From positions 1-64,000 of the IMG/VR virus record IMGVR_UViG_3300035663_000004: DNA of 64,000 nucleotides; one strand, 5' to 3'. The stretch comes from a virus. Every line of letters begins with the position of its first letter. Positions within the stretch are counted from its first letter, which is position 1. Below are positions 1 through 64,000 of this stretch, in pieces. The translations under genes were made by a program, and so were the position numbers. The notes under the pieces were generated by a model. It was not told where the DNA came from. It made no database searches and saw only the letters and a program-made list of their open reading frames with translations.

Positions 1-534
1 TTGCAAATCAAAAGGCTGTTGTTTCCAAAAATTTAAAACATCCTGTTTGCGAATGCGCATTTGATAAAGCGGCGCTATTGAATCGTATGGTTCTTTTTTG
101 CAGGCATCTTTAAGCCTTGCGTATCTGCGCGGCTCGTCATACCTTATCCCTATTGCGTTATCCCAATTTTTAAAACCAAGCGACTTCATAAATTTTTTAA
201 TCGGCGTGATTTTTAGTTCGGTAGTACAAAATCTGGCAACAACATTTGGTAGGTACTTGCGCTTTTTTATAAGAGCCTCATAAGGTTCTCCGTTTCTTGA
301 CGCGGTTTGAAAATCAACAACCTTAAATCCGTTTTCTGGGCAATATTCCAGCCATATAATAGGGGCAAAATAAACTTCAAAATCATGAACGAATTTTAAT
401 GTAGCTTCTTCTTCTTTTCCTGTATTTGCAAAGGCCAAAATGCGCTCATTTTCGGGCAAATTGTCGCAGAGTATTTTAGCCATCATGCCGGACGACCTAC
501 CGCCCGAAAATGATATTAGTGTTGGATGTGTCAT
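1..534 (-). CDS. PAPS reductase / DndC-like family protein (runs off window start)
   Basis: Manual translation from ATG at 534: MTHPTLISFSGGRSSGMM...FANTGKE...RFCTTELK...IGIRYDEPRR...APL, the PP-loop and downstream motifs of this family. Not in the ORF track because it is truncated. Confidence 0.85.
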   Translation of the reverse strand, partial: MTHPTLISFSGGRSSGMMAKILCDNLPENERILAFANTGKEEEATLKFVHDFEVYFAPIIWLEYCPENGFKVVDFQTASRNGEPYEALIKKRKYLPNVVARFCTTELKITPIKKFMKSLGFKNWDNAIGIRYDEPRRYARLKDACKKEPYDSIAPLYQMRIRKQDVLNFWKQQPFDLQ

Positions 535-568
535 AATTTAAATTTTTATGCAAAAGCACGGGTTGGGT

Positions 569-1207
569 TTAAAAACCCCAAGCGTTTATAGTGTGCTGAA
601 ATGGATTTCCTTGAATGTTTTTAACCGATTTCAGCATACTTTTTGCGATCTGCTGAATCTCTACCTGAGCATGGTCGTCCATGCGTTGGGTCAAAAAGTT
701 GTGGAAGCTCCGCATATTGAACTGAACATCGCAAGTGATCTGCGAATTGTACAGTTTAAAATACCGGGCAGATTCCTTTGCGCGCTTCCTGCCTAATTTT
801 GGGCTAAGTTCTTTTACGGCTTCGTGATAAAGTTCGTTTGACAGCCTGCTCAAGTCGTTTAAGCGATGAGCAAATCCTGTTCCGACCCAGTCTTCCGGAA
901 TGTAATACCGATCCTCTTTAATCTCTTTGTACCGTGCTGATTCGGCATTGATACTGCTAATCCGGTGCTTGAGTAGGTGAATGTGCGACGCTATATCGCA
1001 AGTGACCAAAAAATGAACGCTGGCCTTTTCAAAAGGTGTTCCGTGCGGTACGGGTTCTGCGCCCCACAACTGTTTGAGCAATGCCGGAATCCGGGCGCGT
1101 TTTGCGTCATTTAGTTTCCGGCTGGTAGAAGTCCATGCCGATAAGGCTATCACCTCGTCCGAGCCGTAATATCCGATCAATTCAACTGTATTTTCAAAGC
1201 TTCTCAT
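569..1207 (-). CDS. thyX: FAD-dependent thymidylate synthase ThyX
   Basis: HGTPFE and KHRISSINAESARY (variant of RHRxxSxxxxSxR), KESAR, FLTQR..HAQVEI. Confidence 0.92.
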   Translation of the reverse strand: MRSFENTVELIGYYGSDEVIALSAWTSTSRKLNDAKRARIPALLKQLWGAEPVPHGTPFEKASVHFLVTCDIASHIHLLKHRISSINAESARYKEIKEDRYYIPEDWVGTGFAHRLNDLSRLSNELYHEAVKELSPKLGRKRAKESARYFKLYNSQITCDVQFNMRSFHNFLTQRMDDHAQVEIQQIAKSMLKSVKNIQGNPFQHTINAWGF

Positions 1208-1992
1208 ATTGCAGCGGATTTAAGTTTTTGAATAATGAACTCATAAAGGAATGTGGCCTGTTTGGGGTTGCTGACAAAAGAATCGTGCGCGTCCTGAATA
1301 ACTACGCGCGCGCGTTCGGGGGATATTTTCAGGTTTGACAAAGGGCCGGACATCGAAGTCATTTCGATATATTGGTCTTCGGTCAATTCCTTTCCTGTGG
1401 CTGTCGGTATGGTCTTGTAGCGCGATGTAAACCAGTTTAGGTATGCAGCGTACTTTTCTGAAACGGCTTTAACCTGAGACGATTGTGTGCCATCTGCGGC
1501 CATTGTCCACCGGGCTTGGTTTATCCAGGTGGAAAACATTGGGTAAGGCCACTCTCCTTCCTTTTTCCCTTGCGCTGCGCCGGACTTTCGGATCGCCGTT
1601 TCCGTAACCATTGCGGAATACAGTTTTTGAACTTCTACCTTCGGGTTCAACTTGTACTTTTTGCAGGCTTTCAAAAATCCCTGCCATTCGACTTCGAGGC
1701 CGCGCTTGCCGGATGTTTGCGGCCATGCCGTGCGAACCTTGTCAAACGCCTCCTTTTCCGGGGACTTGTTTTTGTCGTCAATAAGAGATACGGATTTAGC
1801 CATTATGTCCGCAAAGATCAGCCCTTTTTCTTTCAGGCTTTCTATCGCGTACAATCCGTCAATCGTGTCGTACTGCGATATGGTGTTCTCAAAGTTATCC
1901 GGGGTAAACAGTTCGGGGGCTTCCGACAAAAGCCATAACAGCCCTATTTCCCGAAACGTCAAGTTGTGTTGTTTTGCAAATTCCAAATTCAT
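1204..1992 (-). CDS. Putative replication initiator / HTH DNA-binding protein
   Basis: N-terminal wHTH-like segment; FDKVRTAWP and YPMFSTWINQARW resemble phage replisome-organiser C-termini; replication-operon context. Confidence 0.5.
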   Translation of the reverse strand: MNLEFAKQHNLTFREIGLLWLLSEAPELFTPDNFENTISQYDTIDGLYAIESLKEKGLIFADIMAKSVSLIDDKNKSPEKEAFDKVRTAWPQTSGKRGLEVEWQGFLKACKKYKLNPKVEVQKLYSAMVTETAIRKSGAAQGKKEGEWPYPMFSTWINQARWTMAADGTQSSQVKAVSEKYAAYLNWFTSRYKTIPTATGKELTEDQYIEMTSMSGPLSNLKISPERARVVIQDAHDSFVSNPKQATFLYEFIIQKLKSAAI

Positions 1993-2447
1993 AGACTTTT
2001 AAATTTAAAATGATAACCTTTTGTTTGCCTGCGTTTGCCGTTTGCTACTAAAGATATATGGCAGGTCGTAATACCCAACTGGCGCTGCGCCTCCATTTGC
2101 GATGGGTAAACAGTTTCCTCTCCGGTTTCAATCCGGGTAGCAATAACAGCCTTTGCGCCGTTTCCGTTTTTAGGACTTTGGCGCAAAACGCCTTCCGGAT
2201 CATTGAACCTAAAATCGCCTATATTGATTGAGTAGTTGTCTCCATTTTTTGACAGCAGCCCTATTGAAACATGATAGCGAAGCCGGGCGCGAAGCGACTT
2301 TTTGTGCTGCGTCAATTTGATTTTCTTAATATGCGGATAAAGGTGTGCTAATATTTCGTCAAAGTGCGTTGGCCTTTGATTCGATAATAGCAGCTCTTTG
2401 ATCTGCTTATTCGGGAATGCGTTGTAGTCAATCAAAAATTTAGGCAT
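1989..2447 (-). CDS. wHTH + NUMOD1-type DNA-binding protein (paralog 2)
   Basis: Likely start ATG 2447 (MPKFLIDY); C-terminal KAVIATRIETGEETVYPSQMEAQRQLGI..HISLVANGKRRQTKGYHF is NUMOD1-like. Confidence 0.65.
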   Translation of the reverse strand: MPKFLIDYNAFPNKQIKELLLSNQRPTHFDEILAHLYPHIKKIKLTQHKKSLRARLRYHVSIGLLSKNGDNYSINIGDFRFNDPEGVLRQSPKNGNGAKAVIATRIETGEETVYPSQMEAQRQLGITTCHISLVANGKRRQTKGYHFKFKSL

Positions 2448-2874
2448 ATTCAAACCTGTATCCCTTGTATTCAAAGATTTTGTTTTTGCAGCACTCGCTA
2501 ATAAATCGGGCGTGGTGTTTTTTGCCAAACAATTTCTCTGCCGCGATCGTTTGCCCTTCGCAAATAAAAGATTCGCCCGTAACCAAATTTGTACACCTGA
2601 CCGGTTTGCATAGGTGCGTTGGCCTTTGTTTGAATCGGCGCAAATCTTCATTTAATCGAAGAAGCCTCGGATCGTCTTTATTCAAAGAATATCGGCACCG
2701 GCCCTCTTTTCTTAAAATTCCAATCCTGACCAAATACCGAAGCCTGGTCGTAATGTTTTTCAGCCCCGTCATTTCCTCGATTTCGCGCTCATACAGCGTT
2801 TTCATAAAAGCGCTCCTCAGCGCCTCAATGATACTTTTGTGCGGCTCTTTATGAATGTCAATCAGCATTCTCAT
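2440..2874 (-). CDS. wHTH + NUMOD1-type DNA-binding protein (paralog 1)
   Basis: RLRYLVRIGILRKEG; C-terminal KPVRCTNLVTGESF...ISECCKNKIFEYKGYRF. Confidence 0.65.
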   Translation of the reverse strand: MRMLIDIHKEPHKSIIEALRSAFMKTLYEREIEEMTGLKNITTRLRYLVRIGILRKEGRCRYSLNKDDPRLLRLNEDLRRFKQRPTHLCKPVRCTNLVTGESFICEGQTIAAEKLFGKKHHARFISECCKNKIFEYKGYRFEYA

Positions 2875-3236
2875 CCGTAAAAGATATTTAACTTAATGTG
2901 GTCGGTTTCTTTGTCAATGCGCAGACAGGACTTGTGTATCCACCTTTTCTTGTGCAGCGTTCGATACACATTCGAGCAAAAACTTTGCTTTTTAATATCG
3001 TTCCAATCTGCTGGAAACGGATATACCATTATGACAACTGGAACAAGGGACGTCTTTAAGGCGCTTGGCATAACGCCATCAAAATCTACATCCCAAACAA
3101 TAGGAGATTCTGCTGGGGATAGATGCCGAATGCAATGGCAAATCCGCTGAACGATTTTTGCTTTTTGGTTAACAGATATGTCATCCCGGCGGTCGGCTCC
3201 ATTGAAAATAATGTGAACTGGGAATTGTTGAATCAT
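2871..3236 (-). CDS. Hypothetical protein
   Basis: 121-aa ORF tightly coupled within the operon. Confidence 0.6.
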   Translation of the reverse strand: MIQQFPVHIIFNGADRRDDISVNQKAKIVQRICHCIRHLSPAESPIVWDVDFDGVMPSALKTSLVPVVIMVYPFPADWNDIKKQSFCSNVYRTLHKKRWIHKSCLRIDKETDHIKLNIFYG

Positions 3237-3251
3237 AGTGTTGAATTGAGT

Positions 3252-5261
3252 TTAAAATGGTACAAAATCGCTGTCCGGTGTTTCGGTGCTGTACGCCGCG
3301 TAAAACGGCATATCAAGGTTGTCGGCGGATACCTTCTTTGGCGCATTGCCCGTTGTAAGGACGTTGTTGCTATCCGCATACATAATAAACGGATCGAACT
3401 TTGCGCCACGGCTGTTGTAGTGCTTTACTTCGATACTGTCGTCGGATACAGGCTCTACGCTCAAACTGGCATCGCACTTATCCAGCATCGTGTTGCCCAA
3501 GTGGCCGCGCGGTGTCTTGTCGCCTTTTGTCAAGTGGAGAACAGGGAATATCATACACCCGCGCTCCTGCCATGACGCCAACACTTCGCCCATAAAAGTA
3601 GCCTCCTCAAGCGAGTTGTAGTCCTTGCCCAAATCCTTTATCCCGTCAATTACAATAACAGCCGGGTCATACAACTTCACCATACGATCAATAAACCGTA
3701 TCCTGTCGGTAAAGTATAGGTGTTTAATACGCGCCGGAAATAGCAGGTCTTTTACGTCCTCCGTTGTTTTGTTTGCCGTTTTTAGTATCCGGCCTATGGT
3801 TTGCATAAACCAAAACGGTGCCTGCTCGGTGTCGTACCAAAATATCGGGCCACCGGGTTTAAAGACAAACGGATCGTTCTTGTGGTTGTCGCTCAAGGCT
3901 GCGCCCATAATTGACGCAATCAATGATGTCTTTCTCGACTTTTGCGCACCGAAAACTGGAATAAGCGCGCCGGGGAAGCCTACTCCGATTTCTTTTGTGC
4001 CATACCCTTGTCTCGATTCAACCCAAAAGGTATAAGGCTCCTGAGCACCTACAAAAGCCTGTGACGTAATCTCTTTGACGTATGCGTCAAATTCGATGTT
4101 GGTCATTGCCTCTACTTTTGACGGCGGCGCTTTTTTCAGATCAAGGTCAAACCTATAATCCTTTACCGGCTCGTGGTAAACCGGAAGTTCATTGTGTTCG
4201 CTTGCGGCTGGAACAAGCGTTGGCGCTGCGGTCAAAATGGTCTTTTTCTCCGGTTTGTATTTGAATCCATTTTTGGACGCAAGCCAAACGATTGTAGCTG
4301 CTCCTGCTGCCGCTCCCCCGGATCGCCCTATCGAGTTCCATTTCCTTTCCGCCCACTTTCTAAAGTTAGATACGGCGTACTGGGGCGAATTTTCCAAAAT
4401 ATTGTTTGCGATAACCCTTCCCGATTCTCCAAAAGCATTTTTGCAGGCGGCCATAACCTTGAGGTATTCGTGATAGCAGGTCGCTACATTGATCCTGTTT
4501 GTGATTATGTACCCGGCTGCGCTGGCTGCGCACTCGTCCTGCTGCGCAAGGCTGGAGAAGTTTATAGTTTCAGCGGGCAGTTCTTTGGTTTGGTAGTTCG
4601 GATCGAAGTGCAATGTATCTGCATCAGCGCAAACGTAAAGCGGGAATCCGGGGCGCTCGTAAAAAGCATAAACAGGCTGACTTGCGCCCAATTTATCAAA
4701 GTTGCTTTCGCTTATCGAAAGCAATTCCGACAAATACGATATGCCCGCATTAAGCGCTACTCCGTGCATTGTCTTGTCCGTGTTGTCGGTCTTCAGCAAA
4801 ATTTTTACCCCATAAGTGCTGGGCGACAATCCGGCCAAAATAATACCCGGAGGCGCAAGTTCTTTGATTAGATTCAAGACAACTATGGCGGATGCGTTTC
4901 CGCCTTCGTGCTTAAAATCAATGTCAATTTGCAGAACGCCGTTGTATTCAAGATTGGCGTTGTTGTGATGGATCAGGCAGAAGCCCGAAGCCAAAAAGTA
5001 AGGCAACTGGCTTTTTGCGTGTGACAATGCGCCTGCCGCTTCTTTGGTATTTTCAGAATATGCCTTTGCTGCAAGTTCCGGCAAATCCAAATACTCCGCT
5101 GGCGCAAAACCTTGCAGAATACCCACAAGTTCATCAAAGCCTATGCGCGTATTCGGGACGTGCTTTGCTTGTCCGTCATACACCTTGTTGTTGCTCCAGG
5201 CAAAAAATAGTTCACTCATGGCGGTTAAATTTGTTGTCAAGGATGAAAACCATGACGGCAA
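3252..5261 (-). CDS. Primase-helicase fusion (VirE-N/BT4734-like primase, PriCT-2, AAA_25 helicase)
   Basis: LQIDIDF and LSPSTYGVK primase motifs; YHEYLKVMAACK (PriCT-2); GAQKSRKT Walker A variant, IVIDGIKD Walker B, VLHLTK..PRGHLG; acidic C-terminal FVPF. Confidence 0.8.
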   Translation of the reverse strand: MPSWFSSLTTNLTAMSELFFAWSNNKVYDGQAKHVPNTRIGFDELVGILQGFAPAEYLDLPELAAKAYSENTKEAAGALSHAKSQLPYFLASGFCLIHHNNANLEYNGVLQIDIDFKHEGGNASAIVVLNLIKELAPPGIILAGLSPSTYGVKILLKTDNTDKTMHGVALNAGISYLSELLSISESNFDKLGASQPVYAFYERPGFPLYVCADADTLHFDPNYQTKELPAETINFSSLAQQDECAASAAGYIITNRINVATCYHEYLKVMAACKNAFGESGRVIANNILENSPQYAVSNFRKWAERKWNSIGRSGGAAAGAATIVWLASKNGFKYKPEKKTILTAAPTLVPAASEHNELPVYHEPVKDYRFDLDLKKAPPSKVEAMTNIEFDAYVKEITSQAFVGAQEPYTFWVESRQGYGTKEIGVGFPGALIPVFGAQKSRKTSLIASIMGAALSDNHKNDPFVFKPGGPIFWYDTEQAPFWFMQTIGRILKTANKTTEDVKDLLFPARIKHLYFTDRIRFIDRMVKLYDPAVIVIDGIKDLGKDYNSLEEATFMGEVLASWQERGCMIFPVLHLTKGDKTPRGHLGNTMLDKCDASLSVEPVSDDSIEVKHYNSRGAKFDPFIMYADSNNVLTTGNAPKKVSADNLDMPFYAAYSTETPDSDFVPF

Positions 5262-5285
5262 TACAGGTAAGTACGAATAGCATAG

Positions 5286-5783
5286 TTAAGACTTGTTTTT
5301 AATTTGTTGTGAAAGTAAATAGTAGGGTATTTGATCCCTTATTCTGTCGGCCATTTTTTTCATTTCATCTTTAACGCATCCATCTGTCCGCTTGTGCTTT
5401 GTATGCCAAGCGTGCCAAATTAAATAATGTGTTGCGGCAGCAGATGTTGATATATCCCGCGTAACAACCGCCGTGTAAATATTGCACTCGCTGCCCTCCA
5501 GTAAAGCGGCCGAATCAATAAGTCCTTCCAGCGACAACGTTCCATCAAAAAACCTTTGAATCATTTGACCGGAATACGGGTTGTGCCGGAAATACGGTCT
5601 TATCATTTCGTATTTGACACGAATGATCGTTCTCTCCGTAAAGTAACGCTCAATCGGATACAACATCCAGTCCGGGCGCGCGCATTGTTCCCAAGCCTCC
5701 TGTATGGTCTTGTTGTAGCAAAAGGATAAAGAATCCTGACAGGGTTCCTCCCTTAACTTGTAAGCAAGTTGGGTTGCGGTCAT
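5286..5783 (-). CDS. Hypothetical phage protein
   Basis: 165-aa ORF; AWEQCARPDWML segment. Confidence 0.6.
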   Translation of the reverse strand: MTATQLAYKLREEPCQDSLSFCYNKTIQEAWEQCARPDWMLYPIERYFTERTIIRVKYEMIRPYFRHNPYSGQMIQRFFDGTLSLEGLIDSAALLEGSECNIYTAVVTRDISTSAAATHYLIWHAWHTKHKRTDGCVKDEMKKMADRIRDQIPYYLLSQQIKNKS

Positions 5784-6223
5784 ATCGTCTTTATTTTTAA
5801 AAATTCAGCCCAAAATTCCTGCGGTGCGTAGGCCGCAAGTTGGCAAAGCTTGTGAATCTGTTTGGTGTATATCCAGCGGATTTCGGTGGTTTCTCCAAGC
5901 CCATCGTTTAGCAACTTGTGTTTGAGCAAAAGGTATTTGACCTTGCTTTTGTCCCGGTCTGTTTCCCTTGCTCCCTTGCAGTCCACAATATAGGTAATCC
6001 CGGAAACAATAAACCGGAAGTCAACCGTCATATACACCTGATCCGCTCCACGATTGCTTATAAGGCGCACTTTTTTGTTTTTGTGAACAGACGGACCTGA
6101 TAGGTCATATCGTGGCTCATAGTCAAATTCTATGCGCATTTTTCTCAATGCCAAATAGAACTCCTTTTCTATGTTGCTCCGGAACTTCACATTGCCGACT
6201 GTGGGTTTTCTTTTCTTTATCAT
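5780..6223 (-). CDS. PD-(D/E)XK endonuclease (DUF1064 / T7 endonuclease I-like)
   Basis: KFRSNIEKEFY, YMTVDF, VDCKG. Confidence 0.7.
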   Translation of the reverse strand: MIKKRKPTVGNVKFRSNIEKEFYLALRKMRIEFDYEPRYDLSGPSVHKNKKVRLISNRGADQVYMTVDFRFIVSGITYIVDCKGARETDRDKSKVKYLLLKHKLLNDGLGETTEIRWIYTKQIHKLCQLAAYAPQEFWAEFLKIKTI

Positions 6224-6804
6224 AGCGCGCGCATTGCCATCTCGATTTGGTCGTCCGCCAAACCTAAATAGATTATTGTTGTTTGTGTATTGTTGTGGTT
6301 GAATGCCCGCTGGAGCAGGAGCAATGCCTCCTGAGACGCTCCCAGTTCGGTGTACATTTTATATCCCCAAGACTTGCGGAAACTGTGGCTCGTGTAGTGA
6401 GGCCACTTTTGATCTTGGCAAATCTGCTGGATTTGGCTGTTTAGGTGCATAACCGAATACGGCAGCCTGCGTTTGGATCGGTACGGCGTTTTGAATACCA
6501 GCATTTGTTGGTTTATGTATCCGGATAGCAGCCAACATTGCCGGAATATGGCGCGGGCGGTGTCCCCAAAAGCGATTCGCCGCACCTTGCCCGTTCCCCG
6601 ATCCTTTTTGATTGACACGACAATATTGTCGGACAAAAGCTCTGCCCATGTTAGGGCGCGCCACTCTGAAATCCTGAGTCCGGTAAACAAAGGTACGGCC
6701 AGTAGCAATGCCGTCTCCCACTTTCCGCGCTCAAGGTAATTTAAAATTGCGGCCTTAACCTTGTCAAAGTCCGCTCTTTTCGCTGTTTTTGATCCCTGTC
6801 TCAT
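6220..6804 (-). CDS. Tyrosine recombinase (catalytic domain only)
   Basis: TGLRISE, K, HSFRK, FNH..TTIIY catalytic residues. Confidence 0.9.
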   Translation of the reverse strand: MRQGSKTAKRADFDKVKAAILNYLERGKWETALLLAVPLFTGLRISEWRALTWAELLSDNIVVSIKKDRGTGKVRRIAFGDTARAIFRQCWLLSGYINQQMLVFKTPYRSKRRLPYSVMHLNSQIQQICQDQKWPHYTSHSFRKSWGYKMYTELGASQEALLLLQRAFNHNNTQTTIIYLGLADDQIEMAMRAL

Positions 6805-6836
6805 AAAAAAAGTTAAGTTGTAAAAAAAATGATACG

Positions 6837-6844
6837 CAAAGATA
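6837..6844 (-). promoter_or_regulatory. Bacteroidota sigma-70 -7 element (TATCTTTG) upstream of the recombinase
   Basis: TAnnTTTG consensus in the intergenic gap, with TTG about 20 nt upstream. Confidence 0.6.
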
Positions 6845-6888
6845 TGCGTACCATTATCAAAAAAGCAAGTATTCGGATAAAATTTTTA

Positions 6889-7404
6889 TTAAAATAAAAT
6901 TTTTATCGCTTCCCCCATCTTCCAGGCAGGGCCGGAATTGTCAACGGTAAAGAATAATTGATCGTCCAGTTCCGTTTCAGAGGGGTGGTTTGATTCCGCA
7001 ATTTGCGGCGCGTTGTCCCTCTTTACCCGAACGACAATGCCTCCTTTGTCCCTGACCTCAAGCGCTTCATTCAAAAACCGAACGTCGGTAATAATGTAGT
7101 TCTTTTCGGGTTTAAATCCGGAAAACAGGGCTTTTACCCAAACGTCTTTATGCAGGTTGTCGCGCATAGCGTCCGTGCCTATACGCTGAAGCATCTCCCG
7201 GCGAGTCATCCCCCATGCGGGTAAAAATTCGGACTTCCATGCCGGGGTGTCAACGATTTCTTCTCCTGTTATCAAAGAGTAAACCTGTTTGACTTTGTCT
7301 GCAAACGCAACAATTTCAAACTTATACTCCGGATACAGTTTTACAATCAGTTCCGCTAAGGTGTTTTTGCCGCTTCCGGCCTTACCCGTAATGCCAATAA
7401 TCAT
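6889..7404 (-). CDS. Deoxynucleoside monophosphate kinase
   Basis: IIGITGKAGSGKNT, AFADKVK, REMLQRIGTD, ITDVRFLNE, HPSE. Confidence 0.9.
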   Translation of the reverse strand: MIIGITGKAGSGKNTLAELIVKLYPEYKFEIVAFADKVKQVYSLITGEEIVDTPAWKSEFLPAWGMTRREMLQRIGTDAMRDNLHKDVWVKALFSGFKPEKNYIITDVRFLNEALEVRDKGGIVVRVKRDNAPQIAESNHPSETELDDQLFFTVDNSGPAWKMGEAIKILF

Positions 7405-7408
7405 AAGC

Positions 7409-7699
7409 TTAAATTATGGTTGTTAGAAAATATCCAAACAGGCAGCCCGCTGTTGCGCCAAAAGCATACATGATGCGATCAATCTCCGAACCAAAAATCG
7501 TCCTCTTTACATTGTGCGTCCAAATTATGTTTATACCAAAAGATGCAATCGCCATGCCGACAATGTTGCCCTTTGTTAACATTATTGTGTTGACGCTCAC
7601 AAGCGCTATTTGCGTGAAAGCAGTAAAAAAAAGACGCAGTCCGTTGTAACGTCCATATTCTTGTACTGCTTTTTCGGAGGAGGGCTTATCCATACCCAT
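7409..7699 (-). CDS. Small membrane protein
   Basis: Three hydrophobic segments. Confidence 0.6.
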   Translation of the reverse strand: MGMDKPSSEKAVQEYGRYNGLRLFFTAFTQIALVSVNTIMLTKGNIVGMAIASFGINIIWTHNVKRTIFGSEIDRIMYAFGATAGCLFGYFLTTII

Positions 7700-7768
7700 A
7701 GGGCGAAAATTATAAAAAACAAAAAAGTTATTGTGTCAACAAAGGTTCCGATGGATTGCAGGATGCGT

Positions 7769-8311
7769 TCATTTTGTGAAAATTCCATACTTGCTAAAAA
7801 TTTCGGCTAAAACTTCGGCCTGCGCTTCGGCATCATCGAGCGCATTGTGGTAGCCAGCGCGTTGTCTTTTTGCCTTGTGTAGTTCCGGATTTAGAGCGGA
7901 TATGGTTCTGAAGTCCAATATTTGATAATACTGCCACGGCGCTTTCTCTCCGGCTCTGCGGTAAAGTTCATCCAAAATAGCAATATCGAACTGGGGGCTG
8001 TTTGCCCAAACGTAAATATCCTTGCCTTGGTCGGAGATGTATTGTGAGAGCGTATGCAATGCCTGCCTTAGCGGTACGGCGCCTTCCGGATTGAGAGCGC
8101 CTTGGTTTGATTGTTTAAACCACCATTTCAACGTTTGAGTATCAACATGGCATTGATAGTTGTACTGCTGGTCTTCGATGTCAATGCCTATATGAATCTT
8201 GTTTAAGACTTCTACGCCGTCGGCGCTAAACACGCAGGCTCCGATAGAGAGAACGCAGCAACCCGGCTTCCGACCAAGCGTTTCAATGTCAATCATTATG
8301 TGTTTGTGCAT
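7769..8311 (-). CDS. DEDDh 3'-5' exonuclease (DUF5051-like)
   Basis: MIDIETLG, WANSPQFD, HNALDDA. Confidence 0.85.
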   Translation of the reverse strand: MHKHIMIDIETLGRKPGCCVLSIGACVFSADGVEVLNKIHIGIDIEDQQYNYQCHVDTQTLKWWFKQSNQGALNPEGAVPLRQALHTLSQYISDQGKDIYVWANSPQFDIAILDELYRRAGEKAPWQYYQILDFRTISALNPELHKAKRQRAGYHNALDDAEAQAEVLAEIFSKYGIFTK

Positions 8312-8469
8312 AGTAGTAAAGTGTTTTGCCGCATTTCGAGCAAGCCATAAGGGCGTTTTTTGAATTGTACGCTATAAACTGCTCCGCGCAATTACACGGA
8401 TGTTTGTACTCAGAAAATGCGAAGTTTAAAAATAGGAATATCGCTGTTGCAAATAATTTTTTCATTGAA

Positions 8470-8706
8470 TTAAAGTTTTACCCTGTAAGACTGCACGGGG
8501 CTTTCTGTAAGTGAAAGTCCCAACTTGAGGGTGGATTTTACAATCTTTCCGGCCTGTAACAGGGCTTCAAAATCGGCTTCGGCCTCGGCGCTGCTATATC
8601 CTTTTATAACCATAATGCGGCGCAAAAACGACTGCCGGACTGTTATTCCAAGTTTGTCAAGTTCCCTTAAAAGCTGGTCGGTATCGCTCGTATTTTTCTT
8701 TTTCAT
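8470..8706 (-). CDS. Hypothetical protein
   Basis: 78-aa ORF overlapping the methylase stop. Confidence 0.5.
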   Translation of the reverse strand: MKKKNTSDTDQLLRELDKLGITVRQSFLRRIMVIKGYSSAEAEADFEALLQAGKIVKSTLKLGLSLTESPVQSYRVKL

Positions 8707-9311
8707 TGTATTGTAAGTTGTATTCCTTTAGCCATGCGTTTTTTTGCCTCGTTGTAGTAGTGTTCGTCAATTTCAAAGCCTACATAATTGAACCTCATAC
8801 TTTCGCAGGCAATCAAACTGGATGCGCTGCCAACGTGCGTATCTAAAATTAGGTCGCCCGGTTTGGCGTAATTTTCGAGGAGCCAGCGGTAAAGGGCTAC
8901 GGGTTTTTGGCATATATGAATCCTTTTCTCGGGCGTGTTTCTAACGTGTTTGGCTATTTTAGCGTTGGAATCAAAAGAAGCCCAAGCCATTTCGCAATCA
9001 GCCAAAGTATCCGTGTGTGTCTTTTTGTCCCATATTATAAAGCATCTTGAAGGAGGAAGGTTAAAATAGTTCCCGCCCCAAATTATTTGATTTTTTGATA
9101 CTCTAAATAGCTCATCAAAATAATTATTGTTTGGCTTTGTATCCCAAGCGGCATCTCCTTTTTTGTACTTGTCAGCCCAAGTTCCGCCTTGTGTAAGCTT
9201 GTCGCCTAACCCATACGGCGGATCAACGATTGCCAAATCAAAAAACTTATCCGGATAGGATGGTAGCCCGTATTCGGGGTTCATACAGTCGCCTAAAATA
9301 AACTTTTTCAT
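8703..9311 (-). CDS. DNA N6-adenine/N4-cytosine methyltransferase (beta class)
   Basis: DPPY, HICQKP, LDTHVGSASS, GFEID. Confidence 0.9.
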   Translation of the reverse strand: MKKFILGDCMNPEYGLPSYPDKFFDLAIVDPPYGLGDKLTQGGTWADKYKKGDAAWDTKPNNNYFDELFRVSKNQIIWGGNYFNLPPSRCFIIWDKKTHTDTLADCEMAWASFDSNAKIAKHVRNTPEKRIHICQKPVALYRWLLENYAKPGDLILDTHVGSASSLIACESMRFNYVGFEIDEHYYNEAKKRMAKGIQLTIQ

Positions 9312-9486
9312 TGTATTTAAAACATTTCGTTATCGTATTGGACTTGCTTACACAACTCCATTGCTTCCCAATATGTGGCCTGTTTCTTTTTTTTGACTCT
9401 CCGTTTTTTCTTCTTTGCGTCTGCAAAGATTTCATCGAATGGCTGGTAGCGATTGTTTTTCATTGTAAAAAAATTATAGTTAAAAA

Positions 9487-9696
9487 TTAGGTGGGTCGGG
9501 CTTGCAGGGAATCCCGATAATCAAACATTAGATCGTCAATTATTTCATATTTCCCGGTATTGACATGCCACCTTCCAACCATACAAAAAGGCTCATCTTC
9601 AAACCACCAGGGTAATCCGTCAAAATCGGTTGCCGCATATCGCGCCCAAGTCGGCGCGTCTTTCCAAGGGTATTGCATTTCCTTTTCCTTTTCCAT
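9487..9696 (-). CDS. Hypothetical phage protein
   Basis: WKDAPTWARYAATDFDG..WFE motif of small phage proteins. Confidence 0.6.
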   Translation of the reverse strand: MEKEKEMQYPWKDAPTWARYAATDFDGLPWWFEDEPFCMVGRWHVNTGKYEIIDDLMFDYRDSLQARPT

Positions 9697-9707
9697 AATA
9701 AAAAAAA

Positions 9708-10979
9708 TTAAAGATTGTAAAATAGTTGCCGGATCAATCCTTCGTCTTTGTGATATACAAACGCGGTTGCCCGGCGCATATTGCCTATGAATGCCATTTT
9801 ATCGTGCCATGAATCAGTTGGTTTTAAAGAGGGACAGGTTTCGATCTCCAGCCCGTTTATCTCATTGGTCTTATTGTGTATTGACCAAACGTCTTTTGCT
9901 CTTTTATGCAGGTGTCCTACCCTTGCAAAGCGATATTTACTCGTTGTCCAAAACTCGCATTCGGATGAAACTACCGCCTGTATGTTGGTATTCCGAACTA
10001 CATCGCCGTGCATATACGCCAACAAGTTTTTACCAAAAGAAACATATTGGCGTCCGTTCAAATTTGGCTCAGGAAATTTTACGTTTGTCTTTTGGCCTAC
10101 TTTCGATCTTACGATCTCGTGTAAGGATAAGGTAGCGTGGGTGTCATGGTTTCCGTACACAAAGGGAACGATAATATTTGACTTTGCCGGAAACATGGCT
10201 ATCGTATCGTTGACCAATTCGGCTGCAAATATAAGGGACTTAAACCAATTTGAGGAATATTCCATTTGCGTTCCTCGCGTTGTTGTGCCAAATAAATTAT
10301 CAATATGCAAAAAATCGTTTCCAATAGGCAGAATAACAGTACCTATGTTTTTTTTGTCACTCAGGAAATTTTTTATTGCATTAAACCAAACTTTCCTAAT
10401 TGTCTCATAGCTCCAATCGTCTTTTACCCCTATTGCGCCTATATGCAGGTCGGGTATCATAATCTCAAGAGCGCAATCCCCTAAAACAATTTGCTTCGGT
10501 TCTGTTGCTGGTGTAGGGGTTTGTGCGTATGCCTGCTCAAGCCATGAAACGATAATGTCCTTTGAAACGCCCGGCATTGTTTTTCGCTTCCATTCAACGG
10601 TAATTTGGTGAAGCGGATTGACAACAGGGTAATGCGTTCCGTCCGGCCTTTTCAGTTTCATTCCAACTTCCCAGTAGTTCGTTTTCAATTTGTGCTGCTC
10701 CCATATCTCGGTGTCAACTTTATGGTATTGTATCAGGTCTTCAACGGATCTCAAAAGTTCCGAATAGTGGCTTATCGTAAAGTCGTTATTGGTTTCCTGC
10801 TTTTCGTAAAATTCAATCTTGTGGTGTTCGTCCTGCGTTTTCAGCCTTTTCAACGCCTCCTCAATACCAAGCGCTTCGGCGGTTTGTATCAAATCGCCCC
10901 ATTGTTCTTTGGTAGCTACTCCGGTATTGAGGCGGCGTCTGTGTTGTTCTTGTGGCATTAGTGCTTTATTTTCAGGCAA
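9708..10979 (-). CDS. Calcineurin-like metallophosphoesterase with N-terminal extension
   Basis: PDLHIG, GNDFLH, GNHD, HGD, GHLH. Confidence 0.85.
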   Translation of the reverse strand: MPENKALMPQEQHRRRLNTGVATKEQWGDLIQTAEALGIEEALKRLKTQDEHHKIEFYEKQETNNDFTISHYSELLRSVEDLIQYHKVDTEIWEQHKLKTNYWEVGMKLKRPDGTHYPVVNPLHQITVEWKRKTMPGVSKDIIVSWLEQAYAQTPTPATEPKQIVLGDCALEIMIPDLHIGAIGVKDDWSYETIRKVWFNAIKNFLSDKKNIGTVILPIGNDFLHIDNLFGTTTRGTQMEYSSNWFKSLIFAAELVNDTIAMFPAKSNIIVPFVYGNHDTHATLSLHEIVRSKVGQKTNVKFPEPNLNGRQYVSFGKNLLAYMHGDVVRNTNIQAVVSSECEFWTTSKYRFARVGHLHKRAKDVWSIHNKTNEINGLEIETCPSLKPTDSWHDKMAFIGNMRRATAFVYHKDEGLIRQLFYNL

Positions 10980-10985
10980 ATATAA

Positions 10986-13900
10986 CTATTTGTTATAACC
11001 TTTAAACAAAGGAACAAAATTTTCTCCCCGAATGATCTTCCGGATTTCGTATTTGGTAAACTTTTTCTCCAGCATAATCCCCGCGATTTCCCTGTCTGTA
11101 AGTCCAAGTGCGCGTGCGTGCTTTATGTCTTTCTTCAGCGATTCGCATAATGCGTCTGTGCTAAACTTTGTAGTTTCAAACGCCTTGTTCAATTCCTTAA
11201 TTGCATCCTCGCGTGTTATTGCCCCATTGGCAACTTTCTTTTTTAAAGAACCAAGGGACTTTGTAAACACGGATCGCGCCTCTCCTTTGTCTGTGGAACG
11301 GTTATACATTCGGGTTCCAACTGCAACCTCCGGATTAAGCGTTTCGGTTTGTAGTCCTGCAAAACTTAATAAAACTTGGTCAAGTTCTTTGGGAATGCGA
11401 TTGCCTACCGACTCCTGTGTTGTTGCCATATAGAGGTCTTCGCCCGTTTTTACAAATCCGGGCTGCAACTGCCATACTAAAAATCGTCCTAAGTCCTTTA
11501 GGTTTTGTCCGGCCTCAACGCCTCCGTCTTCTTTGTCATACTTTAACAGCCACTCGCTTAACGCAAGGTTAGGGCGGTATATCCTTTGGTCATTCATTTC
11601 GTTTTTGTTTGACCAGGCCTGCCGGATTGCCCCCCAAACAAGGTTTTCAGAAACAAACGGCTCAACTAAATCATATCCGACCTGCGCTAAGCGTTTGCCT
11701 ATCGCCTTGTCTGTATCGGTTGTAAGGCGGTAGTATATCTTCTTGTAAAAGTTGTGCGGATCGGTGTATCCAAGATTGATAAAAGAGTAGGTTCCGTTTT
11801 TGTTTCCGGTATAGATAATCGTTGACGCCTGCTGCCACGGCTTTGAAAGGCTGCGGATTGCTTCGTCTTCCTCATCGTCTATGCCCATTAAGGCTTTGGC
11901 GTATGCCGCTGCTCCGAACGTCATACTTTGGAAAAACATGATACGCGCAAGGCGCAAAAATCCGTCAACCCGGAAGCGCGGATCGCGCATTTCCTCGATG
12001 GTTAGAGCAATCGTGTTTTTCGATGTTCTGAACATTTCAGCCGGGAACGCTACGAATGTTCCTGTGATAGGCCAGTTCCTAAATGCCTGAACGGCTTTAG
12101 GAACTTTTGAGTAGGTAGGCATAATATCCCGGACGATGCGCGCCGCCCGTTCCTCTGCAATCTTTGCCTGCTGTGGGGTTAATTGGTCAAAGTCTTTGCC
12201 GTATAAACCCCGCGCCGACCGCTGCCGCTCTTTAAGGTAGCCCATTACCTTAAAAATATCGTCCTCCATTTGGTACATATCCTCTGCGAACTGCAAGCCG
12301 TCTCTTACCCCGCGAATGCCTTTTGCGATCAGACGCTGGCGAAAGTTCCCGGTTTCGTAATCGTACAATCGCCCGGAAGACAAGTCCCAGTCGGCTCCTT
12401 CTGACTTCAGTTCGTCAATGGCTTTTTTAAGAACTTCCGATGTCGTCCCTGTTGAGATAATACCAAGTTCGGTCATGCGCTCTACTTCCGCTTGTCTTTC
12501 CTCGTTTGACTTTGGCCACAAACTTTGATGCACTACATTGAACGGGTCTCTAAAGCCAAATCCCTTTCGTGGATCAAGACTAAAGTATCCGTTCATGGCG
12601 CACAAATAAAGATTGGAAACAAAGTTCCTTGCGTGGGTAACGGGGCTTAATATCGTTTTGCCATATCGTATCGCGGAAACAAACTTGAGGTATGTTGCCC
12701 AAAAAGCATTTAATTCAGCACCCTCATACATTTCTTTCAAAGCCGTTTCAATTTCCGGGCTGGTGTACCATCCGTTTAACGGATCCATTGAAGGATTTTT
12801 TTCAGAACTTATTTGTCTGTAATATCCCGGAACAGGTGTGTCGGGCGGAAAAAAGAACTGGCCTTCAAATTGATCTTTGAGGCGCAGGAGCAGGTTTTGC
12901 GATTCAATCAGCGTGGCCATGCGCTGCATGGTCTTACCAAAATTTACGCGCGCGTCGCGGTATTCGCCTAACAGGTCGCGTATTTCTTCCGGTATATCCT
13001 TTCTTCCAATGAACGATGTAAGGTCTTTGCTGCCGGGTTTCCCGCGCTTCATAAACCCTTTTTGCTCTTGGTCTTTGTCAAGTATTTTGTCTATGTTAGC
13101 ATCAACGTTGGCTATTTGCTTTTGAAGTTCGGCTATCTTTTTACTTGGGTTGCTTTGTATGTCCAGGATTTTATCTTCCAAATCGGCATTCTTTCTGCGA
13201 AGTCCGGCAATTATTTTAGCCGACAATTTCATTTGATTGAAGTCGTCTCCGGGAATAAGGAGGATGTTTGCCAAATCTTCAGCAGCCATTTCCTTTGACT
13301 GGCGAAGCCTGGACGAAAGTTCGTTTATAATCTTTTGCTGGGCGTTTATTTGCCGTTGCGTGACCAAATTTGCGCGCCCTTTCTCGGCTGTAAACTGTGC
13401 CTGCTTTGAAGCAAGTTCGCTCATCCTTGCTTTAGCTTCCGCAAGCTGGTCTGAAATTTCCGTAACGATACGGTTTATCTTTGCGGTATTCGCGTCTATT
13501 TCATCCTGCAATTCGTCGGCGCTGGTATTCGCAAGGGTTTCAAGTTCATTAATTCTGCCCTGCCAAATTTCAATAAGTTTAGCTCTTGCCCTGTCCCTTA
13601 CGCCGGAATCAACGTTTTTGGCATACGACGGATCGTCATTAACCTTGTACGACCTGTAAAGGTAGGTTCCAAGTTCGTTTCCGTATCCGTCCAAAAATGC
13701 CTCAATCGCCATGTTCTCCTCTTTAGTCCGCTCGTTTGGCGACTTTTTGATAGCGCCCATAAACCCTTTCATCTCATTGTTACCGGCCAAATCAATTTGA
13801 ACGCCGCTGTTTTGCAGGACGGTCATAACAAATTTGTGGTTTCCTGCGCCTATGCGAACGATCTCCCGGCTCATACTGTCAATCGTTTGGCGCATTTCGC

Positions 13901-16900
13901 GGACTGCATCTGCTATTTCGGGCGGAAGTATCGAATAGTCGGCTTCGCCTTTCATAACATTATCTGCAATTTGCGCCCATACGCGCCGTGCGTTTGCTTT
14001 GCTCTCCGGCTTTTCCCCTTTGATATGGTTTTCCACCGCACGGTCAAAATTAGCCATCAAATAGTCCAAGCGCATAATGTGCTTTTTGATGTTGTTTTCC
14101 ATGCGATCAATCTCTGCCTTAATTTCGGGGCCAAGGAGGCCGGAACTTGTGAGCCACTCTTTAGTGAACTTCATTATCCGGTCAATCATAGACGCTGGTT
14201 TGTATGCGCGCTCTCCTCTTTTAAAGTCAAGGCGTCCAAATCCCTGCTGTTTAGATTCCTGTTCCCAAATATGCGCAACCTGGTTAGGGTCAAGAGCAAG
14301 TTCTATGCCTATCTTTTTGATCTTTACAAGTGCATCTTTTTGGCCGTTTTGCTGAATCTCGGTGGCTATCATTTTCCTTGCAGCGAGTTGGCGGGTAGCA
14401 AGGTCGGTATCGTTGGATGCTGCCGAAAACTGGAACGTTGCCTCGTTTTGTTCCCGGACGTACTTTGCGCTTTGCGGCGTTGCGGCAAAAACGATTTGCT
14501 CTTCCGGCGCTACGTCGTACAAAAGGAACGGCGGTATAGATTCCCGTGTAACGACCCGGACGGCGGGTTTACCAAACTGCTCGCGCACTTGGTCTTCGCT
14601 TTCAAAGATAAAAGGCTTTTGCGCCTGTGTAGCAAAGTAGTATTCGTTGCCTCTAAAAGTGATGCCGGGCGGTTTGTTTGCTACATCAAAAGTAAATCCG
14701 GCCTTTTCGCGCAATTTGGCGCGCTGTTCAACAAGACGCGCTTCAACCTCCCCGGCTGTCTTCAGATAGCCAAGGGTAGTAAATATTTCATTGAACTTAA
14801 ACGTTTCGTCTTCCAGTTTCGTAGCGTCGGCGGCTATCTTTTCGATTATCCGGTTTGTCTTTTCAATTTCCTCAAGGATCTTTGCTCCTTCCGGCGTATC
14901 AGCACCCGTGTTTTGCAGGTCGGTTTGCAAAGCGGCAAGGTGCTGACCGACCTTATTCATAACGTCTAACGGTGTTGTGCCGGGCGCAAAGTTTTCATAA
15001 TACTGCACCAAGTGCTGTATCTCGTGTAAAAGCGTTGACTTCATTTCTGCCGGCGAAACCCCTTCGGCCGCCATAATAACCAGTCTTCCGGTTTCGTCAA
15101 CAAAAAAAGCACCTGCAAGGCCGGCTGCTTTCGATTCGGCTTCGCTCAAAAACGCAAACTTTATATCTCTTGCCTGCGGATATGCCTGAAAAAAGGTTGG
15201 GTAGTCAAGTGCATCTGCAAGCGTTAAGTTTTCCGCTCCGGTTTGCGCCAACTTATCGGCGGCTTCCTGAGCGGTTTCGACCAGCATGGTCATTTCTGCC
15301 GAATTGATCTCATAACGCCAAAGTCCGTCAACGCCGCGATACCAGCCTGTAAGGTTCCAAATATCTTCGATGTCCACGCCCTTTTTCTCCATGCCTTTTG
15401 CCATAGCAAGCATACGATTGACTTGGGGCTGCAATGCCGCTGCGCCGCGTTCGCCTAATATCTGAAACTGGATGCCGTTTTCTCCGGGAACAGCAACGGC
15501 AATTTTCTTCGCCTGTTGCCGCAAATTTGATTCCCGCTCTGTTACGTTTGCCGGACGTTTTCCGCCCAACAAAGACTTTGCTACCGCGTCTGCGTATTGC
15601 GCGGCATTCATCGTTTTTGGATTGATAGCGGTAGCCCTTTCGTATCTGCTGAAAAGAGAGGAGAACCATTGCTTGAATTTTCTCCATGCCGAAGTGGTCT
15701 GCATCCTTGCGCCGGCCTCCCCGATTGCGGTAGCCAGCGCCTCCTCTAAAATGGCTTCCTCGCTCAATCCGGCATACATTGGATTGGATCGTATATCCGC
15801 CTCATATTGAGAGCCGCGCATAAGATTGATGCCTGCCTCATAGTGCGCCGGATCGTTCTCTTTAATCCAGTTGTTCCAAATATGGCCGAACTCGTGAACG
15901 GGTGTGTCAAGTCCTGCATAACGTGGATCAATGTACACCTTACCTTGGTAAACAAAACCTTTGACCGGCGTGTTTATACCATTAGCCTTCAGGATACGAT
16001 CAATCTCTGCCGTATCCATGCTGACCGAAACATTCGGAAACGCTTTTGCTACTTTCGACAAAGTTTTTCTCAGTCTTTTGTCGGATGGATTGTTACCGAT
16101 TTCAAGTTCTGACTTTACTTTTTTGATCGCTTTGTCAAGTCCGGGCTTTACGGCATTGCTTAATATCCTTGCAATTTTCGGGGCGGATATGCCGTTTCTT
16201 AGGGTTTGGCGAAGCGATGCGCCCGCCTGCCCCATTGACCGGGAATCCTCCATTGTGGATCGCATAGACGGGCTGCGGCTGCCTATTATCTTGCGAACCT
16301 GGTCAATTTTATTTTTCTTAAAGACGAAGCCGCCTGCTGTTTGGGAATACACGCCTCCCGCCGCTACAAGTGCGTCAACGTACATATCCGGCGCTGTTAC
16401 CACTATTCGGTCTGCCTGCATTTGAATATTGGATGTTGGCGCTACGGAATCCGGATCGGGGTCGGGCGTGTCCTCATTTACCTGTTTGCGGTATTCCTTT
16501 ACCTGTGCTACCTGTTCCGGGGTAAGCGGCGTCATTGCCTGTGTCGTTACCGCCTGTATCAGGTCGTCGGGCGCACCGTTCTCCTGCAAGATTTTTATGT
16601 CCTGCGGTGCGGTATTTTGGTTTACCGGAATTTGATCTATCTGTGCGTCAATAACCGTTTCGGCTATATTTCCGACTTCCGGATTTTCACTAATTGCCGC
16701 TTCGCTTTGCGCAGCGATTGTAGCAGCACCGATTCGCTCCCCGATAGTCTCTCCTGCGATAAGCGGCTCTGCATTCTCTTGAGTGACGCCTTCGCGATTT
16801 GGCTCAGCCTGTCCCTGTTCCGGCGTTGCTGTTCCGATTGCCTGTTGGGTTTCATAATTTGTTGTTGTGGTTTCAGAATCTTTTATTGTTTCAGCGCTTG

Positions 16901-19900
16901 CGCCTCTTTTTTGTTCACTTCTTATTTTTGCCCTTATTTCGCTTTCAATCAATTCCTGCACTTGCGGGGCAAGGGACAAAAAGCGTCCGTCAAATCCTTC
17001 TACTGACTCAACAGCTTGTTCAATATCAAAGGTGCCATCCTCGTTTACAAAGTTGTCAAGGAAAGCGGAAACCTGATCGTCAAGGTGCTGTTTAAGTTCT
17101 GGCAGCGCATCTTCATACGCTACGATGCTGGGTTCTTTTTGCCTTTCTGCTTCAACCTGTTGTTCAATATCGGTTTCCTGTAAAATGCCCGCTTCCCGCG
17201 CCTGTCCGCGCTCCATTTCCATTTCGCGCATTGTTTCGCCGGATTGCTCTGCAATGCGCCTGCGGGCGTATTCTCCGGGGCCGTCCAAATTGTCCTCAAT
17301 AAAATCCCAAATCATTTGCTCCGCCTGAATCTCGTCAATGCCCCACTTGTCTGCAATATCGGTTGCCATTTGTTCAATGCCTTGTGCGCCCTTTTGGGTA
17401 TATTTCAGCATTGTCCCTTTTTGGTCTTTTCTCCAGCCTTTAGAGGCGAACTTTTTTGATCCACTTGGGTCAACTCTTTCTCCGCTCAAAAACTTTAAAG
17501 CAATATCGTCTTGAGGGCTTTCGGCATCTAACTGCGCCCAAAGCGGACGATCTTTGCTTACAATGCGTTGGCCTTGTATTGCTTGTGCATTAACGCCGCT
17601 CATAAAAGAGGTAATATCTTCGTTGGCGTCCGCGTTTGGCAGTTCCTGCGCAACTATTTGCCGGACTATTGGAAACTGCTCCTGACCAATAGTCCCCTTG
17701 CTTTGATCAATTACCGTTTGCGTCATTTCGTCTATGTACGATTCCTTTAGCGCCTCCCCCCGCTGGTTTGGTATCGTATCAGCGGCAGCCATTGCCTGCT
17801 GAACATCGCCCATTTTTGTTTCGGTGCTTGTAACTACTTCGGATAGCGATGCAGGAACGGCAACTCCGGCCTGTCTTGCCGCTTTAGTTGCGCGCTCAAC
17901 CTCAAAGGCTTCTACGGTTGGAGATTTGGGCGCACTTACCGTCATCTCCATAGCGAAAGGATTAAATTCCTCTTGTGCTGGGGGCTGCGTTGTAGGCTGC
18001 TCCGGGACTGTTTGGGGCGCTGTTGCGGTCGTGGTTGCAGTCGTTCCGGCTTCTACCGCTTCCGGCGTCTGCGCTGCCGGGATCGCGGGTTCTGCCTGCT
18101 GTAACTCCGGAACAGTACCAACTTCTGCTGGCGCTACCATTTCCGGCGTTGTTGCTGGTGTTACTTCCGGCGCTACTCCGGGCTGGGTAGGCATTTCAGC
18201 CGCCTGTATTGTTCCGGCCGCCTGTTCTTCGGCCGGAGCGGGTGCGCCTTCCAGCATCTTTGCGATGGCAGCGTCGGCGTCTTTGATCTGCTGTTTTATT
18301 TTCTCTGCCTGCGCCGGAATAACTTGTCCGGAATCAACGGCATTTTGCATATCGTCCCTGTAAGCCTGCAAGGTAATTATATCCGTTTTTTGGTTGTCGG
18401 ATAGATTGGGCGGCAGGTTTTTCCAGCGGATATTTAGCGCTTCAATCCTTGCCTGGTATTGCTGTGCTTCTTCGGGTGAAATGACCTTGCTGTCAACAAG
18501 ATTGGATAGTGCGCCTGCAAAGCGTTCCGGGGACGCTACGGCTGCTCCAAACGCCTGCTTTTGGTAGGTAGCAATGCCGCCACCGCCCAAAAAAGACATT
18601 GGAGCGGTAACAACGGTAGTCAAAAGGATAGTTTCCTTAATTTCGTCCGGCGTCATATCCGATTGCAGGCTCGATCCTGTCATTTGGTTAAACTCGGATG
18701 CGACAATTTTGTCCGAAAGGCCTGTTAAAATTTCTTCACCATTTTCTCCAATAATATCTTTTGCCGCTGGCCACAATCGCATAGCCGCTATTTGTCCGGG
18801 CGTCATTTTTCCAACAAGGGCGCGCGCCTCCATTTTGCCAAGACTTTTTGCGCTGGCGCTGGCGGCCATGGATAGCGGGCGCGTTTCAATTCCACCAACG
18901 CCTATTTCAAGTGCGCTCATAATCCCGGCAGCGGTAAGCGCATATTGCGCTGCGTCTGCCTGGCTCATATTCATATCACGAATAGCCTCTTTGTAGTAGT
19001 TATTGTGCGCCATTGCGAAACTGGCCGCTGTTGCTTTTGCCGCACTTCCTCCGGCCATGCCGCGCGTAATAGCCAACCTTGCAATCACATCGAATGCTTG
19101 GCTTCCGAGGTTGCGGTATCCGGTAAACTCCTCTTTTGCAAGCGCTGGCGCCTGTTCTGTCAAATATTGCAGCTCTTTTTCTGTTGGCTGCACTTCGGTA
19201 ATTCTGCCGTTTGCAAATCGCTCATATACCCGCTCCACTTCGCCTTGCGAACTTACTGCAACTTCATAGTCCTTAGCCCCCATTTTGATTTTTGCAATGT
19301 TCTCAAACAGGGGGCGGTTTTCTGCCGTTGGTTTTGGCATATAAACGTCTTGAGATTCTTGCATTTGGTCTCCAATAGAGCCAATAAAATAGCCCAAACC
19401 CCGTAACTTTTCAAAGGCATCTGACCCTATTGCGTCTTTTTCGGTTTCCGGTATCATTGCGGACAATGTGCGCGGAAGAGTAACAACCTCTACGGCAAGG
19501 TTTCCCGCTAATCTCTTTGCCCAATCTACTATTGGAACATTTGGAAGCGGTAAACCTTCTGCTGGACTAATAGGATCAAGTCCGGCATCAACCAAACTGG
19601 TGTTTAATTTCTTGAGCCGCTCGTTTTTAAAATACTCAGGATTGTTTTTTTCAAAATCAACGTATGCCTGTTGCGCTTTGCCGTATCCGGCCATTGCGCC
19701 CTGCAAGTTTTTGTAGGGTTCTGTTTCGGTAATTTTGGTTATTAATTCAAGGGCTGCTGTTCGCTGCTGCTCGTCTTTGGGGTTTGATACGGATTGTACC
19801 GCTCCTTCAAGTTGCGCTTCCCAGTCTTTGCCGAAAAGCAATGAAAGGTCGTTCTTTGCTACTTTGGCCTGCAAGTCCAAACGATTTCCATATAGTTGCA

Positions 19901-20414
19901 AAGATTCAAGGTCGCGCCTGGCTTTATCATTGTCGGTGGCGTACTTTTGCTTCAGGTCGTAATCCTTTTCCATTTCCTTACGCAAAGCAATCCCCGCCTG
20001 CAAAGGATCGTCTTCGCCGGTGTACGCTGTTGCAATGGTCTTTGGCTTTTGCGCTATTTCTTCCGCTATGGTGGGCTGCTGCAAGGGTTGCATCATCCCT
20101 TGCTGCCCTTCCGATTCAAGGAGATTGACTTTGCTATAATCCGTGCCAATAGTCTCGGATAGCGGTAGCGATTCTTTCAATCCGGCTTCGGATTGGGTAT
20201 TTTTTTTTTTATAATCCGCAAGGGCGCTGCCCATATCTTTACGGAAACTGGCCTCATCTACCCCATCAAGGAGGCCGGCCTTGCTCATGTTTCGATACAG
20301 TCCGCCTACCGCTTTGTCGTCAAGAGAGCCTGCCCATTTGTTGTAGTCAACGCCGCCGTGCTGGCCTATGCTTTGCAGGTAGTCGTAAAGTTCCTTTAAC
20401 TGTTGTTCGTTCAT
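10986..20414 (-). CDS. Giant polyvalent internal-virion/ejection protein (two zincin HExxH modules, LPD23-like domain)
   Basis: 3142 aa; DTPVHEFGH..EEALA; IWNLTGWYRGVDGLWRYEI; TLLHEIQH..GEVEAR; Pro/Ala/Glu linker; helical C-terminus with LSPVTHARNF and FVAFPAEMFR. Confidence 0.75.
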   Translation of the reverse strand: MNEQQLKELYDYLQSIGQHGGVDYNKWAGSLDDKAVGGLYRNMSKAGLLDGVDEASFRKDMGSALADYKKKNTQSEAGLKESLPLSETIGTDYSKVNLLESEGQQGMMQPLQQPTIAEEIAQKPKTIATAYTGEDDPLQAGIALRKEMEKDYDLKQKYATDNDKARRDLESLQLYGNRLDLQAKVAKNDLSLLFGKDWEAQLEGAVQSVSNPKDEQQRTAALELITKITETEPYKNLQGAMAGYGKAQQAYVDFEKNNPEYFKNERLKKLNTSLVDAGLDPISPAEGLPLPNVPIVDWAKRLAGNLAVEVVTLPRTLSAMIPETEKDAIGSDAFEKLRGLGYFIGSIGDQMQESQDVYMPKPTAENRPLFENIAKIKMGAKDYEVAVSSQGEVERVYERFANGRITEVQPTEKELQYLTEQAPALAKEEFTGYRNLGSQAFDVIARLAITRGMAGGSAAKATAASFAMAHNNYYKEAIRDMNMSQADAAQYALTAAGIMSALEIGVGGIETRPLSMAASASAKSLGKMEARALVGKMTPGQIAAMRLWPAAKDIIGENGEEILTGLSDKIVASEFNQMTGSSLQSDMTPDEIKETILLTTVVTAPMSFLGGGGIATYQKQAFGAAVASPERFAGALSNLVDSKVISPEEAQQYQARIEALNIRWKNLPPNLSDNQKTDIITLQAYRDDMQNAVDSGQVIPAQAEKIKQQIKDADAAIAKMLEGAPAPAEEQAAGTIQAAEMPTQPGVAPEVTPATTPEMVAPAEVGTVPELQQAEPAIPAAQTPEAVEAGTTATTTATAPQTVPEQPTTQPPAQEEFNPFAMEMTVSAPKSPTVEAFEVERATKAARQAGVAVPASLSEVVTSTETKMGDVQQAMAAADTIPNQRGEALKESYIDEMTQTVIDQSKGTIGQEQFPIVRQIVAQELPNADANEDITSFMSGVNAQAIQGQRIVSKDRPLWAQLDAESPQDDIALKFLSGERVDPSGSKKFASKGWRKDQKGTMLKYTQKGAQGIEQMATDIADKWGIDEIQAEQMIWDFIEDNLDGPGEYARRRIAEQSGETMREMEMERGQAREAGILQETDIEQQVEAERQKEPSIVAYEDALPELKQHLDDQVSAFLDNFVNEDGTFDIEQAVESVEGFDGRFLSLAPQVQELIESEIRAKIRSEQKRGASAETIKDSETTTTNYETQQAIGTATPEQGQAEPNREGVTQENAEPLIAGETIGERIGAATIAAQSEAAISENPEVGNIAETVIDAQIDQIPVNQNTAPQDIKILQENGAPDDLIQAVTTQAMTPLTPEQVAQVKEYRKQVNEDTPDPDPDSVAPTSNIQMQADRIVVTAPDMYVDALVAAGGVYSQTAGGFVFKKNKIDQVRKIIGSRSPSMRSTMEDSRSMGQAGASLRQTLRNGISAPKIARILSNAVKPGLDKAIKKVKSELEIGNNPSDKRLRKTLSKVAKAFPNVSVSMDTAEIDRILKANGINTPVKGFVYQGKVYIDPRYAGLDTPVHEFGHIWNNWIKENDPAHYEAGINLMRGSQYEADIRSNPMYAGLSEEAILEEALATAIGEAGARMQTTSAWRKFKQWFSSLFSRYERATAINPKTMNAAQYADAVAKSLLGGKRPANVTERESNLRQQAKKIAVAVPGENGIQFQILGERGAAALQPQVNRMLAMAKGMEKKGVDIEDIWNLTGWYRGVDGLWRYEINSAEMTMLVETAQEAADKLAQTGAENLTLADALDYPTFFQAYPQARDIKFAFLSEAESKAAGLAGAFFVDETGRLVIMAAEGVSPAEMKSTLLHEIQHLVQYYENFAPGTTPLDVMNKVGQHLAALQTDLQNTGADTPEGAKILEEIEKTNRIIEKIAADATKLEDETFKFNEIFTTLGYLKTAGEVEARLVEQRAKLREKAGFTFDVANKPPGITFRGNEYYFATQAQKPFIFESEDQVREQFGKPAVRVVTRESIPPFLLYDVAPEEQIVFAATPQSAKYVREQNEATFQFSAASNDTDLATRQLAARKMIATEIQQNGQKDALVKIKKIGIELALDPNQVAHIWEQESKQQGFGRLDFKRGERAYKPASMIDRIMKFTKEWLTSSGLLGPEIKAEIDRMENNIKKHIMRLDYLMANFDRAVENHIKGEKPESKANARRVWAQIADNVMKGEADYSILPPEIADAVREMRQTIDSMSREIVRIGAGNHKFVMTVLQNSGVQIDLAGNNEMKGFMGAIKKSPNERTKEENMAIEAFLDGYGNELGTYLYRSYKVNDDPSYAKNVDSGVRDRARAKLIEIWQGRINELETLANTSADELQDEIDANTAKINRIVTEISDQLAEAKARMSELASKQAQFTAEKGRANLVTQRQINAQQKIINELSSRLRQSKEMAAEDLANILLIPGDDFNQMKLSAKIIAGLRRKNADLEDKILDIQSNPSKKIAELQKQIANVDANIDKILDKDQEQKGFMKRGKPGSKDLTSFIGRKDIPEEIRDLLGEYRDARVNFGKTMQRMATLIESQNLLLRLKDQFEGQFFFPPDTPVPGYYRQISSEKNPSMDPLNGWYTSPEIETALKEMYEGAELNAFWATYLKFVSAIRYGKTILSPVTHARNFVSNLYLCAMNGYFSLDPRKGFGFRDPFNVVHQSLWPKSNEERQAEVERMTELGIISTGTTSEVLKKAIDELKSEGADWDLSSGRLYDYETGNFRQRLIAKGIRGVRDGLQFAEDMYQMEDDIFKVMGYLKERQRSARGLYGKDFDQLTPQQAKIAEERAARIVRDIMPTYSKVPKAVQAFRNWPITGTFVAFPAEMFRTSKNTIALTIEEMRDPRFRVDGFLRLARIMFFQSMTFGAAAYAKALMGIDDEEDEAIRSLSKPWQQASTIIYTGNKNGTYSFINLGYTDPHNFYKKIYYRLTTDTDKAIGKRLAQVGYDLVEPFVSENLVWGAIRQAWSNKNEMNDQRIYRPNLALSEWLLKYDKEDGGVEAGQNLKDLGRFLVWQLQPGFVKTGEDLYMATTQESVGNRIPKELDQVLLSFAGLQTETLNPEVAVGTRMYNRSTDKGEARSVFTKSLGSLKKKVANGAITREDAIKELNKAFETTKFSTDALCESLKKDIKHARALGLTDREIAGIMLEKKFTKYEIRKIIRGENFVPLFKGYNK

Positions 20415-20438
20415 GTTTGCAATTATGTTTGCGATTTT

Positions 20439-22094
20439 TTATTGTCTCCAGTCTCCGGGCGGAGGGGTTTCGGGATTTCTTTTTGCCGTGCCTCCAGGCC
20501 ATTGGTATTTAGGCAGCGTTTTTGCGCCTGTGTACGGCTTTTTATTGTGATTAAAGGCAAGGTCGTGAACCTTCAGCAGTTGGTTTTCTGTGTTTATGGT
20601 AATAGGGACAATAAGTTTTTTCTCTGTTCCCATTTGAACGTACTCAGCCCCTTCAATGCCTGCATCTTTTACTGCCTTTTCAACGGCTGCTTTTTGATCT
20701 GCCGGCCCTCCAAACAGGTCATCTGCTCCGCCTGCTCCGCCTTCTTTTTTTAGCATTGGAGAGCCTTCAAGCGATATTTCAAGTTCCCGGTATGGCTTGT
20801 TGTCCTTCATCTTTTCGACGACCTTGGAATTAAGGATGTTCATGTTTCCAATATATCCGCCTCCAAGGTAAAGGTATCCAGCCGCCTCATTGTAAAACTG
20901 CTTATCGGCGCTCATCATGTGTTTTAGCCATAACTCGCCGGAAGTTTTTAATTCAGCATCACCCAACCCTCTCTCGGTTTGCATAGCCGACTGGTCAAGT
21001 TTTTTGGTTTTGATGATTTCCTCTTTGACGTACTCAATTACCCTTTTTTGGTATTCAGCGTCGTCGTCTCCGTCTCTTGGAACAAGTCCGGGTTTGTCAT
21101 AGTGTTTAAGCGCGCGCGGATCGTCCATTACGATTCGACGGGCGGCAAGAGCGGCGCTTTCCTCAAGTTTCTTCATATCAACTTTTGACGACCCGCCTTT
21201 GGGGCCGCTAAAAGTTGTTGTACTGATTTCGGTTTGCTTTGAACCCGATTCGATAAACTTAACAACGTCAAAGGGCGCTAAATTGATCTGCTCCCGTTTA
21301 GCATCCTCGAATGCCATTTGCTCGAAGTTAGTTCTTCCGGCATCGGAGGCGCGCTTTTCAAGTGCGGAACGATCGTCCGCCTCCATAAGCGCTAAAGCAG
21401 ACTGATACGAGGACGCCAGTTTCGGCCCCAACTCCGGCTCCTGCAATGCAGCCTTCCCGGTTTCCGCAAGTTGTGCATCGTCAAGGGCAACGCCGGGGTT
21501 CTGTTCCGCCCTGGTCTTCATTACCTTGCTCCAGTATTCGTGACGATTCACAAAAGGAGTGCGCTCGATCAGTTGCGGGGGTTTTACGCCCGTATCAAGG
21601 GTTTTTGAAACGGGCTGGTCAAAAAACTTTTTACGCTCAACCAAACTATCTGCGGTATAAAAGTCCTGCGTTTTGCCGTCAATCTGTCCTCTTGTTACGT
21701 CAAAATCGGCCTTTATCTGCTTTGAGTAGGTACTCATCTGCTGGATACGCGAGTAGTTTTTGCGCCACTCTACCGACTGCGGGTCAAGGGAACTCCACGG
21801 GTCAACGCCGCCCTGCAAAAGTTGTGTGCCTTTGTCCTGCCATGAATTTAACTCCTGTTTCATTTCGGCATCATGTGCATACCAAAACTCCGGGTTAAAG
21901 TCCGTCATGGCCTTTATGGCAGCCATTGCAGCCTTGTCTCTCTCTTGGCGCGCTGCGGCTTTTTTTGCCTTGTCGGCCTGCGCTCCGGCTATCCACAATC
22001 CGGCGGCGTAGTCTCCGCCAGTCAGAACGGTAGCAAGTCCCGTTCCCTGCCTTTGATCGTGAACATATCCCTGTCGTGTTCCTACTCCGTCCAT
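20439..22094 (-). CDS. Putative internal virion (ejection) protein
   Basis: 551 aa, largely helical, directly upstream of the giant protein. Confidence 0.5.
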   Translation of the reverse strand: MDGVGTRQGYVHDQRQGTGLATVLTGGDYAAGLWIAGAQADKAKKAAARQERDKAAMAAIKAMTDFNPEFWYAHDAEMKQELNSWQDKGTQLLQGGVDPWSSLDPQSVEWRKNYSRIQQMSTYSKQIKADFDVTRGQIDGKTQDFYTADSLVERKKFFDQPVSKTLDTGVKPPQLIERTPFVNRHEYWSKVMKTRAEQNPGVALDDAQLAETGKAALQEPELGPKLASSYQSALALMEADDRSALEKRASDAGRTNFEQMAFEDAKREQINLAPFDVVKFIESGSKQTEISTTTFSGPKGGSSKVDMKKLEESAALAARRIVMDDPRALKHYDKPGLVPRDGDDDAEYQKRVIEYVKEEIIKTKKLDQSAMQTERGLGDAELKTSGELWLKHMMSADKQFYNEAAGYLYLGGGYIGNMNILNSKVVEKMKDNKPYRELEISLEGSPMLKKEGGAGGADDLFGGPADQKAAVEKAVKDAGIEGAEYVQMGTEKKLIVPITINTENQLLKVHDLAFNHNKKPYTGAKTLPKYQWPGGTAKRNPETPPPGDWRQ

Positions 22095-22098
22095 ATTA

Positions 22099-22860
22099 TT
22101 ACGGTTTTATCATTTTCAAAAGAATGTCAATTTGCTCTTTAGACATTCCTTTCAAAAATTGAAAATTTGGCGTTTGAGATGCGGCATTGTAAGCGTTTCC
22201 GACTATATTACCCGCTGTACTCATAACCGAATTTCCTGTTCCTGCTCCGACTTGCGCCGCTGCTGCGGCCTGCCCCGCGCCTGCTGTTATGCCATTGCCG
22301 CCTACATAAGAGCTTAGGAACGTGCTGCCAACTGCGGACAAGCGATCAAGGGCGCTGAACAGGTTTTGCTGGCCTGCTCCGACCTGCTCCCGCGCTTCGT
22401 TGTATTGCATGGAATAGGGGGCAAACTTGTTCATCTGCCATTCCTGATCTTGGTATTTGGCGTACACACCAAACATATCCTGCAAGTTGCGCTCCTCGCG
22501 GATCTGCTGCTCGGCGCTGGCTATACCGATATTTTGCATGGCGCGTGCCTGATTGGCCTGTATCTGCCCTACTACCGCGAGCGGGTTGCCAACTTCGCGA
22601 GCGTTGGCAAAAGCGTTTGAGCCTGCCTGTGCTGCTCGGTTGCGCATTTCCGCCTCTCCGGGCATATATGGATCGGCTGCTGCCTGCCGGGACAATGCCA
22701 TAGCGGACATAAATCCGGATGGCGTTTCGTACTCCGGGCGTTTCAGATTCCGCAGGGTTTCCCGGCCTTCGCGCATTTGCCTGGCCGCGACTCCTGCTTG
22801 GAACAAAGAAGGAATTACCGAAGCGGCTGCGGATATAGCGGGTATTAAAAGAGGTGGCAT
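22099..22860 (-). CDS. Putative ejection/DNA-transfer protein
   Basis: Hydrophobic Ala-rich N-terminus (LIPAISAAASVIPSLF), Ala/Gln-rich helices; first of three genes of increasing size. Confidence 0.55.
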   Translation of the reverse strand: MPPLLIPAISAAASVIPSLFQAGVAARQMREGRETLRNLKRPEYETPSGFMSAMALSRQAAADPYMPGEAEMRNRAAQAGSNAFANAREVGNPLAVVGQIQANQARAMQNIGIASAEQQIREERNLQDMFGVYAKYQDQEWQMNKFAPYSMQYNEAREQVGAGQQNLFSALDRLSAVGSTFLSSYVGGNGITAGAGQAAAAAQVGAGTGNSVMSTAGNIVGNAYNAASQTPNFQFLKGMSKEQIDILLKMIKP

Positions 22861-22877
22861 ATATCTTAATTTGGTTG

Positions 22878-22885
22878 CAAAATTA
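22878..22885 (-). promoter_or_regulatory. -7 element (TAATTTTG) for the ejection-protein operon
   Basis: TAnnTTTG 17 nt upstream of ATG 22860. Confidence 0.5.
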
Positions 22886-22896
22886 CACTAAAAAAA

Positions 22897-23208
22897 TTAC
22901 AGTTGGTTTTGGTAAACGATTTCCAAAAAGTAGCGCTTATACGCCTTTTGGAGGACTTCCGGACATTGTTTAGCGGCATCTATAACCTCGTTCCAAATAT
23001 CCGGGAACTCGTGTACCTCTGCCCGAACCCCGTTTTTGTACATGGCTGTTGGCAGATAGGTTTCACCCCTGACCGAAAACTGGATAGCGTACACGGTTTC
23101 GTGTACGATTTTTGCCCCAATCGTTTTGAGCTTAACCTCCCGTGTTTCGGTAAACACGAAGTAGCGTTCGGTAAATAATTCGTCTTGCGTTTCGACCTGT
23201 TTTTGCAT
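22897..23208 (-). CDS. Hypothetical protein
   Basis: 103-aa ORF. Confidence 0.55.
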   Translation of the reverse strand: MQKQVETQDELFTERYFVFTETREVKLKTIGAKIVHETVYAIQFSVRGETYLPTAMYKNGVRAEVHEFPDIWNEVIDAAKQCPEVLQKAYKRYFLEIVYQNQL

Positions 23209-23219
23209 TGCTTAAAAAT

Positions 23220-23687
23220 TTATAAAGATTTTATGAATTTTATCCGATTGACAAAATCGTCAAACCGGGTTCTTGTTTTGGAAAAAGGATCGCGGCTAAA
23301 GTAGTGGCAGTACTCCTCATCGCTCATAAACACCATAGATTTGGCTATTTGGCTGGAGAACCCCATTTGCACCAAGTAGTCAACAAGTTGGCCGGTAGTC
23401 ATGTTCTCCATATCCTTCGCGGTTAACCAGCCCGTATCGTTAAACTCCTTGCTTACAATCCGCTCGAACGTAACGTGATCGGCGGAATTGAATGCCGCGC
23501 GAATTTGCATCATCTCGTCCTCGGTAAAAACGTGAATCTCAACCGACTTCAGCCCTACCGTTACCCGCTTAACCAAAGACGATATGCGAATATAAGTCTT
23601 AACCAACGCCGCTATGTGTTCCGCAAGTCGTTGCCGTTCCGGAGCGTGAACGCTCGCTCCGCTGTAAACCTCAGCCCTTATCTTCAT
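23220..23687 (-). CDS. Hypothetical protein
   Basis: 155-aa ORF. Confidence 0.55.
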   Translation of the reverse strand: MKIRAEVYSGASVHAPERQRLAEHIAALVKTYIRISSLVKRVTVGLKSVEIHVFTEDEMMQIRAAFNSADHVTFERIVSKEFNDTGWLTAKDMENMTTGQLVDYLVQMGFSSQIAKSMVFMSDEEYCHYFSRDPFSKTRTRFDDFVNRIKFIKSL

Positions 23688-23853
23688 ATTCTACTGCTTT
23701 TGCCATTTGCTGAATAATACTTTTTACCGCCGAACGGCACGCCTCCATCCCCAAATAGTTGCGACCATACGCCAAAGGCATACCGTTCCCGGCATAAAAT
23801 ACCCAGGTATATAAACCTTTTTCGGTCTTTTTTATTTTAAACTTAGAAACCAT
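23671..23853 (-). CDS. YegP/DUF1508 family protein
   Basis: KFKIKKTEKGLYTWVFYAGNG..LAYGRNY....ACRSAVKSI. Confidence 0.75.
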   Translation of the reverse strand: MVSKFKIKKTEKGLYTWVFYAGNGMPLAYGRNYLGMEACRSAVKSIIQQMAKAVEYEDKG

Positions 23854-23925
23854 GGCACAAAATTATAAATAATTTTTATCGGGCGCTCGGTTTTTCCAAA
23901 AAATATTTTTACCTTTGCCGGAACG

Positions 23926-24663
23926 ATGCACAAGCAATCAAAACTCACATACGGTAGAATCCTTGCGAAAATCGGCGCCGACCGGTCGCTTAGGAAGCCT
24001 ATGCGTCTGCTGTTTTGGTGCAAAGTCCACGGAATATCCCGCGTTCATTACAAGGACGATATTCCGTCGTTTTCAAAGTATCAAGTTCAAAAGTATCTTT
24101 CCGTCCTGCTCGAACACGGCTTTGTCGGGTTTGACCGGAACGGATACTACTATATCCGGTCGCTTCGGTTTGTAGCGAAGCGGCTGGGAATCGTCGGGCC
24201 TATACTGGCTCGACCGGATAAAGACGTTGTCTTTAAGGACAATACTTGGGTTTCCTATCTTATGGGCCATGCCGTACTCTCGTATGTCGGCAACCTTAGA
24301 AGCGGCAAATCCAAAAAACGCGCGAAGTGTCACACGGCCTCAAATTGTCATGAGCAGGGGAAGGATCTTCTCGACTTTTGTTCAAATTCTTATCAGGCAA
24401 ATTCAAGTGCTGACTCTCAAGCGGTTTCCCTCGCGGGTATTGCCAAAAAATTCAACATCACGATCTCAACTGCTTCACGTTGGCGCAGGAGGGGGCAGCG
24501 GGCAGGGTATGCTGTCTGTCGTCACTTAAAGTTCATACGCGACTTGAAAGGTGAAACTTTCAATGGCGTTCGGAATTTTTGCGAAGACGGAAAAGTCTTT
24601 TTTGCGATCAAGGGTAAGCTGTATCAGGAGCTTCCTGCAATACTTTTTGCGGATGATTTTTAA
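23926..24663 (+). CDS. HTH DNA-binding protein (possible replication/transcription factor)
   Basis: SLAGIAKKFNITISTASRW HTH; basic; own TACCTTTG promoter at 23910-23917. Confidence 0.55.
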   Translation: MHKQSKLTYGRILAKIGADRSLRKPMRLLFWCKVHGISRVHYKDDIPSFSKYQVQKYLSVLLEHGFVGFDRNGYYYIRSLRFVAKRLGIVGPILARPDKDVVFKDNTWVSYLMGHAVLSYVGNLRSGKSKKRAKCHTASNCHEQGKDLLDFCSNSYQANSSADSQAVSLAGIAKKFNITISTASRWRRRGQRAGYAVCRHLKFIRDLKGETFNGVRNFCEDGKVFFAIKGKLYQELPAILFADDF

Positions 24664-24848
24664 AGAAAAAAAACGTGCAAACAATATTGTCATGAGCAGT
24701 TGTATGTATTGGTTGTATTTCTTTATATCCGTATCCGTATTTGTATATCCGTATTGGTATATGTATTGATTACGATTTGAGGATCGAAGCTAATGCGCGC
24801 ACGCATACACGCACGCACGCGAAGGAACCCTCAAAAAAATGCACAAAA

Positions 24849-24974
24849 ATGCCAGCAACTTATTTTGCCATCGTGGCTATCCTTGTCTTATCGCTTTGGG
24901 TTTGCTTTGATTCCCTGCGGTCAATCATGAATCGCGAAAGCGCCGAAGACAAAGACCCGTTCAAAAATTTGTAA
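24849..24974 (+). CDS. Small single-TM protein (possible holin/lysis accessory)
   Basis: MPATYFAIVAILVLSLWVCF; immediately upstream of two wall-hydrolase-like genes. Confidence 0.35.
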   Translation: MPATYFAIVAILVLSLWVCFDSLRSIMNRESAEDKDPFKNL

Positions 24975-24975
24975 A

Positions 24976-25503
24976 ATGCAAAAAGTTGAATTAAACCGCT
25001 TTTCATGGCGCTCAGACTGCACGCTGGGCGACCTCATCCTGCCGGGAACGCAAAAGTTGGTGACGCTGGAACTTCCGTGGCAAAAGAATCAGCGACGGAT
25101 TTCCTGCATTCCGGCAGGCACATACATCGTTCACAAGCGATTCAAGGGTTTGATGCGATCGTTTGAGGCTATGGTCGCTTTCGCCAAAAGCGTTGGGGTG
25201 GAAAAAATCCCGGAATTTGCGCCTGGCAAAACTTTGATTTACAACTACGTCACCCGTCAATACTGGTGGGTGTTCTCTAATCAAAACTTTGGCGACCACT
25301 ACCACGTCCAAAACGTTGCAGGCAGGAGCGGAATTTTATTTCATACCGGGAACTATACACACCAAATCAACGGTTGTATTTTGCCTGGTCGTCGGCATAT
25401 GGACTTGAACGGGGACAAAATCCCGGACGTAACGCATTCCCGTTGGGCGCTGAACGTTATGCTTTCTCAACTTGGGGATCAGTTCGAGTTAAAAATTACT
25501 TAA
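24976..25503 (+). CDS. DUF5675 family (L,D-transpeptidase-like) putative endolysin
   Basis: CTLG..VTLELPW..SCIPAGTY..GRSGILFHTGN..GCILPG. Confidence 0.8.
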   Translation: MQKVELNRFSWRSDCTLGDLILPGTQKLVTLELPWQKNQRRISCIPAGTYIVHKRFKGLMRSFEAMVAFAKSVGVEKIPEFAPGKTLIYNYVTRQYWWVFSNQNFGDHYHVQNVAGRSGILFHTGNYTHQINGCILPGRRHMDLNGDKIPDVTHSRWALNVMLSQLGDQFELKIT

Positions 25504-25526
25504 AATATTAAAACTTTCACAATACT

Positions 25527-26357
25527 ATGAAATTTGCAGTCATTACAAAAGAGAAAACGTATGAGGTTTCACCTTTGCCCGAACTTCGCTCCCGCAGGCA
25601 GTACACGATCGTGGTTGCCCTAATCATCCTGCTGGCTGGTCTTAACTACGTTTTGTGGGTTCCGACCCGAGTATCGGAAGTTATCCAGGTTGAGGTTCCG
25701 GTATCTCATATGTCTGTTGTTCCGGCGTCTGCTACTCCGGATCAGCAAATTCCTCCAAATAACCCTGCTATTTCGCACACAACCACGGCTGTATCGAAAG
25801 AACCCGCAAAAGAGCACCCATTGCAAGGGCGGAAAAAGAAAGCCAAACGTGGGGCAAATAAACGACAAATAGAAAAAGCGGATATATCTATTACCGGGGC
25901 AGTTGGTGTTGGAGATTTGGCTGCGGTTTCGCAATATCTAAAAAAATACGCGCCGCTGGCTGTTGCGGAGATGCGAAAACACGGCATTCCGGCTTCAATT
26001 ACTTTGGCTCAGGCCATTGTTGAATCCAATGTTGGTAAGTCAGCGCTGGCTTTTAGTAACAACAACCATTTCGGCATTAAGTGCCAGTCGCGGAATTGCA
26101 GGCGCGGCCATTGCACTAACCGAACGGACGATCACCACAAAGACTTTTTCAGAAAATACCCGTCCGTTGCAGATTCCTACAAACATCACTCCGTGTTCCT
26201 AAAGCAACCGCGTTACCGAAATTGCTTTGCTCATAACAAAAACTACAAAGAGTGGGCGAAGGAACTTCAGCGATCAGGATACGCTACCGATAAAACGTAT
26301 GCCGCTAAACTGGTGGCTACGATTGAAAAGCACAACCTTGGCAGGTTCGACAAATAA
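25527..26357 (+). CDS. GH73 glucosaminidase (FlgJ-like) peptidoglycan hydrolase with N-terminal TM anchor
   Basis: GIPASITLAQAIVES, NNHFGIKC, FRKY, GYATD..YAAKL; TM segment YTIVVALIILLAGLNYVLW. Confidence 0.9.
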   Translation: MKFAVITKEKTYEVSPLPELRSRRQYTIVVALIILLAGLNYVLWVPTRVSEVIQVEVPVSHMSVVPASATPDQQIPPNNPAISHTTTAVSKEPAKEHPLQGRKKKAKRGANKRQIEKADISITGAVGVGDLAAVSQYLKKYAPLAVAEMRKHGIPASITLAQAIVESNVGKSALAFSNNNHFGIKCQSRNCRRGHCTNRTDDHHKDFFRKYPSVADSYKHHSVFLKQPRYRNCFAHNKNYKEWAKELQRSGYATDKTYAAKLVATIEKHNLGRFDK

Positions 26358-26360
26358 AAA

Positions 26361-26400
26361 AACCCGATCATTTTCGTGACGTCACGAAAATGATCGGGTT
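26361..26400. repeat. Perfect 40-bp palindrome (probable bidirectional terminator)
   Basis: aacccgatcattttcgtgac|gtcacgaaaatgatcgggtt between convergent genes. Confidence 0.85.
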
Positions 26401-26422
26401 ATCGTTTTTGCTGGCGACTATC

Positions 26423-26704
26423 TTAGCGCAGCATTTCGGCTGCGTATTCAATCTCTTCGTCACTCAATCGAAGCGCAAGCAATTCAGCCTGCTGGTCAAT
26501 ATCAAGGCGTTGGTTGCTTTCGCCCCATTGCTCTCGGTATTCGATTTTCGTTGCGATCCGTCCCGCGATACCGCTGTTTGTGCGCCGGATACGCATTTCC
26601 TCCGGCCCCGCCTGCTTCGCCTCGATGATGAGTGCTTTTGCGACCTCAGCCGGGGTCAACAGGCTTTCCAAAAACGCGTTGTACTCCGCTATCCTCGCGC
26701 TCAT
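26423..26704 (-). CDS. Hypothetical protein
   Basis: 93-aa ORF. Confidence 0.5.
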   Translation of the reverse strand: MSARIAEYNAFLESLLTPAEVAKALIIEAKQAGPEEMRIRRTNSGIAGRIATKIEYREQWGESNQRLDIDQQAELLALRLSDEEIEYAAEMLR

Positions 26705-27104
26705 CGCTGAAAAACGAATTGACGCGAATGCACTCGGTGTACTCTGCGTATAGGCTACACATTGCTACACGAAAGCGGTTTTTGTCATCCGGATCAGCCT
26801 TATCAAGCAGGAGCGGGCAGTTGACGCCGAATGCCTGCGGCCACAACCCTACCGATTCGTCGCCCATGTCAATGATGGCCAAAGAGTCAACCATCGTAAC
26901 GTCGTAAAACCATGCCGTTCTTACAGGCAAATACTCGGCATTTACAATGTAGTCGCAATGCCGCTTGTAAATCTCCATAACCTGCTGCTGGAACGGCTCC
27001 AGCATATCCGTATCGTGGTGCGCAAACGGACATTGCAGGTAGCAGTCAATCAAGTTTTCGTTGCTGACTACCGTAATCTTTAATGAGAAAACTGAACTGT
27101 GCAT
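26646..27104 (-). CDS. Hypothetical protein
   Basis: 152-aa ORF. Confidence 0.5.
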   Translation of the reverse strand: MHSSVFSLKITVVSNENLIDCYLQCPFAHHDTDMLEPFQQQVMEIYKRHCDYIVNAEYLPVRTAWFYDVTMVDSLAIIDMGDESVGLWPQAFGVNCPLLLDKADPDDKNRFRVAMCSLYAEYTECIRVNSFFSDEREDSGVQRVFGKPVDPG

Positions 27105-27107
27105 TTG

Positions 27108-27368
27108 TTATCGCTTTTCAAATTTGGTGGCCAACTCCACAAAGTATCCAACCTTTGCGCTCATTGCCCAATTAGCAATTTTTTCCAAACCGACGTGACC
27201 GTAATCCCGGTATGCCGACAATATCTCATCATCGGTAAGTTCCGCATAGTGCGCCTCAGATTCAATAGCCTCCATAATGGCTTCGTGCATACGGTCTTCG
27301 GTGCATATCCATTCGCCTTTACACCTTTCAATTTTTTTCCGTACTGCTGTAATTACTATTTTCTCCAT
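27108..27368 (-). CDS. Hypothetical protein
   Basis: 86-aa ORF downstream of TATATTTG promoter (27406-27413). Confidence 0.55.
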   Translation of the reverse strand: MEKIVITAVRKKIERCKGEWICTEDRMHEAIMEAIESEAHYAELTDDEILSAYRDYGHVGLEKIANWAMSAKVGYFVELATKFEKR

Positions 27369-27515
27369 TTTTTTAAAAGTTTTTGTTAATAATTAAATTG
27401 CTCTGCAAATATACGATAACAATTTTATTAGCGCAACCTGTTAACATTTCGTTAACAAAAAGGGCGGACGATATTGCATCGCCCGCCCAATAATCAACCT
27501 CATGAAAAAATTTAC

Positions 27516-27701
27516 CTACTTACCTATTTCTGTAAGATGCTTGTTTAAGGCATCAAAGATCAGCTTGCTTCTTTCCTCTCCGCTTTTTGCGAGCCGCTCA
27601 ATCATCGGAAGCGGCAAGGATATGGATATGGAATAGCAGCGGTTTTCAGGATCAATCCGGGGTCGTCCCCGCTTTCCTTTTTTCTTTACTTTTTGTACCA
27701 T
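27516..27701 (-). CDS. Ribbon-helix-helix-like transcriptional regulator
   Basis: RGRPR AT-hook-like segment, SISISLP..MIERL..RSKLIFDAL. Confidence 0.65.
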   Translation of the reverse strand: MVQKVKKKGKRGRPRIDPENRCYSISISLPLPMIERLAKSGEERSKLIFDALNKHLTEIGK

Positions 27702-27716
27702 AGCGTTGTTTTAAGT

Positions 27717-28676
27717 TTAGAATGGCAGGTCGTCCGCTGCTACAATGGAGAACTCCCAGTTTTTTCCAATGGCGGCATTCAGCCCTGCGTTGTGTGAAAT
27801 GTTGACAAGTATCTCTCTTGCCTCGAAGTTGTCGTGCGCGGAAATTGCCCCGTACTTTTTCTCGTACTGCTCATAGTAGTATTTGGCCTTGTTGCAGATT
27901 TCCTGCATTTTGGCCTCATCCTCCATGCCCGTTGCCTTTTTTCCAATTTCCTGCTCAATGATCTGCGCAAACGTTTTCGGCAGAACGCTGTTTGCCTGAC
28001 TTGCCGGAACTGGTGCTGGTGCTTTCTTTTCAATCGCTGGCTCAATGCCGCTTTCGCCCGAACTGCCGGAAAAGATTTGCTTTTGTGCGTACTTGGCGAC
28101 GGACTTCCAAAACTCGTTCACCTTTTTGAACGTTCCGTCCTCGTCAATGCCGGGAACGCCATCCAAACGTCCCGTTTCCGCATTGTAAGGATATGCCTTA
28201 TTCAGCCAATTACCCGACTGGTCTTTGCAGGAGGCGCGCATAAGGCCATCCTTGTCGTAAAGAGCAATCTGAATGAACTTGTCCCAGTCCGCAGACTGGC
28301 CGGCCAAGGTGTTGAGAACAGACGATGTTGCGGACGATTTCCAATGATCTGAAAAAGACACGTTCCACTTTTCTCCCGGCCGTACTTCGATGGTCAACGT
28401 GTATTCCGTGCGGGCCGGAATACTGTACTGCTTGTTCTCCTCCTTTTCTTCAATGCCTATACCGCAAAGGTAGCCTTGAATGAACGATGCCTGCGTACCG
28501 TCGGGCAGCAGGAAATGACTCGGCGTTGTTGTCTTCGCCTTCGGATTGCTGGGGACTACCTTCACCCAGCGCGAATTTCCGGAACTATTTCCGGCAGGCT
28601 GAAAATCCCAATTTTTTTCTTGCATAAAATTTGAAATTAGTTTGAAACAAAAATTTGACCTTTCTTTTTGAATCAC
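27717..28676 (-). CDS. Putative single-stranded DNA-binding protein
   Basis: Beta-rich N-terminal domain, acidic C-terminal DDLPF tail; real start probably ATG 28625 (MQEKNWDF). Confidence 0.55.
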   Translation of the reverse strand: MIQKERSNFCFKLISNFMQEKNWDFQPAGNSSGNSRWVKVVPSNPKAKTTTPSHFLLPDGTQASFIQGYLCGIGIEEKEENKQYSIPARTEYTLTIEVRPGEKWNVSFSDHWKSSATSSVLNTLAGQSADWDKFIQIALYDKDGLMRASCKDQSGNWLNKAYPYNAETGRLDGVPGIDEDGTFKKVNEFWKSVAKYAQKQIFSGSSGESGIEPAIEKKAPAPVPASQANSVLPKTFAQIIEQEIGKKATGMEDEAKMQEICNKAKYYYEQYEKKYGAISAHDNFEAREILVNISHNAGLNAAIGKNWEFSIVAADDLPF

Positions 28677-29000
28677 AAAGTTGACCTATTTTTTTTTACC
28701 TACCAACTTTTTTCGACAAAAAATTTTCGCCCCTTTATATATATGCCGCCCTGCTACCCAAAAGGCAAAGGCAGGAGCGGCAAAAAAAAGTTTACGCCGA
28801 ACGGAAAAAAGTTTACGCCGTACAGAATCCGCGACTTTGGCCGAAAGCGGTCGGGCGCGACACAAAAAGTTTTAAGTTCTGGTTAAATTTGTTTTTTTTG
28901 TTTGGTCGCGGGGTTCGGTTTCATCGCGCCGGATTGTTGGCCGGGGTTCGGGTTCGGGTCGTAGTGATCGCGCGGATCTTTCCGATCGGCTCAGGTGGGC

Positions 29001-29036
29001 AAAAAAATAACCCGACAAAATAGCCGGGTTATTTTT
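29001..29036 (-). terminator. Intrinsic terminator closing the early operon
   Basis: aaaaataacccg-N10-cgggttattttt inverted repeat flanked by A/T tracts. Confidence 0.7.
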
Positions 29037-29043
29037 CGGGTTC

Positions 29044-29220
29044 CTAAATTTTTTCCTGCTTGTAAATTTTCCAGGCTCGCCCGAAAATTTTCATCGGCGG
29101 CGCGTCGGGTTCTTTCTCTGCCCTAATTAGGGCGCTGCGTACTTCGCGCGCGTCTTGGTCGTTGGCTTGTTCGTCTTTCCATACGCGGCCGCAGTGCCTC
29201 AAAAATTCTTGGTATTTCAT
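29044..29220 (-). CDS. Small hypothetical early protein
   Basis: Start MKYQEFLR at 29220, immediately after repeat copy 1. Confidence 0.55.
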   Translation of the reverse strand: MKYQEFLRHCGRVWKDEQANDQDAREVRSALIRAEKEPDAPPMKIFGRAWKIYKQEKI

Positions 29221-29275
29221 GTTTATAAAAATTTGCCCGCTCTCGGTTATGAGGGCGCGCGGGTGAAAAGATAAA

Positions 29276-29719
29276 CTAAATTTCTCCGTTGTCGGCAAAG
29301 CTGTAAAAATCGCCGTCGGGGGCTAAAATAATATGATCTAACAGAATAATATCTAACAATTTCCCCGCGTCGGCTATCGCCTTAGTTAGTTTCCGGTCTG
29401 CATCGCTGGGCCGGAGTTCTCCGCTCGGGTGGTTGTGCGCAATAATTAGCGCGCTGGCAAGACCTTTGCAGGCGGCCCCAAAAAGTATTTTTAAATCTAC
29501 AACTGTGCCGGCTATACCTCCGGCGGATAATTCTACAAGGCCTAAAACTTGGTTCCTTCTGTTTAGCAGGAGCGCTTTAAACTCCTCCTGCATTTCGATT
29601 TTTTTCGGGTTCCAGCTTTCGCGTAAAATTTCGTGCGCTGAATGCGACCCGGTAATTTTCGGCCGGTCTTTGGCTTTTACTTTGGCGCTATAAAAAAGGC
29701 TTATTTCCGCAACTTCCAT
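29276..29719 (-). CDS. radC: RadC / JAB (MPN+) domain protein
   Basis: QEEFKALLLN, GGIAGTVVD, HNHPSG..PSDAD, LLDHII. Confidence 0.93.
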   Translation of the reverse strand: MEVAEISLFYSAKVKAKDRPKITGSHSAHEILRESWNPKKIEMQEEFKALLLNRRNQVLGLVELSAGGIAGTVVDLKILFGAACKGLASALIIAHNHPSGELRPSDADRKLTKAIADAGKLLDIILLDHIILAPDGDFYSFADNGEI

Positions 29720-29771
29720 TTTTTATAAAAATTTGCCCGCTCTCGGTTATGAGGGCGGGCGGGTGAAATAA

Positions 29772-29969
29772 TTATTTTTCTGCTGGTTTAAAAAGCGCGT
29801 GCGCTGCAAATTTGTTACCGATAAAGTCTTCTATATTAAAAAAGGCAATTTTTCCGGATTTGTTGCGCTTATCGTATTGTTTTACCTTCCATCCTTTGCG
29901 GGTTCTCTGTAAAAGTTCTACTTTTATGTCCGCGTAAAAAACGTGCTGCCAAACTTGCCCTACTTCCAT
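29772..29969 (-). CDS. Small hypothetical early protein
   Basis: 65 aa, bracketed by repeat copies 2 and 3. Confidence 0.6.
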   Translation of the reverse strand: MEVGQVWQHVFYADIKVELLQRTRKGWKVKQYDKRNKSGKIAFFNIEDFIGNKFAAHALFKPAEK

Positions 29970-30019
29970 GTTTTAAAATTTTGCCCGCTCTCGGTTATGA
30001 GGGCGGGCGGGTGAAAAAA

Positions 30020-30334
30020 TTATTGTTGTTCTGGCTTCGGTTTGTCTGCTTGCGCGTGTTCGGGGTATCGCCTCAAAAACCCCAACCAAAAAGCCGGATA
30101 AACTTCTGCGAATTCGGGCGGGTTTAGTATTGCGGCGCGCTCAGAAAATATATATTCTTTTTGTGCTGTGCTGTGTTCTCCGGTTGCCAAATCGAAAACT
30201 TGGTAAAAGCCGGGGCGCTCTATTGCGACTACCGCCAAAATATAGTATTGAAATCTTGCTACCGCTGTTTGGCCGGGTTCGCAATATACTTCTAAATTGT
30301 CGGCTATGATGGCAAAAAACGGGGGCTTTTTCAC
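30020..30334 (-). CDS. Hypothetical early protein
   Basis: 104-aa ORF. Confidence 0.55.
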   Translation of the reverse strand: MKKPPFFAIIADNLEVYCEPGQTAVARFQYYILAVVAIERPGFYQVFDLATGEHSTAQKEYIFSERAAILNPPEFAEVYPAFWLGFLRRYPEHAQADKPKPEQQ

Positions 30335-30702
30335 GGGTTGCGCTCTTTTTGGGTAAAATAAGAGTCTTCTTCCTCGTCGCCGAAATATCCGTTTTCCTGC
30401 AAATATTCGATGGCTTCAGCGTCCCAGTATTCGGGCGCGTTGTCTTGCAAAAATATTGCAGCGTCTGCGGCATCTTCGTTGTCGTCTCGAAATAGCGCCA
30501 CTACTTCGTAATAACTGCCGAAATCGTGCGGGAAAGATTGCCTTTTCAGGCGTATTTTTTCGCACTTTTCCGGGTGCTTCCTGCGCAGTTGGTCGGCATA
30601 TGCAGCGCACTCAAGGCGCGCGCGCTCTGAATAGTCGGGGTCCCCTACTTGCGCGCATTGTTCCCCGTGGGGGGTCGGGCCCAGTTCTATGTAATCTATC
30701 AT
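30331..30702 (-). CDS. Acidic hypothetical early protein
   Basis: ELGPTPHGEQCAQVG..FPHDFGSYYEV..PEYWD. Confidence 0.65.
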   Translation of the reverse strand: MIDYIELGPTPHGEQCAQVGDPDYSERARLECAAYADQLRRKHPEKCEKIRLKRQSFPHDFGSYYEVVALFRDDNEDAADAAIFLQDNAPEYWDAEAIEYLQENGYFGDEEEDSYFTQKERNP

Positions 30703-30787
30703 TTTTGAAAAAATTTAGGTTATCTAAAAATAATGGATGTCAAAACGGCGTAAAACAGCCATTTAAAAAGTTTTTTGGCGCGTTTTC

Positions 30788-31255
30788 TCATTCGGTTATC
30801 CTTTGAACCTTAAAAAAATTCCGGTGGTACATTAGGTACCTCGTTGCTTCTTCAAGGATGTTAACCGGCCCTTCGCTGCCGTCCTTCAAGTAACACCAAC
30901 CAAAAAAAGTAGTATCTATTCCCATTTGCCGGGCTGCGTCTGCCCAGCTTTGCGGTATCGCGGTATCTATTTCGGCGTCGGGGCGCAAAACGGCGTCTGC
31001 GACTTCCCGTTTATTTGCCCAGATTGAAAAAAGCGCGCGCGAAATATAGGCGGCTGAATCATACGCGGGCGGCCGCATATCAAAAAGTTTTTTCTGCTGC
31101 CAAGGCAAAAAAAGCGCATCGGCGGCGGCGCGTAATTGTGCGCTGGGTTGAAGCTCTTCCTGCATTGTGAAGCCGTCAAACGTGAAAAAATTCCGTTTTT
31201 TTGCTCTATTCGAGTCAAAAAAATACTTTTTTTCCTCAAAAAATAGACTTTCCAT
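30788..31255 (-). CDS. Hypothetical early protein
   Basis: 155-aa ORF; start uncertain. Confidence 0.45.
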   Translation of the reverse strand: MESLFFEEKKYFFDSNRAKKRNFFTFDGFTMQEELQPSAQLRAAADALFLPWQQKKLFDMRPPAYDSAAYISRALFSIWANKREVADAVLRPDAEIDTAIPQSWADAARQMGIDTTFFGWCYLKDGSEGPVNILEEATRYLMYHRNFFKVQRITE

Positions 31256-31266
31256 GTTGAAAAAAT

Positions 31267-31704
31267 TTAATTTTTAAATATAAAAAAATATTGTCCCTCG
31301 TATGGTTGCTCTCTTTCGTGTCCGTCATAACTGGCAAGCTGCGGCCCGCGGCCGTCGTATCTCAATACATCATCTATCCATCTGTCCAAATCAAAATATG
31401 GTAACAAGTCTTTCGATATTTCGTGCGCATAGCACTCGAAAAAAATATTTTCTACGCGGGCGCGGGCTGCTTCGTCTGCTTCCGCGTCTGTAAGGACCAA
31501 GTACTCGTATCTGCCTATTGTGTAGGTGTCGCCGTCTCGCGTCTCTTCAATGTCTTGCAATGTTTGGGCGTCTTCTTCCGATATTTCGCCGTTTTCGTCT
31601 GGCTCTGCAATGATTTCAAGGTGTAGCGCAAGCGCTACGACCTTTGCGGCGTATTCATATACTGAAACGCGCGTTTCGTTGTCGTGGTCGTGGTCGTTGT
31701 GCAT
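31267..31704 (-). CDS. Acidic protein, ArdA-like antirestriction/DNA-mimic candidate
   Basis: Very D/E-rich; ISKDLLPYFDLDRWIDD resembles the ArdA C-terminal motif; DGRG..LASYDG. Confidence 0.5.
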   Translation of the reverse strand: MHNDHDHDNETRVSVYEYAAKVVALALHLEIIAEPDENGEISEEDAQTLQDIEETRDGDTYTIGRYEYLVLTDAEADEAARARVENIFFECYAHEISKDLLPYFDLDRWIDDVLRYDGRGPQLASYDGHEREQPYEGQYFFIFKN

Positions 31705-31735
31705 TTGAAAAAAAATTGTGAAGTGAAAAAATAAG

Positions 31736-32149
31736 TTATGGGTGTGCCTTAATGATTTTAAAATTTGCGGTCGGCATTAGCAGCGCTGCAGCCTCCTGCA
31801 CCGTGTCGGGCTGGTCGTTGCCTTGGTTGTCGCGGTGAAACTTCTCTAACTGGTCGGCGCTGACTCCCTGCGCGCTTAGCGCTTCTGATAGCGCGGTAAT
31901 TAGTGCGTCCTGCCTGCGGTCGTATCCGTATCCGCCGGCGCGGGCGCCTCCTTCGCTCCATCGTTTAGGATAGTCGGCGGTTGGGTTGTAAATCCATACG
32001 CAACACGACGCGCGCGCGTCGGTTTCATAGAAACGGGCCGTTATGACCTCGCAAATTTGCGGGCCGTCTTCTGTATTGATGATGGTTAGTACTGAAATTT
32101 GCGCGCTGAAGTGTTTTGCGCGGCGGTTCGATATTATACTATGGTACAT
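31736..32149 (-). CDS. Hypothetical early protein
   Basis: 137 aa; GARAGGYGYDR motif. Confidence 0.6.
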   Translation of the reverse strand: MYHSIISNRRAKHFSAQISVLTIINTEDGPQICEVITARFYETDARASCCVWIYNPTADYPKRWSEGGARAGGYGYDRRQDALITALSEALSAQGVSADQLEKFHRDNQGNDQPDTVQEAAALLMPTANFKIIKAHP

Positions 32150-32177
32150 GGTATTTGTTTTTAAAGTTTAAAAAAAA

Positions 32178-32378
32178 TTATATACCGTCTTCGCTTGCCA
32201 TTATTCCGATAATAGCGCCAACAAGCGCAAACGCTGCATGGTAAAGCGTCCAAAGTACCCACAAAAGAATGTTTAACCTTTCGGGGCAGTAAGCGCTTCC
32301 GGCTGTTGCTGCGGCCAAAAATCCAGCGCCAACAAGCAAAGAAAAAACAATACTTAACACAATAATCAAATAACGCAT
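32178..32378 (-). CDS. Small two-TM membrane protein
   Basis: Two hydrophobic stretches. Confidence 0.6.
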   Translation of the reverse strand: MRYLIIVLSIVFSLLVGAGFLAAATAGSAYCPERLNILLWVLWTLYHAAFALVGAIIGIMASEDGI

Positions 32379-32406
32379 AATTTTAATATTTTAAATTGAA
32401 AAAATT

Positions 32407-32482
32407 TAGCCTGCCTCGTCAGGTGCGGGGGGCAAGTTCCGCACTACGCCGCGGGGTCGCGGCGTTTCGGCTTATCGGGCTA
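32407..32482 (-). ncRNA. Type II hammerhead ribozyme
   Basis: Minus strand: UAGCC-cgauaa-GCC GAAA CGCCGCG accc CGCGGCG UA^ GUGCGG (10-nt loop) CCGCAC CUGACGA GGC-a-GGCUA; all core nucleotides and three helices present. Confidence 0.9.
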
Positions 32483-32600
32483 TCCGAGTCCCGCAGCCTT
32501 CGCCGACTTTGCCGATGCCGTGGGAAGTTGCGCAGGATTGCAGGCAGATGGCACCGAAAATAAGCGCGAAAACAAAAGTAACAAAAGTAGATTTTTTCAT
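32472..32600 (-). CDS. 42-aa lipoprotein (entericidin-like)
   Basis: Manual translation MKKSTFVTFVFALIFGAICLQSC-ATSHGIGKVGEGCGTRIAR*; lipobox LQSC; below the ORF-track cutoff. Confidence 0.7.
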   Translation of the reverse strand: MKKSTFVTFVFALIFGAICLQSCATSHGIGKVGEGCGTRIAR

Positions 32601-32640
32601 GGCGTAAAAATAAATTTAACTGTTAAATAAAATGATAGCA

Positions 32641-32671
32641 CAAAGATAAGGGCGCTTTTTGCATCTGTCAA
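32641..32671 (-). promoter_or_regulatory. Early-operon promoter (TTG -33 / TATCTTTG -7)
   Basis: Plus-strand CAAAGATA at 32641-48 and caa at 32669-71, 20-nt spacer. Confidence 0.7.
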
Positions 32672-33180
32672 GTATTTTTTCCCTGTTAACATTTCATTAA
32701 CAAATAGGAATATAGTAATAATAGGAACGCGCGCGCGCGTATGTGTGTGCGGGCTGCGCTGTCCTTCTCCCTACCTTTGCCCCTACCTTTCTCCTTACCT
32801 GAATTACGGGCAGCGCGTGGAGTATTGCGCGCGCTGGTCGCGTTCGCTGCGCCGGTGCCGTCCGTCTGTGCGCGCGTCTGCTGCTGCTGCTATCTTTTGG
32901 CCTACTCTTTTCCCTTGTTTCTTTTTGCGCGGTTATTTAATGCGCTGGGCTGCAATACATTACGCGCGTTTGTTGAATGTATGCGTATTAATGCAAGTTT
33001 GTTTTGCGCCTCCATTTAAGCGATTCCGGCCGAGCTTGCGCACGAATCGCGCGCGCCGGATATATAGGAAACGCGCGCCCGGGGTGGTTTGCGATTTCGA
33101 TTTCGGAACGCCGCCGACCGCCCCACCACCTATACATCAACCGGCAGCGTGTATCCTAATTAAAAAAAACAAGAAAAAAA

Positions 33181-33212
33181 TTTGCTATCAATAATAATCG
33201 CCTGTATCTTTG
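33181..33212 (+). promoter_or_regulatory. Promoter for the chaperonin/fibre operon (TTTG -33 / TATCTTTG -7)
   Basis: TTTG 33181-84, TATCTTTG 33205-12, 20-nt spacer. Confidence 0.75.
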
Positions 33213-33241
33213 CCACACATTTTTTAACTAAAAACAAAACT

Positions 33242-33352
33242 ATGCAGCAACAACAACGCTATCGAACTCCAATCCTGCCATGGATTCTACTGCTCACTTC
33301 CGCCTTGGCTTTGGCCTGTTTCTTTGTCGAGGCAAAATCGTTAACAATCTAA
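33242..33352 (+). CDS. 36-aa single-TM peptide
   Basis: MQQQQRYRTPILPWILLLTSALALACFFVEAKSLTI*, A-rich leader. Confidence 0.45.
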   Translation: MQQQQRYRTPILPWILLLTSALALACFFVEAKSLTI

Positions 33353-33365
33353 AAAACAATCGACA

Positions 33366-33740
33366 ATGTTTACAGAAAAAGACCTTGTTGCTTTTGGAAA
33401 CTATGTTGTTTCCGACCAGTTCATTTTTGACTCCGCCTTTGCGTTCGGCTTCGGCCTGTCCAACATGGACAACATCACGGACGAAGACTTGTCGCTATTC
33501 CATTCCAACCATGACCGCCTGCTGGAGGCTGAAGTTGTCGGGTCATACACCAAAACTCAAATGGTGTCTTTTGCCCGCTATATGCGCAGCGATGAACGCG
33601 CTCAGCGGATCATGGATTTGATTACTGACCCGGAAACTTTTGAACTAAATGAGGACGAATTGATGAGCGGCTATCTGATTGCGATGCGACAGGTAAGTGA
33701 TGCCGACATTGAAAACTGGAAACTGTTGGCGTATGCTTAA
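33366..33740 (+). CDS. Hypothetical acidic protein
   Basis: Internal repeat FTEKDLVAFGNYV / YTKTQMVSFARYM; VSDADIENW. Confidence 0.6.
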   Translation: MFTEKDLVAFGNYVVSDQFIFDSAFAFGFGLSNMDNITDEDLSLFHSNHDRLLEAEVVGSYTKTQMVSFARYMRSDERAQRIMDLITDPETFELNEDELMSGYLIAMRQVSDADIENWKLLAYA

Positions 33741-34086
33741 TTGGAAGTTTTTGGCCTTTCAGGCGGTTGCGTGTTTTTTTTACCACGTTTCGCTGGAAAT
33801 GTACGAATTTGACGCTCGGACGTTTGCCTGGATATTCATGTTGGTTTTCGATATGCTTTTATTTCCGCTCCCGCTGGTCGTTCTTTTGTCGTACATGGTT
33901 TTACAAGGTCAATCTATTTCGGGCTGGAGTCGTTTGGTTCACGCGCTTTATGCGGCCAACGTTTTGTCTGTACTATGGCGTTACCAATCTGAAGTATTAA
34001 ACCCTTTGGTTGTATTTGCTATCATTATTTTTTTAACAACTTATACAATTTTACTACGTTATGGGTTACTACCCTCAGTCAGATAA
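33733..34086 (+). CDS. Membrane protein (about 4 TM)
   Basis: Hydrophobic; likely start MLNWKF at 33733. Confidence 0.55.
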   Translation: MLNWKFLAFQAVACFFYHVSLEMYEFDARTFAWIFMLVFDMLLFPLPLVVLLSYMVLQGQSISGWSRLVHALYAANVLSVLWRYQSEVLNPLVVFAIIIFLTTYTILLRYGLLPSVR

Positions 34087-35653
34087 GACAAAGTTTTGTC
34101 AAGGCGTTGAAATGATGCTCCGTGTTGTTGGTTCAACGATGGGGCCGGGCGGGAATCCGGTTCTTGAATGCGCCGGGCTGGATGCTTCGTATCGTCGCCT
34201 CATCCGGGACGGCAAAGAAACGCTGAAACTGATTCAGCCGAACGACCCGGAAATGTATGAGCCTATTGCCCGAATGAAAGATGTCGCGGAGGCTGTCGTC
34301 CGGCGTGCTGGCGACGCCACAAGTACGGCTACGATCATTTTGGGCAGCGCTTTTCTTCATATCGAAAAGGCTATTAAGGATCACCCGGAACTGAACCGGA
34401 GCCGTATTGCCTTTCACGTTCGGCAGGCTTCAAAGATTGCTTTGGCTGAACTTGAAAAGCGCAAATTGCAGGTTACTACAAGTCAGGACTTGGAGAACGT
34501 TGCAACGATTTGCGCGGCCGGGGATCGTGAAATCGGGTCTGTTATCGGTTCGATGATTGAAAAGATTGGTGCGGACGGGACTGTCAAGGTTGAATACCAC
34601 GACAAACCGGGTGTTGAGGCGGTAATTGTTCCGGGCTACAAGTTCCAGGGCGGTGTGTACGGCATTGACCAATACAATGGTCGGCGCGGCCTCGAATTGG
34701 ACAACCCTCGTGTTGTCGTTGTCGGCGACGAAACGGGTTTGGTGGATTACAAGATGGATGTTGCCCCTATTTTGGCGGAAGCGCAAAAGTTTGGCGACAA
34801 CCGTCCGCTGGTGGTATTCGTGTTGTCTGCCGAAGGGTCTGCCCGCGCTACGTTGCTTCGTCCTTTTGTAAATGGTGCGGATGGCAACACGTTCCGTGCG
34901 CCTGTTTGGCTGGTTCGCATTGGTGCTGGCGGTGTAAATACCTGCGCGGACATTAGTGCTGTTACCGGGGCAACCTTGTTTGGCAAGTTGAACGGCAAAA
35001 TGATTTCCAAGATCAAGGATTCGGACTTTGGCGAAGCGGCTTCGATTGTTGCTACTACGGAATCCGTAACGATTGTTTCTTCGGACGATCAAAAGGCGTC
35101 TGTAAAGGATTATGTGAAGCGGTTGGAGGCTTCGATTGCCGAACATCCGGAGCTGGAGGAAAAAACGCGCGAACGCATTGCTGCGGTAACGGGGGGTGTT
35201 GGATTGATTCGCGTTCCGGCTTCTACGCAATCTTCCGGCTTCTACTATCAGGAGGTTGTTGACGACGCTTGGCGGGCTACGCGGGCGGCTATCAACGGCG
35301 GTGTTTTGCCTGGCGGCGGGGCTGCGTTATCAGGTGTTGCTGAAAATCTATTCTCGATTCATGCAACGGCTTGGTCGGAGGAGGCATTGGTGTACGATGC
35401 CATTGGTCATGCCTTTTACGGTGTATTGAAGACGGTGTGTAACAATGCCGGATTTGAAGTTGACTGGGGTAATATTGAATTTGGTTATGGTAAGACTTAC
35501 GACATTGTTTCCGGTGAAATGAATGTAAGCTCGCTTGAGTGCGGGGTAATTGATTCTGCTCCTGCGATTATGGCTGCTGTTGAATTGGCTTTGGCTGAAC
35601 TTGCTTTGTGGGTCAATTCGGAGTATTTGTTGGTTCAAAAATTTGAGCAATGA
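34061..35653 (+). CDS. groEL: Divergent phage-encoded group I chaperonin (GroEL-like)
   Basis: VGSTMGPGG, IRDGKET, AGDATSTAT, ADISAVTGA, ERIAAVTGGVGLIRV, VDDAWRATRAA..GVLPGGG, GVID; 530 aa. Confidence 0.9.
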   Translation: MGYYPQSDKTKFCQGVEMMLRVVGSTMGPGGNPVLECAGLDASYRRLIRDGKETLKLIQPNDPEMYEPIARMKDVAEAVVRRAGDATSTATIILGSAFLHIEKAIKDHPELNRSRIAFHVRQASKIALAELEKRKLQVTTSQDLENVATICAAGDREIGSVIGSMIEKIGADGTVKVEYHDKPGVEAVIVPGYKFQGGVYGIDQYNGRRGLELDNPRVVVVGDETGLVDYKMDVAPILAEAQKFGDNRPLVVFVLSAEGSARATLLRPFVNGADGNTFRAPVWLVRIGAGGVNTCADISAVTGATLFGKLNGKMISKIKDSDFGEAASIVATTESVTIVSSDDQKASVKDYVKRLEASIAEHPELEEKTRERIAAVTGGVGLIRVPASTQSSGFYYQEVVDDAWRATRAAINGGVLPGGGAALSGVAENLFSIHATAWSEEALVYDAIGHAFYGVLKTVCNNAGFEVDWGNIEFGYGKTYDIVSGEMNVSSLECGVIDSAPAIMAAVELALAELALWVNSEYLLVQKFEQ

Positions 35654-35964
35654 TAATAGTAACTGAAAAGGAGTTCAAGGCCATGCAGCCCGGACTAAAC
35701 CGGGTATTGGTTATTCCGGACGTTGACGATCACGTTGACGCCGCTACGGGCATTCAGATTGCGCGTGACGAAAGCGAGCGCGAACAGGGTGTTATTGTGG
35801 CTTCTTCTGATGACGCCGTAAAGGCCGGGTATAAGGTAGGCGACCATATTGTGTATGCCAAGACAAGCATGGAGGTTTTTGAGTGCGAGGTTAATTTTGG
35901 TGACAGGGTTAATACGCTTCGGCTTCGTGTTGTTGACTGGCACGATATTGCTTTAAAATATTAG
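35650..35964 (+). CDS. groES: GroES-like co-chaperonin
   Basis: QPGLNRVLV, ATGIQI mobile loop, QGVIVA, YKVGDHIVY, DWHDIAL. Confidence 0.85.
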   Translation: MIIVTEKEFKAMQPGLNRVLVIPDVDDHVDAATGIQIARDESEREQGVIVASSDDAVKAGYKVGDHIVYAKTSMEVFECEVNFGDRVNTLRLRVVDWHDIALKY

Positions 35965-35968
35965 GCTT

Positions 35969-36262
35969 ATGACAAGATTGCAGCAAATTGGTGTTTTATT
36001 GATTGCCCTGCATATCGTGTTTAGTTTCACGGGTGTGTATCGGGCTGTTTCTGCTCCGAGTTACGATGTGTATGTTTACACGGGTAATCAGGGGTATTTG
36101 TTCAAGGACGTCCGGGTTGGTTTTTCCAACTTATGCGTTGTTCCGGACAGTTCCGGTGTTTTGGTTTTGTATTCCGGTGTTGCCGGGAAGGAAATATCTG
36201 TGTCGGGTGTAAAGAGTTGTGATATTGTTGCTGTACGAAAACCGCTTTTGTTCCCATGGTAG
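35969..36262 (+). CDS. Hypothetical protein with N-terminal TM/signal
   Basis: 97 aa with hydrophobic N-terminus. Confidence 0.5.
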   Translation: MTRLQQIGVLLIALHIVFSFTGVYRAVSAPSYDVYVYTGNQGYLFKDVRVGFSNLCVVPDSSGVLVLYSGVAGKEISVSGVKSCDIVAVRKPLLFPW

Positions 36263-36957
36263 GAGATTTGTCTTTATATGTTGAAGTCGCTCCGGTTGGG
36301 GACGTTTCTTTTGACAAGGACACGGGGGTGTTGGTCAATGATTTTGTGGATGTCCATATTCTGCGTTCCCTGCTTGTCCGTGTTGTTTCCATACCGGGGC
36401 GGCTTCCGTATTATCGCCATGAGGTAGAGGCTGTTGGTTCGATGTACAAAAAGAGCAAGTCTCGGTTTGTGTCGGAATGGTCTCAACGGATGACGCACCG
36501 TAGTTGCGAGTACGATGTTCCTGTTGAGGTGTCTGTTGGGGACTTGGTTTTAATGCAGCACTTACCGAATTTGGAGCAGCCGGAAGGTGTGCGGTATGTT
36601 AGGTACGATCAGCTGGTTGCCCGGCTTATGAAGTTATCCGGGGGGTTGTATCCTTTGAATGGCCACCTGTTGTTGCGAATGCCGGAAGACGAAAAGGGGT
36701 ATATTGATCCTAAGTATAAGTGGCGAAATTCTTTGACGCGCGGTGAAGTGATTGCGCAAGGGTGTGCGGTAAGGGGGTACAAGCGTTGGCCTGGGTTTCG
36801 GGACAAAGTTTCTGAAAACTGGGTTGGCAGGACGGTTTATTTCCGGCCTTACAGCGCGGTTAGGATTGAGAATGATACGCACCGGACGATGGATTATTCT
36901 TCTCCGTGGCCATATTATCGAATTAGCAAGCCGCAAATCTTATCATGGACGGACTAA
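36256..36957 (+). CDS. Tandem GroES-like domain protein
   Basis: EVSVGDLVL..VRYDQLVA, then YPLNGHLLLR..RGEVIAQG..VGRTVYF. Confidence 0.55.
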   Translation: MVGDLSLYVEVAPVGDVSFDKDTGVLVNDFVDVHILRSLLVRVVSIPGRLPYYRHEVEAVGSMYKKSKSRFVSEWSQRMTHRSCEYDVPVEVSVGDLVLMQHLPNLEQPEGVRYVRYDQLVARLMKLSGGLYPLNGHLLLRMPEDEKGYIDPKYKWRNSLTRGEVIAQGCAVRGYKRWPGFRDKVSENWVGRTVYFRPYSAVRIENDTHRTMDYSSPWPYYRISKPQILSWTD

Positions 36958-37586
36958 CGGGTGTACTGCAATTTGACACGACAAAGATGCGGATTGATCC
37001 GCAGGCAAGCGGGATGCTTTGGGAACGGTATCCGGAACTTGCTATGCGGAAAAACCTTTGCAGTATTGATACGTTTACATTTAGTCAGTTAGATGAGGAG
37101 CCTGTTTCTTTGCAGGATTTGAATAAAACGATTATCTTTGTGGCGTATTTCTGCGATCCGGGCAGTCCGTTTTTTTCGGAGGTTGTTTTGGATCACCGCA
37201 TGAAGGTTTGTTTGGATGCGGCTGGAATTACGGGTAGGTTGAGGACGCTGGTTTTGTCGCGGCATTGGTGGGTTTCGAGGGTTATGACAGAATATTTGAA
37301 ATTAGTGCATAGCCATGAGTTTGAGTTGTGGTTGAGTTTGTCAATGGACTATGCGGAAAAAATGGCATATTTGCGGCTACCGCTTACATCTTTTGTTGAC
37401 AATATGGAAAGCGCAATGAATGCCCGCGATAAGGTACAGAAAAGCGCTCCGGCGCTGAAGGATGAAATCAAAAAGTTAGAGACAAAGTTGTTCCCGAATG
37501 CCTATGTAGTGGATGCGGCTGTGGAAACAATAACAGCGGACGGTATAGGGGGTTGGGCGGAATACTTTGCGATGGATAAAGAATGA
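36945..37586 (+). CDS. Hypothetical helical phage protein
   Basis: 213 aa; ends GGWAEYFA. Confidence 0.55.
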   Translation: MDGLTGVLQFDTTKMRIDPQASGMLWERYPELAMRKNLCSIDTFTFSQLDEEPVSLQDLNKTIIFVAYFCDPGSPFFSEVVLDHRMKVCLDAAGITGRLRTLVLSRHWWVSRVMTEYLKLVHSHEFELWLSLSMDYAEKMAYLRLPLTSFVDNMESAMNARDKVQKSAPALKDEIKKLETKLFPNAYVVDAAVETITADGIGGWAEYFAMDKE

Positions 37587-37612
37587 ATTTTTTAAAAATA
37601 AAATCAAGTAGT

Positions 37613-38056
37613 ATGAAATTCAAAGCACTTCTTTTCTTTTTTGCCTTTTTTTGTGCGGCTTTTGTCTCCGCGCAATCAAACGCATCAAAAGTCGTTCCGT
37701 GGGTTCAAAACGGCGACTCTCTTTCCGAAAACACGACTCTGGCCTATGAGCTTGCCATTGGCGGAACAATTGATAAAACAAAACTGTGGAACTACTCAGT
37801 TATTGTTTTTGCCGATTCGATTTCCGGCGCCAACGCCGGGACGGTTCAACTTCAAATTTCCAACGATCCCGCCGGAACGGCCTCGCCTATTTGGTCTAAT
37901 TATGGCACGGCTGGAACTATTGACGGAACCGCAGATCAGTTTTTTAACTACGAAGGGACGCTCTATGCTCGCCGCCTCCGTGTTTTAATTACCTCTCCTG
38001 CCGGAACCCGAAAAACTGCTATTCGCCTGCGTGGGCTTTTCCGACAAGTTGAATAA
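37613..38056 (+). CDS. Sec-signal beta-sandwich protein (decoration/spike-like)
   Basis: MKFKALLFFFAFFCAAFVSA|Q; GTVQLQISND..W..ARRLRVLIT. Confidence 0.65.
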   Translation: MKFKALLFFFAFFCAAFVSAQSNASKVVPWVQNGDSLSENTTLAYELAIGGTIDKTKLWNYSVIVFADSISGANAGTVQLQISNDPAGTASPIWSNYGTAGTIDGTADQFFNYEGTLYARRLRVLITSPAGTRKTAIRLRGLFRQVE

Positions 38057-38121
38057 AGAAGTTCTGCTGCATACGTTACCGGGCGCACGAAACGGAAGTT
38101 ATCGTGCGCCCACCTTTAAGA

Positions 38122-39369
38122 ATGAAAAAGTTATCTTTATTCATATTATTCTTAGGCTTTTTCTTCCGGTTGTTTAGTCAAGGGACTGTTTTGACAACGG
38201 AGGGCGGGAAGCCTGTTATGTTAAACCTCGACGAAATGCGCACGGTGCGCCCTGTTACGTCGGGGTCTTTGATTTTATACGGATCGGCATTGCGCGCTAT
38301 TTACGTTTCTGAAACGCCTGCGCAAATTGCAGGATCGGGGTGCGGTCAAATAGCGCTTGTAAATACGACCGACGTTGGCAGGAATACGATTGTTGGCATT
38401 GGCGTTCGCCATATTGACGCGATTCGGAAAACATCCGACGGCAAAGCGAGTATTGCAATGAATGCGACCAATATTCCGGCTATGAAAAGCGTGGAGGATT
38501 TTGAAGCGATTGTCTTGCGGATTGCGGTGTGTTCTACCGGCCCTGGAGGCAACGGGTCTTCTGCGGGCGGAGATCGGGACAGTATTGAAGCGATGGTTTA
38601 TGTTCCGACTACCGGGCGGCTTTCACTTATAAATGAATCCGGGGATAGCATTAGCGTAGTTATAAACAATCAAACGCTGTCTGTAACAGGAGATAGTTTA
38701 AGTATTAGTTTTGGCAATAAAGTAAAACTGCCGTCAAAAAGCCTTTTGGATTTGGCATCTGAATTGCCATATTATGTTAGCGATTCCGCGGCGCTGGCTG
38801 CTGGTCTTGCTCCAGGCGCGCCCTATTTGTTGGAGTGCAATAATGACTACAATTTACCTTCCGGGCTTTTCAAGGTTGTAAAAATTTGTGGGTATGACTG
38901 TTTTATTGTTTTACGTTTTTATACAAACGATGAGGAGGCTGCGTCTTCCGGGGTTCCTGTTGGCAGGGAATATGTTTTGGATGATGACAACGCTTTGGGG
39001 GTTCTTTACGGCTTCATTAAAGTTCTTACAAATGATACGCTAAGCACGGGCGGATTGATTTGCAATGACACGCTGCCTGTTTATGCGTCTGACGCTTTGG
39101 CTATATCCGGCGGCCTGGCTGTTGGAGATCAATATGAAACTTCTGACGAAAATACCTATGGCGCTCCTGCTGGAATTGGTCGTATGGTTTCGTCTTCAAA
39201 TACTTTGTCCGGCACAACTCAGGTTTGCTGTGACGAAAATGACAATTTGCCTTTTTTCAGTAACGATTCGGCTGCTATTTCCGCCGGATTGTTGGCCGGA
39301 GAAAAGTATTATCTTTTAAAATCGAATACATACGGATGGCCGTATGGAACAAAAAAGACTGTTCAATGA
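38122..39369 (+). CDS. Sec-signal protein with two FlbD-like N-terminal domains and four LPxYxxDxAAxxxGL repeats
   Basis: MKKLSLFILFLGFFFRLFS|Q; repeats LPYYVSDSAALAAGL, LRFYTNDEEAASSGV, LPVYASDALAISGGL, LPFFSNDSAAISAGL separated by Cys pairs. Confidence 0.65.
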   Translation: MKKLSLFILFLGFFFRLFSQGTVLTTEGGKPVMLNLDEMRTVRPVTSGSLILYGSALRAIYVSETPAQIAGSGCGQIALVNTTDVGRNTIVGIGVRHIDAIRKTSDGKASIAMNATNIPAMKSVEDFEAIVLRIAVCSTGPGGNGSSAGGDRDSIEAMVYVPTTGRLSLINESGDSISVVINNQTLSVTGDSLSISFGNKVKLPSKSLLDLASELPYYVSDSAALAAGLAPGAPYLLECNNDYNLPSGLFKVVKICGYDCFIVLRFYTNDEEAASSGVPVGREYVLDDDNALGVLYGFIKVLTNDTLSTGGLICNDTLPVYASDALAISGGLAVGDQYETSDENTYGAPAGIGRMVSSSNTLSGTTQVCCDENDNLPFFSNDSAAISAGLLAGEKYYLLKSNTYGWPYGTKKTVQ

Positions 39370-42300
39370 ATCAAAAGTTTTTCCTTTCCGCCTTGTTTGT
39401 TTTTTCCTGCGGCATTGCGGGCGCGCAGGGTATCGTAAAGGGTTCCGGCATCATTTACAGCGATTCGATTCCTACGCATAGTGTAGATACGCTAAAAGAA
39501 GCGGAAATTGCTTTGGATGTCCGCACCGGGAATTACTATCAATGGAGCCGCGATTCGGTCAAGTGGGTGTTCTCCGGATTTAGGGTTGAGATCAAGCCCG
39601 GCGCCTGTTCTGCCCCAACGTACATTCCGGGGCGCAATCAGTCTTATTTCGTTTCCGACACTTGCGGAACATTTTATTTTTACAACGACACGCTTTGGAG
39701 GCAGGTTAAGGGGACGATTGCAGACGGAGATAAAGGAGATATAACGGTATCCGGAAACGGACTAAACTGGAATATTGACGCCGGAACGATTGGCGCTACC
39801 GAACTTGCGTCCACGTCTGTTGCTCCGGGAACGTACTCAAATGCTACGGTTACCGTTGACGCCGACGGTCGTATAACAAATGCCGTAAACGGGCCTACCG
39901 GCGCGCGCGGCATATATGATGGATCGGGAACTACCGGAGATTCTACGGTTGTTGCAAGTATCAAAAAGGAAATTCAGTTTAGGTCTGATTCTACGGATGC
40001 TTCATTTTTGGTGGACTTTACGCCGAATGATCTGTATGGAACCAACGCGGCTGTTCGCCCGGACTCTTTGAACTTCCTGTTTTTTAATTTAACGGGTTCA
40101 TCGCGTCTTGTTATTAAGTCGGACGGCATTTCCGCTATTACAAATACGGCAAACCCGTCTTTGCGGCTTACCGGGAACCCTGCGATATACAGCGCGGACT
40201 ACTCTCCGTTTACGGATCGTGAATTGCCGGACTACGCGGCGGTAAAAAAAATCGTTGTAGATTCTGTACAGGTTATAACTGTAACAAACGACACGGCGTA
40301 CTTGAGTCGGTCTGGAGGAATTATTCCATTGAAAAAATACGCTCAGGTTATTGATACGTTTTCAAGGCTTAATGATACGCTTTTTATATCTTTGAGCAAT
40401 GACAACGCCCCTGCTGTTAGTGCCATTATTGACGGTAGCTCAACAAATGAAATTCAGGACTTATCGTTATCCGGTCAAACGCTTTCTTTGAGCAATGACC
40501 CAACAACGGTGACGCTTCCGGTTATTGGAGTATCCGGCGGAACAGGAATTACAACAAGTTCGTCGGGCGGCACGGTAACGGTGACAAACGCCGCGCCGGA
40601 TCAAACCGTCTCAATTAGCGGATCGGGTATTACAACCGTTACGGGAACTTATCCGGTCTTTACCGTCACCAGCACGGAAAACGACGGATCAACTTCAAAT
40701 GAAGGTAGCCTTACAGTAGGAGCCGGAATAGCAACTACAAGCGTAATATCCTCAAATACAAGCGGAAGCACAAACGTCACCATTGAAGCCGGGTCTAATA
40801 TAACGTTAAGTGAATCAGGAAATACAATTACGATTGCATCTACGGCTGCCGGGGTAACGGATGGAGATAAAGACGATATTACGGTTTCCGGCTCCGGCGC
40901 AAACTGGAATATTCGAAATGACTCGGTAACAAGCCCTAAAATATTGGACGGAACTATTGCGCTGGCAGACATGGGCGCTAACAGCGTGGACTCAACAAAG
41001 GTGGGCGACAAAACGCTTAGTCTTAGTGATCTCAACGGGGCATGGGGGGTACAAAATGGATTCGTGTTGAAATGGAATGGGTCTAACTGGCGACCCGGGG
41101 CGGATAATACCGGGGCGGACGGGAACGGCATTTATGGCGGCGACGGAGATATACCAACCGGCACCGACGCGACATTGCCGCTCAATAGTTTTTTTAGGTT
41201 TGAATGGCCAAGCGGAAATACAGCCTTTATAATGGATGATTTTGGCGACACGGTTTATTTGGCCGACCCTTCGCTGGCTTCTTCTGTTTTGGTTTCCGCT
41301 TCAAAGGTCGGCCTTCGCTCAACAGGGAATATCGAACTTTGGGGTGGCACGGGCGGCGCTAAACTTCGGATGTTAGAACCGACGGGATCGGGAACTAACT
41401 ATACTGAAATTCAGGTCGGCGCACAGTCAACGGACATAACTTATACTTTGCCAACAACAACCGGATCGAATGGTCAATACCTGCAATTTACGACTGGCGG
41501 CCAGTTGCAATGGTCAACGGTGGCGGCCGGGGTAACGGATGGAGATAAAGACGATATTACGGTTTCCGGCTCCGGCGCAAACTGGAACATACGCAACGAT
41601 TCAGTAACAAGCCCAAAGATATTAGACGGGACGATTGCGCTGGTGGACATGGGCGCAAATAGTGTTGACTCAACAAAAATAGGCGACAAAACTGTAAGCC
41701 TTAGCGATCTTAATGGTGCGTGGGGCGCAAATGCAGGATCGGTGCTAAAATGGGACGGGAACAACTGGAGGCCGGGAACAGACAATAATACCGACGCGCA
41801 AACGCTATCTATTAATAGTACAACGGTAGGCAGTAGCGAGCGGTTTGCTGTTTCGATTTCCAGCGGGAATACGGTTAATTTTGACGTACCACAAGGGACG
41901 GTTACCTCGGTTGGTATCACTCAACCCGCTGCCGGAATAACAGTAACTAATAGCCCTGTAACAACAAGCGGAAATATAAGCCTTGCGCTTGCAAATGACC
42001 TTGGCGCGGTTGAAGGGCTTACCACGAACGGTATTGCGGTGCGGACTGGTGACAACACATGGACAACAAGAAGTATAGCGGGCGCGGCGGACCCTTCATC
42101 CACCGCATTACCTACTATAAACGATTTTAATGGCGTCAATGGTAACCCCACAATATCAATAAGCACATCAACAAGCACCACAAAACTAACGGCGCTTGTT
42201 GCTACAACCGCTAACATTACATTAAGCGGGACGCAAACGATTGATGGTGTTGCGCTAAGTGCAGACAACAGGGTGCTGGTTAAAAACCAAAATACAGCGA

Positions 42301-45300
42301 GCCAAAATGGCTTATATGTAGTTAGGACAACAGCGTGGGTCAGAGCAACAGACCTTGATGCAAATACCGAATTAAACAATGGAGTTTTGGTTTACATTAG
42401 TCGCGGGACAGCAAATGGAGGCAAATACTTTAGGCTCGCAACGTCAACAGAACCGCCATTAACCATAACCACAAGCGCTTTAAGCTTTAGCGAAACCCTT
42501 GGCGCTGGCGTGACGGACGGCGACAAGGATGATATAACGGTATCAAATTCAGGCGCAAACTGGAATATTAGAAACGATAGTGTTACGACTCCAAAAATCC
42601 TAAACGGAACAATCCTGTTTGAAGACATTGGCCAAAACAGCGCATCGCCCGGACAGGTTATCAAGTGGAACGGGACAGCTTGGGCGGCGGCGGCCGACAA
42701 TACAGGCGGATCGGGTTCGACTGATTTAAGCTGGACGGGCGCTTCTTCGCCTTATACGCTTAATAGTTCTTCTGGCACGGATGTGGATTTCGCGCAAGGC
42801 GGCGGCATAACGCTTTCAACAAGCGGGGCAACCTTGACTATTGCGGCTACGGATCAGTCCACGACAAACGAATTACAGACACTTTCTACGGCTACAAATA
42901 CGGTAACGCTAAGCAATAGCGGCGGCAGTTTTACGATTGCAGGCGGCGGCATAAACGCTGCTTCAACATCGGGTTCTACTATTACAATAACCGGAACAGA
43001 GGTGGATGGCTCAACGACAAATGAGATACAAGACCTTTCGCTTTCAGGCCAAACGCTTTCTTTGAGCAGCGACGCTACAACGGTGACGCTTCCGGTTATC
43101 GCGGTATCGGCTGGAACTGGAATATCCACAAGTTCTTCCGGCGGCACGGTGACGGTGACTAATTCGGCGCCCGACCAAACAGTAGGAATAACCGGAACCG
43201 GAATAACAGTAGTTTCTAATTACCCAAACTTTACTCTTACGGCGGCCGATCAGTCAGCCTCAAACGAAGTGCTAACAATTTCCGATGGCACAAACACCGA
43301 GGCTCTGGGCGGTCAAACATTAACAGTTGCAGGCGGTGGTATCAATACGGCATCCTATAATGCTACAACCAATACGCTTACGATTAGCGGCACCGAGAAT
43401 GACGGATCAACCTCAAACGAAGGTATTTTAGGTGTAGGCGCTGGATCGGGAACAACCGCTACAATTACAACAAACACAACAACCGGGAATGCTGTAACTA
43501 TCGCGGGCGGTGGTATTGTGGCTATTACAAAAACAACAGGTACGAACGGCGGCACTATTACTATTACCGGCACCGAGGCGGATGGCTCAACTACGAATGA
43601 ATTGCAAACGCTTTCCACGGCAACAAATACCGTTACACTCAGTAACAGCGGCGGAAGTTTTACAATCTCTGGCGCTGGCATTAATACGGCATCTACTTCC
43701 GGCTCAACTATAACTATAACAGGAACCGAGAACGACGGCTCAACTACAAATGAACTTCAGACGTTAAGTACGGCGACAAACACCGTTACGCTTTCTAATT
43801 CAGGCGGCAGCTTCACAATAGCAGGTGGTGGTATCAATACAGTATCCACAAGCGGGTCAACTATTACTGTTACTGGAACTGAAAACGACGGCTCAACCAC
43901 AAACGAACTGCAAACAATCGCCAACACATCCGACGCAACCAGTCATACGGTGACGCTGTCTAATTCGGGCGGGTCGGTGCAGTTGATTCAAGGCGCTGGT
44001 ATTGATCTTACAACAGGCGGGAACAGCGGCGCGGGAACGGTTACGATTGCGGCCACAAATAGCGGCACGGTTACATCGGTAGGCATCACCGCACCGGCCG
44101 CCGGCATAACCGTAAGCAATAGCCCTATCACGTCGAGCGGGAATATTACACTTGCGCTTGCGGATGATTTAGCGGCGGTAGAGGGATTAACGAGTATAGG
44201 TGTTGCTGTTAGAACCAATAATGTGCCGCCAACATGGACAACAAGGTCTTTAACGGTAGCTAATCCTATTTCTATACAAAACGCTACGGGCGCAAGCGAT
44301 AATCCGTTTATATATTTAAACAATGGAGATTACGGCGATATAAGCATTGCAAACTCTAATTTGCCCCTCGGGCTTCGTGGCGATGTTTGGACGATTGATG
44401 CCAACGTAGTAGATTCAACAAACGTCGGCAACAATACGTTGAGCGTTGACGATATTAACGGCGGGTGGGGCGTTCAAACCGGGTCTGTATTGAAATGGAA
44501 CGGGACAAACTGGCGTCCGGGAACAGACGAAACAGGCGGCGGCGGCGGCGGCGTGACCGACGGCGACAAAGGCGACATAACGGTATCCGCTTCCGGCGCT
44601 ACGTGGACGATTGATAACACCGTTGTGAATTACGCAAAAATCCAAAACATATCCAACACAAACCGCATTTTAGGCCGGGCAACGGCCGGGGCTGGATCAG
44701 TCGAAGAGATAACAGTTGGTGGCGATTTGACCCAAAGCGGGTCAAATTTTACGGTTGCTAACGACGCCATCACTTTTGCGAAAATGCAGAACAGCGCAGC
44801 CGCCGGGCTTTCGGTAGTTGGGCGAAGCGCAAACAGCGCCGGGGATTTCGCCGAAATAAACGCGGGCACAGACGGCTTTGTGTTGCGCAGGTCGGGTACT
44901 ACTTTGGGCTTTGGGACGGTGGCGACGGCGGGGATTGCGGACGCGGCGGTGACTTACGCAAAAATCCAAAACGTAGCAGGTAACAGCGTGTTGGCTCGTA
45001 CTGCCAGCGGATCGGGCACCCTTAGCGAGGTGGCGCTTTCGGCTTCTAATTTGTTAGGTCGCGGTAGTACGGGTAATGTGAGCGCGATTACGTTGGGTAG
45101 TAATTTGTCTATGTCGGGCACAGCCCTTAACACGACCGGGCATCCAACAATCACGGGAACGCCAACGACAAACGCGATACCGAAATGGACATCAAGTTCG
45201 GCGCTGGGTTCGACGATTGTCCAAGAGTCAATTTCTGGCGCGGACACGATCATTCAGATCGTTGGCCGGGACGCTTTGCGGTTGCCGCTGGGGACTACGG

Positions 45301-46223
45301 CGGAGCGGCCGGGAACGCCTACTATTGGTATGACGCGCTATAATACTACTAATGGGGCGTTTGAGTATTATGACGCGGACGCGTGGGAAACGCCGCTGAT
45401 TTCGGCTACGGGTACGGGACTTGGTACGGCGGGAAATGTGTTTTTTGCGGATGCGAATGGGCGGGCAAGCGGATCAACAAACCTTTTTTGGGACGCGACT
45501 AATAGCAGGCTGGGTGTTGGGACAAGTTCGCCGCAAAGTCAGTTTCACTTTGTAACGAACGTTTCAGGCGACCCATCAAACTTCGTTGTAGAGCGATACA
45601 CAGCAAACGCAAACATTATCCAGCGCCGCGCGAACGGAACTATTGCGTCGCCAACAGCCTGCCTTAATGGAGATGTATTGGGCGCAAACGCTTTTCGTGG
45701 CCATAACGGGACGGCGTTCGCATCCCTTTCATCTGTAGTCATGCTTGCTGTTGCTACGGAAAACTGGACAACCTCTGCAAATGGCGCGAGGTTTACAATT
45801 AACACGATTCCTAACGGGGCAACTTCAGGAAGTGCACGATTTACAATTAACCACAACGGCAACGTAAATATTGGTAGCGGCACAAGTCCTGAAAACAGGT
45901 TGCAAATTGAAGGCACCCTCGGTCGCAACGCGCCCGTATCAACTGACGCCACAGCATACGTCATGACAAATGACGTATCTACCACGTGGCTAATTTGTGA
46001 CGAAACAGCAACAACAACGATCACCCTTCCGGCGGCATCAAGTTGGAGCGGCCGCGAACTCACAATCAAAAATATCACCGCTTTTGCGGTGAACTCAAAC
46101 GCGTCTAACGTTTTGCCTATTGGCAGCAATACGGCGGGAACGGCGATACTTTCAGCAACGGCTGGATCGTGGGCGCTGCTGGTATCAAATGGCACGAACT
46201 GGGTTATAATGCAACGCGGATAA
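39366..46223 (+). CDS. Giant Sec-signal modular fibre/adhesin-like protein
   Basis: MNQKFFLSALFVFSCGIAGA|Q; repeated GDK(G/D)DITVS, DGSTTNE(L/I)QTLS and VLKWNG..W units; tail-fibre motif ATTANITLSGTQTIDGVAL..RVLVKNQ..ASQNGLY. Confidence 0.75.
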   Translation: MNQKFFLSALFVFSCGIAGAQGIVKGSGIIYSDSIPTHSVDTLKEAEIALDVRTGNYYQWSRDSVKWVFSGFRVEIKPGACSAPTYIPGRNQSYFVSDTCGTFYFYNDTLWRQVKGTIADGDKGDITVSGNGLNWNIDAGTIGATELASTSVAPGTYSNATVTVDADGRITNAVNGPTGARGIYDGSGTTGDSTVVASIKKEIQFRSDSTDASFLVDFTPNDLYGTNAAVRPDSLNFLFFNLTGSSRLVIKSDGISAITNTANPSLRLTGNPAIYSADYSPFTDRELPDYAAVKKIVVDSVQVITVTNDTAYLSRSGGIIPLKKYAQVIDTFSRLNDTLFISLSNDNAPAVSAIIDGSSTNEIQDLSLSGQTLSLSNDPTTVTLPVIGVSGGTGITTSSSGGTVTVTNAAPDQTVSISGSGITTVTGTYPVFTVTSTENDGSTSNEGSLTVGAGIATTSVISSNTSGSTNVTIEAGSNITLSESGNTITIASTAAGVTDGDKDDITVSGSGANWNIRNDSVTSPKILDGTIALADMGANSVDSTKVGDKTLSLSDLNGAWGVQNGFVLKWNGSNWRPGADNTGADGNGIYGGDGDIPTGTDATLPLNSFFRFEWPSGNTAFIMDDFGDTVYLADPSLASSVLVSASKVGLRSTGNIELWGGTGGAKLRMLEPTGSGTNYTEIQVGAQSTDITYTLPTTTGSNGQYLQFTTGGQLQWSTVAAGVTDGDKDDITVSGSGANWNIRNDSVTSPKILDGTIALVDMGANSVDSTKIGDKTVSLSDLNGAWGANAGSVLKWDGNNWRPGTDNNTDAQTLSINSTTVGSSERFAVSISSGNTVNFDVPQGTVTSVGITQPAAGITVTNSPVTTSGNISLALANDLGAVEGLTTNGIAVRTGDNTWTTRSIAGAADPSSTALPTINDFNGVNGNPTISISTSTSTTKLTALVATTANITLSGTQTIDGVALSADNRVLVKNQNTASQNGLYVVRTTAWVRATDLDANTELNNGVLVYISRGTANGGKYFRLATSTEPPLTITTSALSFSETLGAGVTDGDKDDITVSNSGANWNIRNDSVTTPKILNGTILFEDIGQNSASPGQVIKWNGTAWAAAADNTGGSGSTDLSWTGASSPYTLNSSSGTDVDFAQGGGITLSTSGATLTIAATDQSTTNELQTLSTATNTVTLSNSGGSFTIAGGGINAASTSGSTITITGTEVDGSTTNEIQDLSLSGQTLSLSSDATTVTLPVIAVSAGTGISTSSSGGTVTVTNSAPDQTVGITGTGITVVSNYPNFTLTAADQSASNEVLTISDGTNTEALGGQTLTVAGGGINTASYNATTNTLTISGTENDGSTSNEGILGVGAGSGTTATITTNTTTGNAVTIAGGGIVAITKTTGTNGGTITITGTEADGSTTNELQTLSTATNTVTLSNSGGSFTISGAGINTASTSGSTITITGTENDGSTTNELQTLSTATNTVTLSNSGGSFTIAGGGINTVSTSGSTITVTGTENDGSTTNELQTIANTSDATSHTVTLSNSGGSVQLIQGAGIDLTTGGNSGAGTVTIAATNSGTVTSVGITAPAAGITVSNSPITSSGNITLALADDLAAVEGLTSIGVAVRTNNVPPTWTTRSLTVANPISIQNATGASDNPFIYLNNGDYGDISIANSNLPLGLRGDVWTIDANVVDSTNVGNNTLSVDDINGGWGVQTGSVLKWNGTNWRPGTDETGGGGGGVTDGDKGDITVSASGATWTIDNTVVNYAKIQNISNTNRILGRATAGAGSVEEITVGGDLTQSGSNFTVANDAITFAKMQNSAAAGLSVVGRSANSAGDFAEINAGTDGFVLRRSGTTLGFGTVATAGIADAAVTYAKIQNVAGNSVLARTASGSGTLSEVALSASNLLGRGSTGNVSAITLGSNLSMSGTALNTTGHPTITGTPTTNAIPKWTSSSALGSTIVQESISGADTIIQIVGRDALRLPLGTTAERPGTPTIGMTRYNTTNGAFEYYDADAWETPLISATGTGLGTAGNVFFADANGRASGSTNLFWDATNSRLGVGTSSPQSQFHFVTNVSGDPSNFVVERYTANANIIQRRANGTIASPTACLNGDVLGANAFRGHNGTAFASLSSVVMLAVATENWTTSANGARFTINTIPNGATSGSARFTINHNGNVNIGSGTSPENRLQIEGTLGRNAPVSTDATAYVMTNDVSTTWLICDETATTTITLPAASSWSGRELTIKNITAFAVNSNASNVLPIGSNTAGTAILSATAGSWALLVSNGTNWVIMQRG

Positions 46224-46238
46224 AACAAACATTAAAAT

Positions 46239-46871
46239 ATGAAACACATCCTTTTCCTTCTCCTTTTCCCGGCTGCCTTGTTGGCGCAAGATCAACCGGA
46301 CACAACCGCCGTCACCTATGAAAACCGGGGCGGCATCTTTTACACCGTCACGAAAACAACGTTTCAATCCGGGCGGATCGTGACCGAAGAAACGCCGCTT
46401 GGCGCGGACACAGCAGGCGTGGTAAACGCCATTATCGGGCCGGTATTCACAGCCACAACCGACGCCGCAAACAAGGCTATACAGGTGGCACGGCTTAACC
46501 GGGTGCGGCAACAGGTGGTGGCGGCCAACGCGGCGCTCAACGGGCTTGTTGGACAGGATTATTTTAGCGTGGTACAGAACGCCGTTGGCCAGGAATTTTT
46601 GCCGGATTCATTACAAAGTATCCCGGCTACTATGCGCGTTGACGGCGGCTCTCCCATCACCGCATCAATCCGGCGAAACGCCGCCGGGCGCTTGGTATTT
46701 AGGCAGGGAACGCAGAACTTTACGCTGGATATCGTTAGCCGTAATTGGATACGCTTGCGGCGCTATCAGGGTACGGAAACGCTGGCGACAGACGCCGTGA
46801 TTGTTGATCTGTTCAAAGAAACTGAAGGGCGCTGGATTTCTCTTGATCTTAAATATAATCTGCGAAAATAA
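46239..46871 (+). CDS. Sec-signal hypothetical protein
   Basis: MKHILFLLLFPAALLA|Q. Confidence 0.65.
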   Translation: MKHILFLLLFPAALLAQDQPDTTAVTYENRGGIFYTVTKTTFQSGRIVTEETPLGADTAGVVNAIIGPVFTATTDAANKAIQVARLNRVRQQVVAANAALNGLVGQDYFSVVQNAVGQEFLPDSLQSIPATMRVDGGSPITASIRRNAAGRLVFRQGTQNFTLDIVSRNWIRLRRYQGTETLATDAVIVDLFKETEGRWISLDLKYNLRK

Positions 46872-47989
46872 TGGCGAACAAAAAAATTTCCGAACTTGAA
46901 CCCGGCCAACAGGTAGTTGCGGACACGCAGTTACCCGGTTCACTGGGCGCGCAGACGTTCAAGTACACGGCTGACCAACTGGCTGCCTACGTTCAATCTA
47001 AGGACACGGCGGGCGATATTGACGGGCCGCTGACCGGTGCCGAAGTAGTCGGCATTCGCGGGCGCTCGGTATCTGCGACGGAGCCAACGAACGGGCAGAT
47101 ATTGCAATGGAACGGTACGGCATGGATCCCGGTCGCTGCGCCTGCCGCTGCGTTCACGCCGGTGGTATACGAATATAGCAACCCCGTTACCAACGAACTG
47201 CTTACAATCCCGACCGGCGCAACGCTCATAGATATTATTTGCATCGGCGCTGGCGCTGGCGGCGGTTCCGGGCGCCGGGGCGCTGCGGGGACGGTTCGCT
47301 GTGGCGGAGGCGGTGGCGGTTCCGGTACTTTTTCTACCATCACGGTACGCGCGGGCGATATTGACGGGCCGCTAAAAGTTACGGTCGGCGCTGGAGGGAG
47401 CGGTGGTACAGCCCGTACAGTGGACAGTACAGACGGCGCGAACGGTAGCCCTGGCACGTCTTCGCAGGTTACGTCGAACACGAACGCGATATTGTGTTTT
47501 GCGCTCCGAGGCGGAGCGGGAATAGGGGGTACCACATCAAGTGGCCCTGGCGGTGCTGCTGGTACGTCTGGCGACTTTCAAGGCAGCGCCGGCAATTCGG
47601 CGTCAACAAGCGGCGGAGCGGGGCAGGACGCAGGCGCTGCTTCGTCGAGAGGCCCGTCGGGTGGCGGCGCTGGTGGCGGTATTACATCCGGCAACGCCGC
47701 ATCGGACGGTAGCAGCGGGCAGTCGGTGGTTCACGGGCAAATCTTGGTCGTGAACCGGGGCACGGTCGCAAACCCAAACGCGTCCGGGGGGTATTCGCCG
47801 TTACAGGGGCAAACAACTGGCGGCGGCGGCGGCGGCGGTGGAGCGTCCAGCCTAACCGGCGCTGGAGGACTTGGCGGTAACGGCGTACGCGGCGGCGGTG
47901 GCGGTGGTGGTGGTGCGAGTGTGAACGGAAACAACTCCGGCGCGGGCGGCAACGGCGGCAATGGTTACGTGCGTATAATCTTTTTGTAA
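46871..47989 (+). CDS. Glycine-rich accessory fibre protein (KKISEL N-terminus)
   Basis: MANKKISEL, PTNGQILQWNGTAW, glycine-rich domain IGAGAGGGSG..GGNGYVRI. Confidence 0.7.
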   Translation: MANKKISELEPGQQVVADTQLPGSLGAQTFKYTADQLAAYVQSKDTAGDIDGPLTGAEVVGIRGRSVSATEPTNGQILQWNGTAWIPVAAPAAAFTPVVYEYSNPVTNELLTIPTGATLIDIICIGAGAGGGSGRRGAAGTVRCGGGGGGSGTFSTITVRAGDIDGPLKVTVGAGGSGGTARTVDSTDGANGSPGTSSQVTSNTNAILCFALRGGAGIGGTTSSGPGGAAGTSGDFQGSAGNSASTSGGAGQDAGAASSRGPSGGGAGGGITSGNAASDGSSGQSVVHGQILVVNRGTVANPNASGGYSPLQGQTTGGGGGGGGASSLTGAGGLGGNGVRGGGGGGGGASVNGNNSGAGGNGGNGYVRIIFL

Positions 47990-48112
47990 TATGAACATGA
48001 AAAAAATTATCCGGGCATTTTGGGCGGCGGTGTTCTGTGCAGTAATACTGCCCACCGTCGCGCTGGCAGCCGTCACGATGAAAGCAGCGTCCGGCATGGA
48101 CGCAGACGTATA

Positions 48113-48319
48113 ATGGACGTAACATCCGAACTTGCAGACATTATCGGGCCGCGCCGGGCGGGCGAAGCAATAGAAGCGCTATGCATTATTGCGGAAAACC
48201 TGCGCGGAGATCACCCGCACGCACGCATGGTGCTGGTGTTCGACGGCGTCAGCGCGCCACAATGGGGTAAGGCGATTGACCGGACGCGCATTGAAGATGA
48301 GGAGGCGAAACCGGGCTAA
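48113..48319 (+). CDS. Hypothetical protein
   Basis: Likely start MDVTSEL at 48113, overlapping the stop of a 40-aa TM ORF (47991-48113). Confidence 0.45.
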   Translation: MDVTSELADIIGPRRAGEAIEALCIIAENLRGDHPHARMVLVFDGVSAPQWGKAIDRTRIEDEEAKPG

Positions 48320-48442
48320 TCGTGCCAGACCCGGCTAATTGCGGCGAATCCGCCCTAATTAAGTTTTGCCGGGAAATTGAAAAAAATACCGTAACTTCGC
48401 AGCGCGAAACACACAAACCAACGCTAACGAAAAAACAATAAT

Positions 48443-48646
48443 ATGTTAACTGAAATTATCAAAAAAAACTGGCTTACTACCGCAATCGGCGTGCTGCTGA
48501 TCGGCGGCGCAATCGGTGACGCTGCCGTGTGCATCGTGAACGGCGGCGGGCTATTCGAGTGCGTGCAGGCGGCGTGGGTAGAAATCCTGGCTGCCGTCGG
48601 GTTCATTTCCGCTAAGGACGCCGCGCCGGAAATTCCGGGGAAATAA
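48443..48646 (+). CDS. Putative holin (2 TM)
   Basis: KKNWLTTAIG..GFISAKD pattern of small holins. Confidence 0.55.
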   Translation: MLTEIIKKNWLTTAIGVLLIGGAIGDAAVCIVNGGGLFECVQAAWVEILAAVGFISAKDAAPEIPGK

Positions 48647-48679
48647 CCCCCAAACTTGTAACAATCAAAACAAATATAC

Positions 48680-50104
48680 ATGCCCGCATCATATCTTCAT
48701 GGGGTAGAAACCATTGAAATCCAAAAAGGCGCGCGCCCGGTGCAAGTCGTGAAATCGGCCGTTATCGGTCTGGTCGGCATCGCTCCGAAAGGCACGCCCA
48801 ATTCGCTTACCCTGGTGCTGAATGCGCAGGAAGCCGCGACGAAGTTCGGCAGCGAACTGCCGGGGTTTTCAATTCCGCAGGCCCTGTCCGCAATCTATGC
48901 ACAGGGTGCGGGAACGGTTCTGGTAGTGAACGTTTTCGATCCGGCGACCATGACGACCGCCGTAACAAACGAAACGAAAACAATTACGAACGGCAAGGCG
49001 AAAACCACGAATGCCCCAACAAACACGGTGGTCGTGACGAACAACGCAGGCACAACGACCTACGTCGCTGGCACGGACTACTCGATTGACGACTTCGGAA
49101 ACCTGACGGTACTGAACTTCACCTCCATTGCCGAGAGTAGCGCAATTAAGTTCGCCTATTCGCACCTGAACGCATCCGCGATCACGCCGTCAGTAATTAT
49201 CGGCAGCGTGAACGGTTCCGGCGTTCGCACCGGGTTCAAGTCCCTTGCGCTGGCTTACTCGACGTTCGGATACACCCCGAAGGTGCTTATTGCGCCGAAC
49301 TACTCGCAGGAATCCACCGGAGCCGTTGCTGCTGAAATGATTGCCCAGGCCGAAGCGCTGAAGGCGGTCGCAATTATTGACACGCCGAACAACACGACGG
49401 TGGCAACGGCACTCACAGGCCGCGGGCCGTCGGGTACGCTGGCAGGCTGGAAAACCAGCAGCAAGCGCGCCGTATTGGCATACCCTAACGTGAAGGTGTA
49501 CGACGCCGCTACTGACGCCGTGCAGGTTCGCCCGTATTCCGGGTACCTCGCTGGTGTTATCGCCGCAACCGACCTGAATGAGGGTTACCATATTAGCCCG
49601 TCGAATCACGAAATTCAGGGCGTAGTCGGGCCGGAGCGTACGATCACGGCTGCAATTAACGACGCATCCACGGAGGCCAACGCGCTGAACGAAGTCGGCA
49701 TCGTGACGCAGTTCAACTCGTTTGGCACCGGCCTGCGCGTCTGGGGCAACCGCTCCGCATCGTGGCCTACCAACACAGCGCCGGATAACTTCATCCCGGT
49801 TCGCCGGACGGCTGATATCCTGCACGAATCCGTAGAATACGCGATGCTGCCGTTCATTGATAAGCCGCTGAATCAGGCTACCATTGACGCGATCCGCGAA
49901 TCCGTGAACGCGTTCATCCGTACGCTGATTCAGCGGGGCGCGCTGATTGACGGGAAATGTATCTACAACAAGGACAAGAACCCGGCAACCGAACTGGCAC
50001 TGGGACACGTCACGTTCGATATCGAGTTCCTGCCGCCGACGCCCGCCGAACGGATCACGTTCGAGAGCTTCATTGATATTAACCTTTTCCGCTCACTCGC
50101 ATAA
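48680..50104 (+). CDS. Contractile tail sheath protein (P2 FI-like)
   Basis: YLHGVETIE..SAVIGLVG, GYHISPSN, GLRVWGNR, FIPVRRT, PPTPAERITF. Confidence 0.95.
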   Translation: MPASYLHGVETIEIQKGARPVQVVKSAVIGLVGIAPKGTPNSLTLVLNAQEAATKFGSELPGFSIPQALSAIYAQGAGTVLVVNVFDPATMTTAVTNETKTITNGKAKTTNAPTNTVVVTNNAGTTTYVAGTDYSIDDFGNLTVLNFTSIAESSAIKFAYSHLNASAITPSVIIGSVNGSGVRTGFKSLALAYSTFGYTPKVLIAPNYSQESTGAVAAEMIAQAEALKAVAIIDTPNNTTVATALTGRGPSGTLAGWKTSSKRAVLAYPNVKVYDAATDAVQVRPYSGYLAGVIAATDLNEGYHISPSNHEIQGVVGPERTITAAINDASTEANALNEVGIVTQFNSFGTGLRVWGNRSASWPTNTAPDNFIPVRRTADILHESVEYAMLPFIDKPLNQATIDAIRESVNAFIRTLIQRGALIDGKCIYNKDKNPATELALGHVTFDIEFLPPTPAERITFESFIDINLFRSLA

Positions 50105-50117
50105 TTAACAGAAAAAA

Positions 50118-50636
50118 ATGAGTATTCAAGTTAACCGCCTTACCAACGCTAACGTGTACGTTGACGGCGCAAACATGATCGGGCGGGCGGAAGAGGTTAC
50201 CCTGCCGAGTATCACGCACAAGATGGTCGAGCACAAGGCGCTCGGTATGATCGGGCTGACTGAATTTTTCGCCGGGATCGACAAGATGGAGGCGAAAATT
50301 AAGTGGAACTCGTTCTACCCTGACGCGATGAAAAAGGCCGCCAACCCGGTAACGTCTGTGAAGTTGCAGGTACGATCCAGCCTGGAGGTGTACACCGCCG
50401 AAGGCCGAATTGAGCAGCAGCCGGTCGTGTGTTTCCTGACATGCCAATACAAGGGGTTCCCTATGGGCAATTTCAAGCAGCACGACAACGTCGAACTGGA
50501 AAGCAACCTTTCCGTGTATTACTGCCGTCTGGAAATCAATGGCGAAGAAATCACGGAAATTGACGTGCTGGCCAATATCTACAAGGTGGCGGGCGAGGAC
50601 ATTCTCGCGCAATACCGCAACAACCTCGGAATCTAA
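50118..50636 (+). CDS. Tail tube protein (P2 FII-like)
   Basis: NANVYVDG..GRAEEVTLP..GIDKME..EIDVLANIY. Confidence 0.92.
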   Translation: MSIQVNRLTNANVYVDGANMIGRAEEVTLPSITHKMVEHKALGMIGLTEFFAGIDKMEAKIKWNSFYPDAMKKAANPVTSVKLQVRSSLEVYTAEGRIEQQPVVCFLTCQYKGFPMGNFKQHDNVELESNLSVYYCRLEINGEEITEIDVLANIYKVAGEDILAQYRNNLGI

Positions 50637-50738
50637 TTGGAGGCCGGGGCGGCGACGAGGAAAAAAAGCCGAAAAGCCCGGCGCGTGCATAACGTGCCGG
50701 GCTTAACTACGGATATTACACATACCAACACACACACT

Positions 50739-50990
50739 ATGACAGAAATCACACTACCGTCCGGGGCGACGGCAACGATCGAGCCGGGGAAAGGTCGGCA
50801 CGTTCGACAGGCGCAGAAAATGAGTGAGGGCGACAATTCCATGTATCTGAACTGCATGATGGCGCAACTTGTAACGGTGAACGGTGCGCGCCTGGTTCCT
50901 GAGGACTTCGACGAAATGCCGGCCGGTGACTACTTTGAGTTGCTGGCGAAATTTTCGGAGCAAAATTTTTCGTCAGCCCAAAGCAAATGA
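50739..50990 (+). CDS. Tail assembly chaperone GpE (FluMu gp41-like)
   Basis: Start MTEITLPSG at 50739; EDFDEMPAGDY; lies between tube and tape measure. Confidence 0.8.
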   Translation: MTEITLPSGATATIEPGKGRHVRQAQKMSEGDNSMYLNCMMAQLVTVNGARLVPEDFDEMPAGDYFELLAKFSEQNFSSAQSK

Positions 50991-51112
50991 TGTTTCTCGC
51001 GCATTTTTCCGGCTGGTCGTACAGCGATATAATGGAAATGCCGAGCGATGAGTTGTTTTTTTGGGCTGTCGAAGCCGAAAAATTGCACCGCGAAATCAAT
51101 AGAACAGAATAA
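50963..51112 (+). CDS. GpE' extension reached by -1 programmed frameshift
   Basis: Slippery A_AAT_TTT at 50963-69; -1 frame reads FVSPKQMMFLAHFSGWSYSDIMEMPSDELFFW..*, a typical E' motif. Confidence 0.8.
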   Translation, partial: KFFVSPKQMMFLAHFSGWSYSDIMEMPSDELFFWAVEAEKLHREINRTE

Positions 51113-51132
51113 TACCACACACACCCGCACCA

Positions 51133-53169
51133 ATGCAAAGGGTACTTGAAGTTGCCGTAATACTTTCCGCCGTTGACCGTATGACCCGCGTGGTTAATAC
51201 GGCTACCGCGAACGTTGTGGCGAAACTTCAGCACGTGGAAACGCGTGCGCAGCGAATATCGAAGCAGTCGTTCGCGATGGGGCGGGATATGGGCGCAATG
51301 GGCATTGCTGCCGGGGCCGCGCTGGCTGTTCCGATCAAGAAGGCCGCCGAGTTCGAGACGGGTATGGCGAATATACGCAAGGTCGTGGAGGGGTTATCCG
51401 ACCCGAAAGCGCTCGCTTCATTCGGCGCGGAAATCCGAAACCTTGCGCGCGAAATACCAATACCAATAGACCAACTTCAGGAACTTGTTGCGGCGGGCGG
51501 TCGCATGGGAATACCGCGTGACCAACTGATAGCGTACACGCGTGAAGTCTCGAAAATGGCGACGGCATTCGACGCCGCACCGGGGGAGATCGGCGAACAG
51601 ATGGGAAAGTTAGCGACGGTGTATAATATTCCGATACCGCAGATCGGGAAATTAGGCGATGCGATTAATTACCTGGACGACAACGCAATCGCGAAGGGTA
51701 CGGATATTATAGACGTTATGCGGCGCGTCGGCGGTACGGCGCAACAGGTGGGCCTGGGCGCTAATAACGTCGCAGCGCTGGCGTCCACGTTCCTGACGCT
51801 GGGTTCGTCGGCGGAGGTATCTGCGACGGCATCCAACGCGCTGATCCGCGAACTTGCAATAGCGGAGCAGCAGCCGAAGCGTTTCCAAACCGGGCTTCGC
51901 GCGCTGGGTATATCCGCGTCCGAATTGCAGAAAAATATGTCTATTGACCCGCAAAATACTATTTTGGGGGTACTCGACAAATTGAACGCGCTGCCGCAGG
52001 AGCAGCGCATCGGGGTTACTACCCAATTATTCGGCAAGGAATACGGCGATGACGTCGCGCGGTTGTCGTCTGGCATCGGCGAATACCGTCGGCAACTCGG
52101 ACTATTGAACGACCCGAAATTAGGCGGTTCTATGCAGCGCGAATTTGCCCTGCGACAACAGACGGCCAACGCTCAAATGCAGATATTCCGCAACAACGTG
52201 CAGAGCGTATCCATTGCGTTTGGTTCGGCGTTGTTACCGCACCTTAACAAGGTTATGCAGGCGCTTACGCCGATTATTATTAAGTTCGGCGCGTGGATTG
52301 ACCGGAATCAAAAACTTGCGGGCGGTATTGGCATGGCTATTGCGGCGTTCGCGGCATTCAGCCTGGCAACGTCCGGCGTTATGTACATTGTCGGCGGCGT
52401 TGCGAAAGCGATAGAGTTCGGTTCTATGGTTATGGGGCCGCTGACGAAGGGGCTGGGGTTCGTAGTTAAGGCGTTCAATATATTACGACTTGCTGTTCTG
52501 GCTAACCCGGTTATCGCAATCATAACCGGTATCGCCGTGGCGGCATTCATAATCTATAAGAACTGGGACAAGATCGGGCCGTGGCTGGCGAAGTTGTGGG
52601 AGAACGTGAAAAAAATATTTTGGAAATTCTGGGAATGGTTGAAAAACTTTTTTCTGAACTATCACCCGTACGGGCTGATTATCAAGCACTGGGGGAAAAT
52701 AATGGAGATCGGAAAAATGTTCTACAACGCCGGGGTGAACATAATTAAGTCACTGTGGAACGGTATCAAGTCGCTGGCTATGAAGCCGGTTGAAGCGATC
52801 CGGGACGTGGTGACGAAAATGCGCGACTACCTGCCGTTTTCGCCCGCGAAGGTGGGGCCGTTCCGCGACCTGCACAAGGTGCGAATCGTGGAAACAATCG
52901 CGCAGGCAATCGTACCGCGTCCGCTTACAATGGCGATGGGTACGGTCGCCCGCGCTGCCGCCGACGTGCTGAATCCGGTCGGGCCGTCACTTGCGCCCGC
53001 TGCATCCGGCGGCGGTGTTACGATTAATTTCCAGCCGAACATTACGTGGACGGGCGGTGTGACAGAACAATCGAAAACAGACCTGCTGGCAATATTCCGG
53101 CAATACGAGGGCGAACTGGTTAAGATGGTGGAATTGGCGATGGAAAAGAAAAACAGAACGCGATATTAA
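51133..53169 (+). CDS. Tail tape measure protein
   Basis: AAEFETGMANIRKV, LGDAINYL, LFGKEY, ANPV..IYKNWD. Confidence 0.93.
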   Translation: MQRVLEVAVILSAVDRMTRVVNTATANVVAKLQHVETRAQRISKQSFAMGRDMGAMGIAAGAALAVPIKKAAEFETGMANIRKVVEGLSDPKALASFGAEIRNLAREIPIPIDQLQELVAAGGRMGIPRDQLIAYTREVSKMATAFDAAPGEIGEQMGKLATVYNIPIPQIGKLGDAINYLDDNAIAKGTDIIDVMRRVGGTAQQVGLGANNVAALASTFLTLGSSAEVSATASNALIRELAIAEQQPKRFQTGLRALGISASELQKNMSIDPQNTILGVLDKLNALPQEQRIGVTTQLFGKEYGDDVARLSSGIGEYRRQLGLLNDPKLGGSMQREFALRQQTANAQMQIFRNNVQSVSIAFGSALLPHLNKVMQALTPIIIKFGAWIDRNQKLAGGIGMAIAAFAAFSLATSGVMYIVGGVAKAIEFGSMVMGPLTKGLGFVVKAFNILRLAVLANPVIAIITGIAVAAFIIYKNWDKIGPWLAKLWENVKKIFWKFWEWLKNFFLNYHPYGLIIKHWGKIMEIGKMFYNAGVNIIKSLWNGIKSLAMKPVEAIRDVVTKMRDYLPFSPAKVGPFRDLHKVRIVETIAQAIVPRPLTMAMGTVARAAADVLNPVGPSLAPAASGGGVTINFQPNITWTGGVTEQSKTDLLAIFRQYEGELVKMVELAMEKKNRTRY

Positions 53170-53170
53170 T

Positions 53171-53455
53171 ATGTTATACCCGGATATTGACCACGCTAAC
53201 ACAAAGTTCCAGGCGCTCGACACGCTGCCTGCAATGGTGCAACAGGTACTAATCGCTGAACGCCGCGTATTCATGACGGAGATGTACCGCGATGGTGTGC
53301 GGTTTTCCGGTACGCTGATCGCGAGGCCAAAAGACTGGAACGACGCGCGCCGCATTGCATACGAGCGCGGGCTGGGCGAAACGGTGGAAGGGTGCATTGA
53401 GGATATTATTCGGGGTGTTTGCCCGCAAAAAAAACTTACACTAAGTGTAAATTAA
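53171..53455 (+). CDS. Hypothetical protein
   Basis: 94-aa ORF between tape measure and GpU. Confidence 0.5.
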   Translation: MLYPDIDHANTKFQALDTLPAMVQQVLIAERRVFMTEMYRDGVRFSGTLIARPKDWNDARRIAYERGLGETVEGCIEDIIRGVCPQKKLTLSVN

Positions 53456-53461
53456 AAAGAA

Positions 53462-54319
53462 ATGTACCAACTCGGCGATATACAATTTGAGGGGCTGCGG
53501 GGCTTGGACTCGCTGAGCAAGACGCGTGAAGCCGTCTATGCAGAACTTCCGCTAATGTCCGGGAAACCGCGACTTCAGCGCACGGGTACGGCATTGCAGA
53601 CCGTTTCGGTATCTGTATCATTGCACGCCGCATTCACTGATCCAGCTGCAGATATTGCAGCGCTGGACGCGTATCGCGAAGCAGGCGAAGTGCTGCCGCT
53701 GATCACCGGCGAGGGCGAGGTGGTCGGGGACTTCGTGATAATTTCCATTGAAGAAACCGTCACGCAGACGACGCCGACCGGCCGCACAATCAGCGCGCAG
53801 GTGACTATGTCGCTGAAAGAATACAACGACCCGAACAAGTCGGTAACGCTGGCACAGGCGGCACAGTCTGCAGCGTTCGCCGTCGGGGCCGACAAGGTCG
53901 TGCCTGTTCGCCTGGTACGCCCTCCGGTTACGGAAATGTCCGTCACTTCGCAGCAGGTGGAGGCCGGTAACGCCGCATCGCGTGACAGTATCGCGACCCT
54001 GCGAAAAGCGCCGTTGAACACGCCGCAGCAGGCGTCCCTGCTGGTGCGCGCAAAAAAGGTTCTGGAGGCTGCCGAAGCCGCATACAAGTCGGCGAAAGAC
54101 GCTGTATCTGCATCCGCTAATCTGGCTGCGAAAGCGCCGCAATTATCCGCACAACTTGACGGCGTCTTGGCAGTGGTCACTACGCTGGCTGCGCAGATCG
54201 CATCGGGTAACGTCGCCAACGCGCTGACGGCTGCCGATGCACTCGAAGCCGCACTGCCTGGACTGGCTGACGCCGTTCGCCCGCTGAATGCAATACTAAT
54301 GACCCGGCAACCGCAATAG
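53462..54319 (+). CDS. P2 GpU-like tail protein with Ala-rich C-terminal extension
   Basis: MYQLGDIQF, KPRLQRTG, LPLITGEG..GDFVI..LKEY. Confidence 0.85.
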   Translation: MYQLGDIQFEGLRGLDSLSKTREAVYAELPLMSGKPRLQRTGTALQTVSVSVSLHAAFTDPAADIAALDAYREAGEVLPLITGEGEVVGDFVIISIEETVTQTTPTGRTISAQVTMSLKEYNDPNKSVTLAQAAQSAAFAVGADKVVPVRLVRPPVTEMSVTSQQVEAGNAASRDSIATLRKAPLNTPQQASLLVRAKKVLEAAEAAYKSAKDAVSASANLAAKAPQLSAQLDGVLAVVTTLAAQIASGNVANALTAADALEAALPGLADAVRPLNAILMTRQPQ

Positions 54320-54321
54320 AT

Positions 54322-54543
54322 ATGCCTTACACCGAATACATCACGAACGAGGGCGACCGCCTGGATATGATAGCGTACAAGGCGTACGGCGACCCGTTCG
54401 CCTGGGCTGACGTATTGCAGGCTAATTCGGCGCTGCCTATTCAGGCTGAATATCCGGCTGGCATCCGCGTGATGGTTCCGATATTGGAGCAGGCCGCTGC
54501 AACGCAGCCCGCTGCTAACCTGTTACCGCCTTGGAAGCGTTGA
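54322..54543 (+). CDS. Tail protein X (LysM-like)
   Basis: GDRLDMIAYKAYG..AN..LPPWKR. Confidence 0.9.
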   Translation: MPYTEYITNEGDRLDMIAYKAYGDPFAWADVLQANSALPIQAEYPAGIRVMVPILEQAAATQPAANLLPPWKR

Positions 54544-54547
54544 AAGT

Positions 54548-55528
54548 ATGAAAGTACGGGAAATAGCCTATAAGATAACCTACAATAATAAGGACGTAAC
54601 GGCCGACCTGACGCCGTACGTTACGGGGGTGACGTACACAGATAAGACGGAAGGCGAATCAGACACGATCGAAATACAACTTGAAGATACGGACGGGCTA
54701 TGGCGCGGGGCATGGTATCCGACGAAGGGCGATACATTGCAGGTGGAGGCCGGATATACCGACCTGCTGCTGCCGTGCGGCGTTTTTCAGATAGACGAAA
54801 TAGAAATAAGCGGGCCGCCGGACGTGGTATCAATCCGGGGCATGGCAACGGGCACGCAGCCCGCAATCCGCACGCGCAACAATTCGGCGCACGAAAACAA
54901 GACACTGCGGGAAATTGCCAATACCATTGGAGGCGCTCACGGGCTGACTGTGCAGGGTGAAATCGAAGAAATCCGAATCAATCGCGCAACACAATATCGG
55001 GAAACCGACCTTGCGTTCCTTAAGCGCATATCGTGGAAGTACGGGCATGTTTTCAGCGTTCGCGGGGACTTGCTGGTGTTCCAGACAATCTATGGACTGG
55101 AAGGCGCTGACGCGGTGTCTGAAGTTGACCGCACCGACCTGATACGGTACAGCCTGACGGATAAGACCGCCGAAACGTATAAGGCTGCGGAGGTGAAGTA
55201 CCACGATCCGGTACAGAAAAAAGTTATCCGCCACACGGAGACGGCGACGGCTGCCGATACGTCCGGCGATACCCTGGTACTGCAATGCAAGGCGGAAACG
55301 CCAACGCAGGCGCAGGCGCAGGCAAGGGCGGCGCTACACAGGGCGAACACGCGGCGGCAATCCGGCAGCCTGTCCCTGCCTGGTGATCCGCTGCTGGTGG
55401 CTGGCAGCAATTTCACGCTCACGGGGCTGGGCGTATTATCCGGCATGTATCATATCGAAGAAAGCAGGCACTCGCTATCACGCGCAAGCGGATATACGAC
55501 CGACCTGACGGTGAAAAAGGTCGGCTGA
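54548..55528 (+). CDS. Baseplate hub / late control protein D
   Basis: YTDKTEGESD, CGVFQIDE, QYRETDLAFL, GDPLLVAG, GYTT. Confidence 0.9.
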   Translation: MKVREIAYKITYNNKDVTADLTPYVTGVTYTDKTEGESDTIEIQLEDTDGLWRGAWYPTKGDTLQVEAGYTDLLLPCGVFQIDEIEISGPPDVVSIRGMATGTQPAIRTRNNSAHENKTLREIANTIGGAHGLTVQGEIEEIRINRATQYRETDLAFLKRISWKYGHVFSVRGDLLVFQTIYGLEGADAVSEVDRTDLIRYSLTDKTAETYKAAEVKYHDPVQKKVIRHTETATAADTSGDTLVLQCKAETPTQAQAQARAALHRANTRRQSGSLSLPGDPLLVAGSNFTLTGLGVLSGMYHIEESRHSLSRASGYTTDLTVKKVG

Positions 55529-55620
55529 CCATTTTGGCATCGAAAAATGGTCGTATTTTTAACGTTCATTGTACATTTTTGACGTTCGTTATATTTTTTG
55601 AAAAAAAGTTACAAAAAAAC

Positions 55621-55651
55621 TTGCGCGTATTTGCATAACGCAGTATCTTTG
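55621..55651 (+). promoter_or_regulatory. Moron promoter (TTG -33 / TATCTTTG -7) overlapped by an operator-like palindrome
   Basis: TTG 55621-23, TATCTTTG 55644-51, 20-nt spacer. Confidence 0.7.
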
Positions 55652-55698
55652 TATCATCAAACAAACAAAATATTTTTTACTCACTAATTTTTTGAGAC

Positions 55699-55959
55699 AT
55701 GAAAAAGGTTTTTATTTCACTGTACGGTACTGTTTCTTTCACCCCCAATGCTACAACAGTTGCCACTGCGTTAATGCACTGCAACAAGCCGCGTAAGTAC
55801 GCAGAGGCGGCAGAAATCGCAACTATGAACGCGAAAAGCGTTTCTGATATTGAAAAAATGGATTTTGATTGGATGAATCGCTGTATTCAATCTGTTGCGG
55901 GCGGAAACGTGTTTTGGTATTTTTCCAACGTGAAGCCGATAGCACTCTCTCACTCTTAA
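55699..55959 (+). CDS. Moron-encoded hypothetical protein
   Basis: 86 aa, AT-richer than flanks, own promoter. Confidence 0.6.
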   Translation: MKKVFISLYGTVSFTPNATTVATALMHCNKPRKYAEAAEIATMNAKSVSDIEKMDFDWMNRCIQSVAGGNVFWYFSNVKPIALSHS

Positions 55960-55964
55960 TTTTC

Positions 55965-56055
55965 GCCCGGATTGGCAGCCGGACTTGGAGGAAGCGGCAA
56001 CCTTAATCGGTTCTGAAGGCGGTTTTTACACGCGGTTCGAATCCGCATCCGGGCA
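55965..56055 (+). ncRNA. tRNA-like RNA (intact acceptor stem and T-arm, non-canonical D/anticodon arms)
   Basis: GCCCGGA...GCGG-TTCGAAT-CCGC-A-TCCGGGC-A. Confidence 0.6.
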
Positions 56056-56107
56056 CACGAGGACTTATCATGGGATCTCGGCAAACGAGCCGGGGAAATT
56101 GGTTCTG

Positions 56108-56139
56108 GGACGCGCTGACTGCTGGCGCGTCCTTTTTTT
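56108..56139 (+). terminator. Intrinsic terminator
   Basis: ggacgcgct-N7-ggcgcgtcc followed by T7. Confidence 0.75.
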
Positions 56140-56159
56140 GTCACCAACACACACACAAT

Positions 56160-56387
56160 ATGATCGAACTAACGCATCACGTCGGACAAATTTTCCTGCA
56201 CCGTTCCGGCGCTCAGTACCGCATTACGGCGGCGTACGGCGGACACGGTTCAATACCGGAAATCTATCACCTAACCATGCACAAACCGACCTCCGCAATT
56301 TTGCGGGCTGACCAATGGAAAATATGCGTAACTTTGCCTGAGCTGCAGGGCGAATTTCAACACCTTGCGCACTTGGATATTGCTTAA
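56160..56387 (+). CDS. Hypothetical protein
   Basis: Start MIELTHH after a CA-rich leader. Confidence 0.45.
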   Translation: MIELTHHVGQIFLHRSGAQYRITAAYGGHGSIPEIYHLTMHKPTSAILRADQWKICVTLPELQGEFQHLAHLDIA

Positions 56388-56901
56388 GTACGGAAACATC
56401 TGTGACATTGACGCGGCCAACGGACTGGCACGCGTTCAATTCGATGACGACGGCGTCACGTCGGGCTGGCTGCCCGTCGTGACGCTTGGCGCGTCCGGCA
56501 ATTCGTATTCGCACGCGTTCGACGTGAACGAGCATGTAGCGTGCCTGATGGATGAGGACGCGGAGAACGGCGTTATTCTGGGCGCTATCTACTCGCAGGC
56601 GCAGCAACCAGACGGCGGCAACAAGGACAAGGTGCGGGTGAAATTCACGGACGGCGCAAGCGTCCAGTACGACCGCGCGGCGTCGAAATTGTCTGTCAAG
56701 GTCGGCACGACAGAACTGGATATTACTGAGGACGGGTTCGTGGTGAAGCGGGGCAGCGAAACGCTGAAGGCAATTATATCCGACCTGATAGACGCGATAC
56801 TGGCGGAAACACACCCGACCGGGGTAGGGCCGTCGGGAACGCCGATCAATGCGGCGCAATACACGGCAATCAAGAACAGGCTTCCTAATCTGTTCGATTA
56901 A
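56380..56901 (+). CDS. Baseplate spike protein V
   Basis: ARVQF..SGWLPV..VNEHV..GVILGAIY, FTDGASVQYD; likely TTG start at 56380. Confidence 0.9.
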   Translation: MLKYGNICDIDAANGLARVQFDDDGVTSGWLPVVTLGASGNSYSHAFDVNEHVACLMDEDAENGVILGAIYSQAQQPDGGNKDKVRVKFTDGASVQYDRAASKLSVKVGTTELDITEDGFVVKRGSETLKAIISDLIDAILAETHPTGVGPSGTPINAAQYTAIKNRLPNLFD

Positions 56902-56965
56902 CGCCGGAAGCAGCCCTCGGAACGCCGCCGAAAATATCTGCGAAAAAAAACGTATCTTTGCGCCC

Positions 56966-57211
56966 ATGCCACTATCGAAGACAGAACTGAAAAACACCAT
57001 CAAAACCGCGCTGGCGGCGAACATCACGAATACCACGTCGTTCGACGGGGCGATTGACGCGCTGGCGGCCGCAATCGCCAACGCGGTGGCGAAGGCTGTG
57101 GACGACTACGTCACGACGGCAACCGTCACCAATATCCCCGTGCTGGTATCGCCTGCTGGCGCCGTCACCGGCACAATTTCAACCACCATTGCGGGCATGA
57201 TAACGCCATGA
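56966..57211 (+). CDS. Small baseplate-associated protein
   Basis: MPLSKTELK..LAAAIANAVAKAVDDYV; between V and W. Confidence 0.6.
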   Translation: MPLSKTELKNTIKTALAANITNTTSFDGAIDALAAAIANAVAKAVDDYVTTATVTNIPVLVSPAGAVTGTISTTIAGMITP

Positions 57212-57711
57212 ATATATCGGATATCAAATCGGCAGACTGGGCGCTGGCTACTTCGGGACTTCGCGAGGTGGTGGAGGGGATTGACGATATTAACCAATGT
57301 ATTGCAATTATCCTTAGTACGAAAAAGGGCAGCGACCCGTTCCGTCCAACGTTCGGTTCTGATATCTGGGACTGGATAGACCGACCTATTGCGGCGGCGC
57401 TGCCGAACATGAAGCGCGCAATATTCGACGCCGTCGGGCTGTGGGAGCCGCGCGTCACGGTGACGTCGGTATCACACGAATTTCAGAACGAGGCCGCGGT
57501 GAGCGCTCCGGTTCAATCCGGTATCCGGTTCCGGGTATTCTGGAAATTGAAGGAAACGCAGACGACCGGGCAGGCGCTTGTGACGCTGGGACTGTACGAC
57601 GCCGTCGCGAAGGCAGCGCAGCAGGTGACGCCGGTGCTGACTGATTATCTGCTCACAACCGAATCCGGCGACGCGCTGACGACGGAAACAGGAGACAATA
57701 TCGTAATATGA
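57208..57711 (+). CDS. Baseplate wedge W / gp25-like with C-terminal LTTE repeat tail
   Basis: INQCIAIILSTKKGSDPFRPTFGS, WEPRV; tail LLTTESGDALTTETGDNIVI. Confidence 0.9.
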   Translation: MNISDIKSADWALATSGLREVVEGIDDINQCIAIILSTKKGSDPFRPTFGSDIWDWIDRPIAAALPNMKRAIFDAVGLWEPRVTVTSVSHEFQNEAAVSAPVQSGIRFRVFWKLKETQTTGQALVTLGLYDAVAKAAQQVTPVLTDYLLTTESGDALTTETGDNIVI

Positions 57712-58811
57712 CGCAACCGCAATTTTTATCTCTGGACGGCGAGCAGATCGTATCTGAACTAATACAGATATACGAGGGTATCACCGGGCGCGTGCTGCAA
57801 CCGGCGCAACCTGAGCGCCTGCTCATCAACGCGTTTGCATACCGCGAACTGATCCTGCGCCAACAAATCCAGAACGCCGCGCTGCAAACGCTGGTGTCGT
57901 TCGCGTCCGCGCCCGCGCTGGACTACCTGGGCGAACTGGTAGGGGTACAACGCCTGTCCGCATCGGCAGCGTCCTGCACGCTCCGCTTCACGCTGATATC
58001 CGGTCACGGCGGGGTAGTTATCCCTGCCGGTACGCGGGTGGCAAGTCAGGACGGAAAAGTAATTTTCCGGACGGCCGAAAATGCCGACGTGAACGCAGGT
58101 GTCAATACATCGGACGTGTTGGCATTCGCTGACAATATCGGCGCAATCGGCAACGGGTACGCCGCCGCGGAAATAATCGAGATACTCGACCCGCAGCCGT
58201 TCATTGTATCGGCGTCTAACCTGTCCGTCACTTCGGGCGGCGCGGACGCTGAAACTGATGATGAACTGCGGGCGCGCATCAAGTTAGCGCCGGAACAATT
58301 CACGACGGCGGGCAGCGTTGGTGCCTATCAATTCCATGCGAAATCCGCAAGTCCGGCAATTCTGGACGTGGCGGTAACGTCGCCTTCGCCGGGACTGGTG
58401 AACGTCTACCCGCTGGCTGAAGGCGGGCTGCCGACTTCGAGCGCAATACTGAATCTGGTCGCCGCTGCCTGCAATGCGGAGCGCGTTCGCCCGCTGACGG
58501 ATACCGTCGCTGTGCTGACGCCGACCGCCGTGACGTATGATGTGGAGGTGGAAATCGAGTGCTACAACACGGCCAATACGACAGTGATACAGGAGCAGAT
58601 CGAGGCGGCGCTACAGGCGTATTGCGACGGACGTACCCGGCAGATCGGCAAGGACATTACACGCTCGCAGATTATCGGGCTGTGCATGGTGGATGGCGTG
58701 TACGACGTGACGGTGGTGGAGCCTGCTGCCGACGTGGTAATTTCCGCAACGCAGGTACCGGTGCTCGATAACCCTATTTCCGTCACGATAACCGGACTTG
58801 TGAATGGCTAA
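57708..58811 (+). CDS. Baseplate J protein
   Basis: AYRE, ALDYLG, IPAGTRV, GGADAETDDELRARI, TAGSVGAY, RPLTD. Confidence 0.93.
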   Translation: MTQPQFLSLDGEQIVSELIQIYEGITGRVLQPAQPERLLINAFAYRELILRQQIQNAALQTLVSFASAPALDYLGELVGVQRLSASAASCTLRFTLISGHGGVVIPAGTRVASQDGKVIFRTAENADVNAGVNTSDVLAFADNIGAIGNGYAAAEIIEILDPQPFIVSASNLSVTSGGADAETDDELRARIKLAPEQFTTAGSVGAYQFHAKSASPAILDVAVTSPSPGLVNVYPLAEGGLPTSSAILNLVAAACNAERVRPLTDTVAVLTPTAVTYDVEVEIECYNTANTTVIQEQIEAALQAYCDGRTRQIGKDITRSQIIGLCMVDGVYDVTVVEPAADVVISATQVPVLDNPISVTITGLVNG

Positions 58812-59523
58812 TACAGTCGCAACCGGCATATCATTCGCGCCGCATCTGACAGCGTTCGACGAGGCGGCACGGCAACGACTGGAAGGCATTGACCTGACGC
58901 CGCTGCTGATGTACGTCGTGGATACTACGCACGTCGAAGCGCTGCCATATCTGGCTGAACAGTTCGACGTGCTGGGGCTGGAGGGCTGGGCCTTGGCCAA
59001 CACGGAGGCAGACAGGCGGGCGCTGATTAAGCAGGCGATTGAACTGCACCGGCACAAGGGTACGGTATGGGCGATCCGCAATGCCGTGCGCGCCGTTGGG
59101 TTCGGTGAGTGCAATATTACGGAGGGCGTCGGCGTGGACTACAACGGCGAGTATCTGTATTCCGGTACGATTGACTATGAGGGCGGCAACTGGGCGACTT
59201 TTCGCGTAATTGTCGAAATACCGAACACGCGACCCGTTACGCTGGCAGAGTTTTCCAGGCTGCGGGCAATTATCGAAGCGTATAAGAATATCCGCAGTCA
59301 CCTGGTGGACGTATCGCTGCGGGTGAACCTGGTGACCGAACACACCCTGCCGGAAGATACATTAGACTTTTGGGCTGGTGATGCGCAGACGGACACGCTT
59401 ACAAGCGGGGCGAATTACGACGGCGCAAGCGGATACGCCGGGGCGTACAATTACGATCAATCTAATGATCCGGGAACAATCACAATTGAGATCGGCGGGT
59501 TCGCAGTGACTGAAAATTTCTAA
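58804..59523 (+). CDS. Baseplate/tail protein I (P2 I-like)
   Basis: LPYLAEQFDV, RALIKQAIELHRHKGT, YKNIRSHL. Confidence 0.9.
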   Translation: MANTVATGISFAPHLTAFDEAARQRLEGIDLTPLLMYVVDTTHVEALPYLAEQFDVLGLEGWALANTEADRRALIKQAIELHRHKGTVWAIRNAVRAVGFGECNITEGVGVDYNGEYLYSGTIDYEGGNWATFRVIVEIPNTRPVTLAEFSRLRAIIEAYKNIRSHLVDVSLRVNLVTEHTLPEDTLDFWAGDAQTDTLTSGANYDGASGYAGAYNYDQSNDPGTITIEIGGFAVTENF

Positions 59524-59541
59524 TCGAAAAAATATAAAAAA

Positions 59542-59985
59542 ATGGATATACGAAACGACACTATCGCACCTAAAGGCGTATTCGAGATGCGGGTGTACAA
59601 TGCCGACGGCTGCCTGATTGACCAATACGAGGACTGGAATCTGATCGTGAACGGCGGGCGGTCTGCCATTGCATCACTGATCGGGGCGGCGACGTCCACG
59701 AAGGACGTCACGCAAATTGCATTCGGCACCAACGGCGCATCGCCGGTACTGACGGACGCCGCAATCACGACGCAGTTCAAGAAAGCCGTCGGGGCTGTGA
59801 CCTATCCGGCAACTGGACAGGTGCGCTTCGCCTGGTCGCTGGAATTGGCGGAAAACAACGGCGTTACGATCCGGGAGTACGGGCTGCTATGTCAGGACGA
59901 CACGCTGTTCGCCCGCAAGGTGCGCGCTGATATCGCGAAAACATCGGACGTCCGCCTGGAGGGCACATGGACAATTATTTTCTAA
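59542..59985 (+). CDS. Tail-collar fibre proximal protein
   Basis: NLIVNGG, IAFGT, ENNGVTIREYGL, LFARKV, WTIIF. Confidence 0.75.
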   Translation: MDIRNDTIAPKGVFEMRVYNADGCLIDQYEDWNLIVNGGRSAIASLIGAATSTKDVTQIAFGTNGASPVLTDAAITTQFKKAVGAVTYPATGQVRFAWSLELAENNGVTIREYGLLCQDDTLFARKVRADIAKTSDVRLEGTWTIIF

Positions 59986-60001
59986 CTGAAAAATCGAAAA
60001 A

Positions 60002-60874
60002 ATGGCAAATCTGACTGAATCACCGGTGTACGAAGCCGGTATATATCAATTAGAAACGACCGACCCGGTATTGGGCGGTTCTTCCGGCATTGCTAACCTT
60101 CAGGGCAAGCAACTCGCCAACCGGACGGCGTGGCTGAAGCAAAAAATTGACAACTTAGGCTTCGGTACAACAGGCGTACCTGTGTACGCTGGCAATCTAA
60201 ACAGCCTGCTGGATACCGGCTGGTGGTACGCCACGACGGCAACAACCAACAAGCCGACGGGCGCAAGCGAGGGGTTCGTCCAGGTGGTCGAATACGTCAC
60301 GCTTGGGTACTCTTATCAAGTGTATCACTCGATCACCGTTGACCGAATCTGGACGCGCCGGATTACGGACGGGCCAACGTTCGGGGCGTGGTCGGAAATC
60401 GGGCGCGCTGCCGACCTGGCTACGCTGAACGATCAACTGATCGGGAGCGTGGCGGCGTTCGCAATGAATACGCCGCCGACGGGCTGGTTCAAGTGCAATG
60501 GCGCTGCGGTATCACGCTCGCTGTACGCCGGGCTGTTCGCGAAGATCGGCACGACGTTCGGCGTCGGAAACGGAAGCACGACGTTCAATCTGCCAGACTT
60601 GCGCGGTGAGTTCGTACGGGGCTGGGACGACGGGCGCGGACTTGACGTTGGGCGCGTGTTTGGTTCGGCACAGGGCTACGCGACCGAAGCGCACACGCAC
60701 TTTCTTCGTATGCAGACGCTCGGAGGAATTAACAACAACGGGAGCAGTCCGTATGCAACGACCGTAGCGAATAGCAACGATAGCACAACCACGATGACGC
60801 AGGCGCAGGTCGGCGGCGAAGGGGAAACGAGACCGCGAAACATTGCCCTGCTATACGCAATCAAATGGCAATAA
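60002..60874 (+). CDS. Tail fibre protein (pyocin-knob-like + collar domain)
   Basis: IYQLETTDPVLGG..LANRT; PPTGWFKCNG..FNLPDLRGEFVRGWD; ETRPRNIAL. Confidence 0.9.
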   Translation: MANLTESPVYEAGIYQLETTDPVLGGSSGIANLQGKQLANRTAWLKQKIDNLGFGTTGVPVYAGNLNSLLDTGWWYATTATTNKPTGASEGFVQVVEYVTLGYSYQVYHSITVDRIWTRRITDGPTFGAWSEIGRAADLATLNDQLIGSVAAFAMNTPPTGWFKCNGAAVSRSLYAGLFAKIGTTFGVGNGSTTFNLPDLRGEFVRGWDDGRGLDVGRVFGSAQGYATEAHTHFLRMQTLGGINNNGSSPYATTVANSNDSTTTMTQAQVGGEGETRPRNIALLYAIKWQ

Positions 60875-60889
60875 ACAATCATTGATAAT

Positions 60890-61318
60890 ATGAACACACA
60901 ACACACACACGAACCCGTGCCCGTCTATTGTTACGACGACACGGGCAGGTACACGTCATGGGAATACGCCGACCCGAATCCGCTGGAGCCGGGCAAATAC
61001 CTATTGCCGGTAAACGCTACGCTGACGCCGCCGCCTGACTGGAGCAAGGGCGAAGTAGCGCGCTGGGACGGCGAACGCTGGGCGGTGGAGCCTGACGATA
61101 CAGAGGTTCAGCGCCATGCAGCGTTTCAGCGATCAAGGCGCAACTACCTGTTGGCCGCATCGGACTGGACGCAATTACCTGACGCGCCACTGACGGCTGA
61201 TGAGGCGCAGCGATGGCGCGAATACCGACACGCGCTGCGTACAATTACGACAGACCCGGCATGGCCTTACGTTGCGTTTCCTGATCCGCCGGAAAAGGAG
61301 CCAATAATACAGGCTTAG
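60890..61318 (+). CDS. Tail fibre assembly chaperone
   Basis: LLPVNATLTPPP, RNYLLAASDWTQLPD..WREYRHALR. Confidence 0.85.
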   Translation: MNTQHTHEPVPVYCYDDTGRYTSWEYADPNPLEPGKYLLPVNATLTPPPDWSKGEVARWDGERWAVEPDDTEVQRHAAFQRSRRNYLLAASDWTQLPDAPLTADEAQRWREYRHALRTITTDPAWPYVAFPDPPEKEPIIQA

Positions 61319-61500
61319 AAAGGTTCGCCGTCGCATAGCGCTAACAATGCCTGTGCGCGCTGGTATGCCTTGAGTCCGGTCGCTGGCTTGGGCTTAGGCG
61401 TGCGTGTTTTGGGGCGTTTGGGGCGGACGGGGGAAAATGGATCGAGTTTCATAATTCAGAAAAAATGCCCCGGCAAACACAAGTTCGCCGGGGCGTGTTA

Positions 61501-62304
61501 CTATATAAGGTGTTCGTCTACCTGTTCGGTAGGTTCGTCCGTGTATTCAATATATTCGGCGTCTGTGGCTTCGGTGGCAGGCTTAGCAGCGTTCGCCGTT
61601 GTGATTGCGGCGTTAATATCCGCTGCTGCCTGACGTGACGCCGGGGCTGGCTTCGCCGGGGCTGGTGCTGCGTGCTGGGCGCTAATTGCGGCGTTCAACT
61701 GATCAACGACCGGTATAGGCGAAGAAGGCACGCGCGGCGGCGTAACGTCGTGATATTCGATGTCGTGTACTTCGTCAGCGGTGAGTAGTCCCATCGCTAC
61801 CTCCGGGGCGTACAGGCGCGAAAAGAACGCGGCGGCACGGTAACGCAGCATCAAGTCCGGCATTGACTGCCACTTACTGCCTGTCTTGCTGAACCATCCC
61901 TCTTTTTTTGCCATCCCAATTGAAACGGGCGGCCCCTCCAAAATTTCGCCGCTGGCCAAGTCCTTAGCGACGGCGAAACATTGCCGCGCATCACCGTCGC
62001 CGGATAACTGAAAGCGGAGCGGGGAAAACTTGCCTGACGTATTGATACAGGCGATTAGGTACGTCGCTGACCACGACGGCCGGCCGTGTATGATATGCAG
62101 GTTCTGCATCACCATCAGCGGTGACGTGCCGATGCGGTTCGCCATTTCCAGCGCCACGAGGCAGTTCGCGATGTTGCCTTGGTAGTCCTTTGGCACCATC
62201 GTGGTGGTGGACAGCATTTTCGCCACGCGCTGCCCCTGCTCGAAAGCATCGCCGCTGGCATATACGCTGACGTTTTGCGGCTGGATTGAAAGTTCTTTTT
62301 TCAT
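61501..62304 (-). CDS. recT: RecT/Red-beta-like single-strand annealing protein
   Basis: VPKDYQG..NCLVA, MQNLHIIHGRPSWS, AKKEGW..KWQSMPDLMLRYRA. Confidence 0.75.
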   Translation of the reverse strand: MKKELSIQPQNVSVYASGDAFEQGQRVAKMLSTTTMVPKDYQGNIANCLVALEMANRIGTSPLMVMQNLHIIHGRPSWSATYLIACINTSGKFSPLRFQLSGDGDARQCFAVAKDLASGEILEGPPVSIGMAKKEGWFSKTGSKWQSMPDLMLRYRAAAFFSRLYAPEVAMGLLTADEVHDIEYHDVTPPRVPSSPIPVVDQLNAAISAQHAAPAPAKPAPASRQAAADINAAITTANAAKPATEATDAEYIEYTDEPTEQVDEHLI

Positions 62305-62331
62305 AATATTGAAAATGTTTTTGTTGTAAAA

Positions 62332-63186
62332 TCAAAGTTGCTTAAATATATACTCTGGGAGCGCCAACCGCTCTAACTGGTCGGAATACCCCGGCCAAAC
62401 GCCCGCCTGCAGGCAGTCAAGGTAGGTGCGAAGGTCGCGCATATATGCCTTGTGACCGAGTTCCAGGGTTCGCTCATCCGCGTAGTAACACGCAACGGCG
62501 AAGGGGTATTCCTTTTCCACTACGACAAATCCGAAAATCTGCGGAAAATTTCCAGTCGCGTGGTAGAAGCCCTCGGAATAGAAGGCTGCCTGCACATGAT
62601 AGCGCCACGAAAGCGCGGAGCGGCCGAACGAATCCGGGCTGGCGTCTGTGGTGGTTTTCAAGTCAATCAGGATATGACCGCTGCCTAACTTCCCGATCCA
62701 GTCCGGGCGGCACTTGCACTTCGCCCCCGTTTCAGGTTCCGTGAATTTCAACGTCTTTTCTGCAACGCCGTCTCTCAACAAGACACTGGCGGCAGGGTGC
62801 GCATGTACGGCGTCGCGCATGCGACATGCCTTATCGTAATCGTCCGATTCGACAACCGTGCGGCCGTTGAGGCCGTGATTGAACGCCGCCCACCATTCGA
62901 GCGCAAATTGCGTTTCTTCGCTTGGTTTTTTCGCGTTAATCTGCGCAGCCGTCGGACGGCGCGGCGCATCCGGCGGCAGGATAGCGTATTGGCTATCCAG
63001 CAGGTGGGGCTGGAGCAGCACGTCGTTCGTGATCGAGCCGACCACGAAGTGTTTTTTCGGCATTTCGGCCGGTCGGTCGGGGTTAATGTATTTCGCCCAA
63101 TAATGATACGGGCTTCTGGCAATCAAGTCAAGACCGGACTTGCTGATCCGGCTGACGTCGGCGTGGTAATCGTCGCGTGTGAGCAT
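62332..63186 (-). CDS. Exonuclease VIII-like PD-(D/E)XK nuclease (DUF3799)
   Basis: YHAD..ISKSGL, KCRPDW, IDLKTT, YHVQAAFY, VEKEYP; likely start MLTRDDY at 63186. Confidence 0.88.
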   Translation of the reverse strand: MLTRDDYHADVSRISKSGLDLIARSPYHYWAKYINPDRPAEMPKKHFVVGSITNDVLLQPHLLDSQYAILPPDAPRRPTAAQINAKKPSEETQFALEWWAAFNHGLNGRTVVESDDYDKACRMRDAVHAHPAASVLLRDGVAEKTLKFTEPETGAKCKCRPDWIGKLGSGHILIDLKTTTDASPDSFGRSALSWRYHVQAAFYSEGFYHATGNFPQIFGFVVVEKEYPFAVACYYADERTLELGHKAYMRDLRTYLDCLQAGVWPGYSDQLERLALPEYIFKQL

Positions 63187-63238
63187 AATAATAAGGTGTG
63201 TGTTAATGGCAATATGCCGGTGAAAAAAAAATCTTGGG

Positions 63239-63275
63239 CAAAGATACAACGTTTGCGCGAATTTGCGTAACTTTG
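63239..63275. promoter_or_regulatory. Divergent promoter pair with operator-like palindrome between the -7 elements
   Basis: Minus-strand TATCTTTG (63239-46), plus-strand TAACTTTG (63268-75). Confidence 0.65.
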
Positions 63276-63305
63276 CACCGGATTTTTTTCAAACAAAAAT
63301 AAAAT

Positions 63306-63500
63306 ATGGACATTATCGAGAATCTGAAGGCGCGGTGCAAGGCCGCCGGAACTAACCTCACGCAGTTGTGTATGGACGCGGGCGTTGACCGAAGCGTTGT
63401 CGAGCGCTGGAAAAAGGGTACGAAAACGCTCACGCTGCTGGCACAACTGGAGGCGGCTCTGCAAAAGCGGGAAAAGGAGGTGCGCGATGGTAACGCTTAG
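63306..63500 (+). CDS. Cro-like HTH protein
   Basis: NLTQLCMDAGVDRSVVERWKKG. Confidence 0.75.
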   Translation: MDIIENLKARCKAAGTNLTQLCMDAGVDRSVVERWKKGTKTLTLLAQLEAALQKREKEVRDGNA

Positions 63501-64000
63501 ACCGTACCAACAAACGGCCGTTGAGCGAATTCGGCAGGCGTATTTACAGGGCGCGCGTTCGCCGCTGCTGGTACTACCCACCGGTGGGGGGAAGACGGTC
63601 GTATTTTCGCACATCGCCGCCACGTCCAGCGCGCGCGGCAAGCGCATACTGATCCTGGTACATCGCATCGAACTACTCAGGCAGACCGCGAAGGCGCTGC
63701 AACGCGCCGGAATCCAGCCGGGGCTAATTAATCCAGCTTACACTCCGAACTATCGCGCACCGGTGCAGGTAGCGATGGTGCAGACCATGGCGAAGCGAAC
63801 GCATTATTTTCGGAAAATGCCGTTCGACCTTATTATTACCGACGAGTGTCACCACGTTGTAAGCAAGACGTACCGGGATATTCTGGCAGAATTTCCGAAC
63901 GCATATCAATTAGGCGTGACGGCTACGCCTGTTCGCGGCGACGGGATGGGGCTTGGCGTGACGGCTGGCGGCGTGTACGATACGCTGATTATGGGGCCAA
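63487..64000 (+). CDS. SF2 DEAD/DEAH-box helicase (runs off window end)
   Basis: Manual translation MVTLRPYQ..LPTGGGKT..VHRIELL.Q..ITDECHH..LGVTATP. Confidence 0.92.
   Translation, partial: MVTLRPYQQTAVERIRQAYLQGARSPLLVLPTGGGKTVVFSHIAATSSARGKRILILVHRIELLRQTAKALQRAGIQPGLINPAYTPNYRAPVQVAMVQTMAKRTHYFRKMPFDLIITDECHHVVSKTYRDILAEFPNAYQLGVTATPVRGDGMGLGVTAGGVYDTLIMGP

Follow-up and report, generated by a model that had tools for sequence, protein, structure and literature searches.

The window, by which we mean the whole 64,000-nucleotide stretch of viral DNA analysed here, carries a complete type II hammerhead of 65 nt at 32471-32407 of its minus (mRNA) strand. Judging from its sequence and from that of its relatives, the element is most likely a functional and conserved ribozyme. 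It follows the first gene of a promoter-proximal operon made up of small accessory genes, and its one peculiarity is that the pseudoknot joining loop I to the 3' tail carries a mismatch fixed in this lineage.

Architecture of the ribozyme

The first-pass annotation of this DNA had recognised a complete hammerhead of type II in the mRNA strand. This is confirmed by the core, the three helices, the topology and an end-to-end alignment with the Rfam family Hammerhead_II (RF02276), and the coordinates given in that annotation are all exact on the minus strand when checked against the sequence. Reading of the motif gives a stem I of 6 bp, a stem II of 3 bp and a stem III of 7 bp. Every element of the hammerhead core is found, namely C3 U4 G5 A6 N7 G8 A9, G12 A13 A14, the pair A15.1-U16.1 and an H17 that is not G. 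The parts follow each other in the order of the type II permutation, GCC-GAAA-stem III hairpin-UA-stem I hairpin-CUGACGA-GGC, with stem II open and stems I and III capped. The individual parts, in the direction of the transcript, are as follows.

32407-32471, minus strand: type II hammerhead ribozyme, from the 5' strand of stem II to the end of the 3' tail (full-length RF02276 match of 36.2 bits; column alignment; conserved in the relatives L058 and X5)
32471-32469, minus strand: stem II 5' strand, GCC (sequence)
32465-32468, minus strand: core GAAA, comprising G12 A13 A14 and A15.1 (sequence, RF02276 alignment)
32447-32464, minus strand: stem III, CGCCGCG/CGCGGCG, 7 bp, loop ACCC (sequence; X5 alters only the loop and its closing pair)
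32446-32445, minus strand: U16.1-A17, UA (sequence)
32444-32445, minus strand: predicted scissile bond, after A17 (32445) and before G1.1 (32444) (position of the GUA triplet relative to the core)
32423-32444, minus strand: stem I, GUGCGG/CCGCAC, 6 bp, with the 10-nt loop I AACUUGCCCC (sequence, family alignment)
32435-32431, minus strand: UUGCC of loop I, aligned with the family pseudoknot strand UAGCC (alignment)
32416-32422, minus strand: core CUGACGA, C3 U4 G5 A6 C7 G8 A9 (sequence; position 7 is U in L058)
32407-32415, minus strand: stem II 3' strand GGC (32415-32413), spacer A (32412) and 3' tail GGCUA (32411-32407) (family; PMC3088659)

The GUA triplet puts the scissile bond at 32445/32444. 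The RF02276 alignment covers 32472-32405 and model positions 1-66 of 66, and it scores 36.2 bits against a gathering score of 37; at gathering thresholds, Rfam reports no family. The model expects a stem II of 2 bp, and the element here has 3 bp. The E value of the match is 5.4e-6 in a local search and 1.2e-3 when the whole 64-kb window is searched on both strands with all 4227 families. No other ribozyme family was found by the Rfam search of the 64-kb window, and RF02276 has one match only in the 87.5-kb record, which therefore lacks clustered ribozymes of the kind drawn in Figure 3 of PMC3088659. Sub-threshold matches to NsiR1 (34 bits versus 39) and to the L20 leader (31.3 versus 58.7), at window 61459-61523 and 27450-27579 (minus), are probably chance. 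In the minimum-energy fold from nearest-neighbour parameters, the 5' strand of stem II pairs with the distal GGCU and not in the catalytic register; such folds are unlike across the three variants compared below (the window, L058 and X5) and do not discriminate between structural models.

Operon context

The ribozyme lies between two small genes near the start of an operon, for which the following features are relevant.

32641-32671, minus strand: Bacteroidota-type promoter (TTG, 20 nt, TAtcTTTG), start of the operon transcript (motif scan; near-identical in L058)
32472-32600, minus strand: first gene, a 42-aa ORF with a signal peptide and a lipobox-like QSC (putative small lipoprotein); stop codon UAA at 32474-32472 (conservation)
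32178-32378, minus strand: next gene, a 66-aa ORF, by eye a two-helix membrane protein, starting 28 nt past the ribozyme tail (absent in L058)

The promoter at 32671-32641 stands approximately 40 nt ahead of the start codon of the lipoprotein ORF. Motif scanning finds 14 promoter sites of the Bacteroidota type in the window versus approximately 3 in shuffled sequences, and a second promoter of this type lies in the opposite orientation at 33182-33212. The 66-aa ORF is followed by a 137-aa ORF (phrog_7028, unknown function) and then by more small ORFs without family hits. The upstream gene had been called an early gene, a label that is drawn from the operon layout only. Two metatranscriptome runs provide a single RNA contig, at 33251-33300 only, which has no bearing on expression or cleavage of the ribozyme.

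Other repeated elements are found in the same region. A 67-nt repeat occurs three times further down the operon (29223-29289, 29723-29789 and 29971-30037; 76-100% identity), and each copy reads on the minus strand as a GC-rich hairpin followed by AAAUUUUU at a gene junction, so that these repeats look like terminators or processing hairpins. A 12-nt tandem repeat with the unit AGGTAGGGAGAA (one strand) lies between the divergent promoters, with 3 copies at window 32765-32800 and 7 copies at 11171-11254 of L058. It may be a variable regulatory or origin-like array. In run X5 the segment at 32799-32905 is replaced. The U-run past the ribozyme tail was considered as a terminator and rejected, with no conserved hairpin adjoining it.

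Conservation in relatives

Neither megablast nor blastn matched the region to anything in the phage collection, and protein-guided searches for the locus (GroEL, the 137-aa ORF, an alignment of its homologues and an alignment of the lipoprotein) gave no close relative covering it. The protein-guided searches returned one contig that ends before the locus (L002), one spurious 12-residue hit (L003) and distant relatives (L004-L006); homologues of the neighbour protein (P0002-P0006) are 82-91% identical. Lineage-specific DNA patterns matched nothing in viral or genome contigs and recovered one metagenome relative, L058. A second variant comes from a DNA contig of run X5 that spans 32400-32540.

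L058 is a syntenic metagenome contig of 14.7 kb in which the promoter and leader are almost identical to those of the window. Its gene order is a 41-aa lipoprotein ORF (11418-11543), the ribozyme and then the 137-aa gene. The 3' edge of the ribozyme reads as a mosaic junction between gene cassettes because the 66-aa ORF is absent from L058 (compared at 11600-11640) and the 137-aa gene follows at once. Over the final 15 codons of the ORF, L058 differs from the window by 9 synonymous and 0 non-synonymous changes. The 42-aa ORF therefore encodes a genuine peptide, kept by purifying selection. L058 has exactly the same final 15 residues (GIGKVGEGCGTRIAR), while its signal peptide has diverged strongly and shows indels; the mature lipopeptide would be only about 20 residues long.

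Within the 65 nt of the ribozyme, L058 carries two differences, C to U at position 7, the only free position of the core, and A to U in the spacer that separates GGC from GGCUA, and it scores 30.3 bits with RF02276. The search pattern that recovered L058 fixed 27 of the 65 ribozyme positions, so part of this identity is imposed. Among the 38 positions that the pattern left free, 2 are changed versus at least 8 predicted from flanking rates of 21-63% per site; by our own estimate, the binomial P for 2 changes in 38 at the lowest flanking rate is approximately 0.008. The downstream spacer of L058 is strongly diverged from that of the window, its junction is 1 nt shorter, and its stop codon overlaps stem II (UAG-CC, distance -1).

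The X5 contig has four substitutions in the ORF, all at synonymous third positions, and two changes in the ribozyme, both confined to the loop of stem III and the pair that closes it; the comparison lists none over 32400-32452. It also carries, where stop codon and ribozyme meet (window 32466), an 8-nt tandem duplication, which lies outside the ribozyme, reads UAAGCCGC-UAAGCC-GAAAC and doubles both the stop codon and the 5' strand of stem II. Short AT-rich matches and loose ends of X5 at 32394-32406 are probably from other organisms. The core and the helices are thus kept in L058 and in X5, and there are no compensatory pairs among the three close variants. The ribozyme is under selection because the changes in L058 and X5 fall only at tolerated positions while the flanks drift, and this substitution pattern argues for a functional ribozyme.

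A hammerhead in a comparable position is found in a distant phage, L057, in which a 144-aa protein is 40% identical to the 137-aa ORF of the window. Its type II hammerhead (1501-1568, 31.7 bits) lies just after the 144-aa gene and before an ArdA-like gene (1612-2079; Pfam 26.3 bits versus a cut-off of 27), has C at position 7 as well and has no obvious pseudoknot. This layout recalls the association of hammerheads with ardA that Perreault et al. noted in 2011 (PMC3088659). No antirestriction link is proposed for the window, whose 145-aa ORF is dissimilar to the ArdA-like protein of L057 and has no Pfam or PADLOC hit.

Family members and the pseudoknot between loop I and the tail

A 16-mer, CUGANGAGGCAGGCUA, pulled out approximately 20 hammerheads from viral contigs. 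Thirteen phage hammerheads share the 3' half CUGANGAGGC-N-GG(C/U)(U/C)A and align column by column with the window, including the 10-nt loop I. Six of these relatives were scored with RF02276 and reach 37.6-57.9 bits; they are therefore members at the level of the curated family. Their loop I contains UAGCC or a compatible variant that is complementary to the tail GGCUA. The two strands covary, with UGACC facing the tail GGUCA in L020 (a double compensation) and wobble-compatible variants in L014 and L053. A pseudoknot between loop I and the tail has been described for the majority of type II hammerheads, not for all (PMC3088659). It is needed for fast cleavage, and shortening or mutating it slowed cleavage 20- to 100-fold at 0.5 mM Mg (PMC3088659).

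The signal of this pseudoknot is seen in a larger set. Loop I forms at least 5 pairs with its own tail in 32 of 137 hammerheads versus 5.5 of 137 when tails are swapped, and the signal is therefore real. At least 4 contiguous pairs are present in 59 of the 137, and 3 or fewer in the other 78. The element studied here is in the latter group. The window, X5 and L058 all have UUGCC in loop I, followed by C where the family has U, which leaves 3 contiguous G-C pairs, a U-U mismatch and one U-A pair, and the sixth pair is lost. Loop I and the tail are invariant across the three variants. The comparison with the family suggests that the tail GGCUA most likely docks on UUGCC as a weakened form of the family pseudoknot. 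A different pairing, of CUUGCC in loop I with GGCAGG, was rejected because the change of the spacer to U in L058 breaks it.

The same searches gave several observations on other phages. Two unrelated viral contigs hold dense groups of matches to the hammerhead pattern, with 8 in 4 kb (L069, 890-4792) and 5 in 2.3 kb (L079, 10788-13090). L053 contains three type II hammerheads above the Rfam cut-off together with two sub-threshold twister-P1 matches (50-52 bits versus 67), at 4123-4174, 4607-4658 and 8791-10599. Six contigs of approximately 41 kb from sample 3300045988 (L015, L021, L029, L043, L050 and L054) carry an identical hammerhead behind at least 4 different upstream genes; this is either repeated punctuation within one phage type or an exchange between related phages.

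Stop codon and upstream coding sequence

The first-pass annotation had singled out the contact between the ribozyme and the stop codon of the upstream gene. The UAA is indeed flush with stem II (distance 0), but this position is not special. In a first set, 12 of 15 hammerheads had the stop of an upstream ORF (at least 41 aa) ending 2-6 nt before GAAA. Among 101 hammerheads, the spacing between the last base of the stop codon and the start of stem II is -1 nt in 11 cases, 0 nt in 21 cases and between -1 and +5 nt in 70 cases altogether, so the 0 of the window and the -1 of L058 are typical values. The simplest reading of the flush stop codon is compaction, in which the gap between stop and ribozyme needs nothing and the next gene needs a leader. 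The wording "stop codon" is absent from the 2011 paper on type II hammerheads (PMC3088659).

A second proposal concerned a short sequence within the last codons of the lipoprotein ORF.

32478-32482, minus strand: UAGCC, codons 40-41, complementary to the tail and without support as a structure (sequence; UAGCG in L058)

On the minus strand the order is UAGCC, then CGA, then the stop UAA. The annotation had paired UAGCC with the tail GGCUA as a distal helix II whose internal loop holds the stop codon, and had proposed that a ribosome could melt this helix and make cleavage dependent on translation. The 5-bp complementarity is present, but as a structure it stands at chance level, is opposed by an uncompensated change in L058 and has its distance from the ribozyme altered by the 8-nt insertion in X5. 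The frequency was measured on 101 different type II hammerheads that a less biased search by pattern had gathered, by comparing the 12-nt tail with the 30 nt upstream and with a control segment 100 nt further up. A complement of at least 5 bp was found upstream in 12 of the 101 and in the control segment in 17 of the 101; with a 9-nt tail, the upstream complement was found in 10 of 137. From these counts against the control, the upstream signal is therefore not real. A conserved and compensated helix between coding sequence and ribozyme, as a translation-coupled switch would show, is not seen, and translation-dependent cleavage is speculation that carries no comparative signal.

Alternative readings

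Several points nevertheless speak for the distal helix. The energy model gives approximately -3.8 kcal/mol for adding UAGCC/GGCUA to the hammerhead fold, each variant has an upstream partner of 4-5 bp for the tail approximately 5-6 nt from stem II (UAGCC in the window, AGCC in X5, from the duplication, and UAGC in L058), and the stop codon is no further from stem II than a ribosome footprint reaches. Against this stand, besides the chance frequency, the loss of the innermost pair in L058 by a synonymous change from GCC to GCG with no compensation, and the alteration of the supposed internal loop by a 1-nt deletion (L058) and an 8-nt insertion (X5) while loop I and the tail stay constant. The family GGCUA covaries with loop I, as in L020, and lengthening of stem II lowered the activity of the type II ribozyme in which it was tested (PMC3088659). 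The mechanism itself presents a further difficulty, in that a ribosome on the stop codon would, going by ribosome footprints in general, also cover GCC-GAAA and the foot of stem III, and so would briefly unfold the core and not act via the distal helix. Taking these points together, we regard translation-dependent cleavage through an extended helix II as unlikely. A related proposal is a natural folding switch, in which an untranslated message holds the tail in a slow, extended helix II and ribosomes over codons 40-41 free it for the pseudoknot, or the reverse; this seems to us quite unlikely. Its starting point is that the fixed U-U mismatch has weakened the usual docking site in loop I, whereas codons 40-41 offer the tail a perfect complement. 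If it were true, cleavage of the operon mRNA would serve as a readout of first-gene translation.

The weakened pseudoknot allows another explanation, in which the hammerhead is decaying or very slow, largely inactivated at cellular Mg by the U-U mismatch and kept by a young lineage or as stabilising hairpins. The reduction to 3 contiguous G-C pairs and an isolated U-A, the 20-100-fold cost in rate of pseudoknot defects (PMC3088659), the sub-threshold Rfam scores (36.2 for the window and 30.3 for L058 versus 37) and a GUA triplet in place of the usual GUC are all consistent with it. However, the catalytic nucleotides are intact in all three variants, and essential positions have been spared while synonymous and intergenic neighbours changed freely. 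The mismatch is common to all three variants, and the lineage has therefore lived with it. Many natural hammerheads also have no recognisable pseudoknot (PMC3088659), and the count of 78 of 137 with 3 or fewer contiguous pairs points the same way. Decay is thus an improbable account of the element. Chance likeness, by which a GC-rich pair of intergenic hairpins happens to fit the hammerhead consensus, would agree with a score under the gathering cut-off and with the single copy in the record, but it is scarcely credible given an E value of 1.2e-3 even for the whole window against 4227 families, a full-length alignment in which every invariant position is present, a 3' half and a 10-nt loop length that agree with curated-level members, and conservation of the element in relatives.

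Proposed mechanism and function

A functional type II hammerhead that cuts its own operon transcript after the first gene is, in our judgement, a probable explanation of the locus and the best one overall. The motif, the family membership by alignment, the conservation and the position are shown, and cleavage itself, use of the pseudoknot and the effects on expression are inferred. The operon of small accessory genes would be transcribed from the Bacteroidota-type promoter at 32671-32641, and the three-way junction would fold once the 3' strand of the ribozyme is made. The GGCUA tail would then dock on the UUGCC of loop I in the weakened pseudoknot, and the RNA would cut itself between 32445 and 32444, either co- or post-transcriptionally. 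The upstream product would be a message of approximately 190 nt that comprises the leader, the lipoprotein ORF and its stop codon, and that ends in the stem III hairpin with a 2',3'-cyclic phosphate. The lipoprotein message would keep its stop codon, 27 nt from its end. The downstream product would begin with a 5'-OH and the stem I hairpin and would carry the 66-aa gene, the 137-aa gene and those that follow. The two halves of the message could differ in stability and translation.

The separation of the lipoprotein message from the downstream operon, with a 5'-OH left behind, had already been suggested for this locus, and it finds support as what is usually inferred for hammerheads of phages (PMC3088659; PMC6765202). 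Cleavage by type II hammerheads has been demonstrated both in vitro and in living cells (PMC3088659; PMC8782182). The roles proposed for such ribozymes are to process polycistronic phage transcripts and to give the resulting halves a different stability or translation, the latter still unproven (PMC3088659; PMC6765202).

Comparison with known systems

Both the kind of element and its position flush with a stop codon are already common in phages. The ribozyme has the same topology, core and short stem II as the RF02276 type II hammerheads of bacteria, prophages and phage metagenomes (PMC3088659). Its 3' half GGC-A-GGCUA is identical to that of many phage members, its loop I has 10 nt as in L015, L021 and L050, and its setting between two small phage genes is also the same. 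It differs from them in having UUGCC and not UAGCC in loop I and C and not U as the next base, which reduces a pseudoknot of 5-6 pairs to 3 contiguous pairs and one more. The GUA triplet, the C at position 7, the occurrence as a single copy and not in an array, and a score 0.8 bit under the cut-off also set it apart.

Three type II hammerheads of Desulfovibrio vulgaris that lie near phage-like genes were found to be active in vivo by cyPhyRNA-seq (PMC8782182). They demonstrate cleavage of such elements in cells and a way to map the ends. They belong to the same class and have a phage-related context as well, whereas the host phylum and the neighbour genes differ. Hammerhead arrays that punctuate operons of phage accessory genes have the same stop codon flush on stem II, and the next gene starts a few tens of nucleotides past the tail; here, in contrast, a lone ribozyme follows the first gene, and other junctions of the operon bear hairpin repeats.

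The element leaves general knowledge of ribozymes unchanged and adds one more well-placed case to the thousands of phage hammerheads with a function that is only inferred. It belongs to a freshwater (lake-water) phage with Bacteroidota-type promoters and occurs as a single ribozyme after a first small gene. Its practical value is that of a simple test case, with one promoter, one short ORF and one ribozyme. The natural variants, namely the pseudoknot mismatch, the 8-nt duplication at the junction and the 1-nt overlap with the stop codon, are suited to asking whether cutting alters how stable the two halves are or how well they are translated, and whether having the stop codon flush with stem II makes a difference.

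Follow-up and report, generated by a model that had tools for sequence, protein, structure and literature searches.

Conserved secretion signals on a giant tail-fibre-like protein and its neighbours in lake phages

The locus described here raises the question of why a phage would begin a giant tail-fibre-like protein, and the proteins encoded beside it, with a secretion signal. Tailed-phage morphogenesis is taught as cytoplasmic, and a phage-borne fibre family with working signals would either break this rule or indicate that receptor-binding fibres are put to use by phages at or within the host envelope; both possibilities would add something new to phage-host biology. In the window, the whole 64,000-nucleotide stretch of DNA analysed, four consecutive genes of the plus strand were found at 37613-38056, 38122-39369, 39366-46223 and 46239-46871. 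The first-pass annotation had read each as a signal peptide followed by Gln, and all four ORFs exist as it described, each protein showing at its N-terminus a K/R n-region, a hydrophobic core and a small-x-small motif directly before Gln. When the 87.5-kb contig was screened in full for three features (hydrophobicity of at least 2.0 over 9 residues, a preceding K/R, and small-x-small followed by Q at positions of about 16-32), exactly four of its 109 ORFs with a length of 60 aa or more passed; these are the four neighbours, and the chance of such a placement is about 2e-5 by our own count. The true starts are likely internal Met codons, M11 in the gene at 37613 (MKFK...VSA/QSNASK, the slash marking the predicted cleavage site), M7 in the gene at 38122 (MKKLSL...LFS/QGTVL) and M11 in the gene at 39366 (MNQKFF...AGA/QGIVK), while the gene at 46239 reads MKHILF...LLA/QDQP. 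The protein atlas entries for the first two proteins begin at exactly these starts, and the fibre start overlaps the stop of the 38122-39369 gene by 4 nt (ATGA).

Analysis of the source contig indicated that it is an assembly chimera of two lake phages found together, A (GC about 0.47) and B (a circular, 42.5-kb, P2-like myovirus), and that the IMG/VR contig shown was joined via their common fibre cassette. The two phages are unrelated and come from the same lakes; about 2.3 kb, comprising the fibre C-terminus and the partner gene, is common to both and nearly identical. The last 526 bp of the contig (86998-87523, B alleles) repeat positions 44535-45060 (A alleles) with 97.5% identity, and read depth differs threefold between the contig halves. 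In run X3, which is without B, one contig spans 42523-45466 and a second spans 45924-46857 and then departs from the window sequence. Since these contigs bridge the former interval and cover the latter, A has the full fibre and the partner gene, and read depths revealed that A genuinely has a fibre of 2295 aa and a partner allele of its own. The fourth gene in the window is B's allele, whereas the allele of A runs on to a stop codon of its own. Integration of B into A was considered and rejected in favour of an assembly chimera, given the threefold depth difference and the presence of A without B in X3. The cluster as a whole might be taken for an artefact of chimeric assembly or gene calling, in view of the joined contig, its end repeat, the uneven depth and the origin of the fourth gene; this explanation is very improbable and is largely refuted by the X3 contigs, by A's partner allele with its own stop and by the same signal-bearing gene order in the independent contigs L002/L019 and L009-L018. 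A is best explained as a phage of lytic type that infects freshwater Saprospiria (Bacteroidota). Searches of the region against cultured phages by megablast and tblastn gave no match, as did those with the fibre N-domain and the module protein described below, and scans for sigma-70 promoters and terminators gave none above shuffles.

Gln at +1 is the Bacteroidota Q-rule described in PMC5837995. Conservation of the signals in Bacteroidota phages, proposed as a check by the first-pass annotation, was confirmed: the signal was kept in 21 of 21 partner-family members (identity down to 48%), in 12 of 13 relatives of the module-protein family, in 10 of 10 fibre representatives and at all 13 fibre loci. 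Q17 is invariant in the partner family (alignment A1), and at every fibre locus, as in the P0002 family, Gln comes directly after the cleavage site. What is conserved is the set of signal features, not the sequence, which drifts; the n/h/c architecture, the small residues at -3 and -1 and the +1 Gln are invariant across three unrelated protein families, which, given free drift elsewhere, is a signature of selection for Sec/signal-peptidase-I and glutaminyl-cyclase processing. About 130 of the top 150 fibres that share the repeats have plainly cytoplasmic N-termini, so the signal on this fibre is a specific addition. From this conservation we infer export of the fibre and its partners: with a conserved secretion signal at the start of each of these proteins, the fibre is probably built beyond the cytoplasm. 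We rejected a cytosolic isoform as an alternative, because no in-frame Met comes shortly after the signals. The Q-rule marks the host phylum from sequence alone, which is useful for uncultured lake viruses.

Searches of the four proteins against Pfam, PHROGs and NCBIfam (E <= 0.01) found nothing; in particular, neither a T9SS C-terminal domain (type A TIGR04183, type B TIGR04131, Por_Secre_tail; Pfam and NCBIfam, E <= 0.01) nor another export family (Pfam, NCBIfam) was detected. The fibre signal contains a weak lipobox-like VFSC/G that its relatives lack. A family-wide lipobox is absent: Cys near the site occurs only in the A-type fibre and in L018 (IAAC/A), most relatives having none.

The fibre signal peptide (39366-39425, plus strand; MNQKFFLSALFVFSCGIAGA, followed by QG) is succeeded, directly after the cleavage site, by an N-domain of about 105 aa (39426-39740) found at 13 loci (alignment A2) and marked by the motifs G-I-(P/I)-Y...P-(T/S)-H and C..P.Y.PG..QS.FV...C...Y.Y....W, in which the two Cys are invariant. 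A profile search against PDB found no relative of the N-domain; hhalign (93.7%) matched the N-domain/hinge to a signal-bearing fibre in a cellular context outside the Bacteroidota. The A-specific shaft (39741-44534) carries GVTDGDK/VLKWNG units, TNE(I/L)Q units and a 9NX3-like domain (about 42159-42563), and its first 431 aa are 81% identical to relative L002 and divergent beyond. A poly-Gly hinge and a 558-aa C-terminal region (44535-46223, of which 44535-45060 are A's alleles) are common to A and B and contain DUF5907 repeats, a MAT-like part (about 45549-45938; MAT, mosaic adhesive trimer) and a terminal knob that also occurs in podophage fibres. The virion-type motifs that the first-pass annotation had seen in the mature parts were found again, with four GVTDGDKxDITVS/VLKWNG..W units in the fibre, a match of residues 942-1076 (ATTANITLSG...RVLVKNQ) to PDB 9NX3, a 'capsid decoration protein' (E 3e-7), and a match of residues 2072-2201 to the Bdellovibrio MAT fibres 8OML/8ON4/8OL4 (E about 1e-9). 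The unit repeat occurs in 9466 proteins (Pfam DUF5907, E 2.9e-14), and the last 80 or so aa match the C-termini of Pseudomonas and Enterobacter podophage fibres annotated as tail fiber (tblastn). Shaft and tip are homologous to known tail fibres, and the fibre has evolved with a conserved N-terminus and a mosaic shaft and tip, the sub-domains of the tip matching tail fibres of cultured phages. Comparison of the contig with itself revealed no second, signal-less copy of the tip.

The gene directly upstream (38122-39369, plus strand) encodes a 415-aa protein, predicted to be exported, whose N-terminal half is variable and whose C-terminal half is conserved. It harbours four modules of about 40 aa at 38758-38889, 38902-39030, 39067-39189 and 39241-39366 (module HMM, E 1e-17 to 1e-19), and its family (alignment A3) has six invariant Cys (C239, C256, C260, C314, C369, C370). 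The AF2 model was poor (pLDDT 45) and suggested approximately a beta-alpha-beta-beta module, for which a profile search against PDB gave nothing significant. The module was present at 13 of 13 fibre loci; at 11 of these its gene adjoins the fibre gene on the upstream side, overlapping it by 4 nt. A scan of IMG/VR with the module matched fibre-bearing contigs only. In other phages it usually lies at the C-terminus of signal-less neck/tail proteins whose gene overlaps the fibre start, the upstream protein having a tail-terminator-like domain (phrog_347, E 1e-11) and no signal. A portable 40-aa docking or adhesion module is indicated. In P0261 the N-domain is fused to a module array, an arrangement equally compatible with modules carried as cargo on a general anchor, the N-domain, and with a pair of binding partners.

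The first gene (37613-38056, plus strand) encodes a 147-aa protein, likewise predicted to be exported, with a mature part of about 127 aa that has no Cys. It was found only in A-type phages, where relative L002 (89%-type) retains the signal and Q, and in the atlas it falls in viral clusters (score 0.95). The decoration-like beta-sandwich earlier proposed for it is reduced to a hint, a sub-threshold match to F5/8 type C (E 0.065), and the protein may be a beta-sandwich.

The fourth gene (46239-46871, plus strand) encodes a 210-aa partner, also predicted to be exported, with the signal MKHILFLLLFPAALLA before QDQP in B's allele, which is the one in the window; A's allele, which ends in KYILRF, departs from it by about 7% between 46500 and 46727. 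The AF2 model (pLDDT 79) has three strands, three helices and a seven-strand beta domain. No convincing fold emerged from Foldseek against PDB, BFVD and VIA-wide, where one BFVD protein (E 5e-6) was the top hit, and fold comparison reached Z of at most 6.3, on a helical hairpin. Among Tfa families and folds there was no Pfam, PHROG, NCBIfam or PDB match. Partner and tip travel together between A and B; the partner stands beside a different tip in L014, which weakens a role as tip-specific chaperone.

Every context found was a phage structural operon, on at least four backbones: inside the operon of the P2-like myovirus B, between TMP/819-aa/terminator-like genes and lysis genes in siphovirus-like contigs, between a terminator-like gene and the major tail protein in L018, and before terminase and portal in A-type phages. 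The N-domain was detected in one of 301 host-order genomes, on two short phage-like contigs. With phage operons only and no T9SS domain, the genes are not the ordinary chromosomal T9SS cargo that the first-pass annotation had named as a refuting outcome. Its multi-component, four-gene system is a mosaic, in which only the fibre, the module and often the partner recur across phages. Phage B also carries an ordinary signal-less fibre and chaperone, so the exported fibre would be dispensable for the basic particle.

Among known systems, classical tail fibres with adaptor or assembly proteins (P2 H/G, Mu S/U, the T4 fibres) share with the locus a conserved N-terminus, a mosaic distal part, a small downstream gene, an adaptor-like upstream gene, a horizontally exchanged tip cassette and repeat units common to thousands of fibres. 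To our knowledge, however, all of these are made without signal peptides and fold cytoplasmically, while conserved signal-peptidase-I signals and Cys pairs mark the present fibre and partner, as well as the module array of A, and the partner is without a Tfa match. Exported phage proteins with known roles include spanins, signal-bearing endolysins and the Llp/Cor/Bor lipoproteins, which are likewise phage-encoded, Sec-dependent (here by prediction) and envelope-acting; they are small lysis or exclusion proteins, and we know of none that is a multi-kilodalton fibre with receptor-binding-type tips.

The MAT fibres of Bdellovibrio bacteriovorus (Caulton et al. 2024, PMC10769870) are products of chromosomal predator genes that are surface displayed and serve in prey handling. 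The same order of predicted Sec signal, conserved N-domain (beta-rich in MAT), phage-tail-fibre-like shaft and swappable adhesive tip was found here; the likeness is one of architecture and of the structure match, the PDB MAT entries being C-terminal fragments only. Unlike MAT genes, which belong to the chromosome of the displaying cell, the present genes lie in phage contexts throughout, in structural operons, follow the Q-rule and are coupled to the 40-aa module and an exported partner. This ties phage fibres to recently described adhesins of predatory bacteria. Five Q-rule signal-peptide genes of Porphyromonas gingivalis phages, discussed as host-envelope modifiers (Matrishin et al. 2023, PMC10367356), are similar by description in being Bacteroidota phage genes with predicted signal-peptidase-I cleavage exposing Gln; fibre architecture, coupling to structural operons and a conserved cassette are not among the features reported for them. 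The claim of an undescribed system must be tempered, because MAT fibres show the design in a cell and Q-rule proteins have been noted in Porphyromonas phages.

The explanation that we prefer, although we give it less than an even chance, is that the fibre matures in the periplasm and docks on virions at lysis. The four late genes would be translated with cleavable Sec/signal-peptidase-I signals obeying the Q-rule, and we propose that their products therefore leave the cytoplasm. Once exported, they would be cleaved so that Gln, which presumably cyclises to pyroglutamate, becomes the N-terminal residue, and they would fold in the periplasm, where the conserved Cys pairs would be open to oxidation. 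The mature fibre of 2275 aa, tail-fibre/MAT-like with its N-terminal anchor domain, long repeat shaft and horizontally exchanged tip, would be joined by the exported partner and in A also by the exported four-module protein. We infer that the N-domain docks on the module. Only once holin and endolysin remove the barrier would the fibres attach, as accessory neck or side fibres, to particles assembled in the cytoplasm. In T4, fibreless particles and free fibres join in lysates; we know of no tailed phage that matures virion fibres outside the cytoplasm, and a literature search found none. The invariant Cys (two in the N-domain, six in the module array), taken as a sign of oxidative folding, were counted for docking, together with the signals conserved in three protein families and confined to these four ORFs of the contig, operon position, module co-occurrence, RBP-like mosaic evolution and rarity in host-order genomes. 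Counted against it were the short window for joining at lysis, the cell display of the closest described analogues (MAT), the cellular context of the non-Bacteroidota analogue, B's ordinary fibre set, the P0261 fusion and a partner that is not strictly tip-specific. In A a further link to the particle would be needed, because its module protein is itself exported.

Alternatively, the exported fibre may never join the virion and may act on the envelope of the infected cell like a MAT adhesin, its N-domain serving as the anchor in the periplasm or at the cell surface. It might attach infected cells to neighbours or particles, cover receptors and so counter superinfection or the loss of progeny on debris, or bind envelope glycans. 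This is a serious contender that nevertheless seems doubtful. The conserved signals with their Q-rule suit it, as do the MAT structure matches to a surface-displayed fibre of the same design, the hhalign match in a cellular context, the separate conventional fibre set in B, the predicted export of all four A proteins, module array included, and the envelope-modifier role proposed for the Porphyromonas phage proteins (PMC10367356). It is harder to reconcile with the lack of an outer-membrane route (T9SS domain, family-wide lipobox and barrel are absent), with genes that are translationally coupled to signal-less virion-type proteins in late operons rather than moron-like, and with a module on neck/tail proteins that are never in the periplasm before lysis; moreover, no signal-less tip copy exists for a decoy to protect, and the family is absent from host chromosomes in the 301 host-order genomes. 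It is improbable that these are conventional cytoplasmic tail fibres whose hydrophobic N-termini are helices buried in the attachment site or are removed by a phage protease. Such a view accommodates the ordinary phage fibre modules of shaft and tip, the position within structural operons and the precedent of Porphyromonas phage capsid 'signal peptides' attributed to prohead protease cleavage (PMC10367356), but the drifting segments with invariant signal features in three families, the conserved Cys pairs and the cytoplasmic N-termini of most repeat-sharing fibres argue against it.

In the boldest reading, a group of Bacteroidota tailed phages might use a two-compartment virion assembly, with Sec export, pyroglutamate, disulfides, perhaps O-glycosylation, a co-exported partner and a lysis-time snap-on via the 40-aa docking module, and might be an evolutionary source of cellular MAT-type adhesins; we offer this tentatively, as a proposal that could easily fail. 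If true, this would be an assembly pathway for which no tailed phage is known. As to O-glycosylation, the Bacteroidota sequon D[ST][AILVMT] showed enrichment in each of the smaller three proteins (z 2.6-4.3) but not in the fibre (z 0.6), a result that is no more than suggestive.

Analysis of the window, the first 64 kb of an IMG/VR viral contig of 87,523 bp, revealed four ORFs (157, 421, 2295 and 210 aa, + strand) between a chaperonin pair, whose GroEL-like gene lies at 34061-35653 (+), and a myovirus tail module with its sheath gene at 48680-50104. In each, the first or an internal Met opens a textbook predicted signal: K/R in the n-region, 10-14 hydrophobic core residues, small residues at -3 and -1, then Gln; the predicted cleavage sites are, in gene order, VSA|QSN, LFS|QGT, AGA|QGI and LLA|QDQ. 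When the 109 ORFs of the whole contig were scanned for three features (a hydrophobic 9-residue core, K/R before the core, and small-x-small then Q), 4 passed, exactly these four neighbouring genes, confirming the four consecutive signal-plus-Gln starts claimed in the first-pass annotation. Searches of Pfam, PHROG and NCBIfam at E <= 0.01 returned no match for any of the four proteins and no T9SS C-terminal domain in them, and family-wide neither a lipobox nor a barrel was found in the exported proteins; the same annotation had reported all three to be lacking, and this holds, for the lipobox in the family-wide sense. Export of the four proteins is highly probable and, since T9SS domain, family-wide lipobox and barrel are absent, the periplasm is the default destination. 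A discoidin-like sandwich is possible for the first protein (E 0.065 only). The three smaller proteins, unlike the fibre, are enriched in Bacteroidota O-glycosylation sequons. The fibre Met at 39366 overlaps the preceding gene's stop by 4 nt. Of the 65 nt that separate the first exported gene from the second, most are taken up by a 9-bp GC-rich hairpin (GGGCGCACG...CGTGCGCCC; 38078-38108), without a T-run after it.

The contig is an assembly chimera of two co-occurring phages, A (left) and B (right), joined via a common fibre/partner cassette. Its last 526 bp (86998-87523) repeat 44535-45060 with 97.5% identity, and when the contig end is continued into 45061, the result is an intact fibre of 675 aa that has a signal of its own (MINKYL...AFS|QIVK). 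Logan contigs from four lake metagenomes were placed on 40-49 kb of the window. Depth in runs X1/X2 was about 21/8 in the left part, 61/19 in the right part and 78/26, their sum, over 44571-46449; ten variant letters in X1/X2 were identical to the contig-end copy, and a loose end at 44538 corresponded to 86971-87000. In run X3, where phage B is absent, a single contig still spans 42523-45466 and a second follows the window over 45924-46857 and then continues for 14 kb in unrelated sequence; a partner-gene variant at low depth terminates at its own stop. The repeat, the roughly threefold depth difference, the variant letters, the loose end, the X3 contigs and the partner variant together establish two phages. 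They have in common about 2.3 kb, which take in the partner gene and the sequence for the 558 C-terminal residues of the fibre, and the A-to-B assembly crossover falls inside this stretch (junction zone 44934-46450); the 2295-aa ORF represents A's fibre faithfully, while the partner gene as printed is the B allele.

Phage A (1 to ~46.9 kb, GC ~0.47) encodes a chaperonin and a 3142-aa virion protein (10986-20414, - strand; phrog_22602 'virion structural protein', E 7e-36), possibly a giant protein that sits inside the virion or is ejected from it. The GroEL-like gene (phrog_5725, E 1e-55) and a GroES-sized gene (34061-36957, +) stand directly upstream of the exported cluster, an order also present in L002, an A-type relative whose terminase shows a distant resemblance to terminases of Cellulophaga and Flavobacterium phages. 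Phage B, a P2-like myovirus, is circular and 42,463 bp long (GC ~0.55); it has its own ordinary tail fibre without signal (60002-60874) and a tail-fibre assembly protein (60890-61318). In one X1 contig the reverse complement of ~61158, in the assembly gene, is joined to 46903, where the gene for the Gly-rich minor tail protein starts; phage B may carry a rearrangement or an invertible segment here, or the contig may derive from a related strain.

Signals were conserved in the partner, module-protein and N-domain fibre families, the conservation that the first-pass annotation had proposed to test. Of 45 partner relatives, 21 were aligned, down to 48% identity, and in all 21 the signal is kept and Q17 is invariant; of 26 module-protein relatives, 12 of the 13 with complete N-termini passed the test, the signal of the 13th sitting behind an over-long called start. 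A full HMMER search with the N-terminal 288 aa of B's fibre gave 9466 repeat-sharing proteins; of the top 150, about 130 begin with an ordinary cytoplasmic N-terminus and about 15 with a signal, and all those that also have the N-domain, which holds two invariant Cys, carry signal and Q. Pattern scans located 11 loci in IMG/VR and a single contig from a Lewinellaceae MAG; every fibre in this set begins with a signal, followed by A-x-A|Q and the motif (T/G)-A-G-I-(P/A)-Y-T. Signal sequences vary widely across relatives and the architecture and +1 Gln are kept, the pattern that selection for Sec/SPI processing and glutaminyl cyclase would be expected to leave, the Q-rule being described in Bacteroidota (PMC5837995, PMC10653852).

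The fibre shaft and tip are, as judged by sequence comparison, standard phage material: the fibre holds DUF5907 repeats, a domain resembling PDB 9NX3 'capsid decoration protein', a region resembling Bdellovibrio MAT fibres, and sub-domains common to tail fibres of Bradyrhizobium, Pseudomonas, Enterobacter and Synechococcus phages. The partner is not strictly bound to one tip, and searches with its AF2 model (Foldseek against PDB and BFVD) and its PDB profile gave no convincing fold match. In B it is followed by a Gly_rich_2 (PF21722) 'minor tail protein' (46871-47989, +), and L002 has its own 2060-aa signal-bearing fibre (5213-11395) ending in a similar Gly-rich tail, which makes this another swappable tip.

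All contexts found were phage structural operons, so the signal-bearing genes are not ordinary chromosomal T9SS cargo, a status that would have told against the earlier proposal. Siphovirus-like contigs show the order tape measure, 819-aa virion protein, 196-245-aa protein with a tail-terminator-like domain (phrog_347, E 1e-11), fibre, partner, holin-like and M15 endolysin-like genes. In L018 the terminator-like gene and the major tail protein flank the fibre; in phage B the fibre lies between head-completion genes and sheath, and in A-type phages before terminase and portal. The N-domain profile matched only 1 of 301 host-order genomes, and there the hits fell on two short contigs of phage-like character. 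A Saprospiraceae MAG is the named source of one partner homologue, and the runs containing the sequence are lake and freshwater metagenomes; the hosts are therefore likely freshwater Saprospiria.

A 40-aa module (Y-V-D-D-x-A-A-I-A-x-G-L-x-x-G-x-x-Y...N-D-x-I-P-x-G-x-x-K) occurs four times in A's exported module protein, once in a signal-less 72-aa mini-protein immediately preceding B's fibre, and C-terminally in the terminator-like proteins (one or two copies) and the 819-aa proteins (one copy). The module proteins have N-terminal halves of three kinds unrelated to one another, followed by a constant C-terminal half that carries the four modules and six invariant Cys. The module HMM was found at 13/13 fibre loci, directly upstream with a 4-nt overlap in 11, and nowhere else on the contig; every contig returned by a module-based IMG/VR scan was one whose fibre was already known. 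No PDB relative was found, and modelling suggests a beta-alpha-beta-beta unit, the AF2 model of the array being poor. In the two most divergent loci, L016 (~678) and L017 (~209), the module is not beside the fibre and ends a small ORF ~9 kb upstream, possibly in the neck region.

These data tentatively favour a reading in which exported fibres would dock on virions at lysis. Module and N-domain strictly co-occur, and the module resides on signal-less virion-type proteins in three of four phage types, so that the two would meet only after inner-membrane breach. The fibres also evolve like receptor-binding proteins, with a constant N-terminus, mosaic tips and a tip-plus-partner cassette near-identical in unrelated co-occurring phages, and their genes are embedded and translationally coupled in late structural operons. 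That the signals are non-functional is improbable and fits poorly with the invariant +1 Gln; an artefactual cluster, which independent contigs exclude, is scarcely credible.

The main rival, a serious possibility to which we give less credence than to docking, would have the fibre stay off the particle altogether, as a MAT-like envelope adhesin or a receptor mask: cellular analogues exist, B has a separate conventional fibre, and A's module array is itself exported. MAT fibres combine a signal peptide, a conserved ~130-aa beta-rich N-domain, a trimeric phage-like fibre and a swappable tip, displayed on the predator's surface (PMC10769870); they are cellular, whereas the fibres here are phage-borne. 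A non-Bacteroidota protein with a signal ending AYA|AC, a Cys-pair domain, poly-Gly and GVTDGDK repeats aligned with N-domain plus hinge (hhalign probability 93.7%) and has cellular-type neighbours; the design of signal, N-domain and fibre therefore occurs in cells as well as, by the present finding, in phages. Unnamed Q-rule proteins of Porphyromonas phages are among the nearest described items (PMC10367356). Literature searches turned up no description of Sec-exported fibres in tailed phages; the finding is classed as a variant of phage fibre or MAT-type adhesin, and two-compartment assembly, if true, would be a new mechanism.

In one module-protein relative, P0261 (334 aa), a signal, a fibre-type N-domain lacking the Cys pair, poly-Gly and the four-module array are naturally fused. 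L028, a contig of cellular appearance (GC 0.59, with Ada-like and SppA-like genes nearby), carries two giant fibre-like genes in tandem (497-12339) that overlap by 4 nt; the second has a non-Bacteroidota signal, the Cys-pair domain and RCC1 repeats. This pair is a MAT-like system.
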